A program made the position numbers and the translations under genes. DNA of 64,000 nt from a bacterium (GTDB lineage: Bacteria; Electryoneota; Electryoneia; Electryoneales; Electryoneaceae): positions 3,104,001-3,168,000 of the forward strand of contig CAXXKJ010000002.1 of NCBI GenBank assembly GCA_963675295.2. The letters are read 5' to 3'. Under the pieces are notes generated by a model. The model ran no database searches. It was not told the DNA's origin and saw only the letters and a program-made list of their open reading frames with translations. Positions 1 to 64,000 of the stretch are shown here, one piece after another (the stretch's first letter is position 1; each line of letters starts with the position of its first letter).

Positions 1-1427
1 ACCTCACCATTAGGACCCCATTCCGGGTCGTAATCGCTGTAACGGTCGTCAGTAAGCTTGGCGATGCTCTCCACATCGCCGACGTTGAACACATACAAGT
101 CCGTCTGTCCGTCCGCATACCCGGAGAACAGGATGCGGCTTCCATCCGGTGACCAGCTCGGGCTGAACAGTCCATCAAGGCCGAACTTGTACTCGCCGGT
201 GATTTCACCGTCGTCCACGTTCAACGTGTACAGCGCATCCTCGCCCCCGTCCTCCGCCACGAACGCGATCGACCGTCCATCCGGCGACCAGTCAATCCAC
301 GGCCGCAGCCACAACAGCTGCTCGAACAGGTACACCCCGCCGCCGCCGCTGACAACCTTTTCCTCGACTTCCCCGGTGACCGTGTTCACCAGGTACATGC
401 TCATGTAATCGTCTTTGTCGGAGAGCATGATCAGTCGGTCACCCTCCGGCGACAGGGCCGGCGACGTGTTGACGAAGTTGTACCACTCCTCGTGGTCGGT
501 GATCCGAACCGCGAAATCTTCCGGGGATTCGAAATGTGCTGCGGTCGGCCAGATCTGGCGTTTCAGGTGCTTGTGCCAGCGTTCGGACAGCTCTTCCAGG
601 TCGTACCCGAGCACGTCCTTGACCGCCGTGCCGAAATTCCTCCGGCTGCGAACCTTGCGCAGCAGTTCGCCGACCTTTTCCGGGCCGTACCGTTCCTCGA
701 GGAAATACAGCAGCGACTGGCCGCCCTTGTAAATGAAGTAGCCCTGCAGGTAATCCAACGGCATCAGGTAATCATTGATGATCGCGTCGCGGATGTACAT
801 GTCCGCTTCGTTGCCCCAGCCGTAGCGGCTTTCATATTCGGCGATGCCTTCAATGAACCACAGCGGCAACGGCAACCGGCTGATTCCGGTGAGGATGCTC
901 TGCACCCCTTCGCCGTAGAGCATGCGCAGCATCACGGCATGCGTCAGCTCGTGATGGATCACGTGCCGAAACATCGAGTTCGATCCCTGGAACGGAATCA
1001 CGACGCGGTTTTTGAGGAATTCGGTGAAACCACCGGTGGATTCGCTCGGCGTACCACCGCTGACATTGTTGTTCTGGAACGAGTTGTGGCTCGGAAAGAC
1101 GATGATCGAGATCCGGCCCTCGAGGGTATAATTCCACGAGTCCTCAATTGCGACCAGCGCCTCTTCCGCTTCCCAGCCGGTAAATTCGGCCGCTTCGTAA
1201 TACTCTTGCGGGTAGTAGATATCGAAGTGTTCGGTCTTCAGGTAGTACCACGTAAAGTCGCGGTAATTGACCTTGTTCTGGCCGAAGTACTGCGCGTTCG
1301 CAGCTGGTACCTGCAACAGCAATGCAAGCAGCAGGAGGCCGGCCAGCCAGCCGAAGGTGCGGAACCGGGAGTGCGCGGCACCAAAGGTCAGGGGGTCAGT
1401 GCGATGAAGAGAGCGTCTGCGCGTCAA
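1..1427 (-). CDS. Secreted peptidase-MA-like/PD40 (TolB-like) repeat protein, partial (runs off left edge)
   Basis: Not in ORF track; read by hand. Signal peptide, then QYFGQNKVNY..TEHFDIYY, GGFTEFLKNRVVIPF, HELTH (HExxH), and PD40-like SPSWSPDG/PEWGPNG repeats. TTG start is approximate. Confidence 0.75.
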   Translation of the reverse strand, partial: MTRRRSLHRTDPLTFGAAHSRFRTFGWLAGLLLLALLLQVPAANAQYFGQNKVNYRDFTWYYLKTEHFDIYYPQEYYEAAEFTGWEAEEALVAIEDSWNYTLEGRISIIVFPSHNSFQNNNVSGGTPSESTGGFTEFLKNRVVIPFQGSNSMFRHVIHHELTHAVMLRMLYGEGVQSILTGISRLPLPLWFIEGIAEYESRYGWGNEADMYIRDAIINDYLMPLDYLQGYFIYKGGQSLLYFLEERYGPEKVGELLRKVRSRRNFGTAVKDVLGYDLEELSERWHKHLKRQIWPTAAHFESPEDFAVRITDHEEWYNFVNTSPALSPEGDRLIMLSDKDDYMSMYLVNTVTGEVEEKVVSGGGGVYLFEQLLWLRPWIDWSPDGRSIAFVAEDGGEDALYTLNVDDGEITGEYKFGLDGLFSPSWSPDGSRILFSGYADGQTDLYVFNVGDVESIAKLTDDRYSDYDPEWGPNGE

Positions 1428-1612
1428 CGGGGGACGCAGCTTTGGCGCGAGCATAAAGCAACTCGTGTCGGTAGATGTAGAACCCATTGCAGATCGTATA
1501 CTCGCTGGTGAGCGTTGAAGATCCAACCCCGTAAGGTAGGGGCTGGAGTTCGTGGAAAACAGCCCACGTTGAACAATGCGGGCGGCCTTTGTGATTGCTG
1601 CGAGATCTCCGT

Positions 1613-3322
1613 TCACTGTCCGCCGCTCCGGTCCTGACGCCACGACTCCGCGACACGGAGCATCTCGTCCATCCGGTGCCGCACGGTGTGCCCCGCGAGC
1701 ACAGTATTGCGCATCTGTTCCCCGATCTCCGCTCGCCGTCTCGGGTTCGCAATCAGCTCACTGACTTTCAGCTGCAACTCGGCAGCGGACTTGAACGAGA
1801 TCCGTTCCGCCAGCTGTTCACCGAATAAGTCCGGCAATACAGCGAGATCATCGTTGAGCACCGCCCGTCCGCAAGCTCCAACGTCAAACGGCCGCTGGTT
1901 CGGATGCGTCTGCATCTGCAGGTTGGTCAACGAGATGTGCACGGCGTCGGTTCGATACAGTTTCGGCAGATCCGTGTAGAAATCCAACGGCGGACGCAGC
2001 TCGATGCGTTCGTCCAGCAGTCCCTCCCACCCGGTGCCGAAGACGGTCAGTTGATTGGACGCCAGAGAGTTCAACAGGTTTACCCGGTAGGCCAGGTTCG
2101 CCTGCTGCACCGCATACGCCGGGAGCCGCCGCCGGGCTTCGAGATCCAGCTTCTTCTCAGGGTCGAGTGTGGTGAGGAGATCGTCCACGCGGTCATGCGT
2201 TGGCGGTTTCCGTGTCCGCAGGATTTCCGTTTCGAGCGCCCGCGCCGCCTTGCCCGCGATCTCGGACTGGTCCAGCGCGGCAAAGAAGCCGAAGGTACTT
2301 GCGAACCGCGGACTGCCGACAAACACCGCACGCCCCGTCAGTTCGTCGAAACCGTCGCCCGGGTGGAACAGGGTCTCATCCGTCGCGAGTGGTAACGGGT
2401 GCGCATTGTTGAAGCCCGCGCCCCGCCATCCGTCGATTCCGTTCCGGTCCCAGCAGAAACCGATCCGTTGCCGGCCCGCGCCGTGGATCTCGTCCGGATG
2501 CAGCAGGAAGCGCGGATCATCCAGCAGCCACGTCGCCCATGCGACCCCCGCCTGCTCACACGCCTCCGGCAGCAGGCCGATTTCGTCCGCACCGCGGTTG
2601 TTCGTGGACAGCACCAGATCTGGCGTGTGAGTGTCGAGCAACTCCAGCGCGTTTACGGCGGTGAGTCCCGTCAGCACGGTCTGCTGAATGTGCGTTACAT
2701 GGATCGAGCGGCGCTGCAACTCGCTCAGCAACTCGCGTTCATACAGCCCGCCGCTGCCGACGAATACCACCCGGCGGATGGCGAGGTCGGTCGCCTCGAC
2801 AGGGGCGTTGGCCTGATAGCGAGCGATATACACATCCAGCGCGCCGTAAAAGCCGGGGAACGCTTTCGTCTCACGTGGGTGCCGCACGATGATCGCGTCC
2901 GGATGCTGCTCGAGGAACGGTTGCACGTGGTCCCACCACACCCGTGCCGGGTCGTCGTCTGCGACCAGGGTTAAATCTTCGGACGCTTCCGCGAACCGCC
3001 GGTTGATGCGTTTCACGTTTGCGTCCAGCAACGCTCGCGAGCGAATCACCGCCAGCGCCGGCGTGTACTCCTCTTCAAGCGCGGTCCGGGTGAAATAGCC
3101 GCTGCCGGATCCCAGCAGCAGCAACGGCTTACCGGGTTCGCAACCAGTCTTGAGCAGGGTGCGTGTCGCTTCGCCGCGGGGCTCGTACGGCGAGTCAATC
3201 GCCTTGAGACCGGTCGGAGTTTCGAGGCTGTAGGCCGTCCACAATCCACCACGGGCGAGTTCCTCGCTCACCTGTTCGACCAATGATTCCGGCAGGTTGT
3301 CGATCACGTGCAGGGTCTTCAT
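1613..3322 (-). CDS. CgeB/DUF3880-type glycosyltransferase (Glyco_trans_1_2) with Maf-like N-terminus
   Basis: WLLDDP, HPLPLATD, VFVGS, NQRPFDVGACG and a terminal VLAGHTVRHR motif; N-terminal LLLGSGSGY. Confidence 0.75.
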   Translation of the reverse strand: MKTLHVIDNLPESLVEQVSEELARGGLWTAYSLETPTGLKAIDSPYEPRGEATRTLLKTGCEPGKPLLLLGSGSGYFTRTALEEEYTPALAVIRSRALLDANVKRINRRFAEASEDLTLVADDDPARVWWDHVQPFLEQHPDAIIVRHPRETKAFPGFYGALDVYIARYQANAPVEATDLAIRRVVFVGSGGLYERELLSELQRRSIHVTHIQQTVLTGLTAVNALELLDTHTPDLVLSTNNRGADEIGLLPEACEQAGVAWATWLLDDPRFLLHPDEIHGAGRQRIGFCWDRNGIDGWRGAGFNNAHPLPLATDETLFHPGDGFDELTGRAVFVGSPRFASTFGFFAALDQSEIAGKAARALETEILRTRKPPTHDRVDDLLTTLDPEKKLDLEARRRLPAYAVQQANLAYRVNLLNSLASNQLTVFGTGWEGLLDERIELRPPLDFYTDLPKLYRTDAVHISLTNLQMQTHPNQRPFDVGACGRAVLNDDLAVLPDLFGEQLAERISFKSAAELQLKVSELIANPRRRAEIGEQMRNTVLAGHTVRHRMDEMLRVAESWRQDRSGGQ

Positions 3323-4113
3323 GCGGCCATTCCGGGCAGGGGTTCATCGGGGACGGACATCGTGTCGCGGTCGTGATGTTTTTCCAGGAACCACTCCATG
3401 TCGGTCTGCCACTTGGCGTCTGATGCGGACGCGCCGCCGGAATCGTGCAGCACCAATAGCGGCAGGGTCCAGTTTTTCAACCCGGAATGGTGCGCACTCA
3501 GGCAGAAATCCATGTCGTAGAAGTGGAAATGGTCGGGATCACCGCTGCGTGGCGGTTGATCGAGCACGGTCCCGGCGCGTGCTGCCATTAGCAGGCCGTC
3601 GACCACCAGTACCCTTGACCAGCCGCCGTATGCGTTGACGCGCAGTCCTTCCGTACGGCGATGCAGTACCATGCCGCTCAGCTTCTCATGCTGCCACCAG
3701 CCACGGCCGGGCGTCATCTCGCAACTACCCGCGACTCCGGCGAAACCGAAATCCGGCTGACCGGCCAGCTTACGCAGGATCACCCACCACGCCGGCCCGT
3801 TTGGCGTCGGTTCAATCCAGGTTTTTAGCGGCGCCTGCAGTTGAGGTGGCAGGTTGCTGATTGTCTCGAGGGTTGCGGGAACGATGTCCTGATGTACGAA
3901 CAGCATCAAGCTGTCACGGCTGGGCATCATACGCGCGGCATTGTGATACGCGACGCGGAGCGAGCTCACCTGTCCCAGCCGCATCGGGTGGACGGTCACG
4001 TGCGGCTCAAGCGCGTCACGGAAGCCGGCTTCCATGCGATCCAGCCGTGCGGAGTCGTCTCCGGTGCTGACCAGGTACAGGGTATCGGGATGTTGCGGAG
4101 TTGACGTGTTCAC
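3319..4113 (-). CDS. Glycosyltransferase-like family 2 protein
   Basis: LFVHQD, AGVAG, VVDGLLMA and FHFYDMDFCL motifs; 4-bp overlap with the downstream GT. Confidence 0.7.
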   Translation of the reverse strand: MNTSTPQHPDTLYLVSTGDDSARLDRMEAGFRDALEPHVTVHPMRLGQVSSLRVAYHNAARMMPSRDSLMLFVHQDIVPATLETISNLPPQLQAPLKTWIEPTPNGPAWWVILRKLAGQPDFGFAGVAGSCEMTPGRGWWQHEKLSGMVLHRRTEGLRVNAYGGWSRVLVVDGLLMAARAGTVLDQPPRSGDPDHFHFYDMDFCLSAHHSGLKNWTLPLLVLHDSGGASASDAKWQTDMEWFLEKHHDRDTMSVPDEPLPGMAA

Positions 4114-4191
4114 GCCGGAAAGTACAATCCCGCACGCAGCATCGCCTCGTCAACACCCGGTGCAGATGGATTCAGGAGAACGCCGGAGCGC

Positions 4192-4641
4192 TCAATGATG
4201 GTGCTGGCCGCCCTTGCACAGCGAACCGCGCGGGTCTGCGACAAACTCGCCCTTGCGGTACTTCTCGACGATCGCCTCTACCGTGCGTTCGCGAGTGTAC
4301 ATCACGTCGATACCAGCGGTGCAGAAATCCTGTTGCAGACGGGGACCCATCCCCAGCGCAATGACCACGTCGACCCCGCGCAGGTTGTCGATCATTGTGG
4401 TGTGGCTGTGGTGGTGGCCGTTGCCCTGCCCCTGGCCCTGGCCGAAGCCCTGTCCGAGCGGCTGGTTGGCGCCTTGCCCCTGGCCCTGGGCGTGCTGGTG
4501 GTGATGATGCGGGCTGTCATGTTTAACGAAGCGGGGTTCTGAAACTTGCGAATCGTTGACCTCGAAGACGAGGAAGCCGGCCGCACGTCCGGTGTGCGGG
4601 ATCAACTGATGGTTCTCATCGACGGGTATCGCGATGGTCAT
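4192..4641 (-). CDS. NifB/NifX-family (dinitrogenase FeMo-cofactor-like) protein with His/Gln-Gly-rich insert
   Basis: IAIP..HTGRAAGFLVFEV and DVVIALGMGPR motifs; His clusters; GGAGA RBS. Confidence 0.8.
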   Translation of the reverse strand: MTIAIPVDENHQLIPHTGRAAGFLVFEVNDSQVSEPRFVKHDSPHHHHQHAQGQGQGANQPLGQGFGQGQGQGNGHHHSHTTMIDNLRGVDVVIALGMGPRLQQDFCTAGIDVMYTRERTVEAIVEKYRKGEFVADPRGSLCKGGQHHH

Positions 4642-4813
4642 CTCACCATCTCCTTGCTGTTTGTTCTGGATCGTCCGATGCTCTCACCCATGCCAGAAGT
4701 TCGGAGTTCCGAATTTACCGGTCTGAAGAGAGAAACGGCACCGCAACGTAACCGTCATGGGAGCCCCCCAACCACCACGCGATTTGCGCCACGATGCCAT
4801 CTGCCTGTGTTTT

Positions 4814-4829
4814 AGCAATATCCGCACCA
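4814..4829 (-). promoter_or_regulatory. Putative sigma54 (-24/-12) promoter for the NifB/NifX-like gene
   Basis: Minus strand TGGTGCGGATATTGCT has the GG-N10-GC spacing and TTGC; it is divergent from a sigma54 activator. Confidence 0.6.
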
Positions 4830-5043
4830 GAATAGACGGGCGTCTCGAATGCCGGAGATCTCGTTAAATACCAGCCAACTAGCGGGACTCTTGCGAACTA
4901 GCGTTATTTGGTATTAGTGCCACTCTTGAAACAGTCCTCTGAAACAGTTGCAATTCTGCACCACACACACTACTTTCTTTTCAAATAACTTAGACCGAGT
5001 TTGCCGTACTGGCAGACTCCCGAACCAGATTTCGGATCCCCCC

Positions 5044-6432
5044 ATGAGCCAGTCTCATCGTACAACCTTGCCGCACCCGTCCGAAGCCGAGGTAGTGGAC
5101 GCTCTGCTCGCCAGCGTGGCCTGCGGTGTACTGATTCTCGATCACGAACTCAAGATCGTTCGCATCAATGACAGCGCCAGCGCGATCACCGGTATTTCGC
5201 TGGAAGATGCGCGAGGAATGCGTTGCTTTGAGATGCTCCGTCCGCAGGGCCGGTCGAAACGTTGCCTCGTCGATGATTGCCTGACGTTGAACAAGGCCCA
5301 TGACGAGCAAACGATGACCATCCTCGGCCGGGATGAGATAGAGTTGACGGTTCGTGTTGCCTGCCGGTTGATCCGTGATGTGGGGCGCAAGCTGCTCGGC
5401 GTGGTGGTTACGTTCGGCGACTTGTCAACGGTTCACGACCTGCGTCTCAGGATTGACCATCGCGCGTTGTTTCATGGCATGGTCTCGCAGGACCACAAGA
5501 TGCGGTCGATCTTCGAGGTGCTGCCGCGCATGGCGCAGAGCAACAGCACGGTGCTGATTCGTGGCGAAACTGGCACCGGCAAGGACCTGATCGCGCGCGC
5601 GATCCATGATCTCTCGGAACGATCGGGGAAACCGTTTGTCTCGGTCAATACGGCCGCCCTGCCGGATACGTTGCTCGAGGCGGAACTGTTCGGCCACACC
5701 AAGGGCGCGTTCACCGATGCCAAGGCCGACCGTGCCGGGCGTATCGCGGTGGCGGAAGGTGGTACGTTGTTCCTGGACGAAATCGGCGACATCAGCCCGA
5801 TGATGCAGGTCAAGCTGCTGCGGTTCCTGCAGGAACGGAAGTACGAACCATTGGGCTCGAGCCGCTCGCGGAAGGCGGACGTGCGAGTCATTGCGGCGAC
5901 CAACCGCAACCTTGAACAGATGATGACCACCGGGCAGTTCCGCGAGGATTTTTTCTACCGGCTGAACGTGCTCACCATTGACCTCCCGCCGTTGCGCGAA
6001 AGAGTCAACGACATCCCGTTGCTGGTCAGCCATTTCCTGCACGCGTTGGACTTGATCGAGGGTCACATCCCGCTGGAAGTCTCCACTGATGCGATGCAGG
6101 CGCTGGTAGCGTACGAGTATCCTGGCAACGTGCGCGAACTGGAGAATATCATCGAACGCTCGGCAATTCTGTCGCGTGATCGTATTCTAAACCTGCACGA
6201 TCTACCTGAACACATACGTACTAACGGCACCGGGATCATCGAAGCGATGGACGCGGATAAACCATCCAACGGTTCCCCAGCCAACGGACTGACGCCGATG
6301 GAGCAGGCGGAACGGGAAACGATTCGTTCGATGCTGCAGCACAATCACGGCAACAAACTGCGCACAGCGGAAGCGTTGTCGATTTCCCGCACGACCTTAT
6401 GGCGGAAGCTGAAGAAGTATTCGTTGTTGTAG
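5044..6432 (+). CDS. PAS-domain sigma54-dependent transcriptional activator (bEBP, Fis-type HTH)
   Basis: GETGTGKD Walker A, ELFGHTKGAFTDA, LFLDEIGD, PGNVRELEN, C-terminal ISRTTLWRKLKKY. Confidence 0.93.
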   Translation: MSQSHRTTLPHPSEAEVVDALLASVACGVLILDHELKIVRINDSASAITGISLEDARGMRCFEMLRPQGRSKRCLVDDCLTLNKAHDEQTMTILGRDEIELTVRVACRLIRDVGRKLLGVVVTFGDLSTVHDLRLRIDHRALFHGMVSQDHKMRSIFEVLPRMAQSNSTVLIRGETGTGKDLIARAIHDLSERSGKPFVSVNTAALPDTLLEAELFGHTKGAFTDAKADRAGRIAVAEGGTLFLDEIGDISPMMQVKLLRFLQERKYEPLGSSRSRKADVRVIAATNRNLEQMMTTGQFREDFFYRLNVLTIDLPPLRERVNDIPLLVSHFLHALDLIEGHIPLEVSTDAMQALVAYEYPGNVRELENIIERSAILSRDRILNLHDLPEHIRTNGTGIIEAMDADKPSNGSPANGLTPMEQAERETIRSMLQHNHGNKLRTAEALSISRTTLWRKLKKYSLL

Positions 6433-6552
6433 CCCTGAGCGCGCTGACTCGTGGAATCCCGCGGGCAGGCGTGGCATGAATCCCAGTATATTGCAGCTCA
6501 CGTTTGGTTGACCGGCATGAACGACCCGGAGGACGGTTTGAGCGGAGAGTGG

Positions 6553-7851
6553 ATGAGACCCCGAAACATGTCATCTCACAAGCATGTGGATCTTTGCTGG
6601 TGCCTAGCGGCGGCCTTCGGATTGGCACTGGTCACCCCCGGAATCAGTCGGGCGTTCTTCGAAGACCTGTACGTGAGCGGATTTGTCAGCCAGGGCTACT
6701 ACAAGACCTCCGAGTACGATTACGGAATCGACAACAGCCAGGATGGCACGGCCGAGTTCAACGAAGCCGCGCTTTCGGTGTATTCCCAGCCCACCGAAAA
6801 ACTGCACATCGGCGTGCAGCTATTGTCCCGCGATATGGGCGATATCGGCAACAACAGCGTCCGTCTCGACTGGGCCTATGGCGATTACCGTTGGCGGGAC
6901 TGGTTGGGTGTACGTGCTGGCAAGGTGAAGCTGCAGATGGGGTTGTACAGCATCGGCTGGGATGTTGACATGTTACGCACCCCGATTTTCCTGCCGGGGA
7001 GTGTGTATTCGGAATCGTGGCGTGATTTCACCCTTGCACATGAGGGCATCAGCTTCTACGGAAACTCGGGTGCGGGGTCGTGGGGCGACCTTGATTACGA
7101 AGTGTTCGCCGGAGCATTAAACGTGCCCGACGTGTCCAACAGCTACTGGAAGAAGGCGTTCTCCAGCGATATCCAGTTTGAACTGGAATATGTCAACCCG
7201 ATCTTCGCTGATTCGCTCAGGTACGAGTTCATCCGTGCCGAGGAATTGTCGATCAACTTCCCCTGGATCATGGGTGGAGCGCTGGTCTGGAACACACCGC
7301 TAAATGGCCTGCGTTTCGCGTCCATGGTCAATGTCGGTGAATATGACATGACCTTCCACTCTCTGATCTACCAGGACACCATTGATCCAGATACCGGCGA
7401 GCTGCAGGATCGCTCGATGATCGATTTGCGTGCCGCCTGGAAAGACCGGTACTACATGAACGTCTTTTCGATGGAATACGCCTGGAAGCAATTCATCGCC
7501 TCCGCGGAACTGTTGAACTTCAAGGACACCGGCGGCGTCAGCCAGGGCTGGTATGCGATGCTGACCTGGGAGCCGGCGTCATTGTATTCGTTCAGCACGT
7601 ACGTCTCGGAACACGTGCAGGACATCGATGATCGTGAAGGCAAGCGTTATGTCGAGCTTGGTTTGCCCGACTACGCCGGCTGGCAGCGGGAGGTAGCCCT
7701 GTCCGGCAGGCTGAATCTGACCCAGAACTGGCTGATCAAGGCAGAGGTTCATGGGTATGACGGTGTCGGCCAGGTACTGTACCGGGATATTGGCGACGAG
7801 ACCAATCGGTACTGGACAATGTTCGCGCTGAAGACAACGTTCCACTTCTAA
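6553..7851 (+). CDS. Outer-membrane porin-like beta-barrel protein
   Basis: Signal peptide, SGFVSQGY, LDWAYGDY..RAGKVK, terminal aromatic ..TTFHF; start approximate. Confidence 0.7.
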   Translation: MRPRNMSSHKHVDLCWCLAAAFGLALVTPGISRAFFEDLYVSGFVSQGYYKTSEYDYGIDNSQDGTAEFNEAALSVYSQPTEKLHIGVQLLSRDMGDIGNNSVRLDWAYGDYRWRDWLGVRAGKVKLQMGLYSIGWDVDMLRTPIFLPGSVYSESWRDFTLAHEGISFYGNSGAGSWGDLDYEVFAGALNVPDVSNSYWKKAFSSDIQFELEYVNPIFADSLRYEFIRAEELSINFPWIMGGALVWNTPLNGLRFASMVNVGEYDMTFHSLIYQDTIDPDTGELQDRSMIDLRAAWKDRYYMNVFSMEYAWKQFIASAELLNFKDTGGVSQGWYAMLTWEPASLYSFSTYVSEHVQDIDDREGKRYVELGLPDYAGWQREVALSGRLNLTQNWLIKAEVHGYDGVGQVLYRDIGDETNRYWTMFALKTTFHF

Positions 7852-7863
7852 CCGGAGGATGAG

Positions 7864-8292
7864 ATGAAGCTATCACGGCTCAGCGTCCTCCTGGTGTTGG
7901 CGCTGTTGTTGATGATTGTGGGTGTGTCGCAGGCATCCGGCGTGATCGTGATCGCGAATCCGGACGTGGCCGACTCGTCGCTGGACAAGGACTTGCTCAC
8001 CCGGATCTACCAGGGCAAGGTGTCCCGTTGGCACAATGACAGCAAGGTCGTGCCGGTGATGTTGAGGGATGGCCCGACACACGAGGCTTTTGCGACAGAC
8101 TACCTGGGAACAACTCCGTCCCGCTTTCGTACGTATTGGAAACAGGCAGTCTTCAGCGGACGAGGGATCCCACCGAAATCGTTTGACAGCGAGTTGGAAC
8201 TTGTCAAATACGTCGCGTCCACACCCGGCGCGATTGGTTATGTGTCCCCGCTGACACCGTTAACGGGCGTCAAGAAGTTGGCGATCCGTTGA
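7864..8292 (+). CDS. Small periplasmic PBP-like (phosphate ABC substrate-binding-like) protein
   Basis: Signal peptide; VIVIANP, YWKQAVFSGRGIPP, YVASTPGAIGYV; GGAGGA RBS. Confidence 0.78.
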   Translation: MKLSRLSVLLVLALLLMIVGVSQASGVIVIANPDVADSSLDKDLLTRIYQGKVSRWHNDSKVVPVMLRDGPTHEAFATDYLGTTPSRFRTYWKQAVFSGRGIPPKSFDSELELVKYVASTPGAIGYVSPLTPLTGVKKLAIR

Positions 8293-8332
8293 AGCGGTCG
8301 CGGCGGACCGGCACATCCAGTTCGGGATCTCG

Positions 8333-11164
8333 ATGAAGTTTACCACGAAAATCCTGATGATGCCGCTGGCGGCACTGCTTGCGTTGACAACGATTTTCGG
8401 GTTGTTGTGGCGCACCGGTACCACCACCCTGCAGCAGTATGACCTCATCCAGGAAGAGCACGTCCATGCTCTCGAACTCAGCCACAAGATGGAAAAGCTG
8501 GCGATTGAGATTCGCCAGAATCTTGCCGATGCAGCCACGGTCGGCGATCCGGACCGTGTCCTCGAAGCGGACAGCCTCGCACGTGAATTTCGCTCCGATC
8601 TGGAGGAATTCAAGAGCATTCCCAGTGTTGACGTCGCCAGCATCACCGTCGTCAGTGCCACCTTCAGCGAATATTACGACCACGCGCGCAACACGTCATT
8701 GCGGATGCTGGATCAGGAACTGAGTGACGACCTGATCGCGGAAGCGATCCAGATGAACGCCGACTTTGAGCAACTGGTGGACCAGCTCGATGTCGCCACT
8801 CAACGCCGTCAACAGGGCATTGCGGACGCGTTCGACGTCGCCCGCGAGAGTCTGCAACACTCGGGCAAGGGGATCAGCCTGACCATTCTCGCGTTGCTAC
8901 TGGTGTTGCTGGCAGTGTCTTTCGCAGCGATAGCGTCGGTGTTGCGTCCGCTCCGACGTTTGATGAACGCGACCGAGGCGATCACTCGTGGCGACCTGAA
9001 CGCGAACATCGATTACGACTGCAAGGACGAGATGGGTCGTTTGGCCGACTCGTTCCGGCACATGCAGACCAGCCTGATTGCGGACATCGAACGCCGCGAG
9101 AAGATGGAAGCGGCGATCCGTGACAGCGAAAAGATGTACCGTCTGCTGGCGGACAACAGTTCGGATGTCATCTGGACGATGGACCGGGAAGGCCGGTTCA
9201 CCTACTTCAGTCCGTCCGTGCATCGTCACCTCGGCTACACCCCTACCGAAGCTATCGGGCTGACGATGGAGGATCTGTTTCCGGATACCCAATGCGTCGA
9301 ATTTCGTGCGGCCACAGAACAGTTGTTTGACCGCAAGAATGTTCGTCACGATTCCGTCCAGGACACCAAGCTGCTGCGCCGCAAAGACGGCAACACCATC
9401 TGGTCGGAGATTACCGCCAACCTGTTGATCGACGAAACGGGCGAGGCGGTTGGCTTGAGCGGTGTCGCGCGTGACATCACCGACCGCAAGCTGGCACAGG
9501 AAGCGCTGCGTGAAAGCGAAGAACGGCTGCGTTCCATTTTCATGAACAGCACGCTCGGCATTTTTCGCACCACTCCGCAGGGTAAGGTTATCGCCGCGAA
9601 TCCAGCCGCTGCTGAGATGTTCGGATACGAGGACCCCGAGGAAACCGCGCGTGAGATTGACGACATCTCGCAGGAATTGTACGCGGACCCGGAAGATCGT
9701 GTCTGGGTGATGGAAGCGTTACAACTCAACGGGCAGATGAACGCCGAGCTGATGTTCCGCCGTCGTGGCGCGGACGATTCCCACTTCCCCGCTCAGCTCA
9801 ACTTGTGGACGGTAGCCAACGAAGACGGCAGCATCCGTTGCATCGAGGGCATGATCGAGGACATCACCGACCGCCGCCAGTTGCTGGAAGCGGTGCGGCA
9901 GAGCGAGGAACGGCTGCAGCTCGCGTTTGACGCCGCCAATGACGGGTTGTTTGATCACAACCTGAAGACTGGCACGATGTACCTCAGCCCACGCTATTAC
10001 AGCATGCTGGGGTATGAGCCGGGCGATTTCGAACCGAGCATGAACAAGGTCATCGAGCTGCTGCATCCGGATGATTTTGAAAAGGGCCCGCAGGCGTTCG
10101 AAAAACACCGGAAGACGGGCGAACCATACGATCTGGAAGCCCGTTTCCGTCACAAGAACGGCGAGTGGATCTGGATTCATACCCGCGGCAAGGTGGTCGA
10201 GTGGGACGAAGATGGTGAGCCGTTGCGCTTCGTCGGCACCAACGTTGACATCACCAAGCGCAAGCAGGCCGAAGAAGAGCTGAAGCTGGCGCAGCAGGAA
10301 CTGCTGGACGCCGCCCACAACGCCGGCATGGCCGAGATTGCGACCAGCGTGCTGCACAATGTCGGCAACGCATTGAACGGCGCAATCACCTCGACGACGG
10401 TGATGGATAAAACGCTGAAACACACGCGTCTCAGCCATCTCACCCGTCTCGCCGGCCTGATCGACCAGCACAAGGACGATCTCGCGAACTTCGTCGCCAC
10501 CAGCGAACAGGGCAAGAAGCTGCCGCAGTTCTTCAACCAGTTGAGCGAAGTCATTTCCGGCGAACACGCCCGCATCAAGGACGAATTAAAGTCTTTGGAG
10601 AAGAGCCACGAACACATCCGCCAGATCATCGCGCTGCAACAGCAGTATGCAGGCATGCCGGGCTACAAGGAGGATGTGTACGCGGCGGATTTGGTCAATG
10701 ACGCGGTGCAGTTGTTCGGGGCGTCGTTCCAGCGGCACAGCATCAAGTTCAAGGTCGACCGTCCGAAGAATTTGCCGGCGGTACATGTTGAAAAGCACAA
10801 GGTGCTGCAGATCCTGATTAACCTGCTGAAAAACGCGCGCGACGCGGTGCGCGACACGGATCGCAGTGACCGCGAGATCACGGTGCACATCCATCAGAAC
10901 GGCACCGATGATCTGAAGATCGAGGTGAAAGACAACGGTGTCGGGATCCGGGACGAGGACATGCAGAAGATCTTCGGCTACGGATTCACCACCAAGCGCG
11001 ACGGGCATGGTTACGGCCTGCACGGTTGCGCCAACAGTGCCCGGGAGATGGGCGGTGAACTGACAGCCAGCAGCGAAGGGGCGAACAAGGGTGCTACCTT
11101 CACGCTGACGCTTCCACTGGAAGAAACCGAGGATCAACGTGCCCGAACCGCAGACGTGGAATAA
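8333..11164 (+). CDS. Membrane sensor histidine kinase, HAMP + 3 PAS
   Basis: Two TM segments, HAMP (DEMGRLADSF), three PAS ending DITDR/DITKR, H-box VLHNVGN, NLLKNA, DNGVGI, GHGYGL. Confidence 0.92.
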   Translation: MKFTTKILMMPLAALLALTTIFGLLWRTGTTTLQQYDLIQEEHVHALELSHKMEKLAIEIRQNLADAATVGDPDRVLEADSLAREFRSDLEEFKSIPSVDVASITVVSATFSEYYDHARNTSLRMLDQELSDDLIAEAIQMNADFEQLVDQLDVATQRRQQGIADAFDVARESLQHSGKGISLTILALLLVLLAVSFAAIASVLRPLRRLMNATEAITRGDLNANIDYDCKDEMGRLADSFRHMQTSLIADIERREKMEAAIRDSEKMYRLLADNSSDVIWTMDREGRFTYFSPSVHRHLGYTPTEAIGLTMEDLFPDTQCVEFRAATEQLFDRKNVRHDSVQDTKLLRRKDGNTIWSEITANLLIDETGEAVGLSGVARDITDRKLAQEALRESEERLRSIFMNSTLGIFRTTPQGKVIAANPAAAEMFGYEDPEETAREIDDISQELYADPEDRVWVMEALQLNGQMNAELMFRRRGADDSHFPAQLNLWTVANEDGSIRCIEGMIEDITDRRQLLEAVRQSEERLQLAFDAANDGLFDHNLKTGTMYLSPRYYSMLGYEPGDFEPSMNKVIELLHPDDFEKGPQAFEKHRKTGEPYDLEARFRHKNGEWIWIHTRGKVVEWDEDGEPLRFVGTNVDITKRKQAEEELKLAQQELLDAAHNAGMAEIATSVLHNVGNALNGAITSTTVMDKTLKHTRLSHLTRLAGLIDQHKDDLANFVATSEQGKKLPQFFNQLSEVISGEHARIKDELKSLEKSHEHIRQIIALQQQYAGMPGYKEDVYAADLVNDAVQLFGASFQRHSIKFKVDRPKNLPAVHVEKHKVLQILINLLKNARDAVRDTDRSDREITVHIHQNGTDDLKIEVKDNGVGIRDEDMQKIFGYGFTTKRDGHGYGLHGCANSAREMGGELTASSEGANKGATFTLTLPLEETEDQRARTADVE

Positions 11165-12566
11165 CCGTCGCATTCTCCTCGTGGACGACCAGGAACAGAT
11201 CCACGAGGATTACCGCAAGATTCTCACCCCGGACGACTCCCACGGGCAGGAAGTCGACCAGCTCGCCAGCGATTTCTTCGGCGACGACGACAGCGAACCG
11301 TCCGCTGGCAACAGCAACCAAGTCGAACTCCCATCATTCCAGCTCGAATCCGCCTACCAGGGCCAGGAAGCGCTGGAAATGGTCAAACAGGCGCTGGAGG
11401 CGGGAATTCCGTACTCGCTGGCGCTGGTGGATGTGCGCATGCCGCCAGGCTGGGACGGCATCGAGACCATCGACCGCATCCTTCGTGTCGACAAGGACAT
11501 CCAGATCGTCATCTGCACCGCCTATGCAGACTATGTCTGGGAGGATATCCACGACACCTTCGGCGCGCGCGACAACATCCTCTTCATGCGCAAGCCGTTC
11601 GACGCAACCGAGGTTCAGCAGCTAGCGTGCACATTGACCGAAAAGTGGAACCTCGCACGCCAGGCGAGGATGAAGGTCGAGGAGCTGGAAACCCTCGCTG
11701 ACCAGCGTACGCGTGAATTGCAGCAGAGCAACGAGGAACTGCAGGACGCGATGACCGACCTGCGCCGGACGCAAGTGCAGTTGATTCAGTCGGAGAAGAT
11801 GGCATCATTGGGTTCGATGGTCGCCGGTGTCGCGCATGAGATCAACACGCCGATCGGTGCCGTTGCCAGCATGCACAGCACGCTCGTCACCGCGATCAAG
11901 CGCATGAACGACATCCTCAATGACATGTGCGACGAATCCGACCCGCGGCTGAAAAAGCTGGAAAAGACGATGAAGGTGATCGGCGACGCAAACCGGGTGA
12001 TTTCGTCCGGCACCGAACGTGTCACCACCATCGTCAAGCGGCTCAAGAGTTTCGCGCGGCTGGATGAGGCCGAGCTGAAGACGGTCGATATTCATCAGGG
12101 ATTGGACGATACGCTCGAAATCGCGCATCACGAACTGAAGTACGCGGTGAAAGTGGTACGGGAATACGGCGATGTGCCGGAATTCGCCTGCTACCCGAGC
12201 AAGCTGAACCAGGTGTTCCTCAACCTGTTCATGAACAGCCGCCAGGCGATTGAAACCACGGGCACGTTGACCATCCGCACCCGGGTTGAAAACAATCAGG
12301 TGGTCATCGAAGTCGCGGACACCGGCAAGGGCATCAAGGCGGAGAATCTGAAACGCATCTTCGACCCTGGGTTTACGACGAAGGGTGTCGGAGTCGGCAC
12401 CGGGCTCGGCCTGTCCATCGTGTTCCAGATCATTGAAGAACACTTCGGCACAATTGAAGCCAGCAGCGAAGTCGGGGTCGGGACGACATTTACCATCCGT
12501 TTACCGCTGGATCTGGAAGAACGCATCGAACGCAAGAAGAGGGGCGGCAAACCGCACTCTGCGTGA
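11139..12566 (+). CDS. Receiver-histidine kinase hybrid
   Basis: LLVDD..DVRMPPGWDG..CTAY..KPFD receiver; EKMASLG..AHEINTP H-box; GTGLGL G2 box. Confidence 0.92.
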   Translation: MPEPQTWNNRRILLVDDQEQIHEDYRKILTPDDSHGQEVDQLASDFFGDDDSEPSAGNSNQVELPSFQLESAYQGQEALEMVKQALEAGIPYSLALVDVRMPPGWDGIETIDRILRVDKDIQIVICTAYADYVWEDIHDTFGARDNILFMRKPFDATEVQQLACTLTEKWNLARQARMKVEELETLADQRTRELQQSNEELQDAMTDLRRTQVQLIQSEKMASLGSMVAGVAHEINTPIGAVASMHSTLVTAIKRMNDILNDMCDESDPRLKKLEKTMKVIGDANRVISSGTERVTTIVKRLKSFARLDEAELKTVDIHQGLDDTLEIAHHELKYAVKVVREYGDVPEFACYPSKLNQVFLNLFMNSRQAIETTGTLTIRTRVENNQVVIEVADTGKGIKAENLKRIFDPGFTTKGVGVGTGLGLSIVFQIIEEHFGTIEASSEVGVGTTFTIRLPLDLEERIERKKRGGKPHSA

Positions 12567-12729
12567 GGTGAACGGTCAATAGCGGAGCGCTCTCCGGTGC
12601 TCCCGAACGTTCCCCGGATTCCTCCCCCCCGCACATCCCGTCCTATACTCACGTTTAGCTTTTTTTCAGCCGTTTTCTACGGCACCACAGGGTTCATCAC
12701 GATCGGTTTCGATTGCGGTGGGAGAACGC

Positions 12730-14052
12730 ATGAAGCCATTCCTTAAGACTTTTTCCATTGGATTCACTGTCATCCTGCTGGCGGGTCTCGTGCTTTGTCC
12801 GGAGCGTGTTTTCGCCGGGGACGATGACACAATCTACCAGCCGTCCATGACTCACGCGGACAGCGTGAAAGCGTGGCAGGAAGCGGTAGACAACGACAAC
12901 GCGCTGGATGTCACCGGCGACGTGATCGGCGAAGTTGTCTTTATCCCGTTGCGAGTCGTGTTCACCGGTGTCCGGGAAGGCGCACGGATCGTCAGCGAGG
13001 AGCAGCTGATCGCCAAGGTGGACGATTTCCTCTCGTCCGATGATGGCACCCGCCGAGTCGTGCCAATCGCTTCGCCGACCACCGGCCTCGGCGCGAAGTT
13101 CAAGTACAAGCCGGACCCGACGATCAAGGCGAATATCGCGCTGCTCGGGGCGTGGTGGATGTACGGCCGCCAGACCTACCGTCTGCACGCCGAAAAATGG
13201 CCGTTGCTGCCGCATGTCACCGGCCACCTCGCCGGCGAATACCATCTCTATCCCGACGAACGGTTCTATGGCATCGGGATGGCGACGAAGAAGTCAGATG
13301 AAGTGTTCTACCGGCACGAAGCGACATTCGCCGAAGCCGGGCTTGGATTCGACCTGCATCGCTGGCTGGAACTGACCGCACATGGCGAATACCGCGCGAA
13401 CAACCTCTACAACAGCGTGCTGAAGCCAACCGTCAACTTCGACACCTACGGTAGTGTGCAGAACCTGGCGCCGTATTCGGGCCGGATTGACATGGCCAGC
13501 ACCACACTGGCACTCGAGTTTAACACCGCGGTCAACCGTGCACGCCCGATGAACGGTTTCGTCACCAGGGTTTCCGGCGGATATCACAACCAGGTGGATG
13601 GCGACGATTTCGGCTACTGGGACTCTCGTGTCCTGATCGGGAAATACTTCCACATCATGTACGAGCGGGTGCTGTATTTCGACATCGCCGGCCAGTTCAC
13701 CGAACCGTTGACCGATCGTGCGATTCCGTTCTTTGAATTGCCGGAGTTGGGTGGCCGGGAAACGTTACGCGGCTTCAAGCGCGGACGCTACAGCGGCGAG
13801 CACACGGTACTGGGAACGGTCGAATACCGCATGCCGATCCGTGACATCTGGTCGGAATCGGGCTTCGATTTCGCCTTCTTCGCCGACTGGGGCAAGGTTG
13901 TGCAGGATGATGTCAGCGACTGGGACATGGATTCGATGCAGATCGGGTATGGATTCAGCTTGCAAACGTGGACGCTGGCCGGTGCGGCCGCGCGTCTCGA
14001 CGTCGGTTTCAGCCGTGAAGGCACACGGCTTTACTTCACCATGGGGTTGTGA
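12730..14052 (+). CDS. Omp85 (BamA/TamA-family) beta-barrel without recognisable POTRA domains
   Basis: Signal peptide; loop-6 motif LGGRETLRGF..GRYSG; VEYRMPI; FADWGKV; terminal strands LYFTMGL. Confidence 0.82.
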   Translation: MKPFLKTFSIGFTVILLAGLVLCPERVFAGDDDTIYQPSMTHADSVKAWQEAVDNDNALDVTGDVIGEVVFIPLRVVFTGVREGARIVSEEQLIAKVDDFLSSDDGTRRVVPIASPTTGLGAKFKYKPDPTIKANIALLGAWWMYGRQTYRLHAEKWPLLPHVTGHLAGEYHLYPDERFYGIGMATKKSDEVFYRHEATFAEAGLGFDLHRWLELTAHGEYRANNLYNSVLKPTVNFDTYGSVQNLAPYSGRIDMASTTLALEFNTAVNRARPMNGFVTRVSGGYHNQVDGDDFGYWDSRVLIGKYFHIMYERVLYFDIAGQFTEPLTDRAIPFFELPELGGRETLRGFKRGRYSGEHTVLGTVEYRMPIRDIWSESGFDFAFFADWGKVVQDDVSDWDMDSMQIGYGFSLQTWTLAGAAARLDVGFSREGTRLYFTMGL

Positions 14053-14054
14053 TC

Positions 14055-15719
14055 ATGAAAACTCGCGACGCCATGATTGTGCTGCTCGTTTTATTGACGC
14101 TGACAGGTTCGTGCTTCGCTGGGGCGTACACCCCTCCCCCGCCGGTGCCGGATGACAGTGCGCCAATTCCGAAGCCGGAGTTTTCCGGCGCGCTGGATGA
14201 CTTCGCGGAAGGTATCAACTACGAATTCATTTACAGCCTGAAGAATACGCTGAACATCAGCCGTCAAATCCGTTGGCTGACCGATACACCGAAGCAGGCG
14301 TTGAACGTCAACGCGTTCGGCGAGGTGGACGATAATTCGTGGTTCACCAACCGGAACGCGCTGCACCCAATGAGCCTCGACGAAATCTCTCGCGGGGCGT
14401 GCCGTGGTGACGGTCCGGACACGGAACACACGTGGATCATCAAGCGTGCGAAAGCGGAAGGTGTCACTCCCGGCTTTCACATCAAGGACGCCCGCGGCGA
14501 CCGCTACGTCATCAAGTTCGACCCGATCGGCTACGGTGGGCTGAATTCCGGCGCGGATGCCTGTGGCGCGATATTCTTTTACGCGGCAGGCTACAACGCC
14601 CCTGAGAACTACATCGTCTACTTCGATCCCTCGATCCTGCAGCTTGATCCGGACGGCGTATCGTTCACCGATTCCGATGGCCGCAAGCGGCATATGACCG
14701 AAGAGGATCTGGAGGCCGTACTGGACCGTGTCAACATTCTGCCGGACGGCCGCATCCAGTGCCTCGCCAGCAAGTACATCCAGGGCGATCTGCTCGGTCC
14801 GTTTTCGTTCAAGGGCACGCGCGAGGATGACCCCAACGACTTCGTCCCGCACCATCACCGGCGCGAGTTGCGCGGGCAGAAGGCGTTCGCGGTGTGGGTC
14901 AATCACTACGACGCCAAGGGCGCGAACTCGATGGACGCCTACGTCGGCGAAGACGGCGATGGGCATGTCGTCCACTACATGATGGACTTCGGCACCGTGC
15001 TCGGTTCGGGCGGACGCGGCCCGTATCCGCTCTTCCGTGGTTACGAGGACGAAATCCCGACTGGTCCGTTGATGCGGAAGATTGTCACCCTCGGTCTCGA
15101 TGTCCGCGACTACGAAAAGCCGGACCCGGTGCTGTATCCGAGTGTCGGCCGTTTACGCAATGCGTCACTGAACCCGGACAAGTACCGCACTGTGTTCCCG
15201 AATCCGGCGTACGACAACGCCACCGACCTCGATATGTACTGGGGTACGAAACTGGTGACGTCGTTCACCGACGAACAGATCCGGGCGATCATCGAAACTG
15301 GTCCGTATCCGCCGGGCGGGGTTGACCACCTGGTGACCGTGCTCAGCGAACGCCGTGACATCATCGGCCGCACTTACTTCGGCCGGGTCAATTGCCTTGA
15401 CCGGTTCGAGATGGCCGACACGGACGTACTCGCGTTCGACGATCTCTGGGTCGAGATGGGCTACAGCGCGGCGGACGATGTCGTGTACAAATACGAACTG
15501 CAGAATGAGGACGGCGAAGTCCTCTCCTGCGGCGAATTTGCCGGCACCGAGCTCGAGCTGCCTCTGATCCCGGACAGGCTGGGTGAACACAACCAGATAC
15601 GAGTGGAGTTGCGTCTGAAGCGGAGTGATGAAAAGAAGTTCGGGCGATACGTTCGAGTATGGCTCGAAGACGATCTCGCAGGCGGGTATCGTCTCCTCGG
15701 TGTGGAACGGGAGGAATAG
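14055..15719 (+). CDS. Secreted protein with protein-kinase-like (PI3/4K/HipA-like) fold
   Basis: Hydrophobic N-terminal signal; KAEGVTPGF, YVIKFD, HYDAKGAN (DxKxxN) and MDFG motifs in kinase order. Confidence 0.6.
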   Translation: MKTRDAMIVLLVLLTLTGSCFAGAYTPPPPVPDDSAPIPKPEFSGALDDFAEGINYEFIYSLKNTLNISRQIRWLTDTPKQALNVNAFGEVDDNSWFTNRNALHPMSLDEISRGACRGDGPDTEHTWIIKRAKAEGVTPGFHIKDARGDRYVIKFDPIGYGGLNSGADACGAIFFYAAGYNAPENYIVYFDPSILQLDPDGVSFTDSDGRKRHMTEEDLEAVLDRVNILPDGRIQCLASKYIQGDLLGPFSFKGTREDDPNDFVPHHHRRELRGQKAFAVWVNHYDAKGANSMDAYVGEDGDGHVVHYMMDFGTVLGSGGRGPYPLFRGYEDEIPTGPLMRKIVTLGLDVRDYEKPDPVLYPSVGRLRNASLNPDKYRTVFPNPAYDNATDLDMYWGTKLVTSFTDEQIRAIIETGPYPPGGVDHLVTVLSERRDIIGRTYFGRVNCLDRFEMADTDVLAFDDLWVEMGYSAADDVVYKYELQNEDGEVLSCGEFAGTELELPLIPDRLGEHNQIRVELRLKRSDEKKFGRYVRVWLEDDLAGGYRLLGVEREE

Positions 15720-15720
15720 A

Positions 15721-16959
15721 GTGACGCTTCAGACCTCCTCCCGGATCCTCGTTCTGACCCTCGCCGTGGCGGTGTTGCTGAACGGTTGCGCGTCAAAAGG
15801 ACTGCTCACCGACCGCTACGACGCGGACGAAGTGGCTGTACCGCGGCTACTGCCCGAGGACCTGCACAATCACAACCCGCGCTTTATCGTGATCGGCGAT
15901 GAACAGAAGGGCCGTAGAGTCATCGAGGATTTCTACCGCAAGGAGAATTGGGCGACGTGGTGGCAGCTGGCGGTTCCGTTCTACCAGATCTACCTGTTGT
16001 ACAACGGCATCTCTGGCGGGATCAATTACCTCCGGCACGTGCCGGACGCCGGTGACGAAACGCGCACCATGATGCGGGACGTGCTGTATCGTGACGCGAA
16101 GGAGTTCGGCGCGACGTTCGTCCTTGAAACCGGCGACATCGCCGCTGCGGACGGACGCTACCCCGACCACTGGGAGGTGTTTCTTGAGGGCAAGAAGTGG
16201 TCGCATCCGTTCCTGTCCGAAATTCCCTACGTGCCGACCATCGGCAATCACGAGTGGGCCAACGACACCACCTACGCGTGGCCGAACTACCAGGCGGTGT
16301 TCGACTATCCGCGATTTTACGCGATGGAATTCAAGTCAGCCGTGTTGATCGTGCTGGACTCCAATTTTCTCGTCGACCAGTGGGAGCTGATCCCGGACGA
16401 CGAGCAGGAGAAGCTGTACAAGGAATGGTTCGTCAGCGGCGAAGGTACGTCGTGGCTGGAAAAAACCCTGGCGAAGTATGCCGATAAACCGTTCAAGATT
16501 GTCAGCATGCACCACCCCCCCATTACGTACGGCTGGCACTGGGTTGACTGGTACAAGGACCATTTTGGCCGTAACCTGACAGACAAGCGTCGTGAGCTGC
16601 TGCAATTGTTCGCGGACAGTGGCGTGCAGGCCGTGTTCTCCGGACACGAACACATTTACCAGCACAATCCGACCCACCTGTTATCCGGTGGCAATACGCA
16701 CACTATCCACTTTTATACCAGCAGCGGCGGCGGAGTACCGATTCGGTCCGTGCCACCTGTCGAACAGTTGGAGGAGCTGCGGTACAAGTATCGCCAGGAA
16801 GGGTTGGGCGCTCATCAGCCAACAATCTTGAGTGAGTACCATTATTGTCTGGTGTCTGTCGAGGGTGACCGGCTGATCATCGACACGATGGTCGTGGACC
16901 GTGACGATCCAGAGCATGAATCGAGTTTGTTCGAACGGACGGTGATAGACGCACCCTGA
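15721..16959 (+). CDS. Calcineurin-like metallophosphoesterase, probable lipoprotein
   Basis: LLNGC lipobox-like; IGDEQ, TGDIA, IGNHE, MHHP and SGHEH metal motifs; GTG start after GGAGG. Confidence 0.87.
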   Translation: MTLQTSSRILVLTLAVAVLLNGCASKGLLTDRYDADEVAVPRLLPEDLHNHNPRFIVIGDEQKGRRVIEDFYRKENWATWWQLAVPFYQIYLLYNGISGGINYLRHVPDAGDETRTMMRDVLYRDAKEFGATFVLETGDIAAADGRYPDHWEVFLEGKKWSHPFLSEIPYVPTIGNHEWANDTTYAWPNYQAVFDYPRFYAMEFKSAVLIVLDSNFLVDQWELIPDDEQEKLYKEWFVSGEGTSWLEKTLAKYADKPFKIVSMHHPPITYGWHWVDWYKDHFGRNLTDKRRELLQLFADSGVQAVFSGHEHIYQHNPTHLLSGGNTHTIHFYTSSGGGVPIRSVPPVEQLEELRYKYRQEGLGAHQPTILSEYHYCLVSVEGDRLIIDTMVVDRDDPEHESSLFERTVIDAP

Positions 16960-17020
16960 CCGGCACAACCCAATTGATCTGCCAATCGCGCTGCAATCGT
17001 TTCGAGGGGGTAACGATCGA

Positions 17021-18361
17021 ATGACCAATCCATTCCAGGTGATTTCGGGGATCAAGCGCAAGGAATTGCCGCTGGCGCTGCTGATGTTCGCGTATTTCTT
17101 CCTCGTGATCACGAGCTTCTGGATTCTCAAGCCGATCAAGAAGTCGTTGTTCATCTCGTACTACGACGTCGGCGGATTCAATCTGTTCGGCTGGCTGATG
17201 AACGCCTCCCAGGCCGAACTGCTGGCGAAAGTGCTTAACATGGTCGTCGCGGTGGTCGCGGTGACGGTGTTTACGTTGCTCGTGCGACGCATGCGACGGC
17301 AACAACTGACCTACGTTTTCTCCGCCTTTTTCATCATCAGTTACGGTCTTTACACCTTCCTGCTCTCGAACCAGAGCGGCGCGGTGGTGTGGTCATTCTA
17401 CCTCTTCGGCGACCTGTACAGCACGTTGATGGTCGCCACCTTCTTCGCGTTCATGAACGACAGCGTCAATGCCAACGAAGCAAAGCGGATGTACGGCCTG
17501 GTGGTGCTCGGCGGGGTCACCGGCGGCGTGTTTGGTACCAGTTCGCTTCGGCTGTGGATTGACGCGCTGTCGTCGTCCCAGTGGATGTGGGTCCTGATTG
17601 CGGTTGCGTTTGTGATCCTGGTGATCGCGTATGCGGCCGGCCGGCTGGTTGAAAAGCGACCGTTGACCGCGGCGCCCGCACCAGCCCCGAAGCCGAAACC
17701 AGCGAAGGACGAACAGAAATCGTCCAGCAGGAATGCGGCGTTCGAAGGCGCGGCGCTGGTGTTCCGCAGCAAGTATTTGCTGGCGATTGTGGCGATTGTC
17801 GGGTTGTACGAGATCGTCAGCACCATCCTCGACTTTCAGTTTACCGCCACAGTGGCACATTTCAAGGACGGCGCGGAGATTGGTGAACACTTTTCGACAG
17901 TGTTCGCGATCACCAACTGGACCTCGCTGCTGGTGCAATTCTTCCTCACCTCGATCATTCTGTCACGGTTCGGGGTGATGGTCGCATTATCCATCCTGCC
18001 GATGATCATGATTTTTGCGTCTGGTGGATTCCTGGCGGTGCCGATCCTGTGGATGGGCAGCATGTTGAACACGGCGGACAACGGCTTCAGCTATTCAATC
18101 AACCAGTCGGCGAAGGAAACGCTGTATGTCCCGACCGACCGTGATACGAAGTACAAGGCGAAAGCGTTCATTGACATGTTTGTCCAACGGTTCGCAAAGG
18201 CGATAGCGGTCGGAGTGTCGCTGCTGGTGACCAGCATTTTCGCGTCGTTCGAGAGTATCCGTTGGCTGTCTTTGTTCACGATTGCGATTGTCGTGCTGTG
18301 GTTGATCGCGGTACGTTATGCCGGACGGGAGTTCAAGCGGTTGACGCAGGAGTCGAAGTAA
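17021..18361 (+). CDS. NTT/Npt1-Npt2 (TLC ATP/ADP translocase family) nucleotide transporter
   Basis: ~12 TM; ILKPIKKSLF, EAKRMYG, LDFQF, YSINQSAKETLYVP, KYKAKAFIDMFVQRF. Confidence 0.85.
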   Translation: MTNPFQVISGIKRKELPLALLMFAYFFLVITSFWILKPIKKSLFISYYDVGGFNLFGWLMNASQAELLAKVLNMVVAVVAVTVFTLLVRRMRRQQLTYVFSAFFIISYGLYTFLLSNQSGAVVWSFYLFGDLYSTLMVATFFAFMNDSVNANEAKRMYGLVVLGGVTGGVFGTSSLRLWIDALSSSQWMWVLIAVAFVILVIAYAAGRLVEKRPLTAAPAPAPKPKPAKDEQKSSSRNAAFEGAALVFRSKYLLAIVAIVGLYEIVSTILDFQFTATVAHFKDGAEIGEHFSTVFAITNWTSLLVQFFLTSIILSRFGVMVALSILPMIMIFASGGFLAVPILWMGSMLNTADNGFSYSINQSAKETLYVPTDRDTKYKAKAFIDMFVQRFAKAIAVGVSLLVTSIFASFESIRWLSLFTIAIVVLWLIAVRYAGREFKRLTQESK

Positions 18362-18414
18362 AAACAGACCGTGTGGTATCCGTTCTGTGATCTGGGAGTC
18401 TGGCACAGGAGGTC

Positions 18415-19146
18415 GTGATGAAGTCGTCTCGCTGGTTTGTGATCGGTTTGGTTTTTGTGATCGGGATCGTGTTGCTGCAGCCGGTGCCGGCGCAGTCTCA
18501 GAACCGTGGCTGGGAACGGTTCTACGAGGAGAATCTCGACCATTTCGTGCAATTCGGCCTCGAGAACGGTGTCAACCTCGCATGGGCACACCGGTTCCAG
18601 GAAACGAACTTCCTGCGCTACGGGTTGGATCTGCGGCTTGAGGACGGCACTCGTGACGACAAGTGGGTCAGGCCGGACACCACCACCTGGCAAAACGAGT
18701 CGACCGATCAATTCAATATCCGGCTGCATGTCGACTACCTGAAGCCCGTTTATCCGTATGAGGCGGTTCGTCTGTATATCGGCGCGGGTCCGTTGTTTGG
18801 CTTGACTTGGTCCAACGACGAATTTTCGGAGCCGGTGGATCCAAATCTCGGCCTGCCGAACGAGAAACGCACGAGCGAGTACCAATCCTGGGAGATGGGC
18901 GCACGGGCGCTTGTCGGCGGCGAATATGCGCTCAACAGCCGTCTCAGCTTCTTCGCCGAGGTCAGCTTCGATGTTGTCCATATCTGGTCAAAAAGCGAGC
19001 AGAAGCGGAACGACCTGAGGTACGATGCCAACAGCGATTCGTATAGCATGGAATACTCGGTGTACACCGTCGAGAACAAGGACTGGGACATCGACATGAG
19101 CAACGTGATGATCGGCGTGACCTTCCGCTACGGCGAGGCACCCTGA
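18415..19146 (+). CDS. Small outer-membrane beta-barrel protein (paralog 1)
   Basis: Signal peptide; LYIGAGP, GARALVGGEY, MIGVTFRY strands. Confidence 0.7.
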   Translation: MMKSSRWFVIGLVFVIGIVLLQPVPAQSQNRGWERFYEENLDHFVQFGLENGVNLAWAHRFQETNFLRYGLDLRLEDGTRDDKWVRPDTTTWQNESTDQFNIRLHVDYLKPVYPYEAVRLYIGAGPLFGLTWSNDEFSEPVDPNLGLPNEKRTSEYQSWEMGARALVGGEYALNSRLSFFAEVSFDVVHIWSKSEQKRNDLRYDANSDSYSMEYSVYTVENKDWDIDMSNVMIGVTFRYGEAP

Positions 19147-19526
19147 TCACACGGTGCTACAGTGTTGCTGTGATATAGCGTGCGTGATCCAGTCCCGGGT
19201 TGCGCACGTTTTCTCTCTCCGGGTAGCCCCGCTTTCACGCCTGTGTGTTCTTTGCCCCACAGCCGTATCCTCCGCCCCACGCCTGCCACCGGTCGATCTG
19301 GCGGATGGCTCCTCGCTGCCCGAGCCTGAGAGACTTCGCATCCTTGTTGTATGAACAAACTTGACGGCTATCTCCCTGCTTTTGGGAGTCATTGGCATCT
19401 CCTTTGCGTGCTTTTCGGGCAGAATTGGAGGGAACAACCATCGTTTTCAAGCGTTCGTCATCATCTATGGAGATTCAATTCGATTGATAGATTCGGAGGG
19501 ATTTTTTTAACTTGGAGAGGGGCATC

Positions 19527-20246
19527 ATGAACACGAAGCATGGTTTGCTTGCTGGAATCATTGTACTCTTGCTATTAGTAATGGCATTACCCGTATCTTC
19601 AGGACTTTTTGAAGACGATGAAGAGTATTACAGCGATGATCACCCGAATATGATCCAGTTTGGACTGGATGAGACGGTCACCCTGGCTTGGGCACACCGG
19701 GCGTTCGGTGAGTACCTGATCCGCTACGGTGTCGACCTCAACTATTGGGGTTCGGACGAGGAGATAACCCGGACCTACGCGGACCCGGACACGACGCTGT
19801 TCGACGCGGGTAGCGGCCACGACTATTACACCAGCCTGCATGTCGATTTCATCAAGCCGTTCGAACCTTACAAGCAGGTGCGTGTGTATGTCGGCGGTGG
19901 CCCGTTCTTCAGCTGGGGTGACCACGAAACCCGTGACAAGGTTTTGATTGATCAGGACTACAATCTCCCTGACTATTTCGCCAAATACACGACGCAAACC
20001 AGCCGTGTCGGTGCGCGTGCGCTGGTCGGCGGTGAGTTTGCGATCAATCAACGCGTTGGTGTCTTCTTCGAAACCGGGATCAAGGCGTACCAGGAATGGA
20101 AAGCGTACAACAACTACGAGAAACAGCCCCTGTTTGACCCGGTTGCTCAGTCCTACTACTATGCTGATCACAAGCGGGAGTACGATTATTCCCGTTGGAA
20201 TGTGAACATGGACAACGTGATGATCGGAATCACGTTCCGCTACTAA
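19527..20246 (+). CDS. Small outer-membrane beta-barrel protein (paralog 2)
   Basis: Signal peptide; VYVGGGP, GARALVGGEF, terminal MIGITFRY; visibly homologous to 18415-19146. Confidence 0.7.
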   Translation: MNTKHGLLAGIIVLLLLVMALPVSSGLFEDDEEYYSDDHPNMIQFGLDETVTLAWAHRAFGEYLIRYGVDLNYWGSDEEITRTYADPDTTLFDAGSGHDYYTSLHVDFIKPFEPYKQVRVYVGGGPFFSWGDHETRDKVLIDQDYNLPDYFAKYTTQTSRVGARALVGGEFAINQRVGVFFETGIKAYQEWKAYNNYEKQPLFDPVAQSYYYADHKREYDYSRWNVNMDNVMIGITFRY

Positions 20247-20403
20247 GTTTCAGTTGATGGATCTGTTCTGAACGCGCCCAATCGCGATTCAGACGTCACC
20301 CGGCTCCCGGATTGCCCCATGCACGGTTCGGAGCCGGGTGATTCACGTTGTACCTTGCCGTGCGAATCGAACCCCGAATTTGCAGACAGCCGAACGCGTC
20401 ATC

Positions 20404-23265
20404 ATGCAGAAACCCCTGTTGCGCAAAGCACTCAACCTCGAGCCCGGTGAGGGGAAACGGGCGGCGTTGATGTTCAGCTATATCTTCCTGCTGATCGCTA
20501 CGTTGCTCGTGGTCAAGCCGGTGCGCAACTCGCTGTTCCTCACCCATTTCGGCATTGAAATGCTGCCGTACGCGTTCCTGCTCGTGGCGGTGGTATCCGG
20601 CGTGTTCGTCGCGATTTACACCCGTGTTGCGAACAAGGTCCGGCTGGATAGATTGATCCAGTATACGCTGGGCAGCAGTGTCGCGACAATCATCATCCTC
20701 TGGCTGTTGTTGCAGCTGCACTATGAGGCCGGGTGGTTCTTCTTCCTGCTCTATGTCTGGGTGGCGATCTTCGGGGTGCTGGTCACGACACAGTTCTGGC
20801 TGCTCGCGAATTATGTGTTCAACGTCCGCGAGGCGAAACGCATCTTCGGCCTGCTCGGCGCGGGCGGGATCGCCGGTGGCATCTTCGGCGGCTATTTCAC
20901 CAATATCCTCGCCCCGTTCGCCGGTAGCGAGGACTTGCTGCTGTTTGGTGCGTTGTTCCTGATCGGGTGCATGGTGCTGGTGCAGTTTGTCTGGTCCATG
21001 GGCGCGCAGGAAGCCTACCGCGAACAGACCCAGCGCCGCCGCAAGCGTCAGAGCGCGGACTTCGAAGGCGCAAACCCACTGCAGATTGTCTTTGGTAACC
21101 GCTATTTAACCCTGCTCGCGACGCTGATTGGAATCGGTGTCATCATCGCCAACCTCGTCGACTACCAGTACAGCGCGATCGCGACTTCGGTGATTACGGA
21201 CGAGGACAAGCTGACCGCCTTCTTTGGGTTCTGGCTGTCAACGTTGAGCGTCTTCTCGCTGGTAATTCAGCTGTTGCTAACCAGCCGCGTACTGCGACGC
21301 TACGGTGTCGGCGGATCGTTGTACTTCCTCCCCGGCGGTGTTCTCGTCGGATCGATCATGGTGCTGATCTCCGGCGGATTGACCTCGGCGGTGATGATCA
21401 AGCTGTTCGAGGGCGGGTTCAAGCAGTCGATCCACAAGGCCGGGCTGGAACTGTTGTGGTTGCCGATTCCGACCTCTGTGAAGAACCGGGTCAAGGCGTT
21501 CATTGATATCTTTGTCGACAACACCGCCACCGGCATTGGCGGCCTGCTGCTGATCCTGCTCGCCGACCAGCTCGGCTGGGGAATTGGCGGGGTCAGCGGG
21601 CTGATTATCGGGCTGGTCGCGGTGTGGCTGGTGTTGAATGTGATCGTGCGGCGTGAGTACGTGCAATCCTTCCGCACGGCGATCGAAAAGCGCAGCATCC
21701 GTCTCGATCAGCAGGTGGTCAACGCCCAGGATCCGGCGCTGCTGGAAACAGTCATTCCGGCGCTGGAAACCGGCAACCAGAAGCAGGTGCTGTACGCGCT
21801 GGACCTGATCGAGCATGTGCGGCACGAGGAGATCAAGAAACGACTCACCGCCGTGTTCGAACGGCATCCCTCGCGGGATGTGATCACCCGTGTGTTGCAC
21901 AATGCGTTGCACTATGACGATCTCGACCTGCGTGACATGCTGCAGCCGTACCTGGAGCATGAGGACGCCGAGATCCGGGTCGCGGTGGTGACGTACCTGG
22001 TGACCTGGGCGGACGATCAGGCTGCGGCGTTGACGGAGCTGCTCGCCAATAACAGTGTGCGTGTGCGCATGGCGGCGCTACGTGTGACAGCAGAACTGGG
22101 AAGGCACCAGAAGAATGTCCGCACCGCAATCGATTTTCAGCGGCAGTTTGAAAGCCTGCTGATGCTGTTCGACGAACAGACGGCAGGCGAGGAACCGGAT
22201 GAGGAGTTGATCAGCGCGTTGCGTGTCGAGCTGGCGGAGGTGCTGGGTGCGGTGAACCTGCCGGAGCTGTACCCGTACCTGCACATGCTGCTCGCGGATG
22301 AGTCGGTTCCGGTGCTGCGTGCGGCGGTGCGTGCGGCAGGATCAACGCAGTCGGACGAATTCCTCTACACGCTGGTCGCGCACCTGAACACCAAGTATGT
22401 GCGCAAAACCGCCCGTGACGCGCTCGCGATGTACGGCGAGGCGCAGATCCCGATGTTCATCGATCGGCTCAACGATCCCACCGAGAACCAGTACATCCGG
22501 CTCAGCATTCCGGGCGTGCTCGCACGGATCGGGACTCAGGCCGCCGCCAAGGCGTTGCAGGACAATCTCGTCCAGGACAACATTCACTTGCGGCACGAAT
22601 GCATCCGTTCGTTGAACCGGCTGCGCAACGAGTACGAAGATCTGCGGCTCGATCGTTCGCAGCTGGACGAAAACCTGCTCGAGGAAGCGCGAACGTATTA
22701 CTTCACACTCGAGATACTGCAGCAGCAGGTGGATGGGCGGGATAGCGTTGCGTCGCGTTTCGCGTCTGAGAATTTTCCGCGTGCCCGTAAGCTGCTGGTC
22801 CGGGCGTTGGAAGAGCGGCTCGATCGTAATCTCGAGATCATCTTCCGGCTGCTGGGACTGCGTTACGTGCCGGAAGACATGAAGAACGCGTACATGCAGG
22901 TGACCGGTTTGAAAATGGACTTGCGTGCGGACGCAATCGAGTTTCTCGACAACGTGCTCGATCAGAAGTTGAAACGGGTTGTGTTGCCGATGGTGGAAAC
23001 GCCGAACGTGGATGTTAAACTCGAGCATGGACGCGAGTTGTTCAGCCACGATCCGCCGTCCGGCGAGTATTGCCTGCAGATGCTGCTCGAAGGCGACGAC
23101 GATTGGCTCAAGGTGTGTACTTTGTATGCGATCGGCGAGAGTGGTGACCGGTCGTTGAGCCCGATGGTTGAGGCGCATCTGATGGCCAGCGAGCGTATCG
23201 TTCGGGAAACAGCTGATCTCGCCTACCGCCGGCTGAATATTGAACTCGACAAGATGGGAGCGTAA
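20404..23265 (+). CDS. NTT-family nucleotide transporter fused to HEAT repeats
   Basis: VKPVRNSLFL, REAKRIFG, VDYQY, KQSIHKAGLELLWLP, RVKAFID, followed by HEAT-like repeats (DAEIRVAVV, SVRVRMAAL, IVRETADLA). Confidence 0.88.
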   Translation: MQKPLLRKALNLEPGEGKRAALMFSYIFLLIATLLVVKPVRNSLFLTHFGIEMLPYAFLLVAVVSGVFVAIYTRVANKVRLDRLIQYTLGSSVATIIILWLLLQLHYEAGWFFFLLYVWVAIFGVLVTTQFWLLANYVFNVREAKRIFGLLGAGGIAGGIFGGYFTNILAPFAGSEDLLLFGALFLIGCMVLVQFVWSMGAQEAYREQTQRRRKRQSADFEGANPLQIVFGNRYLTLLATLIGIGVIIANLVDYQYSAIATSVITDEDKLTAFFGFWLSTLSVFSLVIQLLLTSRVLRRYGVGGSLYFLPGGVLVGSIMVLISGGLTSAVMIKLFEGGFKQSIHKAGLELLWLPIPTSVKNRVKAFIDIFVDNTATGIGGLLLILLADQLGWGIGGVSGLIIGLVAVWLVLNVIVRREYVQSFRTAIEKRSIRLDQQVVNAQDPALLETVIPALETGNQKQVLYALDLIEHVRHEEIKKRLTAVFERHPSRDVITRVLHNALHYDDLDLRDMLQPYLEHEDAEIRVAVVTYLVTWADDQAAALTELLANNSVRVRMAALRVTAELGRHQKNVRTAIDFQRQFESLLMLFDEQTAGEEPDEELISALRVELAEVLGAVNLPELYPYLHMLLADESVPVLRAAVRAAGSTQSDEFLYTLVAHLNTKYVRKTARDALAMYGEAQIPMFIDRLNDPTENQYIRLSIPGVLARIGTQAAAKALQDNLVQDNIHLRHECIRSLNRLRNEYEDLRLDRSQLDENLLEEARTYYFTLEILQQQVDGRDSVASRFASENFPRARKLLVRALEERLDRNLEIIFRLLGLRYVPEDMKNAYMQVTGLKMDLRADAIEFLDNVLDQKLKRVVLPMVETPNVDVKLEHGRELFSHDPPSGEYCLQMLLEGDDDWLKVCTLYAIGESGDRSLSPMVEAHLMASERIVRETADLAYRRLNIELDKMGA

Positions 23266-23273
23266 ACCAACCG

Positions 23274-23705
23274 ATGCTGACCACGGTCGAAAAAGTCATC
23301 TTTCTGCAGGACATTGATGTCTTCCAGAGCATCAGCACGTCCGACCTCGCCTATCTCGCCGCGATCACGGAGGAGATGGAAGCGGACGAGGGCAGCGTGC
23401 TGTTCAAGGAAGGGGACGCGTCCGACTCGATGTTCATGGTGATCGAGGGCACCGTCCGCTTGCTGCGGAACGACGCCGAGGTGATGACCGCCGGGTTCAA
23501 GGACGTGTTCGGCACGTGGGCGCTGTTCGACGACGAACCGCGCATGGTTCGCGCGGAGGTGACGGAACGCGCTCGTCTGCTGCGCATCGACAAGGACGAC
23601 TTCATCGACCTGCTCGCCGATCACGTGCAGATCACCCAGGGTGTGTTCAAGGCGATGGTCGGACGTTTGCGTGGATTGGCCAGCCGTTTCAACAAGCAGG
23701 ACTAG
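23274..23705 (+). CDS. Cyclic-nucleotide-binding domain protein
   Basis: LTTVEKVIFLQDIDVF, LFKEGD, MFMVIEGTV, FGTWALFDDEPR. Confidence 0.88.
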   Translation: MLTTVEKVIFLQDIDVFQSISTSDLAYLAAITEEMEADEGSVLFKEGDASDSMFMVIEGTVRLLRNDAEVMTAGFKDVFGTWALFDDEPRMVRAEVTERARLLRIDKDDFIDLLADHVQITQGVFKAMVGRLRGLASRFNKQD

Positions 23706-23854
23706 AGTTTCCCACCTTCCCAGGTTCTCCGTGGAGCGCCCCGCTCCGGGCTCAAAGTTCCGCTCGGGCGATCCTCTTTCCCCTATCTTAGCGTCATTCT
23801 CGTTGATCGTGAACGGGGTGTCTGTACTCCCCCCAGCAGGTGTCGGAGGCTGTG

Positions 23855-24331
23855 ATGAATGAAGAGGAACTGACGATTGTCGTTGTGGACGATGAGGAGA
23901 TGGTGGTCTCCAGCATCGAATCGTTCCTCTCCCTGGAAACGGAATACAACGTCGAAACCTTCACCTCGGCGAAGGATGCGCTGGCGTATATCGAGAAGAA
24001 CGAGATCGATCTCGTGGTCTCGGACTACCTGATGCCGGAGATGAACGGCATCCAGTTCCTCGGCCAGGTTCGCAAGCTGCAGCCGAACACGCCGCGCATC
24101 ATCCTCACCGGTTACGCCGACAAGGAAAACGCGATCAAGGCGATCAACGAGGTCGGCCTGTTCCAGTACATCGAGAAGCCGTGGGAAAATGAGGATCTGC
24201 TGATCATTTTCCGCAACGCGCTGGAGAAGAAACGGTTGATGGAACAGTTGAAGGAAAAAATCGACCAGATCAACAAAGCCTACACCGATTTCAACGATCT
24301 GCAGAAGGAGATCGTGAAGACGTTTATTTGA
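23855..24331 (+). CDS. Response regulator (receiver domain + short coiled coil)
   Basis: VVVDDE, SDYLMPEMNG, LTGYAD, YIEKPW. Confidence 0.92.
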   Translation: MNEEELTIVVVDDEEMVVSSIESFLSLETEYNVETFTSAKDALAYIEKNEIDLVVSDYLMPEMNGIQFLGQVRKLQPNTPRIILTGYADKENAIKAINEVGLFQYIEKPWENEDLLIIFRNALEKKRLMEQLKEKIDQINKAYTDFNDLQKEIVKTFI

Positions 24332-24491
24332 AAGCCATTAAGGGGCACTCCTGCTCTGGTATCATCGCGTGCGTACTTCACCGATCCCATACGATCCTTT
24401 AATGCGGGCAAGAAATTGTCTATGACTATTATTCTCAATTGTTTCATTGTATATTTCCTCTAAGAGCCTAGTTAGGTATACTTATCTGTTA

Positions 24492-24502
24492 CCCCCCCCC
24501 CC
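24492..24502. repeat. Poly-C tract (C11)
   Basis: Homopolymer in AT-rich intergenic DNA, ~80 bp upstream of 24585. Confidence 0.9.
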
Positions 24503-24584
24503 ATGACTCGCTCATTATATATGCATCTATTAGACATCCATGCACGGCGGGTGCGTGGAAATACTAGTAGAGGGGGAAAATCTC

Positions 24585-24986
24585 ATGAGAACCAGAACTC
24601 TGTTATGTTTTGTCGTTTTACTGAGTGTTTGTCTTGCTGCCGGTATCTCAATTGCTACCAGTTGGGATGATACATTGACCCCAGAATTCGGAAATAATTA
24701 CACTGAATATGTGGTCGCTGGGAATGCCGGTCAATGTTACGGATACGGTCTGATTGACTGCGACACTGATTGTCCATCATATGGCGAAATTCACCATCAG
24801 ATTCTTATCTACGAGGGAGGAGCTATCTTTTTGTTGGCTGACGATATGGCGGAGGAAGATGTTATTGACGACTCGCAACTTTGCAGCCTCTTTACAAGTG
24901 CCACTTTGTCATTCCATATGAACGATGTTGAAAATGCAGAATTTACTGGAAGTTCTTATTTTCTGTTTCAGTTACCTGCTGAGTAG
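24585..24986 (+). CDS. Small secreted acidic hypothetical protein (AT-rich)
   Basis: GAGGGG RBS, signal peptide, several Cys; no family recognised. Confidence 0.6.
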   Translation: MRTRTLLCFVVLLSVCLAAGISIATSWDDTLTPEFGNNYTEYVVAGNAGQCYGYGLIDCDTDCPSYGEIHHQILIYEGGAIFLLADDMAEEDVIDDSQLCSLFTSATLSFHMNDVENAEFTGSSYFLFQLPAE

Positions 24987-25003
24987 GTTCTAGAGAAATT
25001 CAA

Positions 25004-25040
25004 TAGAAGTAGATAGGATCTTTGATTCTATCTACTTCTA
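25004..25040. terminator. Intergenic hairpin (terminator or mRNA-stability element)
   Basis: TAGAAGTAGATAGGATC-TTT-GATTCTATCTACTTCTA. Confidence 0.5.
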
Positions 25041-25089
25041 CTCTCTCTATTAGTTTCTAACCCAAATATAAGCCATACTGGAGATAAAC

Positions 25090-27069
25090 ATGTTTAGAAG
25101 CAGTTGTTTGTTCAGGTTTGTTTACTTTTTAATATTAATATCCATTGCTGAAAGCAATGCAGATATTATTCACGTACCTGCTGAATACTCACTTATTCAA
25201 GATGCTTTTAATTTCTCTACGGAGGGTGATACTGTATTGCTTGCTCCAGGCTATTATGAGGAGTCTGTCGTCCTTTCCAATCACGGAATCACATTGGCAA
25301 GCAATTTTATATTTAATAACGATACCACGACAGTTCAACATACAATTATGACTTCCGTTGAAGGTCACAGGACAATCACCATTGACACAACTGTAACTAC
25401 GAGTTTTACAGCTATCGGTTTATCATTTTTAAATAGCAATTTCGTAACTGAACTCTCAGTTGGTAGTGTACTGTATGCGGATACAATTACTGTAAATATT
25501 AATAATTGCATTGTTTCAAATAATATTGCTTATTTCAGTGCTATTCACACTAATTATAGTGATTTATATCTTTATAACAACTTGTTTTCTTTTAATACTG
25601 CACTATGGGCTGGAGGAGCTGTCAGCGTAAATCATGGCCATATTCATTTTGAGAATAATAGATTTATTAATAATATCAGCGAGGATTATGCAGGTGCAAT
25701 ATCTACAATAAGCATTTCAGGCGAAATTATTAACAATATTTTTGATAGTAATTACGCACCTTGGGTTGGAGGTGCAATACATGTTGGTTCACCAAGTGAT
25801 TATCCTGAAACAGAAAGTCTTACTATTTTTAATAATTTATTTAGGGATAATACGGCTTCACAAGGAGGTGCTTTGAATTTTTCCTGGATGGATGAGCTAG
25901 ATATTTATGATAATATATTTGTAAATAACGTTGCGTGGGATATTTCACAGCCATCAATTGGTGGCGCGATGTTCATAGGTGCAGGAGGTGTTCATGTGGA
26001 TATTCATGATAACGAATTTTATCATAACTCATCTCTAATGGAGGGTGCTGTTACAATATTTATGTCATCTGCTGACTTTCATGATAATTTACTCTTTAGA
26101 AATCGTGGTGATATTAAATACGTACTGGGAACAATAAATACGGACAGTATTAGTGTTATTATACATGATAATTTGATATTTGAATCTTCAAGGATCAATC
26201 CGGACTATCCGTATGATAGAGGAGCTGTATCAGCCGATCCAGGAGCCAATATGGATGTTTACCACAATGATTTTATTGGAAATCAAGGCTATGCAGCAGG
26301 AAGAAATCCAGTTTGGGATGTTGATTTGGACGTTCTGAACAACTATTGGGGTGATCCGACAGGCCCATATCATGAAACGCAAAATCCCTTGGGAATGGGT
26401 GACACAGTCATGTCTGTACTTGATGTCATTCCATTTTCGATTTCCCCATTTACAACTCGCTGGCTGCATGCACCTCAGCCGCTTGAACTGGTACTGCCTG
26501 TCGAGGGCGACTTCCTTAGCGAGGACACGGTAACGTTCCTCTGGCACACAGCTCCTGATTCCACACCTCACGACACACTTCGTTATACACTAATAATATC
26601 TGATTCACCGGAATTTACCACGGTCACGTTCATTGACACGGATACAGATACAGCAACAACTGTCACCGGACTCAATTGGGAATACTCCTACTATTGGCGA
26701 GTTGAGGCACGCGATATTTACGACCTGCGGACGTATTCCACTGAGACACGTTCGTTCATGCTGACAGAGGTTCCCGAGCCTCAAACCGCCGGTCTACCCA
26801 GAGAATGGGCGATTGACCACATCTATCCGAATCCGTTCAACCGCATGACACAAATTGTTCTCTCTGTCCCAGGAGCGGCTACATCGATTCCGGTCCAGGT
26901 CGACATATTTGATTTGCAGGGACGGTTGGTTGATACCCTGCACGGCGGTGTGTTGGCTGCTGGACAACGGCGTTTGTTATGGCAACCAAAGAGCGCTGCA
27001 GGGATGTATTTCATCCGTGTAACCGCCGGAAACTGGCAGGCAATGAGGAAAGTTGTTTACCTCAAGTAA
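25090..27069 (+). CDS. Secreted right-handed beta-helix protein with FN3-like and C-terminal PNPFN sorting domain
   Basis: IIHVPAEYSLIQDA..GDTVLLAPGYY; GGA(I/V)..FxxN repeats; NNYWGDPTGP; YPNPFN..GMYFIRV..KVVYLK. Confidence 0.85.
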   Translation: MFRSSCLFRFVYFLILISIAESNADIIHVPAEYSLIQDAFNFSTEGDTVLLAPGYYEESVVLSNHGITLASNFIFNNDTTTVQHTIMTSVEGHRTITIDTTVTTSFTAIGLSFLNSNFVTELSVGSVLYADTITVNINNCIVSNNIAYFSAIHTNYSDLYLYNNLFSFNTALWAGGAVSVNHGHIHFENNRFINNISEDYAGAISTISISGEIINNIFDSNYAPWVGGAIHVGSPSDYPETESLTIFNNLFRDNTASQGGALNFSWMDELDIYDNIFVNNVAWDISQPSIGGAMFIGAGGVHVDIHDNEFYHNSSLMEGAVTIFMSSADFHDNLLFRNRGDIKYVLGTINTDSISVIIHDNLIFESSRINPDYPYDRGAVSADPGANMDVYHNDFIGNQGYAAGRNPVWDVDLDVLNNYWGDPTGPYHETQNPLGMGDTVMSVLDVIPFSISPFTTRWLHAPQPLELVLPVEGDFLSEDTVTFLWHTAPDSTPHDTLRYTLIISDSPEFTTVTFIDTDTDTATTVTGLNWEYSYYWRVEARDIYDLRTYSTETRSFMLTEVPEPQTAGLPREWAIDHIYPNPFNRMTQIVLSVPGAATSIPVQVDIFDLQGRLVDTLHGGVLAAGQRRLLWQPKSAAGMYFIRVTAGNWQAMRKVVYLK

Positions 27070-27179
27070 CGCCTGCCAGTCCAACCTCGTTTGATCATGA
27101 ACACTCTGCTTGTTTTCATGAGTCTTTTTGGCCAGTTCATTCGCCTCCGGTGATGATTCTCAAATCCTGGAAACAGACG

Positions 27180-27215
27180 AATCGGGGACACTTACTCCGT
27201 TAAGTGTCCCCGATT
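27180..27215. repeat. REP-like palindrome, copy 1 (GGGGACACTT family)
   Basis: AATCGGGGACACTTA-CTCCGT-TAAGTGTCCCCGATT. Confidence 0.85.
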
Positions 27216-27240
27216 AATCTAGTACACACTGTGTATCTAT

Positions 27241-27290
27241 TCCTGCCTTTTCCTGCCTTTTCCTGTCTTTTCCTGTCTTTTACTGTCTTT
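27241..27290. repeat. 10-bp tandem repeat x5 (TCCTGYCTTT, last unit degenerate)
   Basis: Read directly from the sequence. Confidence 0.85.
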
Positions 27291-27340
27291 TAATTTCTCT
27301 TACTTCGTACTTCCTTTCGACTTTGTACTCCAGTACTTCC

Positions 27341-30300
27341 CTACCCCATCACCCGCTTCAGTTCCCCCACCCGCGTCTTGTCATACTTCAGCCGGAAGAA
27401 AAGCGAATAGAGGATCGGGACAACTCCCAGCGTGAGCACGGTCGAGAAGATCAGGCCGAACATGATCGCGATCGCCATGCTTTCCCACATCGGCCCGCCG
27501 CCGAGGTACAGCGGAATCATCCCGCCGATGGTCGTCGCGGTGGTCATCAGGATCGGCCGCAGCCGCCGTTGCGACGCCTCGATCACCGCCTGGTGCGGTT
27601 CGACACCATTCTCTTCGATGTCGAGCTTGATCCGGTCGAGCAGCACGATCGCGTTGTTGATCACAATGCCAACGAGCGCGATGATCCCGAGGAAGGTCAT
27701 GAAGCCCATCACGCCATTCATGATGAACAGGCCGACGAACACGCCGATGATCGCAAGCGGAACGGTGATCAGAATGATGATCGGCCGGCGCAGGCTGTTG
27801 AATTGCGCGACGAGCAGCAGGATGATAATCCCCAGCGCCAGTGGCAGTTTCGCCATGATCGCCTGCTGCGATTCCACCGACGATTCCAGCTCACCACCGA
27901 ACTCGTAGTTGTAGCCAATTGGCCAGTTGTTCTTCTGCTCCGCCAGCCATGGCTGCACGGCATTGACAACGTCCATCGCGTAGACACCGTCCGCCGTGTA
28001 GCACGACACGGTCACCGACTTCTGCCGATCGCGGCGGAGGATTTTCGACGGTTCCCAGACAACGCTGAGATCCGCGACCTGCTTCAATGGCACGGTACGG
28101 CCGGTGGATTGCGAAAAGACGTCCAGCGTTTCCAGCTTGCGGAAGTCGTCACGGTCGGCCGCTTCTGCGCGCAGGATCACCGGGATGACGTCTTCGTCCT
28201 CGCGGAATTCGCTGGCGGTGATCCCGGCGAGGCTGGATTGCAGGCTGACTGCAATGTCCATGCTCGACACACCCGCCATGCGTGCGCGTGGCTGGTCAAC
28301 GTCGACCACCAGCTTCTTAACCCGTGGCCCCCAATTGTCGGCGATGTTTTTCGTGCCGGGAATGGCAGCGAGCTGTTCCTTCATTCCGTCGACGATGGTG
28401 AACAGTTCGTCGGCGTCCTCACCGCTGAGCCGGATCTGCACCGGCGCGGTCACCGGCGGCCCGAGGTCGAGCGGGATCACCTTAATGTCGAGGTCGGGGT
28501 AGCGATCCCAGAGGAAGCGTTCCATGCGTGGCATGATCACGTCCGCCGCCGCGCGGCTGGTGGTATTGATCAGGATGCGCGCCAGTTCTTCCTTTTCCGG
28601 CTGCACGTCCGCCGCGAGCGTGAAGCGCGGGCTGCCGCGTCCGATCCAGCTCGACCAGTTGAGGATTCCTTCAGGGTGGTTGTCGTCCACGAGGAAACTG
28701 TCGGCGAGGAAGGTTTCGAGATCGGCGACCATCGCGTCTGTTTCATCAATCATGGTGCCGACGGGGAATTCCATCGTCGCGCGAATGAACGCACGGTCAG
28801 ACGCCGGGAAGAACAAGCCCGGGATCAGCTTGCCGAGCTGCATCGCGCCGACGAACATCAGCACGACCACGCCAATCGACACCCAGCGTTTGTTCAGGAT
28901 GGTGATCAGGAATCCACGGTACCAACTGTAGAAACGGGTGTTGTAGGTGGATGCTTCGTCGCCGCTGGTCTTCTTCACCTTCATCACCAGCACCGCGAGC
29001 ATCGGGATCATCGTCAGCGACAGCACCCAGGACGACAGCAACGCGATGGTGACGACACGGAACAGGTCGGCGGTGTATTCGCCGGTGGAGGATTCCGCCA
29101 GCGCAATCGGCAGGAAGGCGGCGGCGGTTGTCAGCGACGAGGTCAGCAAAGGCACCCGTAACTCTTTTGCGGAATCGACTGCGGCGTCAACCTTTGACTT
29201 GCCTTCCTGCAGCGAGACGAGAATGCTTTCCGACATCACGATGGCGTTATCCACCAGCATCCCGAGTGCGATGATCAACGCGGCGAGGGAGATGGTGTTG
29301 ATTGTAATGCTGAACACGTCCATCAGCACCAGCGACATCAGCATCGTCATCGGGATCAGCGTGGCGACAATCATCCCGGTTCGCAACCCGAGGAAGATCA
29401 GCATCACGACGACAACGATCACGATGGCCTGCAACAGGTTGCTGACGAAATCGTTGACCGAATCCTCGACGACTTGCGGCTGGAAGTAGAGTTCTTCGAA
29501 TTCGATGCCGATGGGATAAATTTGCTGCAGCCGGGCGACGGTTGCGCGCACATCCTCGCCGAGCGTGATGATGTTGCCACCGTCCCGCATCGACACGCCC
29601 AGCCCGAGGCACGATTCGCCGGTCGCACGCATCTTCGATTCGACCGGGTCGACGTATCCTCGTTCGACGGTCGCGATGTCTTCCAGGTACAGCAGCTCCG
29701 GGCTGCCGGGGATCGAGATCACGGTTTTCCGCAACTCATCCACGCTCTCAAAGTTGCCAGTCGGCTCGAGGGCGATTCGTTCCTGGCCGGTGGTGATATT
29801 CCCGCCCGGGAACAGGATGTTCTGCGACTCGAGGATGTTGCTCAGCTGCGACGGGCTGAGGCCCAGCTGCGCGAGCCGGGCGTTATTGTATTCGACGAAG
29901 ATTCGCTCTTCCTGCGCGCCGTAGATCTCGACCTTGGCGACATCCGGCAGGCGTAGGAATTCCTCACGCACCTGATCCGCGACTTCTTTCAACTCGGCGT
30001 AGCTGTAGCCCTCCCCCGTGAGGCCGTAAATGACACCGAACACGTCGCCGAATTCATCATTGACCATCGGGCCGATGACGTTCGACGGCAGTTCTGACCT
30101 GATCGCTTCGACCTTGCGGCGCAGGTTGTCCCAGATCGGCTGCATCACCTTCTCACTCTCCTTGATCTCGACATAAACGAGGGAGAGTCCGGTCTGGGAT
30201 TCGCTGGTGACGAACCGGAGTTCCGGGATTTGCTGCACAGCGGATTCAATCGGGTCGGTGACTAGGCTTTCGACACGTTCCGGGCTCGCGCCGGGCAGCA

Positions 30301-30448
30301 CGGTGGTGACCACGGCGATCCGGATAATGAAGCCCGGGTCTTCCCGTTGCGGCAGGTTGAAAAAGGCCGAGATACCGGCACCGATGATCAACAGCAGTAC
30401 GACCGCGGTGATCCGGTTCTTCTCGATAGCCATTTGGGTGATCGACAT
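27341..30448 (-). CDS. RND efflux permease (AcrB/AcrD/AcrF family)
   Basis: LPGASPERVE, ALGMLVDNAIV, GIVINNAIVLLD, RRLRPILMT. Confidence 0.95.
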   Translation of the reverse strand: MSITQMAIEKNRITAVVLLLIIGAGISAFFNLPQREDPGFIIRIAVVTTVLPGASPERVESLVTDPIESAVQQIPELRFVTSESQTGLSLVYVEIKESEKVMQPIWDNLRRKVEAIRSELPSNVIGPMVNDEFGDVFGVIYGLTGEGYSYAELKEVADQVREEFLRLPDVAKVEIYGAQEERIFVEYNNARLAQLGLSPSQLSNILESQNILFPGGNITTGQERIALEPTGNFESVDELRKTVISIPGSPELLYLEDIATVERGYVDPVESKMRATGESCLGLGVSMRDGGNIITLGEDVRATVARLQQIYPIGIEFEELYFQPQVVEDSVNDFVSNLLQAIVIVVVVMLIFLGLRTGMIVATLIPMTMLMSLVLMDVFSITINTISLAALIIALGMLVDNAIVMSESILVSLQEGKSKVDAAVDSAKELRVPLLTSSLTTAAAFLPIALAESSTGEYTADLFRVVTIALLSSWVLSLTMIPMLAVLVMKVKKTSGDEASTYNTRFYSWYRGFLITILNKRWVSIGVVVLMFVGAMQLGKLIPGLFFPASDRAFIRATMEFPVGTMIDETDAMVADLETFLADSFLVDDNHPEGILNWSSWIGRGSPRFTLAADVQPEKEELARILINTTSRAAADVIMPRMERFLWDRYPDLDIKVIPLDLGPPVTAPVQIRLSGEDADELFTIVDGMKEQLAAIPGTKNIADNWGPRVKKLVVDVDQPRARMAGVSSMDIAVSLQSSLAGITASEFREDEDVIPVILRAEAADRDDFRKLETLDVFSQSTGRTVPLKQVADLSVVWEPSKILRRDRQKSVTVSCYTADGVYAMDVVNAVQPWLAEQKNNWPIGYNYEFGGELESSVESQQAIMAKLPLALGIIILLLVAQFNSLRRPIIILITVPLAIIGVFVGLFIMNGVMGFMTFLGIIALVGIVINNAIVLLDRIKLDIEENGVEPHQAVIEASQRRLRPILMTTATTIGGMIPLYLGGGPMWESMAIAIMFGLIFSTVLTLGVVPILYSLFFRLKYDKTRVGELKRVMG

Positions 30449-30463
30449 GATGCGGCTCCCCGG

Positions 30464-31558
30464 TTACAGCAATTTGACGCGTTGGCCATCGACGATTTTG
30501 CTCACTCCGGCGGTGACGACGAGTTCGCCTTCCAGCACGCCCTCGAGGATCTCCAGCCCTTCCGGCGTCAACTCACCGACTCGGATCGCCCGCCGCCGCG
30601 TGACACCGACCCCCTCCTCTTTGGCGGGTTCGACGACGAAGACGTAGCGACCGGTGTGATCCTCGCCGACAGCGTGCGGCGGCACCACGATGTGTTCGAC
30701 CGTCGCCGCGGTTTCGAAGCGGAAGGACACCTCCGCCGCCATGCCTGGCCGGATATCGTCCTGATCGCGATTCAGCTGCACCGTGACCGGGAACGTGGTC
30801 GCGAAGCCGGTTGAGGAAACGCCGACCTCGGTGACGGTGGCGTCAAATGTCTGGTCGGGCATGGACGGAAAGGTGACCGTCGCCGGGCTGCCCTGCTTGA
30901 CCTGGGTGATCAGCACCTCAGGAACCGACACAGCGACTTCCGGCTTACCGCCGGAAGTCATGTCGACCACTCGCTGTCCGGGGCTGACATTCTCATTCAC
31001 GTCCACGAACACCGCGGCGATGTTGCCGTCACTCTGGGCGATCAATCGGGTGTACTGTACCTGCAGTTCGGCCAACTCCAGGCGTTGCTCGATGGACCGC
31101 ACCTGTGCCTGCGCGGACTCGTACCCGGCCTGGGCCTGATCCAGTTGCGACTTGGACGCGTTGTTGTTCTCATACAGCGCCATCGTGCGTTCGTAGCTGG
31201 CGTTCGCATTGCGCAATTGGGCCTGCGCCTGGGACAACGCCGCCCGCGCCTCTTCCGCCTGCAGGTTGTAATCGTTGGGATCGAGAGTGGCAATAACCTG
31301 CCCGCGCCGGACTTTGTCGCCGACGTTGACATTCACCCGCTGTACCGTACCTGCCACCTTGAAGCTGAGCGTCGACTCGACACCCGGCTGGGCGATGCCG
31401 GAGAAGGTGCGCACCCGGCTGCCGCCGGTGAGCAGGGCTTTCTCATAGCGCACAGGTCGCAGCGGCGCTTCGGTTACCGCCTCTTCCTTGCCGCAGGAAA
31501 CCAGCAGCAGGGCGGCACACGCTGCGAAGATCAGGTTTCGAGTGAGTGATCGGGGCAT
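30464..31558 (-). CDS. RND membrane-fusion (periplasmic adaptor) lipoprotein
   Basis: LVSC lipobox, LSFKVAGTV..VGDKV, coiled-coil hairpin, IRPGMAAEV. Confidence 0.93.
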   Translation of the reverse strand: MPRSLTRNLIFAACAALLLVSCGKEEAVTEAPLRPVRYEKALLTGGSRVRTFSGIAQPGVESTLSFKVAGTVQRVNVNVGDKVRRGQVIATLDPNDYNLQAEEARAALSQAQAQLRNANASYERTMALYENNNASKSQLDQAQAGYESAQAQVRSIEQRLELAELQVQYTRLIAQSDGNIAAVFVDVNENVSPGQRVVDMTSGGKPEVAVSVPEVLITQVKQGSPATVTFPSMPDQTFDATVTEVGVSSTGFATTFPVTVQLNRDQDDIRPGMAAEVSFRFETAATVEHIVVPPHAVGEDHTGRYVFVVEPAKEEGVGVTRRRAIRVGELTPEGLEILEGVLEGELVVTAGVSKIVDGQRVKLL

Positions 31559-31640
31559 GCCACACCTCTTTTGTCTATGCCTTCGTGCCCTCGGAGAGAG
31601 CGGCTGTTTTTCAATGAATTGTGCTTGATTGCTGCTTGAC

Positions 31641-34079
31641 TCAGTCGCTTCCGACCGGTGTGCCGGATTCGTTGAAGTAGTCGAGCAGTTGCCGCACGAT
31701 CGTGTCCCGTTCGTCCATATCGGTCAGGTAGATGATCGTGCCGAAACTGTTCTGCGCGTCGAAGTAGTCGATCAGGAACGTGTAGACCGCGTCCGCTGCG
31801 GCGAGATCCGCCGACCGGGACGCATTCTGCGCGTCGAGCAGGTCGATAATGGATACAGCACCTTGGGCGTATGCATCCTGCACCACATCGAGGCTCTTGT
31901 GCGCAGCTTCGGCGGCGTCCCGGGCGAGTTCGATGCTCGCGTACGACGCCCCCGACCGGTGCAGCGCGGTACGGATCTGCTGCTCAATCCCTTCCGCCAA
32001 CGCGCCACGTTGGTCACGTAGTTGCTCGAGTTCGAGTTTGGCCTTCGCGCGGTCGTGGATGCGTGACCCACCGTGGAACAGCGGCAGCGAGGCGTTGATC
32101 CCAATCGACCAGTTGGTGTCATCTTGCGTCGGGATCTCCGCGTTCGCGAAGGATTGCGCCACATCCGGCGGCAGGCTGGAGAACAGCGACGACATGTCGG
32201 AGGTGCCGGTGCGTTCGAGCAGCTGCTCGACCTCGGCCTGGACCGCAATGGTTGGCGCGATGAACTGCCAGTTTTTCGATGTCAGCAAACGTTCCTGCGC
32301 GTCAATGGTCGCGTCGATCTGCTGGATCATCGGGTTGTTCTCAACACCGAACTCGGCAAAGAAATTGCGCATCACGCGGAAATTCCACGGGTTCGACATC
32401 AACCACTGAATGGTCGGGTCGGCAAGGCCGAGATCGTCGTCAAGCAGGCTGACATCATCAAGCATGAATTGTTCTTCTATCGGCCGGTTGAGCATCCGGT
32501 TGAGCTGCATTTCGGCGAGGTTACGCTGCATGTTGGCGTTGATCACCGCCTTCTTGTCGTTGGCAATCTGCGCCTGCCAGCGGTAGAGTTCGGACGGCCC
32601 GGCGACACCGACCGTCTGCCGCACCTCCGCCAGCTCGAGGTTGGCGCGAGTGACGTCGAGGTTGGTGCGTTGCACGGATTCGTACGCATTCGCGCGCAGC
32701 ACGTTGAGATACGCGACCGCGGCGTCATGGGCGATCTCATTGCTCAAGGACCGCAGCTCGTCCAGCCGTGACCGTTGCAAGCTTTTCTGAATGCTAAGGT
32801 TCGCCCAGGCCTGTTCGGAGAAGATGACCTGCGTCAGGGACAGCACGCCGGAATAGGTTCCCTCCGCCTGCATCCCGAAGCTCGCCTCGGCACGGTCGGA
32901 ATCGATGTACACCGCGCGCGCGGCGGCATCCAGTTGCGGCAGCAGGTTCGCCCATGCGTTCCCGACGTTCGTCTCCCCCGCCTCGACGGCTTTCCGTTTC
33001 GCTTCCAGCTCGAGGTTGACCTGCACCGCCTGACGGACAACGTCGGCGAGCGACCACTCGACGGCGACCTCTTCCCGTGACGCGTTGATCAGCTCGGCTT
33101 CGGTCAGCATCGCCCAGTCGGGGTAAACATCGATCGCGCGAGCGGTCGCCATGTTGATGATCAGCGTACGGTCGTTGGTAACCGCAACCGGCAGTTCGGA
33201 CGCCGGCGTGCCGGAGAGAATCCGCTGCATGTTGATCGCGGTACGACGTGCGCGGCGGAAGAAGAATTCATCCGGCATCAGGGTAGACAAAGCACCGTGT
33301 TCGACGTCGAACCGGCCCATCATCGAGTGCAGCGGGATCTTACGCTCGATCAGATCGTCGATCAGCGCCTGGTATTCACCGAGCGGCATGTCACCGGGCA
33401 ACGACACCAGCGCAGCGTCTGCACCGGCGGGCAGCTTCGCCATCGTTTCCGCCGCCGTGGCTGCCAGCGGGATCAACGTGACCTCGGCGTTGTATTGCTC
33501 GCGGATCTCATCCATCGCCAGCGACAGACGCGGCAAATCCTCGATGAAACTGGGGCCGATCAGGATCGCCAGGTGATGGAACGGCACAATCTCGTGGAAA
33601 ATCTCGATGTCGTGCCCCAGCCAGCCGAACGTCGAGAGGAAGTTAAAGTTCTCGATGCCGGATTTGCCGGTCGCTTCCGGGTCCAGCCCGATCAACGCCG
33701 GATCGATCACGAACGGTGCGATTACCGGATACGGCAAGGGTGACTTGCTGGCGACCAGCGATCCCGCCTTCACCCCCATCGCGATGAGAAAGTCAACGTC
33801 CTGAGCGGCGAGCAGGGTGTCCAGCGACTGCATGATGCCGGTGACGGTCCAGTCCGCTTCCCGGAGGTAACGTTCGGGGAATTGGACGACGTACTCATCG
33901 TCCAGCAAGGCGTGAATCTCATGCTCGAACAGGCTCTGTATCTCGTCGTTGCGAAACCACGGACCGTCCGCTAGGGTGGCGACGGTCAACGTGTCTTTCT
34001 GTGCTACAGCAGGGATCGCTGTGAACGAACAGAGCAGGAAAGCAGCGAGTACGATCAGGGTTGGAGCTTGGCGAATCAT
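31641..34079 (-). CDS. TolC-family outer-membrane efflux protein with N-terminal ABC substrate-binding-like domain
   Basis: C-terminal OEP repeats (LLPQL, AYLNVLRA, YAQGAVSIIDLLDAQ); ~330-aa N-terminal region ending LIINMATARAI. Confidence 0.85.
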   Translation of the reverse strand: MIRQAPTLIVLAAFLLCSFTAIPAVAQKDTLTVATLADGPWFRNDEIQSLFEHEIHALLDDEYVVQFPERYLREADWTVTGIMQSLDTLLAAQDVDFLIAMGVKAGSLVASKSPLPYPVIAPFVIDPALIGLDPEATGKSGIENFNFLSTFGWLGHDIEIFHEIVPFHHLAILIGPSFIEDLPRLSLAMDEIREQYNAEVTLIPLAATAAETMAKLPAGADAALVSLPGDMPLGEYQALIDDLIERKIPLHSMMGRFDVEHGALSTLMPDEFFFRRARRTAINMQRILSGTPASELPVAVTNDRTLIINMATARAIDVYPDWAMLTEAELINASREEVAVEWSLADVVRQAVQVNLELEAKRKAVEAGETNVGNAWANLLPQLDAAARAVYIDSDRAEASFGMQAEGTYSGVLSLTQVIFSEQAWANLSIQKSLQRSRLDELRSLSNEIAHDAAVAYLNVLRANAYESVQRTNLDVTRANLELAEVRQTVGVAGPSELYRWQAQIANDKKAVINANMQRNLAEMQLNRMLNRPIEEQFMLDDVSLLDDDLGLADPTIQWLMSNPWNFRVMRNFFAEFGVENNPMIQQIDATIDAQERLLTSKNWQFIAPTIAVQAEVEQLLERTGTSDMSSLFSSLPPDVAQSFANAEIPTQDDTNWSIGINASLPLFHGGSRIHDRAKAKLELEQLRDQRGALAEGIEQQIRTALHRSGASYASIELARDAAEAAHKSLDVVQDAYAQGAVSIIDLLDAQNASRSADLAAADAVYTFLIDYFDAQNSFGTIIYLTDMDERDTIVRQLLDYFNESGTPVGSD

Positions 34080-34507
34080 GCGTTTATCCCCTAACAACGC
34101 GTCGTCTTGGTGCGATCGCGGATGCCGGAGTTGTCCATCGTCTGACAGGCACCGCGCGCTTGGCTGAGAGCTCAACTTCTTTCCAGCGAAGGATCACGTA
34201 CGTGACCTCACGGACAAATGATGAGCAGGGTCAACTGGTGGACAACGTTAGCCGTTGGGGTATCGCATCCCTCGCCTTGGGGGTGGGTGTCGTGTTTCCT
34301 CCCTTGGATTGCAAATGTTTTTCACAAGGTCCGGGTTTGCAAGTGGAAATCAGAAAAACCTGGCAATGTGAGTACCGGAATCGGCTCTCACGGAATCGCA
34401 GGGTGGGTGTGCTCCGGAATTCCGCAAACTGAAGCCTGAGGGCGTGGTTAGGGCTCAAAGGAATGGTCACCGGGACAGCACAAACCGGGCATCGGAACAA
34501 AAGATAA

Positions 34508-34537
34508 CGGGGACACTTACAGGCGTAAGTGTCCCCG
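34508..34537. repeat. REP-like palindrome, copy 2
   Basis: CGGGGACACTTAC-AGGC-GTAAGTGTCCCCG. Confidence 0.85.
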
Positions 34538-34546
34538 ATTGGTTTG

Positions 34547-34616
34547 TCTCACATCTCACATCTCGAGTCTCAAGCCTCAAGTCTTGAATCTCAGGACTCA
34601 AGACTCAGGACTCAGG
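34547..34616. repeat. Degenerate heptamer tandem array x10 (TCTCAAG/ACTCAGG-like)
   Basis: 7-bp periodicity read directly. Confidence 0.8.
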
Positions 34617-34624
34617 ACTGTCGG

Positions 34625-37600
34625 TTACTTCATCAACGTCACCTTTCGGATCTGGTTCAACTGACCCGGGACGGTCGCGCGGATGAAGTACAGGCCACTG
34701 GACAGGTTCGACGCGTCGAAGCTGTAGGTGTGGCTGCCGGCCGTGGCGACACCGCTTGCGAGGGTCGCGACCTGCTGGCCGGAGATGTTGTACACGGTGA
34801 CGGTCAGGTCCGCGTTCTGCGGCAGGTTGACGGTCAGCGAGGTGCTCGGGTTGAACGGGTTCGGGTAGGCTTCGCCCACGCTGAACTCGGTCGGGATTTC
34901 GGTCGCGGATGCAACCATCGATTCATCCGGCCACGGGGTGCTGCTCACGGTCCAGTCATCCAGGTCCATCGTGCCGGTGCTCGGCGTGCCGGACTTGGTG
35001 AAGGTGAACGAATCGCTGACGATATCGTTCGGCATGTAGCCAACGTAGCTGTGGTGGGTGTAGGTACCCGCCGGAGCGTAACCCGGGATCGACTGGCCGA
35101 ACATGGCGACGTTGATCACCTGGTTCGGGTTGAGGTTGAAGACGCGGGTGTACATCGGGCCATAGTCATTACCGTTCGGCAGCGTCGCCATGGTCCAGTA
35201 GGTCAAACCGGAATAGGTGCTGGCCGTGTTGTTGGTCAGGTTGGCACCATACGTTACCGTACCACCGTTCGGACCGACCGTGGTGTTGATCGGGGTGATG
35301 GTCAACGACATCGACGCCGCTTCCACCGCGTAGACTGTCACATCATCCACGCCCCAGTACCAACCCCAGCTGCCGTTATCGTTGTAGTACCAGCTGAAAC
35401 GGACGTTCGGCTGACCGGTCAGCGCTGGCAGGTTGTGGGTAACGGTTTCCGGGCCGATGTCCGGATCGGAATAGTTGACGATCGTCTGCCAGCCACCGTT
35501 GTTGATCGAGTACATCACGTAGCCGTCCTCGTTCTCGTACTCGTCGAACACGTGCGAGTACTCAAGCGCGACATCAGTACGATCGCTGAGGTCGAGGTAC
35601 GGCGTCACCAGACGTTCCTGCAGATGCGGACCGTCACCGACGACGTCGGAGTCGACGAGCATGTACGGAGTCGGGAACAGGTCACGTTCACCGCCGAAGT
35701 CGACATGCCACGTGCCGGACGCGACAGTCGTTTCAACCGACCAGTCGCCGGGCAGGCCACCGTCGAAGTCTTCGACGAGGACGTACGCGGATTCGTCAAT
35801 GTAGCTGACATACACCGACGGAGTCGGCGCGGACTGGCCATCGCTGTAGATCGCGACAACGTAGTACTCGTAGTTGCCGTAGGACGGCAGGTTATCAACG
35901 TAGGACTCGTTCGTCGGGCTGGCAATCAGGTTGCCGTTGCGGTACACCGCGTAGTTGAGGAACTCGTCGATTTCGTTGCCGCCGTTGTCGTTCTGGCTGG
36001 CGAGGAACTCGTCGAAGGTGCCGTTGGCGGTCATCTGCTGGCCGACACGGACCTGATGACGCCACTGCGCGGCGAGGTCATCCTTGTTGCCGGTCATGTC
36101 ATCAGCGCCGAGGAAATCGCTGCCACCGTTGCCAATGCTGTTCGCGGCTGCCGGAGCATCCCACGTCAGCGAGACCGCGCCGGTGTTGCCGTTCAGATCA
36201 GCCGCGAGGTTGGTCGGAGCCGGCCACGAAGCGCCACCGTACGCAGCGTTCAACGACGCGTAGGCGTTGATCCGGCCGGAACCGAGACGGCCCTGGTAGC
36301 TCGGGTTGACGCCGTCAATGTCGTCGGCGTAATCGAGGATCAGGGCTTCCAGCTCATCATCGGTCAGAGCCGGGTTGTAGTTGAGCAACAGGCCGGCGAC
36401 GGCGGCGGCGTTCGGGGACGCCATCGACGTACCGTCCCATGCGACGTAGTCGTACGGGTGCCAGCTGTTGTTCGACATGGTGGACCAGATATCCACGCCC
36501 GGGGCGGAGACGGCAACCCAGGTGCCGTACGTCGAGAACGACGCCTTGTGGTCGTTCTGATCGGTCGCGGCAACGGCGAGCACGGCATCGTACCCGGCCG
36601 GGTAGTTCATGTTCTGGTTGTTGTTGTTACCGGCGGATGCGAAGACGAGCACGTTGTTCGCGCGTGCGTAATTGACCGCAGCTTCGTACGCGGCGTTGGT
36701 GCTGCTGCCACCGAAGGAAATGCTGATCACACGGGCGCCGTTGTTGACGGCGTAGTTGACACCTTCCGCAAAGTCATCGGAATAGCCGGAACCGTACAGC
36801 GAGCCGAAGTATTCCCACGCGTACCCGGCACGAACCGGCATCGCCTTGACGTTCCAGGACGCAGCGGCAACACCCGTGCTGTTGTTGGTCACGCCGGCAG
36901 CCGAACCCATCACGTGCGTTCCGTGACCGTGGATGTCCGGATAGACCATGTTGTCACGCGGCGCGTAATCTTCCTGCGGAATCGAGCCGCTGGACGGGTT
37001 GTGCGAGACAAAGTCCCAGCCGACGAGGTCATCGATGAAGCCGTTGCCGTCATCGTCGACATTGTTGTTGTCGGACGGATCCCAGACACCGTTGTTGTTC
37101 AGGTCTTCACCCGGGTTGACGCGAATGTTTGCCGCGAGGTCCGGATGGTCAATGGTGCAGCCGGTATCGATCGTGGTGACGATCACTTCCGAATCACCAT
37201 GATGCAGATCCCACGCCTGCGGAACCTGCATCTTGGTCAGGCCCCACATGTTGTAGATGTTGTAGTCGTTCGAGGTGACGTGGGCGACGTCCGGATACAC
37301 CAACTCCGCCGCGATCACATCCTGCTCGAAGCTGAGGCCGTCGTACGCCGCGACGGCGTCGAAGTTGGCCGCATCGAGACGGAAGAACCTGTGCATGCCG
37401 AACGAATAGAAGCTGTCCAGCTTGTCCTGATCCTTTGGCAGGTGGAAGACCGGCGTCAGGGTCGGGTTGTCGAGATTCAGGTCCGCGACGGCTTCCGGAA
37501 TGGCGCGCATGTCACGAGCCATTTCGGCGGTCTCATCCTCGAGGGTGAGGATCAGGTGCGGAACCTCTGCGACCGCCAGCCCCACGCTGACGATGGCAAA

Positions 37601-37630
37601 AACAAACATCGCTAACAGGAAATGCTTCAT
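34625..37630 (-). CDS. Secreted S8 (subtilisin-like) serine peptidase with FN3-like/adhesin modules and PNPFN sorting domain
   Basis: IDTG, HGTHVMG and GTSMASP triad; DDDGNGFIDD Ca loop; YPNPFN..SSGLYFIR..KVTLMK. Confidence 0.95.
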   Translation of the reverse strand: MKHFLLAMFVFAIVSVGLAVAEVPHLILTLEDETAEMARDMRAIPEAVADLNLDNPTLTPVFHLPKDQDKLDSFYSFGMHRFFRLDAANFDAVAAYDGLSFEQDVIAAELVYPDVAHVTSNDYNIYNMWGLTKMQVPQAWDLHHGDSEVIVTTIDTGCTIDHPDLAANIRVNPGEDLNNNGVWDPSDNNNVDDDGNGFIDDLVGWDFVSHNPSSGSIPQEDYAPRDNMVYPDIHGHGTHVMGSAAGVTNNSTGVAAASWNVKAMPVRAGYAWEYFGSLYGSGYSDDFAEGVNYAVNNGARVISISFGGSSTNAAYEAAVNYARANNVLVFASAGNNNNQNMNYPAGYDAVLAVAATDQNDHKASFSTYGTWVAVSAPGVDIWSTMSNNSWHPYDYVAWDGTSMASPNAAAVAGLLLNYNPALTDDELEALILDYADDIDGVNPSYQGRLGSGRINAYASLNAAYGGASWPAPTNLAADLNGNTGAVSLTWDAPAAANSIGNGGSDFLGADDMTGNKDDLAAQWRHQVRVGQQMTANGTFDEFLASQNDNGGNEIDEFLNYAVYRNGNLIASPTNESYVDNLPSYGNYEYYVVAIYSDGQSAPTPSVYVSYIDESAYVLVEDFDGGLPGDWSVETTVASGTWHVDFGGERDLFPTPYMLVDSDVVGDGPHLQERLVTPYLDLSDRTDVALEYSHVFDEYENEDGYVMYSINNGGWQTIVNYSDPDIGPETVTHNLPALTGQPNVRFSWYYNDNGSWGWYWGVDDVTVYAVEAASMSLTITPINTTVGPNGGTVTYGANLTNNTASTYSGLTYWTMATLPNGNDYGPMYTRVFNLNPNQVINVAMFGQSIPGYAPAGTYTHHSYVGYMPNDIVSDSFTFTKSGTPSTGTMDLDDWTVSSTPWPDESMVASATEIPTEFSVGEAYPNPFNPSTSLTVNLPQNADLTVTVYNISGQQVATLASGVATAGSHTYSFDASNLSSGLYFIRATVPGQLNQIRKVTLMK

Positions 37631-38126
37631 GTTGACTACTCCCCATGTTCCGTTGCTGCGGCGGGTGGCCGCCTTATCTGGAAATGATCAAATCCAGCAG
37701 GAGATAAAAGATAGGTTATCCGAACATCGTTCAGGGGTACGATATCGCAAAAACCTCGGACCGTGAGATCCCCCCTTGAGTTTCGTGAATGACACAGACC
37801 GGTTGAAGTGCAACAGGTTACGGAATCTGTCCTGCACTCAGCGTGCTCGGCGTCACTCGCGTCATCTGGGGGGTGGACAGTGTAAGTATCATCAGCACGA
37901 GTAACAAATATAAGAAATATATCGATAAAACGAAAGGGATCGTGACTCCGTATTGCCAGAATGACTCTGTTTGACTCGTGTGGTCCGGCATGGTGCCGTT
38001 GCCAAGTTGAATGTCACGGGATGACGGGTGCCCGATGCCCGCGGGAGCTGTGCTACTGCGGCTACTCCTCCATCAGAACTTGCCCGTGTTGCAGAAGATG
38101 GCAACGCGGGTCGTGGGGCAGCGAAA

Positions 38127-39551
38127 TCACTCCCCGCCGCTCATCTTGTGAAAGTAGAAGCTCTGTTCGCGCGCGATATTGCCGTTGTACAGCAATCTGC
38201 CGGTGAACAAATACATCCCTGGCCCGGCATCGGCGGGGATGGTTTGTGTCATCTCTGGGATGTAGATGGATTGTCCGGGCGCAAGCGTGAACGTCCGCTG
38301 TAGCAACGGGCCGTGGACGACACTGTAAAACGGCGGTTCGGCGATAAATGTCTGGTAGGTTACGTTGGCAAACGTAAACGGGAGTTCGTTGAACAGCTGA
38401 GCGGCATAAGTGATCGTACCGCCGGACGCTGGAACAATGATGTTGCGCTCCGCGATTGAATAGGTGACGGCGTTCCAGGTCACGGTTTTTGTAACGCTGG
38501 GAATGGATTCGCCCTCGGGATCGTAGTACGCGGTGACGTGATAGTCGTATGTGCCATACTGAGGTAACTGGTCGGTGAACACGGTGTCCTCTGTCGTGCC
38601 GATCAGGGTTCCGTTCCGGTAGACACGGTATTCAACGAACTCGTCCAATGGATTACCCACACATATCCGTCGCTGGGCGTCATCTTGAGCAGAGTGAAGG
38701 CTCTCGCTTTCGCTGCGTCGATCATGTGTTTGCGGATCATCCCACGGCCAACCGGACATGCGAGGCGGCTGGTCGGTGGGGTTACCGGCAGGATCGAGCC
38801 ACTCCTCGACGACGTGGCCTCGACGCGGTTCCACCGACCGGTCCATCAACTGCGCATCACGGGTGCAGGAAATCTCGTTGAATCGTACGGTATTCCCGTC
38901 ACCATTTACAAGCCCCACATAACCCCAAGATAGAAAGTCTTCTTCAAATGAGTTTACATACGTGTCATTAATATATAAATCAAAAACATTTTCAAAAGAG
39001 ATTACTTTCAATACATTAATTTCCCCATCATTAGTATTTACTAAATCAGTTTCTGACCAATATACTGCGTATGACCAAGTTCCTTCATAATATTTAACAA
39101 CAGTATATTCAGGGCCGTCTCCCGGATGAAAACCATACCAAAAACCATAACCGGTATAATATTCATCTACTGGACCTAAAGAATGAAATATAATACCTCT
39201 AACATTAAAAAATTCAACATTTTCTATTTCTACCTCCAAGGTATAATTATGGTAATAGCTAGCTGAATAGTAAAATGAATTCATTAATATCCATCCTGAT
39301 ATATCCGCTTGGGACTCTAAATAACCATTTCCTACTATAAAATCGCTGTAATGAGGGGTATAGAACACAAAACTTTGGGCAGTGCTATCCTCAAAATTTT
39401 CTTCTAAACCCGTTGTTGATTCTTGTATCCAAATTATGCTCACAATTCCATTATACAGTTGTTGTATTTGAAGATTATGGGGGGGCGCAAGCTCAGCAAA
39501 TACAGAGATGGCGATAACTGTGCTAAAAGTAATGGTAAAAATGTATCTCAC
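38127..39551 (-). CDS. Secreted hypothetical protein; AT-rich N-terminus plus C-terminal modules homologous to the adjacent S8 peptidase
   Basis: GAGGA RBS, signal peptide; EFVEYRVYRNG..LPQYGTYDY and GGTITYAAQL blocks match 34625-37630. Confidence 0.7.
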   Translation of the reverse strand: MRYIFTITFSTVIAISVFAELAPPHNLQIQQLYNGIVSIIWIQESTTGLEENFEDSTAQSFVFYTPHYSDFIVGNGYLESQADISGWILMNSFYYSASYYHNYTLEVEIENVEFFNVRGIIFHSLGPVDEYYTGYGFWYGFHPGDGPEYTVVKYYEGTWSYAVYWSETDLVNTNDGEINVLKVISFENVFDLYINDTYVNSFEEDFLSWGYVGLVNGDGNTVRFNEISCTRDAQLMDRSVEPRRGHVVEEWLDPAGNPTDQPPRMSGWPWDDPQTHDRRSESESLHSAQDDAQRRICVGNPLDEFVEYRVYRNGTLIGTTEDTVFTDQLPQYGTYDYHVTAYYDPEGESIPSVTKTVTWNAVTYSIAERNIIVPASGGTITYAAQLFNELPFTFANVTYQTFIAEPPFYSVVHGPLLQRTFTLAPGQSIYIPEMTQTIPADAGPGMYLFTGRLLYNGNIAREQSFYFHKMSGGE

Positions 39552-39635
39552 TGTATCCTCTACAAAGCAATAAACTAAAAGAGTAAAAAAATTTTCCAGA
39601 AACTTGCAAATGTCTGACAGTTGCAGACTTTACTA

Positions 39636-41506
39636 CTACCTCAACAAAGTTATTTTCCTGATGATTTGCTGTTGATCTCCTAGCGTACAGCAGATGAAGT
39701 ATAAACCACTGGAAAGCTGATCTGAAATGAAAACAAACTCATGAATCCCAGCAGCGAAGTGCCCGTCAGAAATTTGTTTGACTTTTTGTCCTGTGATATT
39801 GTATAATTCCACCCTTAATATTGCAGATTTCGGTAAATGTACAGAGAATTTGGCACTTGCATTGAAAGGATTTGGACTAACTTCTGAAATGATATATTCT
39901 CCTTCGGTTTCGACTGCGGGCAATTGAGAATCGCCCACGGCCAACCGGGTCGCCGTCACAACTTCAAACGTTTTCCTTTCAACGCCAATGGGCTCGAGGA
40001 TTTTATCGTTCGGATAACCGTCATCGTAAACCGCATAACCGAAATTCATAAAAAAGTAACAATCATCACCGACAGTGTAGACTGTATCGGGTATCGATAC
40101 TATACCCGAACCAGAATATGTTTCCGGTAGCGTTCCAAGAGTGTCAGGCGGCCATTGGCAAACTTGGTGCAATCCCGGAACGAAGACTGTATACCATGCG
40201 TAAATCTCAACATCAGATGTATCGTTCAGAGTAACTGAATAGCTATAAGATAAATCATCATTAATTTCTACAGCAGAAGACGTAACGAAGGAATCTACTG
40301 TTCCAAGCGGATCAGCATCATCATGTAGCTGTACATATATGTACATTGACCTTCTCCATAACAAGCCGCTACAATATCTTTTTTTGAAGATGCAGTAATA
40401 TCTTCAACGGCAATTCCTTTTCCTAAAGGGCAATTACCAATAGTAAAAGGGCCATTAACATACGGCCAATTTGGAATACTTACAAACATCTGAACCTGAT
40501 GCCCTCTAAGCGTCGTTGCGGCAAAATCCAATGCTGTAGTCCCATAGAAATCCGTTAACCAAGTATCTCTCGCATCATTTGAAGAAATAGGAAACTCATT
40601 CCATAGAATGTTTCCACCATCTTCGTAAGCTAGAAATGCTACGAATCCGAAAGTAGATCGTATCGCAGGACCAGATTCACCTGCGAATGAAATAAGTAAA
40701 TCATTAAAATTATCTTGGGGATTCAATTTTCCTATTCTCACAGACCTCGGACTTTTCAAAGTAGCTGGATCGATTTGTTCATATACAGTTTCAGGCGTAC
40801 TTTCAAATGGTGGATTTCCTGATGCTGTACCGTGATAAATATAAACACCCTCCGAATCCCATACTCCCAAGTGTGTCGTCGTGACGACAAGATCAATGTA
40901 AGCGTCCAGATCAAGATGTCCAAGTGCGACAGCATATGGGTACGGAAGATCGTCATCAATTACCAAAGTTTCCCAATCATTTTGAGATGCATCATCGTTC
41001 CGGTACATGACAACTTCACCCTCGCCGTAGATGGCGGCGAATACATCTCCATCATCATCACCGTCAACATCTTCAACAGCGAGGCCAAGTGGTTGGTTCA
41101 AATTCGATGCAATGGTATTCGTCGAAAGCATGTCACTGACATACGTGTACCACTTGATAGATCCCGTGGGTGTCAGGTTGCTGGCGACGAAATCAAGTTT
41201 GCCATTAATCCCGTCTATATCGCCAAAGGCCAAGCCCGCTGCATGATCCATTCCAGCATCAACCACCACTTCTGTCCAGCCGCCATTTGAATAATTATAG
41301 GCCAACACGACTTTACCGCATTCAGCATTGGCATGACCCCAAGCCGTGGTGACGACATCCGGACCAGTACCACCTCTGAAATCCGCAGCAACTACTTGAA
41401 TCGGGCCAGGAAGATCATCGTAAACCGTTGTTCGATCCCACCCTTGACTGAGTGCCAAGCTAATCCAACACAGGCTTATCAGCAATATGTACGCAGTAAT
41501 ACGCAT
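39636..41506 (-). pseudogene. FG-GAP/VCBS-repeat secreted protein with PNPFN domain, split by an apparent 1-bp frameshift near 40346
   Basis: ORF 40295-41506 has a signal peptide and DVDGDDDGD repeats; overlapping ORF 39636-40364 has no signal peptide but ends SPNPFN..KITLLR. Confidence 0.65.
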
Positions 41507-41881
41507 TATTCCCCCTATTGGTTCAGCACCGTTCGGTGTGAACCCTTCCCACACGACTACGGTACTTGCAAGATACGAATTATGCAGGTATGAAAATCAC
41601 TTAGCAGGTAGGAAATGATGTAAATATAGCAGTTAGGCAACTATAACGATTTTATCGTATATCACTAAAATTCATTGCGTTGTGAGATCATGACGTATAG
41701 TAATGAGAGCCGGGACACGTGACCCGGGCAGATCCCAGTACAAGCCGGAATCACGACAGATGGCTGGTCGTCACGCAACTCGGGCTGCATTTAGCTTCCG
41801 CTCCGGGGGCTACGGGGTGGGTTGTCCGGTGAGGGCGGCGCGTGTAGATTAGGCCGGTTTCTACACGGAGAAAGGGACACC

Positions 41882-42790
41882 ATGGCGAAGCGCGATTTCC
41901 TGCAGATTACGGACTTCAGCAGTGACGAACTGAAGAAAATGTTTGACCTTGCGATCGAGCTCAAGGCGATGACGAAGCGTGGCGAATGCCCCACCCCGCT
42001 CGCCGGTCAGAGCTGGGCGTGCATCTTCCACAAGGCCAGTTTACGGACCCGCATCAGCTTCGAGGTCGGTCTCGCGCAGTTGGGCGCCTCGAGTTTGTAC
42101 ATCACGAACCAAGAGATCGAGCTCGGCAAGCGGGAAAGTATCCCGGATGTCGCGCGTGTGCTCAGCCGCTATGTCGGCGGCATCGTGATCCGCACGTACA
42201 GCCACAAGGACGTGGAAGAACTGGCGGAATGGGCGAGTGTGCCGGTGATCAACGCGCTCACCGACTTCACGCACCCGTGCCAGGTGATTTCCGACCTGCT
42301 GACGATCCAGGAGCACCTCGGGACGTACGAGGGCAAGACGATCACCTACCTCGGCGACGGCAACAACATGGCGCGGTCGTGGATCAACGCCGCCCGCCGG
42401 TTGGATTTCAACTTGCGCATCGGCACCAGCAAGGACACGCACCCGGGCGAGTTGGTTGACATCGCGACCAGCGAAGGCGCGAAGGTCGAGGTGATGTACG
42501 ATCCGATCGAAGCGGTCAGCGGCGCGCATGTGGTGTATACCGACGTCTGGGCGAGCATGGGCGAAAAGGAGAAGCTCGGTGAGAAGACGACGGCGTTGCA
42601 GGCGTTCCAGATCAACGACAAGCTGATCGAGCACGCGGACGACAGCGCGATTGTGATGCACTGCCTGCCAGCCGAACGTGGCCGTGAGATCACCGACGAG
42701 GTGATGGACGGACCGCGCGCGGTGGTGTTCGACGAAGCGGAGAACCGGCTGCACGCGCAGAAGGCGATCCTGGTGACGTTGGCCGGGTAA
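41882..42790 (+). CDS. argF: Ornithine carbamoyltransferase
   Basis: SLRTRISF, HPCQ, GDGNNMA, YTDVWASMG, HCLPA, AENRLHAQKA. Confidence 0.93.
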   Translation: MAKRDFLQITDFSSDELKKMFDLAIELKAMTKRGECPTPLAGQSWACIFHKASLRTRISFEVGLAQLGASSLYITNQEIELGKRESIPDVARVLSRYVGGIVIRTYSHKDVEELAEWASVPVINALTDFTHPCQVISDLLTIQEHLGTYEGKTITYLGDGNNMARSWINAARRLDFNLRIGTSKDTHPGELVDIATSEGAKVEVMYDPIEAVSGAHVVYTDVWASMGEKEKLGEKTTALQAFQINDKLIEHADDSAIVMHCLPAERGREITDEVMDGPRAVVFDEAENRLHAQKAILVTLAG

Positions 42791-42868
42791 CGTTCCAACG
42801 TTGTTCCTGGACCGCGAACGATAGCCGCGTACTATAGCCTCGAACGACGGACGAAGACGATAGCATGA

Positions 42869-42902
42869 ACCGGGGACACTTTGTCCTCAAAGTGTCCCCG
42901 GT
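42869..42902. repeat. REP-like palindrome, copy 3
   Basis: ACCGGGGACACTTTG-TCCT-CAAAGTGTCCCCGGT. Confidence 0.85.
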
Positions 42903-42952
42903 GGTATATTGGCGGGGTTGTACGCTGAACCTGGAAGCTGTACGGATTGTGG

Positions 42953-42980
42953 GGGGACACTTAGCGGAGTAAGTGTCCCC
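42953..42980. repeat. REP-like palindrome, copy 4
   Basis: GGGGACACTTA-GCGGAG-TAAGTGTCCCC; near reverse complement of copy 1. Confidence 0.85.
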
Positions 42981-42984
42981 GCTT

Positions 42985-43023
42985 TGTTCGGTAGCTATGT
43001 TCGGTAGCTAGTTACGGTAGCTT
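42985..43023. repeat. 13-bp tandem repeat x3 (TGTTCGGTAGCTA, third unit degenerate)
   Basis: Read directly from the sequence. Confidence 0.75.
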
Positions 43024-43093
43024 TAAACGCTCATTCATACGAATCAAATCTTGCATGCTGACTATGTTGATGATCCGCTAGACAGGGAATTGG

Positions 43094-44350
43094 ATGACCG
43101 CAGACAGCCCGATACCGCCGTTACGTCCTGTCGAAACCATCCCGGTGAAGCAGGATGGTCAGGACTATGTGGTTCTGCGTGACCCGCAGGGTTTCTCGGA
43201 CGGTATGATCGCGGTCGCGATGGGCGCGTTGCCGATCCTTGCACGTTTGGACGGGCAACTCAGCGCGATGGACATCACCGCGATCATGAGGGACGAGTAC
43301 GGGCTCGAGGTGAATCCGGATCAGATCGTCTCCATCGTCGACATGCTGGAAAAATCCCACCTGTTGCAGTCGGACGCCTTCCTTAAGCACCGGCTGGCGA
43401 TGGAAGACGAGTACCGCGGGGCGGATGTCCGTGAACCGATCCTGATGGGCGGCGGTTATCCCTCGGACCCGGATGAACTGGCCGCGTTGCTCGATACTCT
43501 GGAAGCGTCCGAACCCGACGAAGATTTCGGTCCGGAGAAACCGCTCAAGGGCAAACGGCTGCGTGGGCTGATGGTTCCACACATCGACTATCACCGTGGC
43601 GGCAAGAGTTACGGCCGGTTGTACAAGCAGGTGCGGGCGTTGCTGCCGGACCCGAGTGAAGGTCCGTTGCTAGTCGGCTTGATCGGCGTCGCGCATCACG
43701 GCGCATTCGAACCGATCGTCGCCACCGCGAAGGATTACATAACGCCGTTCGGCACGATGAAATATGATCGTGCCGCGATGGAATTGCTGCGGGACCGTCT
43801 CGGCGACAAGGTTGTGCGCGAGGAATATGTTCACAAGCACGAGCATTCGGTCGAGATCCAGGTGCCGTGGTTGCAGCATCTGCTCAAGGACCACGATGTG
43901 TCGTTCCTGCCGTTGCTCGCCGGGATTCTTGACGCGTTCGGCAACGGCGACGGTCCGATCGCCAGCGAGAAGGTCGAGGCGGCGTTGAATGCGCTGCGCG
44001 AGGTGGAGGAAAACCATCCGGGGCCAGTGTTGTGGCTCGCGAGTGTCGATTTTGCGCATGTCGGGCCACAGTTTGGCGATCCGGCGACGGTCAGCGACAA
44101 AGATCGTTCGATTGTCGAACGCCGGGACATGAAGGCATTGGAAACGGTGCAGAGGGCGGATGCGTCCGCGTGGTGGAACGAGCTGATGTCCGACGGCAAT
44201 CAGCGCCGGGTCTGCGGTGTCAACGCCACCTACCTGCTGCTCAACCTGGTATCGGGCACAAAGGGCCGGATCATCGACTACCAGCAGTCGGTCAGCGAGG
44301 ACCGCAACATTCTCGTCAGCTACGCCGCCGCGTTATTCCAAGACACCTGA
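43094..44350 (+). CDS. amrB: MEMO1-family protein (AmmeMemoRadiSam protein B) with N-terminal PqqD-like extension
   Basis: GGYPSDP, PHIDYHRGG, GVAH, EHSVEIQVPWL, SVDFAHVG, RVCG, VSYAA. Confidence 0.85.
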   Translation: MTADSPIPPLRPVETIPVKQDGQDYVVLRDPQGFSDGMIAVAMGALPILARLDGQLSAMDITAIMRDEYGLEVNPDQIVSIVDMLEKSHLLQSDAFLKHRLAMEDEYRGADVREPILMGGGYPSDPDELAALLDTLEASEPDEDFGPEKPLKGKRLRGLMVPHIDYHRGGKSYGRLYKQVRALLPDPSEGPLLVGLIGVAHHGAFEPIVATAKDYITPFGTMKYDRAAMELLRDRLGDKVVREEYVHKHEHSVEIQVPWLQHLLKDHDVSFLPLLAGILDAFGNGDGPIASEKVEAALNALREVEENHPGPVLWLASVDFAHVGPQFGDPATVSDKDRSIVERRDMKALETVQRADASAWWNELMSDGNQRRVCGVNATYLLLNLVSGTKGRIIDYQQSVSEDRNILVSYAAALFQDT

Positions 44351-44526
44351 TCCACAACGGTGCTCTCTTTGTGTAAATCCCACCCCTCCCCCACCGTTCT
44401 CACTTGATTGGCAAGTTTGTACATACGAACTTAGTTGTTTCATCCACTACGGCGGGTTCGAACCGATTTGGGCGATAAGCATTTCTTTTTCCAGGATTTA
44501 CACGAGGGAGCGGCGACTCAGGCGAT

Positions 44527-46494
44527 ATGGATAACGTGAAGACGAATGGCGGTAGCCCCCTCTCTCTCACCTGGCACGAGTGGAATGACGCGGCATTCTC
44601 AACCGCTCTCGAACAGGACAAGCCCGTCTTTCTGTACCTGCGTGTACCGTGGAGTACCTCGGTGCATCAGTTTGAACGCGATGTGCTCGAAGACGACAAC
44701 GTGCGCCAGATTCTTGCGTCATCGTATGTGACCGTCGAGGTCAACGCGTTGCGTATGCCGGACGTGTTCGAGCGCCACAACCAGGGCGGCTGGCCGTCGA
44801 TCTGCCTGCTCAGTCCGGAAGGCGATCTGCTGCATGGCCGTTCCGCGGCGGCGCCGGAACAGTTACGGGACACGTTGCAGCAGGTGGCGACCTACTGGGC
44901 GGATCACAAGGAAGAAATACGGGAACGTGTAAAGCAGGTGGGCGCACCCTCACTTCCCCGGTTCAGCCTCCCCGGCCCGGAAGAGCTAACCGATCCCGCA
45001 GCGTTGGAAGGCATTCGTCACGACGCGATTGCTCATTACGACGTCAAGTTCCAAGGCTTCGGGCGTGCGCCGAAATTCCCGATGCCGGACCTGCTGCTGT
45101 TCCTGTTGGCCGATCCGGACGAAGAGTACAAGTCGCTGGCATACACGACGCTGGAAACGTTGCGCGCTTCATCGCTGCACGACATGCTCGGCGGCGGATT
45201 CTTCCGGTTTGCGTCGACAGAGTATTGGGGCCAGCCGCATTTCGAGAAGCTGGCGTATGTGAACGTTTCACTACTGGAAGCGTTCATCGAGGCGTACCGG
45301 GAATCGTCGGACGAGCGGTACGCCAACGTTGCCAACGGCATCCTGGTGTTCCTTGAGGCGCACTTGTCGGCGGAGAACGGCCTGCTGTTTGCGGCGTTGG
45401 ATTCGGACGGATTGCCGGGCGAGGCGGGCAGCACCTACGGCTGGTCGCGTGAGGATGTGATTGAGACACTGGACGAGGACGAGGCTCTCGTCACCGCTGC
45501 GCTGACATATTTCGGCATTTCTCCGTTCTCTCGTATCGCGGGCGAAGCGAACCGGTGTTATCTTGAGGAACGAGTACCGCCCGCTCAGATCGCGATGCGT
45601 CTCGTAAGGGATGAGGGCGCGGTGCAACAATTGCTGGTCACCGCACGTGACAAGATGAAGGCGGAGCGGGATTCGCGACCCGATCCGGCGGTGGATACAA
45701 TAGCCTACGCCAACGATCAGGCCCGTGCGATCGGCGCGTTGGCGATGGCATCGATTGTGCTCAACAAGCCGTGGGCATTGAATCGTGCGTTCCAGATAGC
45801 GGACACGGTCTGGAAGGACGGCCGGCGCAGTGGTGGTGGCAGTGAGCATGTCATTGGCGAGAGCGGAGATACAGTTTATCTTTCCGATCTTGCCGAGTTG
45901 ATTCTCGGGTATCTGGAACTCTATCGTGTGGCGGGACGCGGTGTGGACCTGGTTCGCGCTGTGACCCTGGCCCGCGAGACTGTAGATTTGTTGGGCGATG
46001 GAGAAGGCGTCGGTTGTTTTGACCACCTTGAACGGGACACTGAATACGGCGCTGTCCGATTTCAATACACTCCCTTCGAGGCGAACAGCCGTTTGTTGCA
46101 TGCGTTCGCCTTACTCTCCGCGTACACCCGTAACGAAGCGTGGCACACTCGTGCGCTGAACCTGTCGCAGGGGCTGGCGGCGGCGCGGCTGATGCACCGG
46201 CTCGCGGACGCGGCCTACGGGCGTGCGTTGCGCACATTGGTCAATCCGCCAGCGATGGTGGATCTGATTGGGAAGAACTCGGCTGCGCTACGGCGTCGGA
46301 TTCTGATGGAGGGTCCGTCGGGAACGTTGATCCGGGCGTTCGATCCCGATCAAAAGACGCCTTGGACCGATCCGGAGAAATATGACCGCAGCGGCGAGGA
46401 TGTCGCGGAAGCAGTGGTCATCACCGGTGGTACCGTGTCGGAACCGTTGACCGAGACGAGTGAAATCTTGCAGCAACTAAACGAACAACGATAG
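44527..46494 (+). CDS. DUF255/YyaL-like thioredoxin + alpha/alpha-toroid protein
   Basis: WHEWNDAAF..DKPVFL, QGGWP, GFGRAPKFP, GGGFFRFAS, PHFEKL. Confidence 0.85.
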   Translation: MDNVKTNGGSPLSLTWHEWNDAAFSTALEQDKPVFLYLRVPWSTSVHQFERDVLEDDNVRQILASSYVTVEVNALRMPDVFERHNQGGWPSICLLSPEGDLLHGRSAAAPEQLRDTLQQVATYWADHKEEIRERVKQVGAPSLPRFSLPGPEELTDPAALEGIRHDAIAHYDVKFQGFGRAPKFPMPDLLLFLLADPDEEYKSLAYTTLETLRASSLHDMLGGGFFRFASTEYWGQPHFEKLAYVNVSLLEAFIEAYRESSDERYANVANGILVFLEAHLSAENGLLFAALDSDGLPGEAGSTYGWSREDVIETLDEDEALVTAALTYFGISPFSRIAGEANRCYLEERVPPAQIAMRLVRDEGAVQQLLVTARDKMKAERDSRPDPAVDTIAYANDQARAIGALAMASIVLNKPWALNRAFQIADTVWKDGRRSGGGSEHVIGESGDTVYLSDLAELILGYLELYRVAGRGVDLVRAVTLARETVDLLGDGEGVGCFDHLERDTEYGAVRFQYTPFEANSRLLHAFALLSAYTRNEAWHTRALNLSQGLAAARLMHRLADAAYGRALRTLVNPPAMVDLIGKNSAALRRRILMEGPSGTLIRAFDPDQKTPWTDPEKYDRSGEDVAEAVVITGGTVSEPLTETSEILQQLNEQR

Positions 46495-46556
46495 ATCAGG
46501 AGAATGCTGGTTTACGGACCAGTCTCCAAGTCTGGCTGAAACGAAGGAAGACGTTC

Positions 46557-49500
46557 ATGAACGACAAGGCACGGTTTCTGTGGATCGGGCTTGTACTGCT
46601 ATTGGTAGTGAGCTCTCTGCCCTCTTTCGCGCAGGAAAATCGGTGGTGGGATCCGCTTGATGGTATTCCGGTCCGCCAGGGTTTCCACATTGAGTGGTTT
46701 CGTAGTGTGACGACGAACGATCAGGGCCAGATGGCCATGATCTGGTCGGATACCCGTGAGGGTGGCCGCGACTTGTACATGCAGGTGGTCAACCCGGACG
46801 GTTCCCAGGTTTGGGACCAGTTCCCGGACGGTAAGCGTGTCGCCTGGGGTCCGAATCGTCAGGAAGACCCGCATGTGATGGCGACCAGTGATGGCAACTG
46901 GATCATCACCTGGATCGACTATCGTGACAGTGGTCCGAATGAAGACGTCGGAAACGTTTACATCAGCAAGATTGACGCGAACGGCGACCCGATGTGGGAT
47001 GATCACCCGGATTGGGATCTCGGCATTCCGCTGGCAGTCGTGCAGAACAAGCAGCTGGTCGTGCAGTCGTTCGATGATGGCAACGGTGGTGCAGTGACGA
47101 TCTGGGTCGATGGCCGCAACCAGTTCGCCGAATTGTACGGTCAGCACATCAACGCTGACGGCGACATACAGTGGTTCCCGACCTGGGATCCGGATGAACC
47201 GAACGGTATCGTACTCGCCGGTGGTGATGCGACGTTGAGTGAAGTCGGTTCCGCGTCCTACACGGCTGATACGGATGGCAATGGCGGGATGATTTTCGGT
47301 TGGCAGGACCACCGCATCGCGACGGATAAAAACCTTTACTGCAACCGCATCGACGCGGACGGTCAGCTGGTCTGGGCGGACTCGACCGGTCTGGAGCTGA
47401 GTACCGCAAACGGTGAGCAGGCCAGGATCCGCATGGCGCCGGACGGCGAAGGCGGGGCGTTCTTCACGTGGGAAGACCGTCAGCAATCGGACAATTACGA
47501 CCTGCTGGGTCAGCACATCGATGCTGACGGCAATGTCAGCTGGACCGCCGGCGGCACGGCAATTTGTGACGCCATCGGCAGCCAGGAAGCCCCGCGAATT
47601 GTCAACAGCGCGGTTGGCGAAGCGATTGTCATCTGGGAAGACCGTCGTATCGACAACTTCACGTTTGACCTCTATGTCCAGCGCATCAGCGACAACAACG
47701 GCTCACCGGAATTCCACTGGGGATCGGGCACGGACGGCTACCTGCTGACCGACGCCTCATCCAACCAGCGTGAGGCACGTCTCTTTGGCGATGGCCAGGG
47801 CGGCGCGGTCTTTACTTGGAAGGACGAACGGAATGGTGACGACCCGAACAGCGACCTGTTCGTGCAGCGCATCGACGTGAATGGTGACTGGCAGTGGGGT
47901 CCGGATTACAACGGCATGGAGCTTTGTGATGCGGACAACCTGCAGACGGGTAACATCGTTCGCCTGATGAATTCCACCACCATCGGCTTCGTCTGGTTCG
48001 ACTATCGCCTCGGTTCCCCGGGCCTGTTCTACCAGATTTACGACATGGCCGGCAACGAACAGTTGCAGCACAACGGTATCGAGCAGGTTTACGGTATTGA
48101 CGGCAACGGTTCCGGTCCGACGATCATTGACTCCGGCGTCGAGGGTGTCTACTACATCAGCTGGCGTGACGGCCGTCTCGGCCAGTTGGGTGAGTATCCG
48201 TTCGTGCAGCGTCTCAATGCGCCGGTGATGACCGATGAACATTCTTTCGGCTATGCGGTCAACGGCTTCTCGATGCTTCCCGGCTTCCCCGATGGTGCAC
48301 AGACCATTGAAATTCTCGAGCTTCAGCAGACTGCCGCTTCGGACGGTGGTTTGATCTCGGTCTGGAAGGACGACCGTGAAGAGTTCCTGCCGTTGGTTTA
48401 CGCGCAGAAGATGGACCTCGATGGCAACGTGCTTTGGGGTGACCAGGGCGTAGCGATTGCGTACAACCCGAGCATCGATCCGCATGATCCGCAGCAGCGG
48501 CCGCTCGTGCTGCCGGCGGATGATGGTGGTGCATTTACCTTCTTCCAGCAGGTTGATGAAAACTACTGGCTGCAGGTCAATGCCCAGCGTCTGAATGCGG
48601 ACGGTGAGCGCCAGTGGTTTGACGGTGAGAACTACAGCATCGCGCTGACGAGCATCACTGAGGACCATGCGATTCAGGCGGTTGAGTATTTCGAAAATGG
48701 TACCATCCTGATTGTGTTCCAGCACAACGATCCGAGCAACGACAAGGATCTGTATGCCATTTGCATGAACCAGGATGGGACGTTGGCCTGGAGTGAAATC
48801 CCGATCTGCGAAGCTGACGAATTGCAGAAGAGCGCGAAGACCGTCGTTGTTGACGGTGGTATTGTCGTGGTCTGGGAAGACCTGCGCCGTGGCGAATCCA
48901 TCAACGACCTGTACGGCCAGTTCATCACCCCGAATGGTGACCTGCTGTGGGCGACGGACGGCGTGATCATGGCTGAAGACGACGCGCAGCAGAATGAAGC
49001 CCGATTGCAGTCCAGCGGCTACGACGCCGACTGGTTCTGGCTCACCTGGAAGTCCTCGGCTGATGGCGTCACGGAAGATGTCTTCACGCAGCGTTTCGAC
49101 CTCGACGGTGACCCGTTGTTGATCCCCGCAGAAGGTGTGCAGCTTGGTGTTGACACCAACCCGCAGCAGGAGCCGGAAGCGGTGATGGACGGCAGCGGCG
49201 GGCTGTATGTGATGTGGGAAGAGAACATTGACGGGCAGATCTTCAGCGATCTCGTCTACACCCACATTGATATCAATGGTGATGTCAATCTCGAGCCAGA
49301 TGGTGAATTCCTTTGCGCGGGCTATCACCGCCAGGCTGAAGTGTCGGCGGTGCCGGATGGTCTGGACGGATTCATCGCTGTCTGGCGTGACAACCGTTCG
49401 ACGGGTAAGCAGGAGCTGGAAAACATCTACACGCAGCGCGTGAACATGTTTGTCGGTGTTGAAGAGAAGCCGGAAGCAGCCCAGCCGATGAAGATCGAGC

Positions 49501-49766
49501 TTGGCAACGCGTATCCGAACCCGTTCAACCCGTCCACCAACATCAGCTTCAGCATCGACCGTCCCGCATCGGTGAAGCTGGTAGTGTACGACGTGCTCGG
49601 CCGCGAAGTGGTCCGTCTCGTTGACCGTGCGTTGAACGCCGGCCAGTACGAAGTGAACTGGAACGGCATGAGCGAGTACGGTGTGCAGGTTTCGTCCGGC
49701 ATGTACTTCTACCGTCTCGAAGTCAATGACCGCTTGCTCACCCGCCGAATGGTGCTGATGAAGTAA
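46557..49766 (+). CDS. Large secreted repeat (probable beta-propeller) protein with PNPFN/FlgD-like domain
   Basis: Many DGxGG..W.D.R..DLY.Q.IDxxGxxxW repeats; YPNPFN..WNG..VSSGMYFYRL..MVLMK. Confidence 0.85.
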   Translation: MNDKARFLWIGLVLLLVVSSLPSFAQENRWWDPLDGIPVRQGFHIEWFRSVTTNDQGQMAMIWSDTREGGRDLYMQVVNPDGSQVWDQFPDGKRVAWGPNRQEDPHVMATSDGNWIITWIDYRDSGPNEDVGNVYISKIDANGDPMWDDHPDWDLGIPLAVVQNKQLVVQSFDDGNGGAVTIWVDGRNQFAELYGQHINADGDIQWFPTWDPDEPNGIVLAGGDATLSEVGSASYTADTDGNGGMIFGWQDHRIATDKNLYCNRIDADGQLVWADSTGLELSTANGEQARIRMAPDGEGGAFFTWEDRQQSDNYDLLGQHIDADGNVSWTAGGTAICDAIGSQEAPRIVNSAVGEAIVIWEDRRIDNFTFDLYVQRISDNNGSPEFHWGSGTDGYLLTDASSNQREARLFGDGQGGAVFTWKDERNGDDPNSDLFVQRIDVNGDWQWGPDYNGMELCDADNLQTGNIVRLMNSTTIGFVWFDYRLGSPGLFYQIYDMAGNEQLQHNGIEQVYGIDGNGSGPTIIDSGVEGVYYISWRDGRLGQLGEYPFVQRLNAPVMTDEHSFGYAVNGFSMLPGFPDGAQTIEILELQQTAASDGGLISVWKDDREEFLPLVYAQKMDLDGNVLWGDQGVAIAYNPSIDPHDPQQRPLVLPADDGGAFTFFQQVDENYWLQVNAQRLNADGERQWFDGENYSIALTSITEDHAIQAVEYFENGTILIVFQHNDPSNDKDLYAICMNQDGTLAWSEIPICEADELQKSAKTVVVDGGIVVVWEDLRRGESINDLYGQFITPNGDLLWATDGVIMAEDDAQQNEARLQSSGYDADWFWLTWKSSADGVTEDVFTQRFDLDGDPLLIPAEGVQLGVDTNPQQEPEAVMDGSGGLYVMWEENIDGQIFSDLVYTHIDINGDVNLEPDGEFLCAGYHRQAEVSAVPDGLDGFIAVWRDNRSTGKQELENIYTQRVNMFVGVEEKPEAAQPMKIELGNAYPNPFNPSTNISFSIDRPASVKLVVYDVLGREVVRLVDRALNAGQYEVNWNGMSEYGVQVSSGMYFYRLEVNDRLLTRRMVLMK

Positions 49767-49789
49767 GCGGGCAGCTTTTTTGAGTTTCC

Positions 49790-49824
49790 AGGGCATTCCG
49801 CAAGATTCGCGGGATGCCCTTTTT
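49790..49824 (+). terminator. Rho-independent terminator
   Basis: GGGCATTCCGC-AAGATTC-GCGGGATGCCC followed by TTTTT, just after the 49766 stop. Confidence 0.75.
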
Positions 49825-49908
49825 GGTTCCGCGAGCGTGATTCACGTTCGACTCAGCCCGCCCCCCATGCCCATCGCTATATTCCGGCACGGATTCGGGA
49901 GCCCCAGG

Positions 49909-50307
49909 ATGAATATTTCCAGCATTCTGCACGAACGGGAAAGCGAACAAACCCTTGAAGTTGCACGCGAAGGGCTTGAGCAGCAAACGGATGTTCCCGA
50001 AAGTGTGCTGATGAACCGCGTGCAGGTGATTCTTGCGGAAAAGCGGACCTCGCTCGCGGTGCTACGGACGGGGATTGGCCTGCTCACGTTACCGATGACC
50101 ATCGTCGCTTTCCTGGTGACCACCTCCTCATTCTGGGACCCACTGGAAAACCTTGTTTTCCTGATCCCGTTGTTTATTCTGAACACCGCACTTGCCACGA
50201 TGGGGATTGCATTGATTATCCGTGCGTGGAAACGTATCCGAAATTTTGACCGTGCGATCGAAGCCATCAAGAAACACGCGAATACCCTGGGTTATGTCAT
50301 TCCATGA
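49909..50307 (+). CDS. DUF202-like small membrane protein
   Basis: LAEKRTSLAVLRTGI followed by two TM segments. Confidence 0.65.
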   Translation: MNISSILHERESEQTLEVAREGLEQQTDVPESVLMNRVQVILAEKRTSLAVLRTGIGLLTLPMTIVAFLVTTSSFWDPLENLVFLIPLFILNTALATMGIALIIRAWKRIRNFDRAIEAIKKHANTLGYVIP

Positions 50308-50933
50308 CCGGCTTTCCAACACATACAAGAGACTCGCTTTTGCGAACCGGTCTGGCATTTGTGCTGCTGACGGCTCTGCTTCTCGTGCTGTTGTTCGTAC
50401 CAGCAGCGTCCGCACTGCCGCGTATCGGTGAGGTGGAAGCATTCTGGGAAGACAGCCTCGCGATTGTCCGGCCGGAAATCATCGATCCGTTGGATAAGTC
50501 GCTGCAACGGACCCTGCAATCGGGTGTGCCGGTACAGGTTGACATCGAGGTTCGCATCGCACGCACCGGCTATGTTAAAACCGAGCACATCGCTGTGATC
50601 ATCGAGTTCGATGTCTGGACCGGATGGTACCGGGTGACCACTCCCCTGTCCCCCTTCGCGATTGAGGAGTATTCAACGGTCGAGCGGCTGTTCGAACAGG
50701 ACCTGCTGCTGTTGTTCGACGAAGACAAGATCGATCCGGACGACGATTGGTTCATCAAGGTTCGCGCCGGTGCGAAACTGTACGATGGCGACGAAAGCCA
50801 ATCTTCTCACGGCGTCGCGAATGAGCTCAGCGGATTTACCCGTATGATCTTTGAGTTGTTCGGATCGGGAGAGAAGCGCTGCGAGTGGTCGGAGCTGGTC
50901 CGTCTGCCGGAGCGCGGGAGCACCGTCGAATGA
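50304..50933 (+). CDS. DUF4390-like periplasmic protein
   Basis: Signal/TM segment, LQSGVPV, IEFDVWTGWYRV; sits directly upstream of an NtrY-like kinase. Confidence 0.6.
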   Translation: MTGFPTHTRDSLLRTGLAFVLLTALLLVLLFVPAASALPRIGEVEAFWEDSLAIVRPEIIDPLDKSLQRTLQSGVPVQVDIEVRIARTGYVKTEHIAVIIEFDVWTGWYRVTTPLSPFAIEEYSTVERLFEQDLLLLFDEDKIDPDDDWFIKVRAGAKLYDGDESQSSHGVANELSGFTRMIFELFGSGEKRCEWSELVRLPERGSTVE

Positions 50934-52408
50934 CGTTCCGCTGGCGGCTGATCATCGCCCTGCTGCTCGCCGGGATCGTACCATTGATCCCGTTGTACCT
51001 CACCGTTCGCGGGGTGATCCAGACTGGTGTCGAGTCGCTGGCGCCGGAAGAGACGGGCGATGCGATCCAGTCGGCGATGGAACTGGTGCGTGACGAGCTG
51101 CAGTTGATCCGGGATGACCTGCCCGGCAACCTCTCCGCCCTGATGTATGCGATCGATCCTCCCGATCAACCTCCCACCCGTTTTCCCCACCTGCACCCGC
51201 GGCGGGAGCTGTACGTCAACGACGGCGGTGACTGGTATTCGTGGACCAACGATGGCTGGCAATTGTCCGACCCGCCCCCGCCGGTTCGTGAGACCGCGTT
51301 TGGCCAGTTTCCCGAACGTGTCCAGGAACGGCGCTACGACTCCGCCGACCGCGAATGGGTGCTGGTGCACGAGCTGCCGGTCAGCTTCCGCGAGTCCGCG
51401 CTCAGCCTGCAACAGGCAATGGCGGACTGGACGGTGTCAAGCGAGCAACGCAATCGGTTGTTTGCATCGCTGACGTGGACGTTTGTGCTGTACTACGTAG
51501 TAGTAATGCTGCTCTCGATCCTGCTCGGTGCGGCGGTTGTCTGGCCATTGACCCGGCGCATCACCGCGCTCACAGATGTCGCGGAGTCGATTCGCACCGG
51601 GAACGAGGATGTCCGTGCCGACGAGTCGGGTGGCGCCGAAACCGAACGTCTCGCGCGCACCTTCAACTTGATGCTTGAGCGCCTGGTCGCCAGCCGTGTG
51701 CACGCGGCGGAGATGGAAAAACGCGCAGCCTGGCGTGAGCTGGCACCGGTACTCGCCCATGAGATCAAGAACCCGCTGACGCCAATCCAACTGTCGGTGC
51801 AGCAGGTCGCGGAGAGCTACACCGGCGACGACGACCGGTTCGCGAAGACGCTCCGTACCACGCGGGAGATCGTGGACGAAGAGGTTGAACGTCTGCGCAA
51901 CCTGGTGCGGGATTTCGGCGACTTCGCCCGTGCTCCGGCACCGAACCCGGAATCGGTCAACGTGGCGGGATTCGTGGACGACCTCGCCGGGTTGTACGGC
52001 GATCGTGTCGAGGTGGTGTCGAACTGTGACGGTGTCCTCGAGTTTGACCGTGAGCAGGTACGCCGGGCGTTGGTGAATCTGCTCGACAACGCGTGCTCAG
52101 CCTCGGAGGAAGCGGCGTCCATGCGTGACGACGACACGGCAACGGATGATGCGACGGATGCGCGTGTGCGTTTCAGCTGCGAACAGGATGAGTCCGGTCT
52201 GCGCTTCATCATCGAGGACAACGGACCGGGCGTGCCGGAGGATCAACGCGAGTCGATTTTTGAGCCGTACGTTACCACCAAGAGCAACGGTATCGGGCTC
52301 GGCCTGCCGGTGGTCAAAAACACCGCCGAGCAGCACGGTGGGCGGGTGTGGGTGGAACTGTCAGCCGATCTAGGCGGCGCACGGTTTGTGTTCGAGATTC
52401 AGGCGTAG
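50930..52408 (+). CDS. HAMP histidine kinase, NtrY-like
   Basis: AWRELAPVLAHEIKNPLTPIQL, NLLDNA, DNGPGV, GIGLGL. Confidence 0.9.
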   Translation: MTFRWRLIIALLLAGIVPLIPLYLTVRGVIQTGVESLAPEETGDAIQSAMELVRDELQLIRDDLPGNLSALMYAIDPPDQPPTRFPHLHPRRELYVNDGGDWYSWTNDGWQLSDPPPPVRETAFGQFPERVQERRYDSADREWVLVHELPVSFRESALSLQQAMADWTVSSEQRNRLFASLTWTFVLYYVVVMLLSILLGAAVVWPLTRRITALTDVAESIRTGNEDVRADESGGAETERLARTFNLMLERLVASRVHAAEMEKRAAWRELAPVLAHEIKNPLTPIQLSVQQVAESYTGDDDRFAKTLRTTREIVDEEVERLRNLVRDFGDFARAPAPNPESVNVAGFVDDLAGLYGDRVEVVSNCDGVLEFDREQVRRALVNLLDNACSASEEAASMRDDDTATDDATDARVRFSCEQDESGLRFIIEDNGPGVPEDQRESIFEPYVTTKSNGIGLGLPVVKNTAEQHGGRVWVELSADLGGARFVFEIQA

Positions 52409-52470
52409 TACTACGGTTCGTGAGTGCGATTGGTGCAGAATATATCTGCAATAATGGCGCGATGCTACGG

Positions 52471-52529
52471 TTGGTGTCATCCTGAATGCGCTTGGTGTCA
52501 TCCTGAATGCGCTTGGTGTCATCCTGAAT
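52471..52529. repeat. 21-bp tandem repeat x~3 (TTGGTGTCATCCTGAATGCGC)
   Basis: Units start at 52471, 52492 and 52513; no spacers. Confidence 0.85.
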
Positions 52530-52642
52530 CCGGCTGTATCGGATGAAGGATCTACCGGATGCAACGCTTGCGGTTCGACGTTGCACCCTCTCCGTATCGT
52601 CAAGCAGATTCTTCACCTCTGCGTTCCGATCAGAATGACACC
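52515..52642. repeat. Nested palindromic element (GTCAT..GAAGGATCT..AGATTCTTC..ATGAC type)
   Basis: GGTGTCATCCTGA/TCAGAATGACACC, TGAAGGATCT/AGATTCTTCA and TGCAACG/CGTTGCA arms. Confidence 0.7.
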
Positions 52643-52659
52643 CTGACCGATTACACATC

Positions 52660-53169
52660 CTACTCTGAATCATCATCCTCGTCGTAGTAGTCGCGATCTC
52701 CGTCGTACGTGCCAACATCATCGTCCAGGTCATCGTCGTCGCTGTCGTCATCGTCCGCGCCGGAACCGTCGTAGTCCTTCTCATCGTCCCACGCCGCGAA
52801 CGCCGCGCCGGGAGCCTTGCGTTTCGGACGCGACGCGCTGCTGCCGCCCATCGCCGCCAGGAGACGTTCGCTATCCTGCCCCTCAAGCAGCGACTCGGTC
52901 AAATCAGTCCAATCCGGGTTGGTTTCTTCGATCAGCTTGACCATACGCTCGCGACGCATGCCTTTCAGCCACTTCTCCGTTTCGATGGCTTCGGACAAGG
53001 TGTCGTAATCTTCAAAATAGACCAGCTGATCCAGCTTGAATTTCTTCGCGTAGCCGCCGATCTGACCGTTTTTATGTTCGATCATCCGGCGTTTCAGGTT
53101 GTTGCTGAAGCCCACGTACAGCAGGCGCGTCTTGTTCGTCAGGATGTAGATCGAATAACGCTTGTTCAC
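52660..53169 (-). CDS. GIY-YIG nuclease family protein with acidic C-terminal tail
   Basis: YSIYIL..LYVGFSNNLKRR..H, LVYFE, AIETEKWLK, NPDWTDL. Confidence 0.9.
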   Translation of the reverse strand: MNKRYSIYILTNKTRLLYVGFSNNLKRRMIEHKNGQIGGYAKKFKLDQLVYFEDYDTLSEAIETEKWLKGMRRERMVKLIEETNPDWTDLTESLLEGQDSERLLAAMGGSSASRPKRKAPGAAFAAWDDEKDYDGSGADDDDSDDDDLDDDVGTYDGDRDYYDEDDDSE

Positions 53170-53218
53170 GGGTATCGCACTCCACAGTAACGAGTGTTGC
53201 TACATGATGTTTTTGATG

Positions 53219-53288
53219 TTCTCAGTTCTCAGTTCTCAGTTCTCAGTCCTCAGTCCTTAGTCCCCAGTCTTGAGACTTGAGACCGGAG
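53219..53288. repeat. Heptamer array TTCTCAG x4 plus about 6 progressively diverged units
   Basis: Read directly from the sequence. Confidence 0.8.
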
Positions 53289-53338
53289 ACGAAAGTCAAC
53301 GCTCCACAGTTGATACTGCGTACCTTACAGGTTTTCCA

Positions 53339-53555
53339 TCGACTTTCGACTTTCGACTTTCGACTTTCGACTTTCGACTTTCGACTTTCGACTTTCGACT
53401 TTCGACTTTCGACTTTCGACTTTCGACTTTCGACTTTCGACTTTCGACTTTCGACTTTCGACTTTCGACTTTCGACTTTCGACTTTCGACTTTCGACTTT
53501 CGACTTTCGACTTTCGACTTTCGACTTTCGACTTTCGACTTTCGACTTTCGACTT
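53339..53555. repeat. Perfect heptamer microsatellite (TCGACTT)x31
   Basis: 217 bp of uninterrupted 7-bp units. Confidence 0.95.
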
Positions 53556-53564
53556 TTTTTCTTC

Positions 53565-54875
53565 CTACTGAAAACTCACCCCATTCTCGAGGCAGTTGGC
53601 GAGCTTGCCGTAGACTTCGTTGATCCGTTCACGGCCCGGATTTGCACCGAGCGAATTGCTGATCCTTCGGGCGAGGGTACCGTGTTCGATGATGGTTTTC
53701 AGCGACGCACCCCAACCGGTTCTCGCCAGGTCTTCCGGTTGCATGCACTGGGTCAGGATGTGATGCCACAGCTCGTTCATCGTCATCGAATCCTTGCCGG
53801 AAACGCCGAACAGTTTGAGGTACTCGCGGTTCCAGATCCGTGTCTGCTCGGCATCACGGATGGCACCGAAGAACAGGCGTTCGAGCAGTTCGCCGGGAAC
53901 TTTGTGCAACTTTGCCACTGAGGTCCATTTCTCAGCCGTCAGCTTCTGCAGCAGGCAGGTGATCAACGCGGCAATCGCGACATCCGCGCCGGGATGCTCC
54001 TGAATGTCGAGCAGCCGGATTTCAATTGCATTGCGGTCAAACCGGGCAATCGCGCCACGGCTGTTCAACCATTCATGCTGCAGCACCCCGTCCGGATCGA
54101 GCGGAGCGATGTCACGGTACATCTTGCGCAAGATCTTGTCCTGGTACGCATCAAGCGAGCGCACCGCTTCCGGGATCACCCGACCGGTGACCGACGGCAC
54201 CCGCTGCTGCATCATGCTGTACGCCATCAACCGGTTGTCCATCAGGCCGGTGAGGCGGCCATCCTGCAACGGTGACGACGCCGCCAGCGCGGGCAGCAAC
54301 GGCAGCACGACACGGATCGCGGCGTGCAAGCGGACAAACTCGTCCTCATCCGCGAACGGCAGATTGATGTGCGTGCTCTGCACGTTCGCCCAGCCATGCC
54401 CCTTGACGCCGAAAATGCGGTCGTACGCTTCGTAGATCTCGTTTTGCGCATGCGGCCACAGCCTGGTCTCCGTCGCGGGGTCCATCCACGGGTGCATTGA
54501 TGTCGGCATCAACATCGCGTCCCACGTGGCGAGGATCTCGTTGGCGCGGCGGACATCGGTCTGGAAGCAGCCGTCCAATGCGATCAGCGATCCACGTGGC
54601 TGCACGGTTTTCATTTCCAGCACGTGCAACACCAGCTCGTTCGACCATGCGGTTTCCGCGAACTCAACCTCGCTCGCGCCTGCTCCACCGGCATAGCCGA
54701 GGATCTTGTCGGCGTCCGGACGGACGGCGAGCGTTTTCCGGTCGACAATCATGTATTCCAATTCGACGCCGAACACGTCGAAAAGGTGCCATGCCTTCTG
54801 AGCCAGGAAGCTCTCTTCGTCCCGGGCTTTCGGCGGCTGCCGTTTCTTGCCTTTCAACAGGGGTTGCACACTCAT
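53565..54875 (-). CDS. Glutamate-cysteine ligase family 2 (GCS2)-like carboxylate-amine ligase
   Basis: FGVELEYMIVD, NELVLHVLEMK, MHPWMDP, QSTHINLP, AASSP, IEIRLLD; ATGA overlap with the upstream gene. Confidence 0.87.
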   Translation of the reverse strand: MSVQPLLKGKKRQPPKARDEESFLAQKAWHLFDVFGVELEYMIVDRKTLAVRPDADKILGYAGGAGASEVEFAETAWSNELVLHVLEMKTVQPRGSLIALDGCFQTDVRRANEILATWDAMLMPTSMHPWMDPATETRLWPHAQNEIYEAYDRIFGVKGHGWANVQSTHINLPFADEDEFVRLHAAIRVVLPLLPALAASSPLQDGRLTGLMDNRLMAYSMMQQRVPSVTGRVIPEAVRSLDAYQDKILRKMYRDIAPLDPDGVLQHEWLNSRGAIARFDRNAIEIRLLDIQEHPGADVAIAALITCLLQKLTAEKWTSVAKLHKVPGELLERLFFGAIRDAEQTRIWNREYLKLFGVSGKDSMTMNELWHHILTQCMQPEDLARTGWGASLKTIIEHGTLARRISNSLGANPGRERINEVYGKLANCLENGVSFQ

Positions 54876-56350
54876 TTTGCTGCCTTTCCGTCCTTGCGTG
54901 CTTCGATGCGTTTCAGGAACACATCCAACACCCGCTGGTAGAGTTCGTCGCCAAGGATGAGGTCCTCGACCCCGTCCTCGACGCTGGGATTGTCGTTCAC
55001 TTCGATGACATACCACTTGCCTCTGACCTGCTTCAGGTCGACTCCGTAGAAGCCGTTTCCGATCGGCGCGGCGGCTTTCAAGGCCAGCGAGACGCATTTT
55101 TTCGGCGCGTCCTCGATCGCGATAGTTTCCCACGCGCCATAGCGTTGCGCCTTCGCATCCTTGCCCCATTTGACGATCTGCCAGTGCTTTTTCGCCATGA
55201 AATAGCGCGATGCATACATCGCGACACCGTCCAGGATGCCGATCCTCCAGTCGTAATCGGTCGGCATGAATTCCTGCGCGATCAGCAGGTCGGAGGTTTC
55301 GAACAGCAGCTTCGACAGGGCGTGCGCCTCTTCGGCGGTATCCGCCTTGTGCACACCCAGCGAGGAGGAGCTGTCCGGCTGCTTGAGGATGATTGGCAGA
55401 CCGATATCCGCCAACACCTGTTGCAGGTTGTCTTTATGCAGGATGCCGGTGCGCGGTGTCGGGATATTGTGCCGGCTGAGCAGTTCCGCGAGGTACACCT
55501 TGTTCGTGCAGCGCAGGATGGACTGCGGATCGTCGATCACGACCAGCCCTTCCGCGGCAGCCCGGCGGCTGAAGCGATAGGTGTGATGGTTGACGGCGGT
55601 CGTCTCACGGATGAACAGCGCGTCGAACTCGGACAGACGCCCGTAATCGCCCCGGCCGATGCGTTCGCAGGCGATCCCGATGTTTTCCGCCGTCTTCTCA
55701 AACCGTCGGATGGCACGTTCAGTGCTCGGCGACGTCGGATCCTGCGGGTTGTAGAGGATCGCGAGATCGAAACGGGACGGCACTGCCTTGCGTTCCGAAT
55801 GCCGCCGTTTCGAGAAATAATCCCGTGCCGCGCCAATGGCGAAGTCGCGGTGATGATCCGGAATCGCGCTGGTCGGGATCGCGTTGACGTCACGTAGCAT
55901 CCACTCCCCGGCCCGGGTCGTCACGAACGACGCCCGCAGTAGTGGAGCCGGAAACAGCCGGAACAGCGAGGACGCCAGCCGGTCATGCCGTTTCGCGAGA
56001 TTCTTCCCGAAATAGATCGACAGCTCGAATTTGTCCGAGGCGATGGTCTTCAGGCTCGAATGGATCTGGCTGGCGAGTTCATCCCCGGCGGAGCGAACAA
56101 TGGCGGGTGTGCGCAGATCGCGCAGCGTCATCACCCGCGGCAGCACCTTGTGACCGCGTGCTTCGGCGAGCAATGACACGTAGTAGCCGTACGACTGGTA
56201 CTTGTACGAGCGGCAAAGGTTGAACACTTTGACCCGACGCGTGCCGGTCCATTCCGGGTCGCTGAGATATGCACGGGCGGTGACCACACGCACGTCCGGC
56301 ATGCTGTCCGGCCAGTCGTTGGCGCGGGTGACGACGACGATCGTCTGCAT
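54872..56350 (-). CDS. RimK-family ATP-grasp ligase with N-terminal RLAN domain
   Basis: NLCRSYKYQSYGYYVSLLAEARGH, ALFIRETT, CTNKVYL, QEFMPTDYDWRIG, YGVDLK, IEVNDNP. Confidence 0.92.
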   Translation of the reverse strand: MQTIVVVTRANDWPDSMPDVRVVTARAYLSDPEWTGTRRVKVFNLCRSYKYQSYGYYVSLLAEARGHKVLPRVMTLRDLRTPAIVRSAGDELASQIHSSLKTIASDKFELSIYFGKNLAKRHDRLASSLFRLFPAPLLRASFVTTRAGEWMLRDVNAIPTSAIPDHHRDFAIGAARDYFSKRRHSERKAVPSRFDLAILYNPQDPTSPSTERAIRRFEKTAENIGIACERIGRGDYGRLSEFDALFIRETTAVNHHTYRFSRRAAAEGLVVIDDPQSILRCTNKVYLAELLSRHNIPTPRTGILHKDNLQQVLADIGLPIILKQPDSSSSLGVHKADTAEEAHALSKLLFETSDLLIAQEFMPTDYDWRIGILDGVAMYASRYFMAKKHWQIVKWGKDAKAQRYGAWETIAIEDAPKKCVSLALKAAAPIGNGFYGVDLKQVRGKWYVIEVNDNPSVEDGVEDLILGDELYQRVLDVFLKRIEARKDGKAAK

Positions 56351-57066
56351 CAGCGGCCAGCTCCGGGTGGTTCGAGCACGAGCAGGTCGGCGTCGTGCGT
56401 CAACACGCCGAGGAAGATCGCGCCGGCGAGGCGATGGGTCGGAACGTGAATCTCGCCCCCGCGTCCGCCACTGACACGTAGCAACGGATCCTGCACGCAG
56501 AACTCGTCGCGGGATTCGTCGTAGCCGTTGATGACGACGAAGTGTCCGGCGGAGGTGCCGCGGATGTCGTCATACTCTTCGTCCCACATCCTCTCACGCG
56601 CCGAGTGGTGCAACCACGTCGCGCTCAGACCGGTGATGATCGGCCAACCGTTGCGGAGTTGGGCTGCAAGCAACTCGTTGGTGATGTCCGCCAACCGAAT
56701 CACCCCTCCACGCCGCAGAAAACCGAGGTAGGCGCGAGTCGCGATCAGCAGATTGCTGTCGCTCTTCGCCTGCGCCTGTTCCTCCAGTTTCTGCGCGAGC
56801 GTGCTCCCCTTCCAACCAAACCAGGTCGGATCGAAGACACGCAGGTTGCAGGTGTAGAGGGTCGCCTGGTAGCCTCGCGACAGGGCGTGCTGGCCGAGCA
56901 GGGCGGCGAGGGTGCCGCCTGTTTCGAGGCTGCGGACCTGTGCGATCAGGTCCGGAAGGTCGATGCTGTCGCCGAAGAAACGGTAGACAGCTTGCAGGCA
57001 GGTTGGCCCGCAGGTAACATCATCCGGCTGAGACAGTAGCTCAAGCCGAAGCCGGGTCGTGCTCAC
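56350..57066 (-). CDS. Peptidase C39-like (papain-fold) protein
   Basis: QPDDVTCGPTCL (Cys), GHFVVINGYD (His), VQDP (Asp). Confidence 0.82.
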   Translation of the reverse strand: MSTTRLRLELLSQPDDVTCGPTCLQAVYRFFGDSIDLPDLIAQVRSLETGGTLAALLGQHALSRGYQATLYTCNLRVFDPTWFGWKGSTLAQKLEEQAQAKSDSNLLIATRAYLGFLRRGGVIRLADITNELLAAQLRNGWPIITGLSATWLHHSARERMWDEEYDDIRGTSAGHFVVINGYDESRDEFCVQDPLLRVSGGRGGEIHVPTHRLAGAIFLGVLTHDADLLVLEPPGAGR

Positions 57067-57111
57067 GAGTTGCTGGATCGCCTCCTATCAGAAATCCGAG
57101 GGTATAAAATA

Positions 57112-57135
57112 CGCCGGTTTCTACTGAAACCGGCG
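57112..57135 (-). terminator. Rho-independent terminator
   Basis: CGCCGGTTTC-TACT-GAAACCGGCG with a T-rich tail on the minus strand, after the 57183 stop. Confidence 0.65.
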
Positions 57136-57182
57136 CAACAAAATGAGAGGCAAAAACTGGAGCCAGTTGCCAAACGTGTCCC

Positions 57183-58757
57183 CTAGAAAATGCTGGTGAA
57201 CGTCAGCTTGACACCGTCGAACGGCGCAACCACACGGCACTTGCCGCTGGTGCAGACCAGGCCGCCGCGTTCTTCACCGACGGTCAGCAACAGCTCGTGA
57301 CGGTTGGCGACAAACGCCGCGAACTCCGCCTTGACCCAGCTCGACTTGTCCGGCTGGTTCGGATCGTCTTCCGCCGTTTCCAGCACCACGGACAGCGAGT
57401 ACTGCTGCCGCCAGGTGGCACCGAGAATGGTCAACGTTTCAATTGAGGTTTCCTCGGCGGTCACATCCTCGACCGACCCGCCTTCCGCAGACACTTTCAC
57501 CGACCAGTCGTCCGCGAGCTGATACTCGCTACCGATACCGGCGACCGCGCGCCGTGTCCAGCTCGAACGGGCACGTACCGCGCCACCACCTTCGATGGTG
57601 TAGACGAGGTCTTCGTCCCAGCCGCCCCACGCCGTCAGGTACCAGTCCATCGTCGGATAGCCGGTAAACTCGGCGAAGACCTGCCGGTACGGGCTGTCCT
57701 CTTCGTCCAGGGACGGCATGTACAGCTCATTCTCGATGAACGAGGAGCTCTGGCTGTAGTTGACGGTCACCGTGTTCGCGCCGCTGATGTTGTAGCTACC
57801 CTCAATCTGGAAGCCGACCTCATCGTCGAAGCGGACGGTGTGCGGGTGTTTGCTCAACAGCGGGCTGGTGAATTCACGCTGCCCGATCGGCGGGCTGTGG
57901 AATGGGAGGATGTCAACGGATGCCGCGTACACGCTGCCACCGGTGCTCGCGCCGCCCGGGTACACGTAATACTGGTAGCGCTTGTAGTCGGCGAACAAGC
58001 TGAACCGGCCGGCGTACCAGCTACCGGACGCATAGAAGGCGTCGTGGGTGTCCTTCACACCCTCGATGTCCTCTTTCGCGTATTCCGTCCACAGTGAGAC
58101 CGACGGTCCATCCCACGCCGCATGTCCGGCCCAGGTGCGGGATTCGTCGTAGCTGAGGACATCATCCTCAACCGGCGTCACCAGCATTCCCTGGCCGCCG
58201 AGGGTGGTGTTGTACGGACCGAAGTACTCAATACGTCCCGCACTTACCCGTGCATCCTGCACCTGCCCGAGATAACCGGCTTTCGACCGTCCCGACAACC
58301 CTTCCACTTCGAAGTCGCCGATACCGACCTGCGCCTGCATACCGTCGAGACCGGAGTCGAAGCCTTGCAGGATGTCCTCGATCAACGCCAGCCCGAGCCC
58401 ACGTCCCCACACCGAGTAGAAGTTACCGATGCGGAGGTTGACGTTCGCGTCCGGATCGGAATACTCGATGAACCGCTTCTCGAGCGTGTTCACATCGGTC
58501 TGGTACTCCCCGAATTCACTCGGCTGCAGCATCGTGAAGCGGGTGCCGACACGGATGTTCCCGTAGTACATGTTGAGGTTGAGACGATCCTCGAAATACC
58601 GTTTGACGACATCATCGTCGCCGAGTACTTCCCGTCCATCCGCCCAGCGTGCTTCATTCGACCCCTGGATGTAGAAATCCTGGGCGAACGCTGGCAGGGC
58701 GTGGACCATGAAAACGGCCATCAGGCAGAGGATGACCGTGACCCGGAGCTTGCTCAC
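57183..58757 (-). CDS. DUF6029-like outer-membrane beta-barrel protein
   Basis: Signal peptide, IGNFYSVWGRGL, DEVGFQ, C-terminal RGGLVCTSGKCRVVAPF..TSIF. Confidence 0.7.
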   Translation of the reverse strand: MSKLRVTVILCLMAVFMVHALPAFAQDFYIQGSNEARWADGREVLGDDDVVKRYFEDRLNLNMYYGNIRVGTRFTMLQPSEFGEYQTDVNTLEKRFIEYSDPDANVNLRIGNFYSVWGRGLGLALIEDILQGFDSGLDGMQAQVGIGDFEVEGLSGRSKAGYLGQVQDARVSAGRIEYFGPYNTTLGGQGMLVTPVEDDVLSYDESRTWAGHAAWDGPSVSLWTEYAKEDIEGVKDTHDAFYASGSWYAGRFSLFADYKRYQYYVYPGGASTGGSVYAASVDILPFHSPPIGQREFTSPLLSKHPHTVRFDDEVGFQIEGSYNISGANTVTVNYSQSSSFIENELYMPSLDEEDSPYRQVFAEFTGYPTMDWYLTAWGGWDEDLVYTIEGGGAVRARSSWTRRAVAGIGSEYQLADDWSVKVSAEGGSVEDVTAEETSIETLTILGATWRQQYSLSVVLETAEDDPNQPDKSSWVKAEFAAFVANRHELLLTVGEERGGLVCTSGKCRVVAPFDGVKLTFTSIF

Positions 58758-59272
58758 TCCCCTTCCCCCTCAGCTGGCAACAGCGAAGCGATTTCCGCTT
58801 CGATTTCGTCCTCTTCACCCGGATGGTAGCCGATCCAGACGTTCTTGACCATGCCGTCGGTGCCGATCAACACGGTGTGCGGCACGTTGGTGCCACGGAA
58901 CATTCTCAGGATCTCGGAATCGGTGTCCAACCCGACCGGGAAGTCAAACCCCTGACCGCGCACATACGGACGCACCTTGGAGACGCTGCGGGTGTTGTCG
59001 ATGCTGATTCCGAGCATCGTGAAGCCGCGATCCTTGTACGTGGTGTAGATCCGGTCCAAGTGCGGCAGGGCCTGCTTGCACGGTTGGCACCAGGTCGCCC
59101 AGAAGTCGAGCAATACGGGACCTTCCTCAAGCAGTTCGGACAGCTTGACGTTACCGCCGTCCACGGTCTTAATCGTGAAATCGGGAGCCTTCTGGCCGGT
59201 CAAATCGGCCGCGACGCCGGAAGCGGCCATCGCGACGATGAGGAGCATTGTCAGCAGAGTCGTTCGGATCAC
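58754..59272 (-). CDS. TlpA-family thiol-disulfide oxidoreductase
   Basis: Signal peptide, APDFTI, DFWATWCQPC, VPHTVLI. Confidence 0.93.
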   Translation of the reverse strand: MIRTTLLTMLLIVAMAASGVAADLTGQKAPDFTIKTVDGGNVKLSELLEEGPVLLDFWATWCQPCKQALPHLDRIYTTYKDRGFTMLGISIDNTRSVSKVRPYVRGQGFDFPVGLDTDSEILRMFRGTNVPHTVLIGTDGMVKNVWIGYHPGEEDEIEAEIASLLPAEGEGE

Positions 59273-59420
59273 AGTCCAGCCTCCATGTCTCAGCTGCAGG
59301 ATGCAGCGTTCTACGCCTTCCCCTCACTGCAATGAAGCAAGGATACGGAGAAGCTCGGGACAGTCGCAACGGATACCCCCGATTCGCCTCACCTTACTTC
59401 ACTTCACGGAGAATGCGTCA

Positions 59421-62400
59421 CTATTTCATCAGCAACAGTTTTTTCGTCTGGCGCACGTCCCCAGCCTCGAGCACGGCGAAGTAGATGCCGGTCGCCCGGG
59501 TGCCAGTGGTCCATACGACCTGGTGGCGTCCAGCGGCACGGCGGTTGTTGTCAAGCACCGCGACCTCACGCCCGAGTACGTCGTACACCGCCAGCCGTAC
59601 CTCGCCCGGTGACGGCAGCGCGTACTGCAAGGTCACCGTCGAGTTGAACGGGTTCGGGTAGGCCTTCTCAAACGACGTCTGCGACGGAAGCGCTGCTGCG
59701 CCGGTTGCTTCATCGACCGCAAGGTAGTTGCGGTAGACGGTGACAGCGGATGTGTCCCGTATTCCACCTTCCTGCGAATGGAAGACGAGGTCGAAACGGT
59801 GCGAGATGTACGGTGTCAGATCGTCCATCGGCAGATCAACCTGCATCTCGGTCAACCCTGACGGGAACTCGCTGGGCCCGTACGAAGCGACGGGATCAAC
59901 GTTCAGCCCGCACCAGTACTCCCGGAAGATGCCATCCTCGGCGAGCAGCACGACACCTTGTTGAATCCCCTCACGATACGACTCATACGTCATCGCGACC
60001 GGTTCGTAGCCGATCTCCGGGAACAGCGGATACGGGATCTCCAGCTCGCCTGTGTCCACATTCATCTCGCTGAACATGGCGTTCCCGGCCGGATTTTCCG
60101 CGAGGATTTGCACCATATCCGGTTGTGGATCAGTGTAGCTCCGGTAGCTCAGCGTCCGAACCTTCAGCCCGCGCAGATCGTAGGTCGTAAGAACCGTTCC
60201 CGCAGCGTCGAGGCAGTACAGGATTCTGGTTTCATTGTCCGCGACGTACCAGGCGTTGTCATGGTACGCGAGGCCGGCGGGTTCACGAATGGCATCCGGC
60301 AACGCGAGGCTGTCCACGATCGAGTATGCCGGGTCGGCGTCTCCGTCCAGCAGGAAAATCTTGTCCTCGAACAGCGCACCGATGGTGACGTCCTGATAGA
60401 ATGCGCCGTCTGCCATGCCGACATAGCCGAAACGGATGGGCTGCATGTGATTGGTGAAACCGCCGACGTCGTACTCGTGCTTCAACAGCCTCGGCTGGGT
60501 GAAGAGAAAACCAGCTGTCAGGATTCCGTCAACATCCGCGATCACGCAACGTGCGCTGTCTACCGGCACTGCGGCGACGACATCGGCCGTCCAATCGGCA
60601 CCACCAGGCGGCACGGCGGAAACATCCACCATGATCGGGTTCGGATCCGCGTTCATGACATCGAATTTCAGGTACATCAGCTGCGGAATGTCCGCGGTCA
60701 GCGTAATGTTGTCCGGGGTAACGTTGAACGGATCCAGGTCCAGATTCACCGCCAGCTCACCGGTTTCGCCGCTCGCAACTTCGATGTCCGAGTAGTAGTG
60801 CCGCTCAGTCCCGGGCAGCTCAACGGTTACATCATATATCCCGGGCAGCACACGTTCGACCAGCAGCGAGTCCGTCCCGGCCGCCTTCCGCACGACTTCC
60901 CCGTTGCCAACCGTCACCGTGAACGAATCCGGAACCGCCGCATCGTCTATCACGACCTGCAAGCTGCCGTAGTCGTACATGTCGTCGAGGTAGGCGTGCG
61001 CAAGGTCGACACGCAGCCGTCCTGCACCGTACTTGTTGTCAAAGCCGGGGTCGCCGCCATCGTCAGCGGACATCATGATCGCCTCAGCGATGGCTTCCGG
61101 CGGTGCCTGTGGATGAATGTCACGCAGTAGGACCATCGCCCCGCCGGCTACAGGTGTTGACGCTGAGGAGCCTGTGAAAGTGGTGTAGCCGTTGACCGGG
61201 TAATCGTCCGTCGTCGGAATCTCGGTTGGTGCAATGATATCCGGTTTCTTCAGGCCGGGTAAGGCGCCTTCCGCCCACGGATAGTCCTGAAACACCAGCG
61301 GATATTCGGGTTCTTCCCACGCCGCCGGGCCGTCACCGCTGTAGTACTTCGCGGTGCCGTTCGAATCGTGCGCGCCGATGCCCATCACGCCGGTGATGCC
61401 GCCACCCTCGACATACTGTTCCGGGTGCAGGAACGGCGGCGGGCAATTGCCGGGGCAGGCGATGTTCCACGGAACGTATGGTCCGCCGCTGCCGTCGTTG
61501 CCCACCGAATTTGAGCTGATGACACCAACCGCAAGCAGCGCCCAATACGTATAGCGATGCGTCACGTAATCCGGGATGTAGTTCGGCGCGTTGTATTTGT
61601 AGCTCATGGACGACGAGATGACAGACGCGCCGTTGATGACGGCGTACTGCACCGCCGCCACGCGTGTCCCTTCGCTGATCCAGTTGTCAGCATAGTTGCG
61701 GATCATGATCCAGCGGGCGTCCGGGGCAATACCGGTTTGTGTGCCAAGGGTACCATCACCGCAGACAATCCCGGTGCACTTGGTGCCGTGTCCTTGCGCG
61801 TCACTGATGTCCGGCGTGTTGTGGTAGAAATTCCAGCCGTGGATGTCGTCGATGTACCCGTTGCGGTCGTCGTCGATGCCGTTCCCGTCGATCTCGTCCT
61901 CGTTGATCCACTGGTGGTCGATCAGGTCGTCGTGCGGGTCGACACCACTGTCGATCAACGCGACAATCACACTTTCGCCAGTGTAGCCAAGGCTCCACAG
62001 ATCGTCCGCGCCGATGTAGGGAATCGCCCACGAGATTTCGTCCAACTCATCCGGGTTGGGTTCAGGCAGATCCGGGTCCGGCATCTCATCGTTGACCGAT
62101 TCAAACGGCAGCGGCGGCTGGTAACGGATCCGTTCGACTTCGTCCAACTCGGCGAGTTGATCCATCCGGTCGGCCTGGAGTTGCACCGCGAAGCCGTGCG
62201 CGATCCACAGCGGGTACAGGTTACGCGCCCGCCCCGCCTGCTCTTCCGCGCGCAGCCAGCTTTCGGTTGCGGACGCGGACTGGTTGAAGTGGGTCTGCAA
62301 TGTGGTGATGGCGTACTCTCGCCGTTCCGGCAACGTCATCCCCTGCACCATAGCGAGCAAATCGTCCAAAGGGTACGGGTTCTCGATCCCGATGAACACG

Positions 62401-62546
62401 GGGACCAGTTCGTCGACAGCGGCGGTCGACAGGTGATCGCTGAGGTTGTTCTCGTAGACGGGAAGCCGTGGCGCGGAGAATGCGGCCGAAAGGATGGCAA
62501 AACTGAGCGTAAGTGCAAGTACACCAAATCGTTGCAAGCGGTTCAT
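59421..62546 (-). CDS. Secreted S8 serine peptidase with PNPFN sorting domain
   Basis: IDSG, HGTKCTG, KPDIIAP, FTGSSASTP; DDDRNGYIDD; YPNPFN..TGIYF..KLLLMK. Confidence 0.9.
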   Translation of the reverse strand: MNRLQRFGVLALTLSFAILSAAFSAPRLPVYENNLSDHLSTAAVDELVPVFIGIENPYPLDDLLAMVQGMTLPERREYAITTLQTHFNQSASATESWLRAEEQAGRARNLYPLWIAHGFAVQLQADRMDQLAELDEVERIRYQPPLPFESVNDEMPDPDLPEPNPDELDEISWAIPYIGADDLWSLGYTGESVIVALIDSGVDPHDDLIDHQWINEDEIDGNGIDDDRNGYIDDIHGWNFYHNTPDISDAQGHGTKCTGIVCGDGTLGTQTGIAPDARWIMIRNYADNWISEGTRVAAVQYAVINGASVISSSMSYKYNAPNYIPDYVTHRYTYWALLAVGVISSNSVGNDGSGGPYVPWNIACPGNCPPPFLHPEQYVEGGGITGVMGIGAHDSNGTAKYYSGDGPAAWEEPEYPLVFQDYPWAEGALPGLKKPDIIAPTEIPTTDDYPVNGYTTFTGSSASTPVAGGAMVLLRDIHPQAPPEAIAEAIMMSADDGGDPGFDNKYGAGRLRVDLAHAYLDDMYDYGSLQVVIDDAAVPDSFTVTVGNGEVVRKAAGTDSLLVERVLPGIYDVTVELPGTERHYYSDIEVASGETGELAVNLDLDPFNVTPDNITLTADIPQLMYLKFDVMNADPNPIMVDVSAVPPGGADWTADVVAAVPVDSARCVIADVDGILTAGFLFTQPRLLKHEYDVGGFTNHMQPIRFGYVGMADGAFYQDVTIGALFEDKIFLLDGDADPAYSIVDSLALPDAIREPAGLAYHDNAWYVADNETRILYCLDAAGTVLTTYDLRGLKVRTLSYRSYTDPQPDMVQILAENPAGNAMFSEMNVDTGELEIPYPLFPEIGYEPVAMTYESYREGIQQGVVLLAEDGIFREYWCGLNVDPVASYGPSEFPSGLTEMQVDLPMDDLTPYISHRFDLVFHSQEGGIRDTSAVTVYRNYLAVDEATGAAALPSQTSFEKAYPNPFNSTVTLQYALPSPGEVRLAVYDVLGREVAVLDNNRRAAGRHQVVWTTGTRATGIYFAVLEAGDVRQTKKLLLMK

Positions 62547-63003
62547 GTGCAAATCCTGATCAACGCTGTGGTTTATGGTGATACGCCTGGACTGGGCAAA
62601 AGTGCCCGTTGGACTGGGATCTGCGGAATCTTGCGTCGCATCTCGTTCTCGCAGTGACCTGCTGCATCTCGCGGCGGCCCGTCACATCCTTCTGTTAAGC
62701 TAACCCCTCACGCAGACCGGTGCAACGCGTGCAGGTTTTCGGGCGAAACTCACCCATCGCCGTGTAAAAACGCCAAGACGTCTTTTTACGGATCGAGGCC
62801 GAGTCCAAAGCTGGCTGTGACCTCGGAGCTGACCAGCGAACGGGAGCACCCTGATGGCAATTTCATGAGATCGCTGAGCCGTGGAAATCCTTTGCCTGCG
62901 TGAGGAATCGGGCGTATCTTTGTGGGAGAACTCGGGGTGGAGACGCCTGGTTTCTCAACTTGCATGAGTGGGTGAGATCGTCTAACTTTGGGTCTCGCGT
63001 TAC

Positions 63004-63080
63004 GCGCCTGTAGCTCAACTGGATAGAGCACCTGACTACGGATCAGGAGGTTTGGGGTTCGAATCCCTACAGGCGTACCA
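63004..63080 (+). tRNA. tRNA-Arg (anticodon ACG)
   Basis: GCGCCTG/CAGGCGT acceptor stem, CCTGA-CTACGGA-TCAGG anticodon arm, TTCGAAT T loop, encoded CCA. Confidence 0.97.
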
Positions 63081-63088
63081 GTAATATC

Positions 63089-63116
63089 AAGGGGTTACGG
63101 GCAACCGTAGCCCCTT
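63089..63116 (+). terminator. Hairpin immediately 3' of the tRNA (terminator / island attL flank)
   Basis: AAGGGGTTACGG-GCAA-CCGTAGCCCCTT followed by GTTTTGTTTT. Confidence 0.6.
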
Positions 63117-63426
63117 GTTTTGTTTTCATGGGGCACTGGTGGGGCAGTGTCCGCCAAAATCCTCAGCTTGTAGCAGCCATTCACCCCCCCGCCTTTTTGC
63201 CCCAGATTCCTGCATATTTACACGCTGAGTGCCCCGTGAGTGCCCCACCAAACGCAAGAGCTACTAGAAATCTCATGTTTTATAAGGCTTTCAGAGGATT
63301 TTTCTTCTGAATGATAATCAGGTGTTGACTTCGCTCGGGGCTTTTTGTAGCTTGTTGGAGGTTGCTGGTGGGGGTCGTGTTGGACACGGCAGGGTTTCAC
63401 CGGCAGCGAAGCCCGGGAGAGGCACC

Positions 63427-64000
63427 ATGGCGAATATCGAACGCAGAAAAGCGAAAGACGGTTCAACATCCTACCGTGTGAAGATTCGTCTTCAGGGGCA
63501 CCCTACCGAAACCAAGACATTCGGCAAGCTGACAGAAGCCCGGGATTGGGCACAGGAAACCGAAGCCAACATTCGGGCGGGACGATATCTCCCCTCCATG
63601 GAAGCACGGAAGCACACGTTAAGCGATCTGGTGGATCGGTACCTTAAGAACGTGATCCCGGAAAAGAAATCCGGCAAGGATCAGGTGTACCAGCTTGAAT
63701 GGTGGCGTGATCGAATAGGGACGTATCCACTCGCCAGTGTAACGGCAGCACTGATTTCCGAATGCCGGGACGAACTGAAACAGAGCGGCAAGAGCAATGC
63801 AACGGTGAACCGGTTCCTTGCCGTGCTAAGCCATGCGTTCACCCTTGCCGAGCGTGAATGGGAGTGGATTGATTCCAACCCGTTCCGCAAGGTGTCCAAG
63901 CTGAAAGAACCGCGAGGGCGCGTGCGTTTCCTCTCCGATGAAGAACGTGAACGGCTGTTGACCGCGTGCCAGCAAAGCCATAATCCCGACTTGTACACCG
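63427..64000 (+). CDS. Tyrosine recombinase / phage-type integrase, partial
   Basis: Read by hand: MANIERRK..YRVKIRLQG..TF..ARDWA..E arm-binding region, SNATVNRFLAVLSHAF, NPFRKV, RVRFLSDEERERLL; GGGAGAGG RBS. Confidence 0.9.
   Translation, partial: MANIERRKAKDGSTSYRVKIRLQGHPTETKTFGKLTEARDWAQETEANIRAGRYLPSMEARKHTLSDLVDRYLKNVIPEKKSGKDQVYQLEWWRDRIGTYPLASVTAALISECRDELKQSGKSNATVNRFLAVLSHAFTLAEREWEWIDSNPFRKVSKLKEPRGRVRFLSDEERERLLTACQQSHNPDLYT

Follow-up and report, generated by a model that had tools for sequence, protein, structure and literature searches.

In this work we describe a gene lying within a window of 64,000 nucleotides (the whole stretch of DNA that was analysed), which encodes a putative exported protein predicted to adopt the bilobal kinase fold of the PKL superfamily, with atypical kinases as the closest in structure. 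The gene adjoins that of an Omp85-family barrel and lies upstream of two genes for NTT-type nucleotide carriers, an arrangement suggesting that phosphorylation driven by ATP may take place in the envelope of these bacteria. The reading that we prefer, and to which we give about an even chance, is that the protein is an active phosphotransferase of the envelope, associated with its Omp85 partner and supplied with ATP by the NTT carriers. This reading rests on the predicted fold, on the conservation of the catalytic residues, on signals for export and on the linkage of the gene to Omp85 and NTT genes; catalytic activity, ATP as the donor, the direction of NTT transport, Omp85 binding and the final compartment, be it periplasm or surface, are what we infer.

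A putatively exported protein of an unnamed family

According to the open reading frame list of the window, the gene spans positions 14049..15719 of the forward strand and encodes 556 amino acids from a GTG codon at 14049. An in-frame ATG at 14055, located two codons after the GTG and 2 nt past the TGA stop (14050-14052) of the upstream Omp85 gene, gives a product of 554 amino acids, which is also the length of a 94%-identical relative (P0001). We consider this ATG a likelier start than GTG 14049, from which the residue numbers given below are counted.

At the N-terminus, charged residues are followed by a hydrophobic run and by the sequence TGSC22-FAG, as in a signal peptide whose lipobox is incomplete (14049..14114, forward strand). 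Specifically, the protein reads LTGSC22, with a T at position -3, so that the lipobox consensus [LVI][ASTVI][GAS]C is matched only partly, and a possible signal peptidase I site, between CFA and G, is present as well. Among the 237 relatives with a complete N-terminus, 234 carry a hydrophobic N-terminal segment, which is followed by [GAS]C in 159 of the 237, and in 124 of these 159 as part of a canonical-like lipobox. These counts agree with the export proposed in a preliminary description of this DNA, which also considered lipidation possible; judging from sequence, the members of the family would be exported, about two thirds of them as lipoproteins.

Downstream of the signal peptide, on the same strand, lies an N-terminal extension (residues 23-117; 14115..14399), in which invariant columns and the conserved motifs PDD and SSWFTNRN (W98, R102) are found. 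It is followed by a predicted protein-kinase-like domain (residues 118-447; 14400..15389), assigned from the AF2 model, Foldseek, VIA-align, residue conservation and the hhalign register, and by a putative FN3/Ig-like beta-sandwich (residues 448-556; 15390..15716), recognised through VIA-align and poorly conserved in sequence.

The gene is present in single copy in the 4.8-Mb genome, and its family, which spans several poorly studied phyla, counted 741 relatives in one search and 2509 cluster representatives in another. The expectation that such a protein would be annotated as hypothetical was borne out, given that no Pfam domain was found in any of the 120 listed relatives and that, wherever the source supplied a name, it was 'hypothetical protein'. 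Neither Pfam nor NCBIfam gave a match for the protein itself, and searches of the PDB sequences with the protein, with a 30-row profile and with a 50-row profile of the kinase domain returned no kinase, only chance rows, which included a chitinase, a pyruvate carboxylase and an IgA Fc receptor.

Membership in the HipA family was considered and rejected: hhalign to E. coli HipA returned a probability of 0.19%, and no Pfam match reached its cut-off, the sub-threshold rows being HipA_2 (PF20613) in 7 of 30 members, with a best E of 0.01, and HipA_C (PF07804) in 2 of 30, with a best E of 0.22. The HipA_2 profile found no match in the window's own genome. Membership in Fam20 (PF06702) was likewise rejected, Fam20C having no match at E ≤ 1 in the 30 members tested, and the similarity is one of fold only. 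The nearest named cluster in the ESM Atlas was a bacterial Fam20C-domain cluster (score 0.81), to be taken as a lead only, and a search for longer relatives yielded one protein, P0273, of 1160 amino acids and without a Pfam domain.

Kinase motifs and their conservation

Five motifs in protein-kinase order were found where the preliminary description had placed them: a Gly loop (K135-AEGVTPG-F143), a beta3 lysine (YVIK156FD), an acidic residue at the alphaC position (SGAD170A), a catalytic loop (D288-A-K290-G-A-N293) and D313-F-G315. On the forward strand, the corresponding codons are 14514-14516 for K156, 14556-14558 for D170, 14910-14912 for D288, 14925-14927 for N293 and 14985-14993 for the DFG triplet.

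To count conservation, 247 members of the family, each 450-700 amino acids long, were aligned with MAFFT. The beta3 lysine K156 is kept in 242 of the 247, as is D288 of the catalytic loop, in which position 290 is K or R in 223 and N293 is found in 238; for the DFG motif, D313 is kept in 240, F314 in 230 and G315 in 215, and for the Gly loop, G138 in 240 and G142 in 228. Position 170 is acidic in 240 members, with Glu in 208 and Asp in 32, and the replacement of Glu by Asp at alphaC, which had been pointed out for this protein, thus corresponds to a minority state. Since they are conserved across 247 aligned family members, the five motifs are not a product of chance. In particular, each of the catalytic residues K, D..N and DFG Asp, whose poor conservation in homologues had been named as an argument against a kinase core, is retained in 238 to 242 of the 247. 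Further alignments used 43 of 46 chosen loci, and loci L007, L010 and L053, which contain in-frame stops, were left out.

The beta3 Lys, the alphaC acidic residue, the D-x-x-x-x-N loop and the DFG Asp of the PKL superfamily are therefore all present and conserved. Membership among the Hanks-type kinases (PF00069) was rejected, as the Pkinase profile matched neither the window protein nor any of 30 members; an hhalign comparison with the Hanks kinases placed H286-x-D288-x-K290-x-x-N293 on HRDxKxxN and D313FG on DFG, at a probability of only 10.7% and over 70 columns.

Predicted fold and structural matches

The AF2 model of the kinase-like protein (pLDDT 88.3, pTM 0.88) places every motif on the secondary-structure element where a kinase would have it, as follows. 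The Gly loop falls between strands 129-135 and 142-146, K156 ends strand 152-157, and D170 lies within helix 165-180. In addition, D288..N293 sits between helix 277-284 and strand 294-299, and the DFG motif comes directly after strand 305-311.

The model was then compared by VIA-align against 48,161 chains. The best structural match was CtkA, with a Z of 14.0 (228 residues aligned, 3.8 Å) and, in a second comparison, of 14.8 (237 residues aligned, 4.3 Å). Fam20 proteins matched with Z values of 12.6-13.3 over about 250-266 residues (Fam20C 13.3, DrFam20C 12.9, Hydra Fam20 12.8), and some of these alignments begin inside the N-terminal extension (model 27..447 and 31..447). CotH gave Z 11.9-12.1, PI4KIIalpha 12.0-12.1, HipT 11.3, actin-fragmin kinase 10.8, HipA 10.7 and MavQ 9.9. 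The C-terminal domain (model 448..544) matched many fibronectin type III domains with a Z of 8-9; in the second comparison, kinase-like folds filled all 27 top rows, above the FN3 rows. The intact-looking kinase catalytic core read from the sequence is thus supported by a model which, above those FN3 rows, matches solely protein-kinase-like folds.

A Foldseek comparison, which the preliminary description had proposed, returned 11 matches at E ≤ 0.001, every one of them Fam20 or CtkA, the top match being a Fam20 protein (E 5e-5); of the other families that it had named, CotH, PI4KIIalpha and HipA were retrieved by VIA-align. The pseudokinase Fam20A is among the structural matches of both methods, and SidJ came up as a weak Foldseek match (E 6.7e-3).

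The adjoining Omp85 barrel

The gene immediately upstream (12718..14052, forward strand), the stop of which overlaps or abuts the kinase start, encodes an Omp85-family protein, with a Pfam match at E 1.3e-15 (58 bits versus a cut-off of 24). In its AF2 model (pLDDT 86.4), helices at 49-58, 62-94 and 97-105 precede 16 strands at 112-442, and a Foldseek search with this model retrieved the BamA barrel (E 4.5e-14) and also TamA. Neither Pfam nor the model revealed a POTRA domain in this gene, and helices 49-105 are all that comes before the barrel. The product is thus predicted to be a 16-stranded outer-membrane Omp85 barrel devoid of POTRA.

Linkage of the two genes was counted in those loci having at least 1300 bp of upstream sequence: in 69 of 73, an Omp85 gene on the same strand lies no more than 600 bp upstream of the kinase-like gene, and the intergenic gaps are mostly between -28 and +20 bp (67 loci). 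In one protein, P0251, a signal peptide and the kinase (32-581) are followed by an Omp85 domain of the partner type (609-996; E 1.8e-45 to the partner profile). This fusion and a second one, P0259, described below, are each known from a single representative, for which gene-calling read-through is possible.

A complex prediction for the kinase and the Omp85 protein, with ATP and Mg included, gave an ipSAE of 0.47, compared with 0.00 for the best control. Of 80 solved complexes, 58 attain the pass mark used, as do 2 of 110 mismatched pairs; this score falls in a weak band, as passing scores of 0.60 or under were obtained by only 7 of the 80 solved complexes, together with both passing mismatches. 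The runs share at least 69% of their contacts, with a partner pLDDT of at least 84.

NTT carriers and other neighbouring genes

Downstream of the kinase-like gene, on the same strand, a gene at 17021..18361 encodes a 446-aa NTT/TLC-type nucleotide carrier (Pfam TLC, E 3.5e-28), and a second one at 20338..23265 encodes a 975-aa NTT-HEAT fusion carrier (TLC, E 9.5e-12; HEAT_2, E 6.4e-19), directly followed by a gene for a cyclic-nucleotide-binding protein (23274..23705, forward strand; cNMP_binding, E 7e-16). Both carriers exceed the PF03219 cut-off of 21 bits, with 99 and 45 bits respectively, and the 446-aa carrier matches the plastid ADP,ATP carrier in the PDB (9j3j) at E 3.3e-11 over residues 123-444; the equivalog model TIGR00769 was not reached (84 bits versus 387). 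By its sequence, the 446-aa carrier is a true NTT homologue. The succession of an NTT-HEAT gene and a cNMP-binding gene is an arrangement described in the available part of PMC5381601.

These two TLC matches are the only ones in the whole 4.8-Mb genome, both no more than 7 kb downstream of the kinase-like gene, and 14 control genomes contain no TLC match. A TLC-like gene is found in the flanks of 28 of the 43 loci having at least 5 kb on both sides (39 of 80 among all loci), the remaining 15 well-flanked loci having no TLC nearby. For 79 genomes of the phylum, the family was detected in 22 and TLC in 18: both occur in 17, TLC only in 1, the family only in 5 and neither in 56. These co-occurrence counts overstate the statistical weight, because the genomes, being related, do not represent independent cases. 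Where both occur, they share a contig and are separated by no more than about 6 kb in 15 of the 17 genomes. The 5 family-positive phylum genomes in which neither query found an NTT are 86-94% complete and in 210-660 contigs. In 5 other genomes with a kinase locus lacking a nearby TLC, 4 carry a TLC elsewhere and the fifth an NTT-like gene (protein search, E 8.7e-28). In addition, protein P0259 consists of an NTT-like part (97-415) and the kinase (436-941), joined through a linker of basic character and then a hydrophobic segment that contains a Cys, an order of domains by which the kinase would sit outside the cytoplasm.

Between the kinase-like gene and the carriers lies a gene for a putative lipoprotein metallophosphoesterase (15721..16959, forward strand; Metallophos, E 9.6e-11; lipobox LLNGC), the probable GTG start of which is 2 nt past the kinase stop and whose nearest PDB sequence is a purple acid phosphatase (E 2e-4). 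A tblastn search detected it in 14 of 80 loci, including 12 of the 43 well-flanked ones, whereas clustering placed it in 22 of 81 sources. On the other side of the cluster, a hybrid histidine kinase (receiver-HisKA-HATPase by Pfam; 11139..12566, forward strand), with a homologue in 16 of 80 loci, is a possible regulator. A terminator-like hairpin of 14 pairs (19177..19210, forward strand) is a possible end of the Omp85-kinase-phosphoesterase-NTT unit; it comes from a consensus scan only, and such sites are not enriched over shuffles. A gene for a 243-aa beta-barrel-like protein (18415-19146) and an ORF at 19512-20246 were both rejected as members of the module, having homologues in 0 of 80 loci.

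Discussion

In the reading that we prefer, the kinase-like protein would be a nucleotide-dependent phosphotransferase working outside the cytoplasm, docked or carried by the POTRA-less Omp85 barrel encoded by the adjoining upstream gene. ATP would be supplied through the NTT-type carriers encoded downstream, exchange carriers that would let ATP out along its gradient and return ADP, and the lipoprotein metallophosphoesterase, where present, would remove phosphate or clear nucleotides. Several points speak against this reading: the Asp at the alphaC position of this protein, porins through which ATP would escape from a periplasm that is taken to lack it, the uptake roles studied for the characterised NTTs, the loci and genomes of the family with no NTT gene found, the low frequency of the phosphoesterase and the weak band of the complex score. 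A more specific proposal, which we hold tentatively and as somewhat less probable than not, is that of a dedicated system of extracytoplasmic phosphorylation, in which the NTT and NTT-HEAT carriers would export ATP and bring back ADP (and phosphate) from the periplasm, the Omp85-docked kinase of the new family would mark an envelope target, and exported phosphatases would reverse the mark, which would make it the equivalent, in bacteria, of the Fam20C system of the Golgi.

An unlikely alternative is that the protein is a secreted effector or toxin kinase which, like CtkA and the HipA-type toxins, acts on the surface or in the interior of other cells, with their abundant ATP, and that the Omp85 protein is a type V-like (two-partner) exporter releasing it or displaying it on the surface. 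CtkA is indeed the best structural match, with HipA and HipT close behind; moreover, an Omp85 gene beside its cargo is the two-partner secretion layout, and the kinase-then-Omp85 order of P0251 is the passenger-barrel order of type Vd autotransporters. However, a lipobox-like Cys is found in about two thirds of the members, which would therefore stay anchored; TpsB transporters bind their cargo through POTRA domains, and the Omp85 model has none; and neither the window protein nor 30 members carry a TPS or other Pfam domain. Furthermore, no conserved small immunity-like neighbour emerged from an unbiased clustering of 81 sources, PADLOC gave no match for six proteins of the cluster, and the presence of the family in 17 of 18 TLC-positive genomes is left unexplained. 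It is also quite unlikely that the system serves nucleotide capture and import, the lipoprotein binding external or periplasmic nucleotides beside the barrel in a SusD/SusC-like manner, with the phosphoesterase trimming them and the NTT carriers importing them. A barrel paired with a lipoprotein is a common nutrient-uptake layout in these phyla, and the metallophosphoesterase superfamily includes periplasmic nucleotidases; NTT, phosphoesterase and kinase-like genes do cluster together, and the NTTs characterised so far take up nucleotides, according to the available part of PMC5381601. Yet in a mere binder one would not expect the catalytic Asp, the Asn and the DFG Asp to be retained in 238-242 of 247 members, most well-flanked loci lack the phosphoesterase (12 of 43 have it), and the Omp85 barrels resemble the BamA and TamA insertases. 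Omp85 barrels are not known to act as nutrient channels.

The remaining alternatives concern the chemistry of the fold itself. Kinase-like folds also perform AMPylation (SelO) and glutamylation (SidJ), and either of these, or an ATP hydrolysis driving the Omp85 partner, appears improbable here, even if SidJ is among the weak Foldseek rows (E 6.7e-3) and the tight coupling to Omp85 (69 of 73 loci) would fit a membrane machine that is supplied with energy: in its motifs and their spacing, the protein agrees with canonical phosphotransferases (hhalign, probability 10.7%), and the closest folds, namely CtkA, Fam20C, CotH and PI4KIIalpha, are all kinases. Very improbable is the possibility that the protein is an inactive pseudokinase, solely a structural partner or lid of the barrel. 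The Asp in place of Glu at alphaC in the window protein would be in keeping with it, as would the inclusion in Fam20 of the pseudokinase Fam20A, itself among the structural matches, but pseudokinases usually lose catalytic residues, whereas 96-98% of the 247 members retain each of the Lys, the Asp, the Asn and the DFG Asp.

The phosphotransferase that we favour differs from the known systems in its additions and its context. The likeness to CtkA of Helicobacter pylori extends over 225-237 residues and both lobes; compared with CtkA, HipA and HipT, the family adds a signal peptide or lipobox, an N-terminal extension of 95 residues and an FN3 domain, and its gene sits with Omp85 and NTT genes and not with an antitoxin. 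The Fam20 proteins (the Golgi casein kinase Fam20C, Fam20A and Fam20B) share with the family a signal sequence and a place of work outside the cytosol, whereas the identity in structural alignments is 6-10%, and they are eukaryotic Golgi enzymes, the partners here being an Omp85 barrel and NTT carriers. The CotH spore-coat kinases, type II PI 4-kinase and the MavQ lipid kinases gave comparable structural scores, and a lipid or glycan substrate is therefore possible; these families have no Pfam-level match to the one described here and differ in domain additions and gene context. As in type V secretion (TpsB/TpsA, type Vd PlpD), a 16-stranded Omp85 barrel stands beside, and once fused after, a protein that it possibly handles, but the barrel has three helices and no POTRA, and in the kinase family, where no TPS domain was found, most members would be lipoproteins.

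The single-domain and NTT-HEAT architectures of free-living bacterial NTTs, reported in PMC5381601, are both represented in the cluster, and the available text of that article mentions no kinase-like or Omp85 neighbour of NTTs. According to the same part of the article (Major, Embley and Williams 2017, PMC5381601), the characterised NTTs all come from reduced-genome parasites or endosymbiotic organelles, the roles studied being uptake, the fused forms have no assigned function, and no cyanobacterial one has been characterised. Our literature searches found no account of a kinase, exported or periplasmic, that has Omp85 or NTT proteins as partners, and no paper on the structure of plastid NTT1. 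In the accessible sections, a Fam20 review touches on bacteria nowhere except in its list of references, and a 2026 preprint on kinase-like families of oral bacteria (10.64898/2026.09.18.752743) deals with SEAE1, POGI1 and SrfA-N, which are other than the present family. The sole case of periplasmic phosphorylation that the searches found is that of lipid A by LpxT, which the title of the article links to undecaprenyl phosphate synthesis (PMC2229476).

In conclusion, since the family has neither a name nor a Pfam model, it would represent a class of envelope enzymes invisible to annotation. It is commonly assumed that the periplasm of bacteria contains no ATP; if our reading is true, an intact exported kinase family genetically tied to ATP/ADP-type carriers would challenge this view. 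In addition, what NTTs do in free-living bacteria is a question raised in 2017 (PMC5381601), and the kinase-NTT gene linkage makes it directly testable; if the dedicated system were true, it would provide a first function for the NTT carriers of free-living bacteria.

The kinase-like gene and its family

The kinase-like gene is a single ORF on the + strand (14049..15719; 556 aa from a GTG codon), present in one copy in the genome of the window. The preliminary description had opened it at 14055, which is indeed an in-frame ATG, two codons past the GTG at 14049 with which the ORF itself opens (..TTG TGA TC ATG AAA..). This ATG lies 2 nt after the stop codon (14050-14052) of the barrel gene immediately upstream, and it is probably the true start, since its 554-aa product equals in length the relative P0001 (94% identical). 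Residue numbers are counted from 14049. The N-terminus comprises K4, R6, a hydrophobic stretch and then T-G-S-C22-F-A-G, which we read as a signal peptide closed by a partial lipobox or else by a site for signal peptidase I; the signal proposed earlier is retained, and the lipidation at TGSC suggested as possible is one of these two options.

Searches with the protein returned only DUF7348 in Pfam, at a chance-level E of 0.12, no match in NCBIfam, and no kinase in the PDB, whether by the sequence itself, a 30-row profile or a 50-row kinase-domain profile. Relatives numbered 741 at E <= 0.001 (8000 candidates scored), and 2509 representatives of 50%-identity clusters were obtained, with 687 at E <= 1e-30; judged by these matches, the protein is not an orphan. 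A Pfam domain was absent from all 120 relatives listed, and every source name given for them was 'hypothetical protein', the annotation anticipated for the gene. The titles of 80 fetched loci encoding relatives cover Calditrichota, Zixibacteria, Latescibacterota, KSB1, Marinimicrobia, Krumholzibacteriia, Gemmatimonadota, several Acidobacteriota orders and others, some bin labels seeming unreliable.

Among these relatives, a paralogous gene pair lies at L026:5038-6042 and L026:8137-9111, with 2 kb between, and several genomes of the phylum (G022, G031, G032) hold a second, more distant copy. P0273 (1160 aa; no Pfam match) and P0253 (742 aa) carry about 600 and 200 additional C-terminal residues, respectively. 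In P0254 (955 aa), one frame runs from a GT4 glycosyltransferase domain (82-396) through a hydrophobic segment, which bears a lipobox-like Cys, into a full kinase-like protein (410-954); this may be a real fusion or two genes read through.

The family is predicted to be exported, because a hydrophobic N-terminal segment is found in 234 of the 237 members with a complete N-terminus and is followed by [GAS]C in 159/237. Canonical-like lipoboxes make up 124 of these 159, and 52/237 have no Cys there. About two thirds of the family would be lipoproteins and the remainder would carry plain signal peptides.

Fold and catalytic residues

The AlphaFold2 model (30 sequences; mean pLDDT 88.3, pTM 0.88) divides into the signal (residues 1-22), an N-terminal extension (23-117), a kinase-like domain (118-447) and an FN3-like domain (448-556), residues 448-544 of which resemble fibronectin type III domains (Z 8-9). 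The kinase catalytic core proposed earlier is supported by this model: the 11 Foldseek matches to the PDB at E <= 0.001 were Fam20 or CtkA only, followed by HipT, PI4KIIalpha and ordinary kinases. VIA-align, run against 48,161 representative chains, placed CtkA on top (Z 14.0, 228 residues, 3.8 A), with DrFam20C (12.9), Hydra Fam20 (12.8), CotH (12.1), PI4KIIalpha (12.0), actin-fragmin kinase (10.8), HipA (10.7) and MavQ (9.9) ranked after it. In a second look CtkA reached Z 14.8 (237 residues, 4.3 A), and all 27 rows ranked over the FN3 matches were atypical kinases.

Conservation was counted over 247 family members of 450-700 aa. The motifs had been described as following kinase order, and the four central residues are each kept in 238-242 members: K156 (242/247), D288 (242/247), N293 (238/247) and D313 (240/247). 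G138 (240/247), G142 (228/247), K/R290 (223/247), F314 (230/247) and G315 (215/247) are likewise conserved. Position 170 is acidic in 240/247; the Asp noted here at the alphaC position is the state of 32 members, Glu that of 208. Every motif falls on the expected kinase element in the secondary structure of the model. D264, H268, R272, R275, G181, D395 and W398 are also invariant and specific to the family. Profiles of the family and of nine Hanks-type kinase domains from the fetched loci matched weakly (probability 10.7%, 70 columns); in that register, NH-x-D288-x-K-x-x-N293 lies on H-R-D-x-K-x-x-N and D313-F-G on D-F-G.

The Omp85 partner gene

The gene immediately 5' (12718-14052, +) belongs to the Omp85 family (Pfam E 1.3e-15). 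Its model (pLDDT 86.4) shows helices at 49-58, 62-94 and 97-105 followed by 16 strands, resembles the barrels of BamA and TamA (E 4.5e-14) and contains no POTRA domain. Of 73 loci whose upstream sequence extends over at least 1300 bp, 69 have an Omp85 homologue on the same strand ending <600 bp from the kinase start; it is absent upstream in L021, L036 and L074, and lies about 5 kb 5' in L037. Gene spacing is mostly -28 to +20 bp (67 loci). In P0251 (999 aa), one chain runs from a signal peptide through the kinase (32-581) to a partner-type Omp85 (609-996; E 1.8e-45 against the partner profile); the match begins at profile position 71, and the signal peptide of the partner itself is missing.

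When the complex was predicted from both alignments, ipSAE came to 0.47, 0.47 and 0.42 (best control 0.00), above a pass mark reached by 58/80 solved complexes and 2/110 mismatched pairs, in a range (<= 0.60) that holds just 7/80 solved complexes and both mismatches. The runs share at least 69% of contacts, with partner pLDDT at least 84, and the prediction weakly supports the pairing.

Nucleotide carriers and gene neighbourhood

The kinase-like gene is followed by one for a lipoprotein metallophosphoesterase (15721-16959). Further downstream lie genes for a TLC/NTT carrier of 446 aa (17021-18361; Pfam E 3.5e-28; plastid ADP,ATP carrier in the PDB, E 3.3e-11), an NTT-HEAT fusion (20338-23265) and a cNMP-binding protein (23274-23705). 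Apart from these two carriers, nothing in the 4.8-Mb genome matches TLC, and 14 control genomes gave no match. A TLC-like gene flanks the kinase locus in 39/80 loci, and in 28/43 where both flanks are at least 5 kb. Unbiased ORF clustering over 81 sources recovered the kinase in 77, Omp85 in 68, NTT in 45, phosphoesterase in 22, histidine kinase in 18, response regulator in 16, Hanks kinase or TPR in 14 and PAP2 in 5.

Across 79 genomes of the phylum, the family occurs in 22 and TLC in 18 (both 17, TLC only 1, family only 5, neither 56), counts that show linkage and not a probability, because related genomes are not independent. In 15/17 genomes with both, the two genes share a contig and are at most about 6 kb apart. 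Completeness of the five genomes with the family alone is 86-94%, in 210-660 contigs; three of the kinase matches there are truncated, and searching with a protein query likewise turned up no NTT. In five genomes without TLC near the kinase locus, an NTT-like gene lies elsewhere in all five (four by Pfam, one by protein search, E 8.7e-28). In P0259, an NTT-like part (97-415) leads through a basic linker and a Cys-containing hydrophobic segment to the kinase (436-941), a topology that would place the kinase outside the cytoplasm.

Before the cluster come a PAS-containing sigma-54 activator (4948-6432), a 466-aa ORF with no annotation (6451-7851) and two histidine kinases, one multi-PAS (8333-11164) and one hybrid (11139-12566); histidine-kinase homologues recur in 16/80 loci. 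PAP2-superfamily phosphatase genes, whose products have active sites facing the periplasm, flank the kinase-like gene in 5/80 loci, 5' of the Omp85-kinase pair in four (L006:3617-4561, L010, L017, L027) and 3' of the kinase in L065. Near the kinase-like gene, six loci encode a Hanks-type kinase domain at the C-terminus of a protein whose N-terminal part has about five hydrophobic segments (L029:7368-8987, L060:7671-9299, L076:3327-4955, L041, L066, L074). In three of these loci it begins no more than about 10 bp from where the kinase-like gene ends. If the number of membrane spans is odd, which only a crude hydropathy count suggests, the Hanks-type domain could face outward as well.

Elsewhere in the window, G+C (about 0.59) falls to 0.46 at 38001-42000 and 0.40 at 24001-26000, the latter overlapping a 659-aa ORF (25090-27069) that bears a C-terminal sorting domain for type IX secretion. 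Two long ORFs overlap on opposite strands (27323-29161, +, 612 aa; 27341-30448, -, 1035 aa).

A possible envelope kinase system

Literature searches for the family or system found no description. A paper on NTT diversity reports fused forms of unknown function, the cyanobacterial ones all uncharacterised, and the part of it covered here mentions neither a kinase nor an Omp85 gene as neighbour (PMC5381601). New kinase-like families are the subject of a 2026 preprint, which in the part considered treats other families (10.64898/2026.09.18.752743).

The observation in the preliminary description is confirmed and its interpretation supported. Our reading builds on a kinase-like fold (predicted model), conserved catalytic residues, export signals, and linkage to Omp85 and NTT. 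In the envelope, the protein may act as an ATP-dependent phosphotransferase, which the Omp85 partner would hold or handle and NTT carriers would supply with ATP. Since these carriers are exchangers, and ATP is millimolar inside the cell and absent outside, exchange would run outward, with ADP returned to the cell; characterised class I carriers also return phosphate. The NTT link favours a periplasmic location over the cell surface reached via the barrel, and the passenger-then-barrel order of P0251 fits both alike. Its substrate may be protein, lipid or glycan; the structural scores favour neither the protein kinases (CtkA, Fam20C, CotH) nor the lipid or glycan kinases (PI4KIIalpha, MavQ, Fam20B-like). 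The exported phosphoesterase would fit a mark that can be removed again, as would the PAP2 phosphatases of five loci.

In conclusion, an envelope kinase acting with Omp85 and NTT is an attractive but unproven reading at the system level. The protein would work like the atypical kinases HipA/CtkA, Fam20, CotH and PI4KII, although membership tests by sequence were negative for each; it represents a new family in a known superfamily, in a setting new for bacteria.
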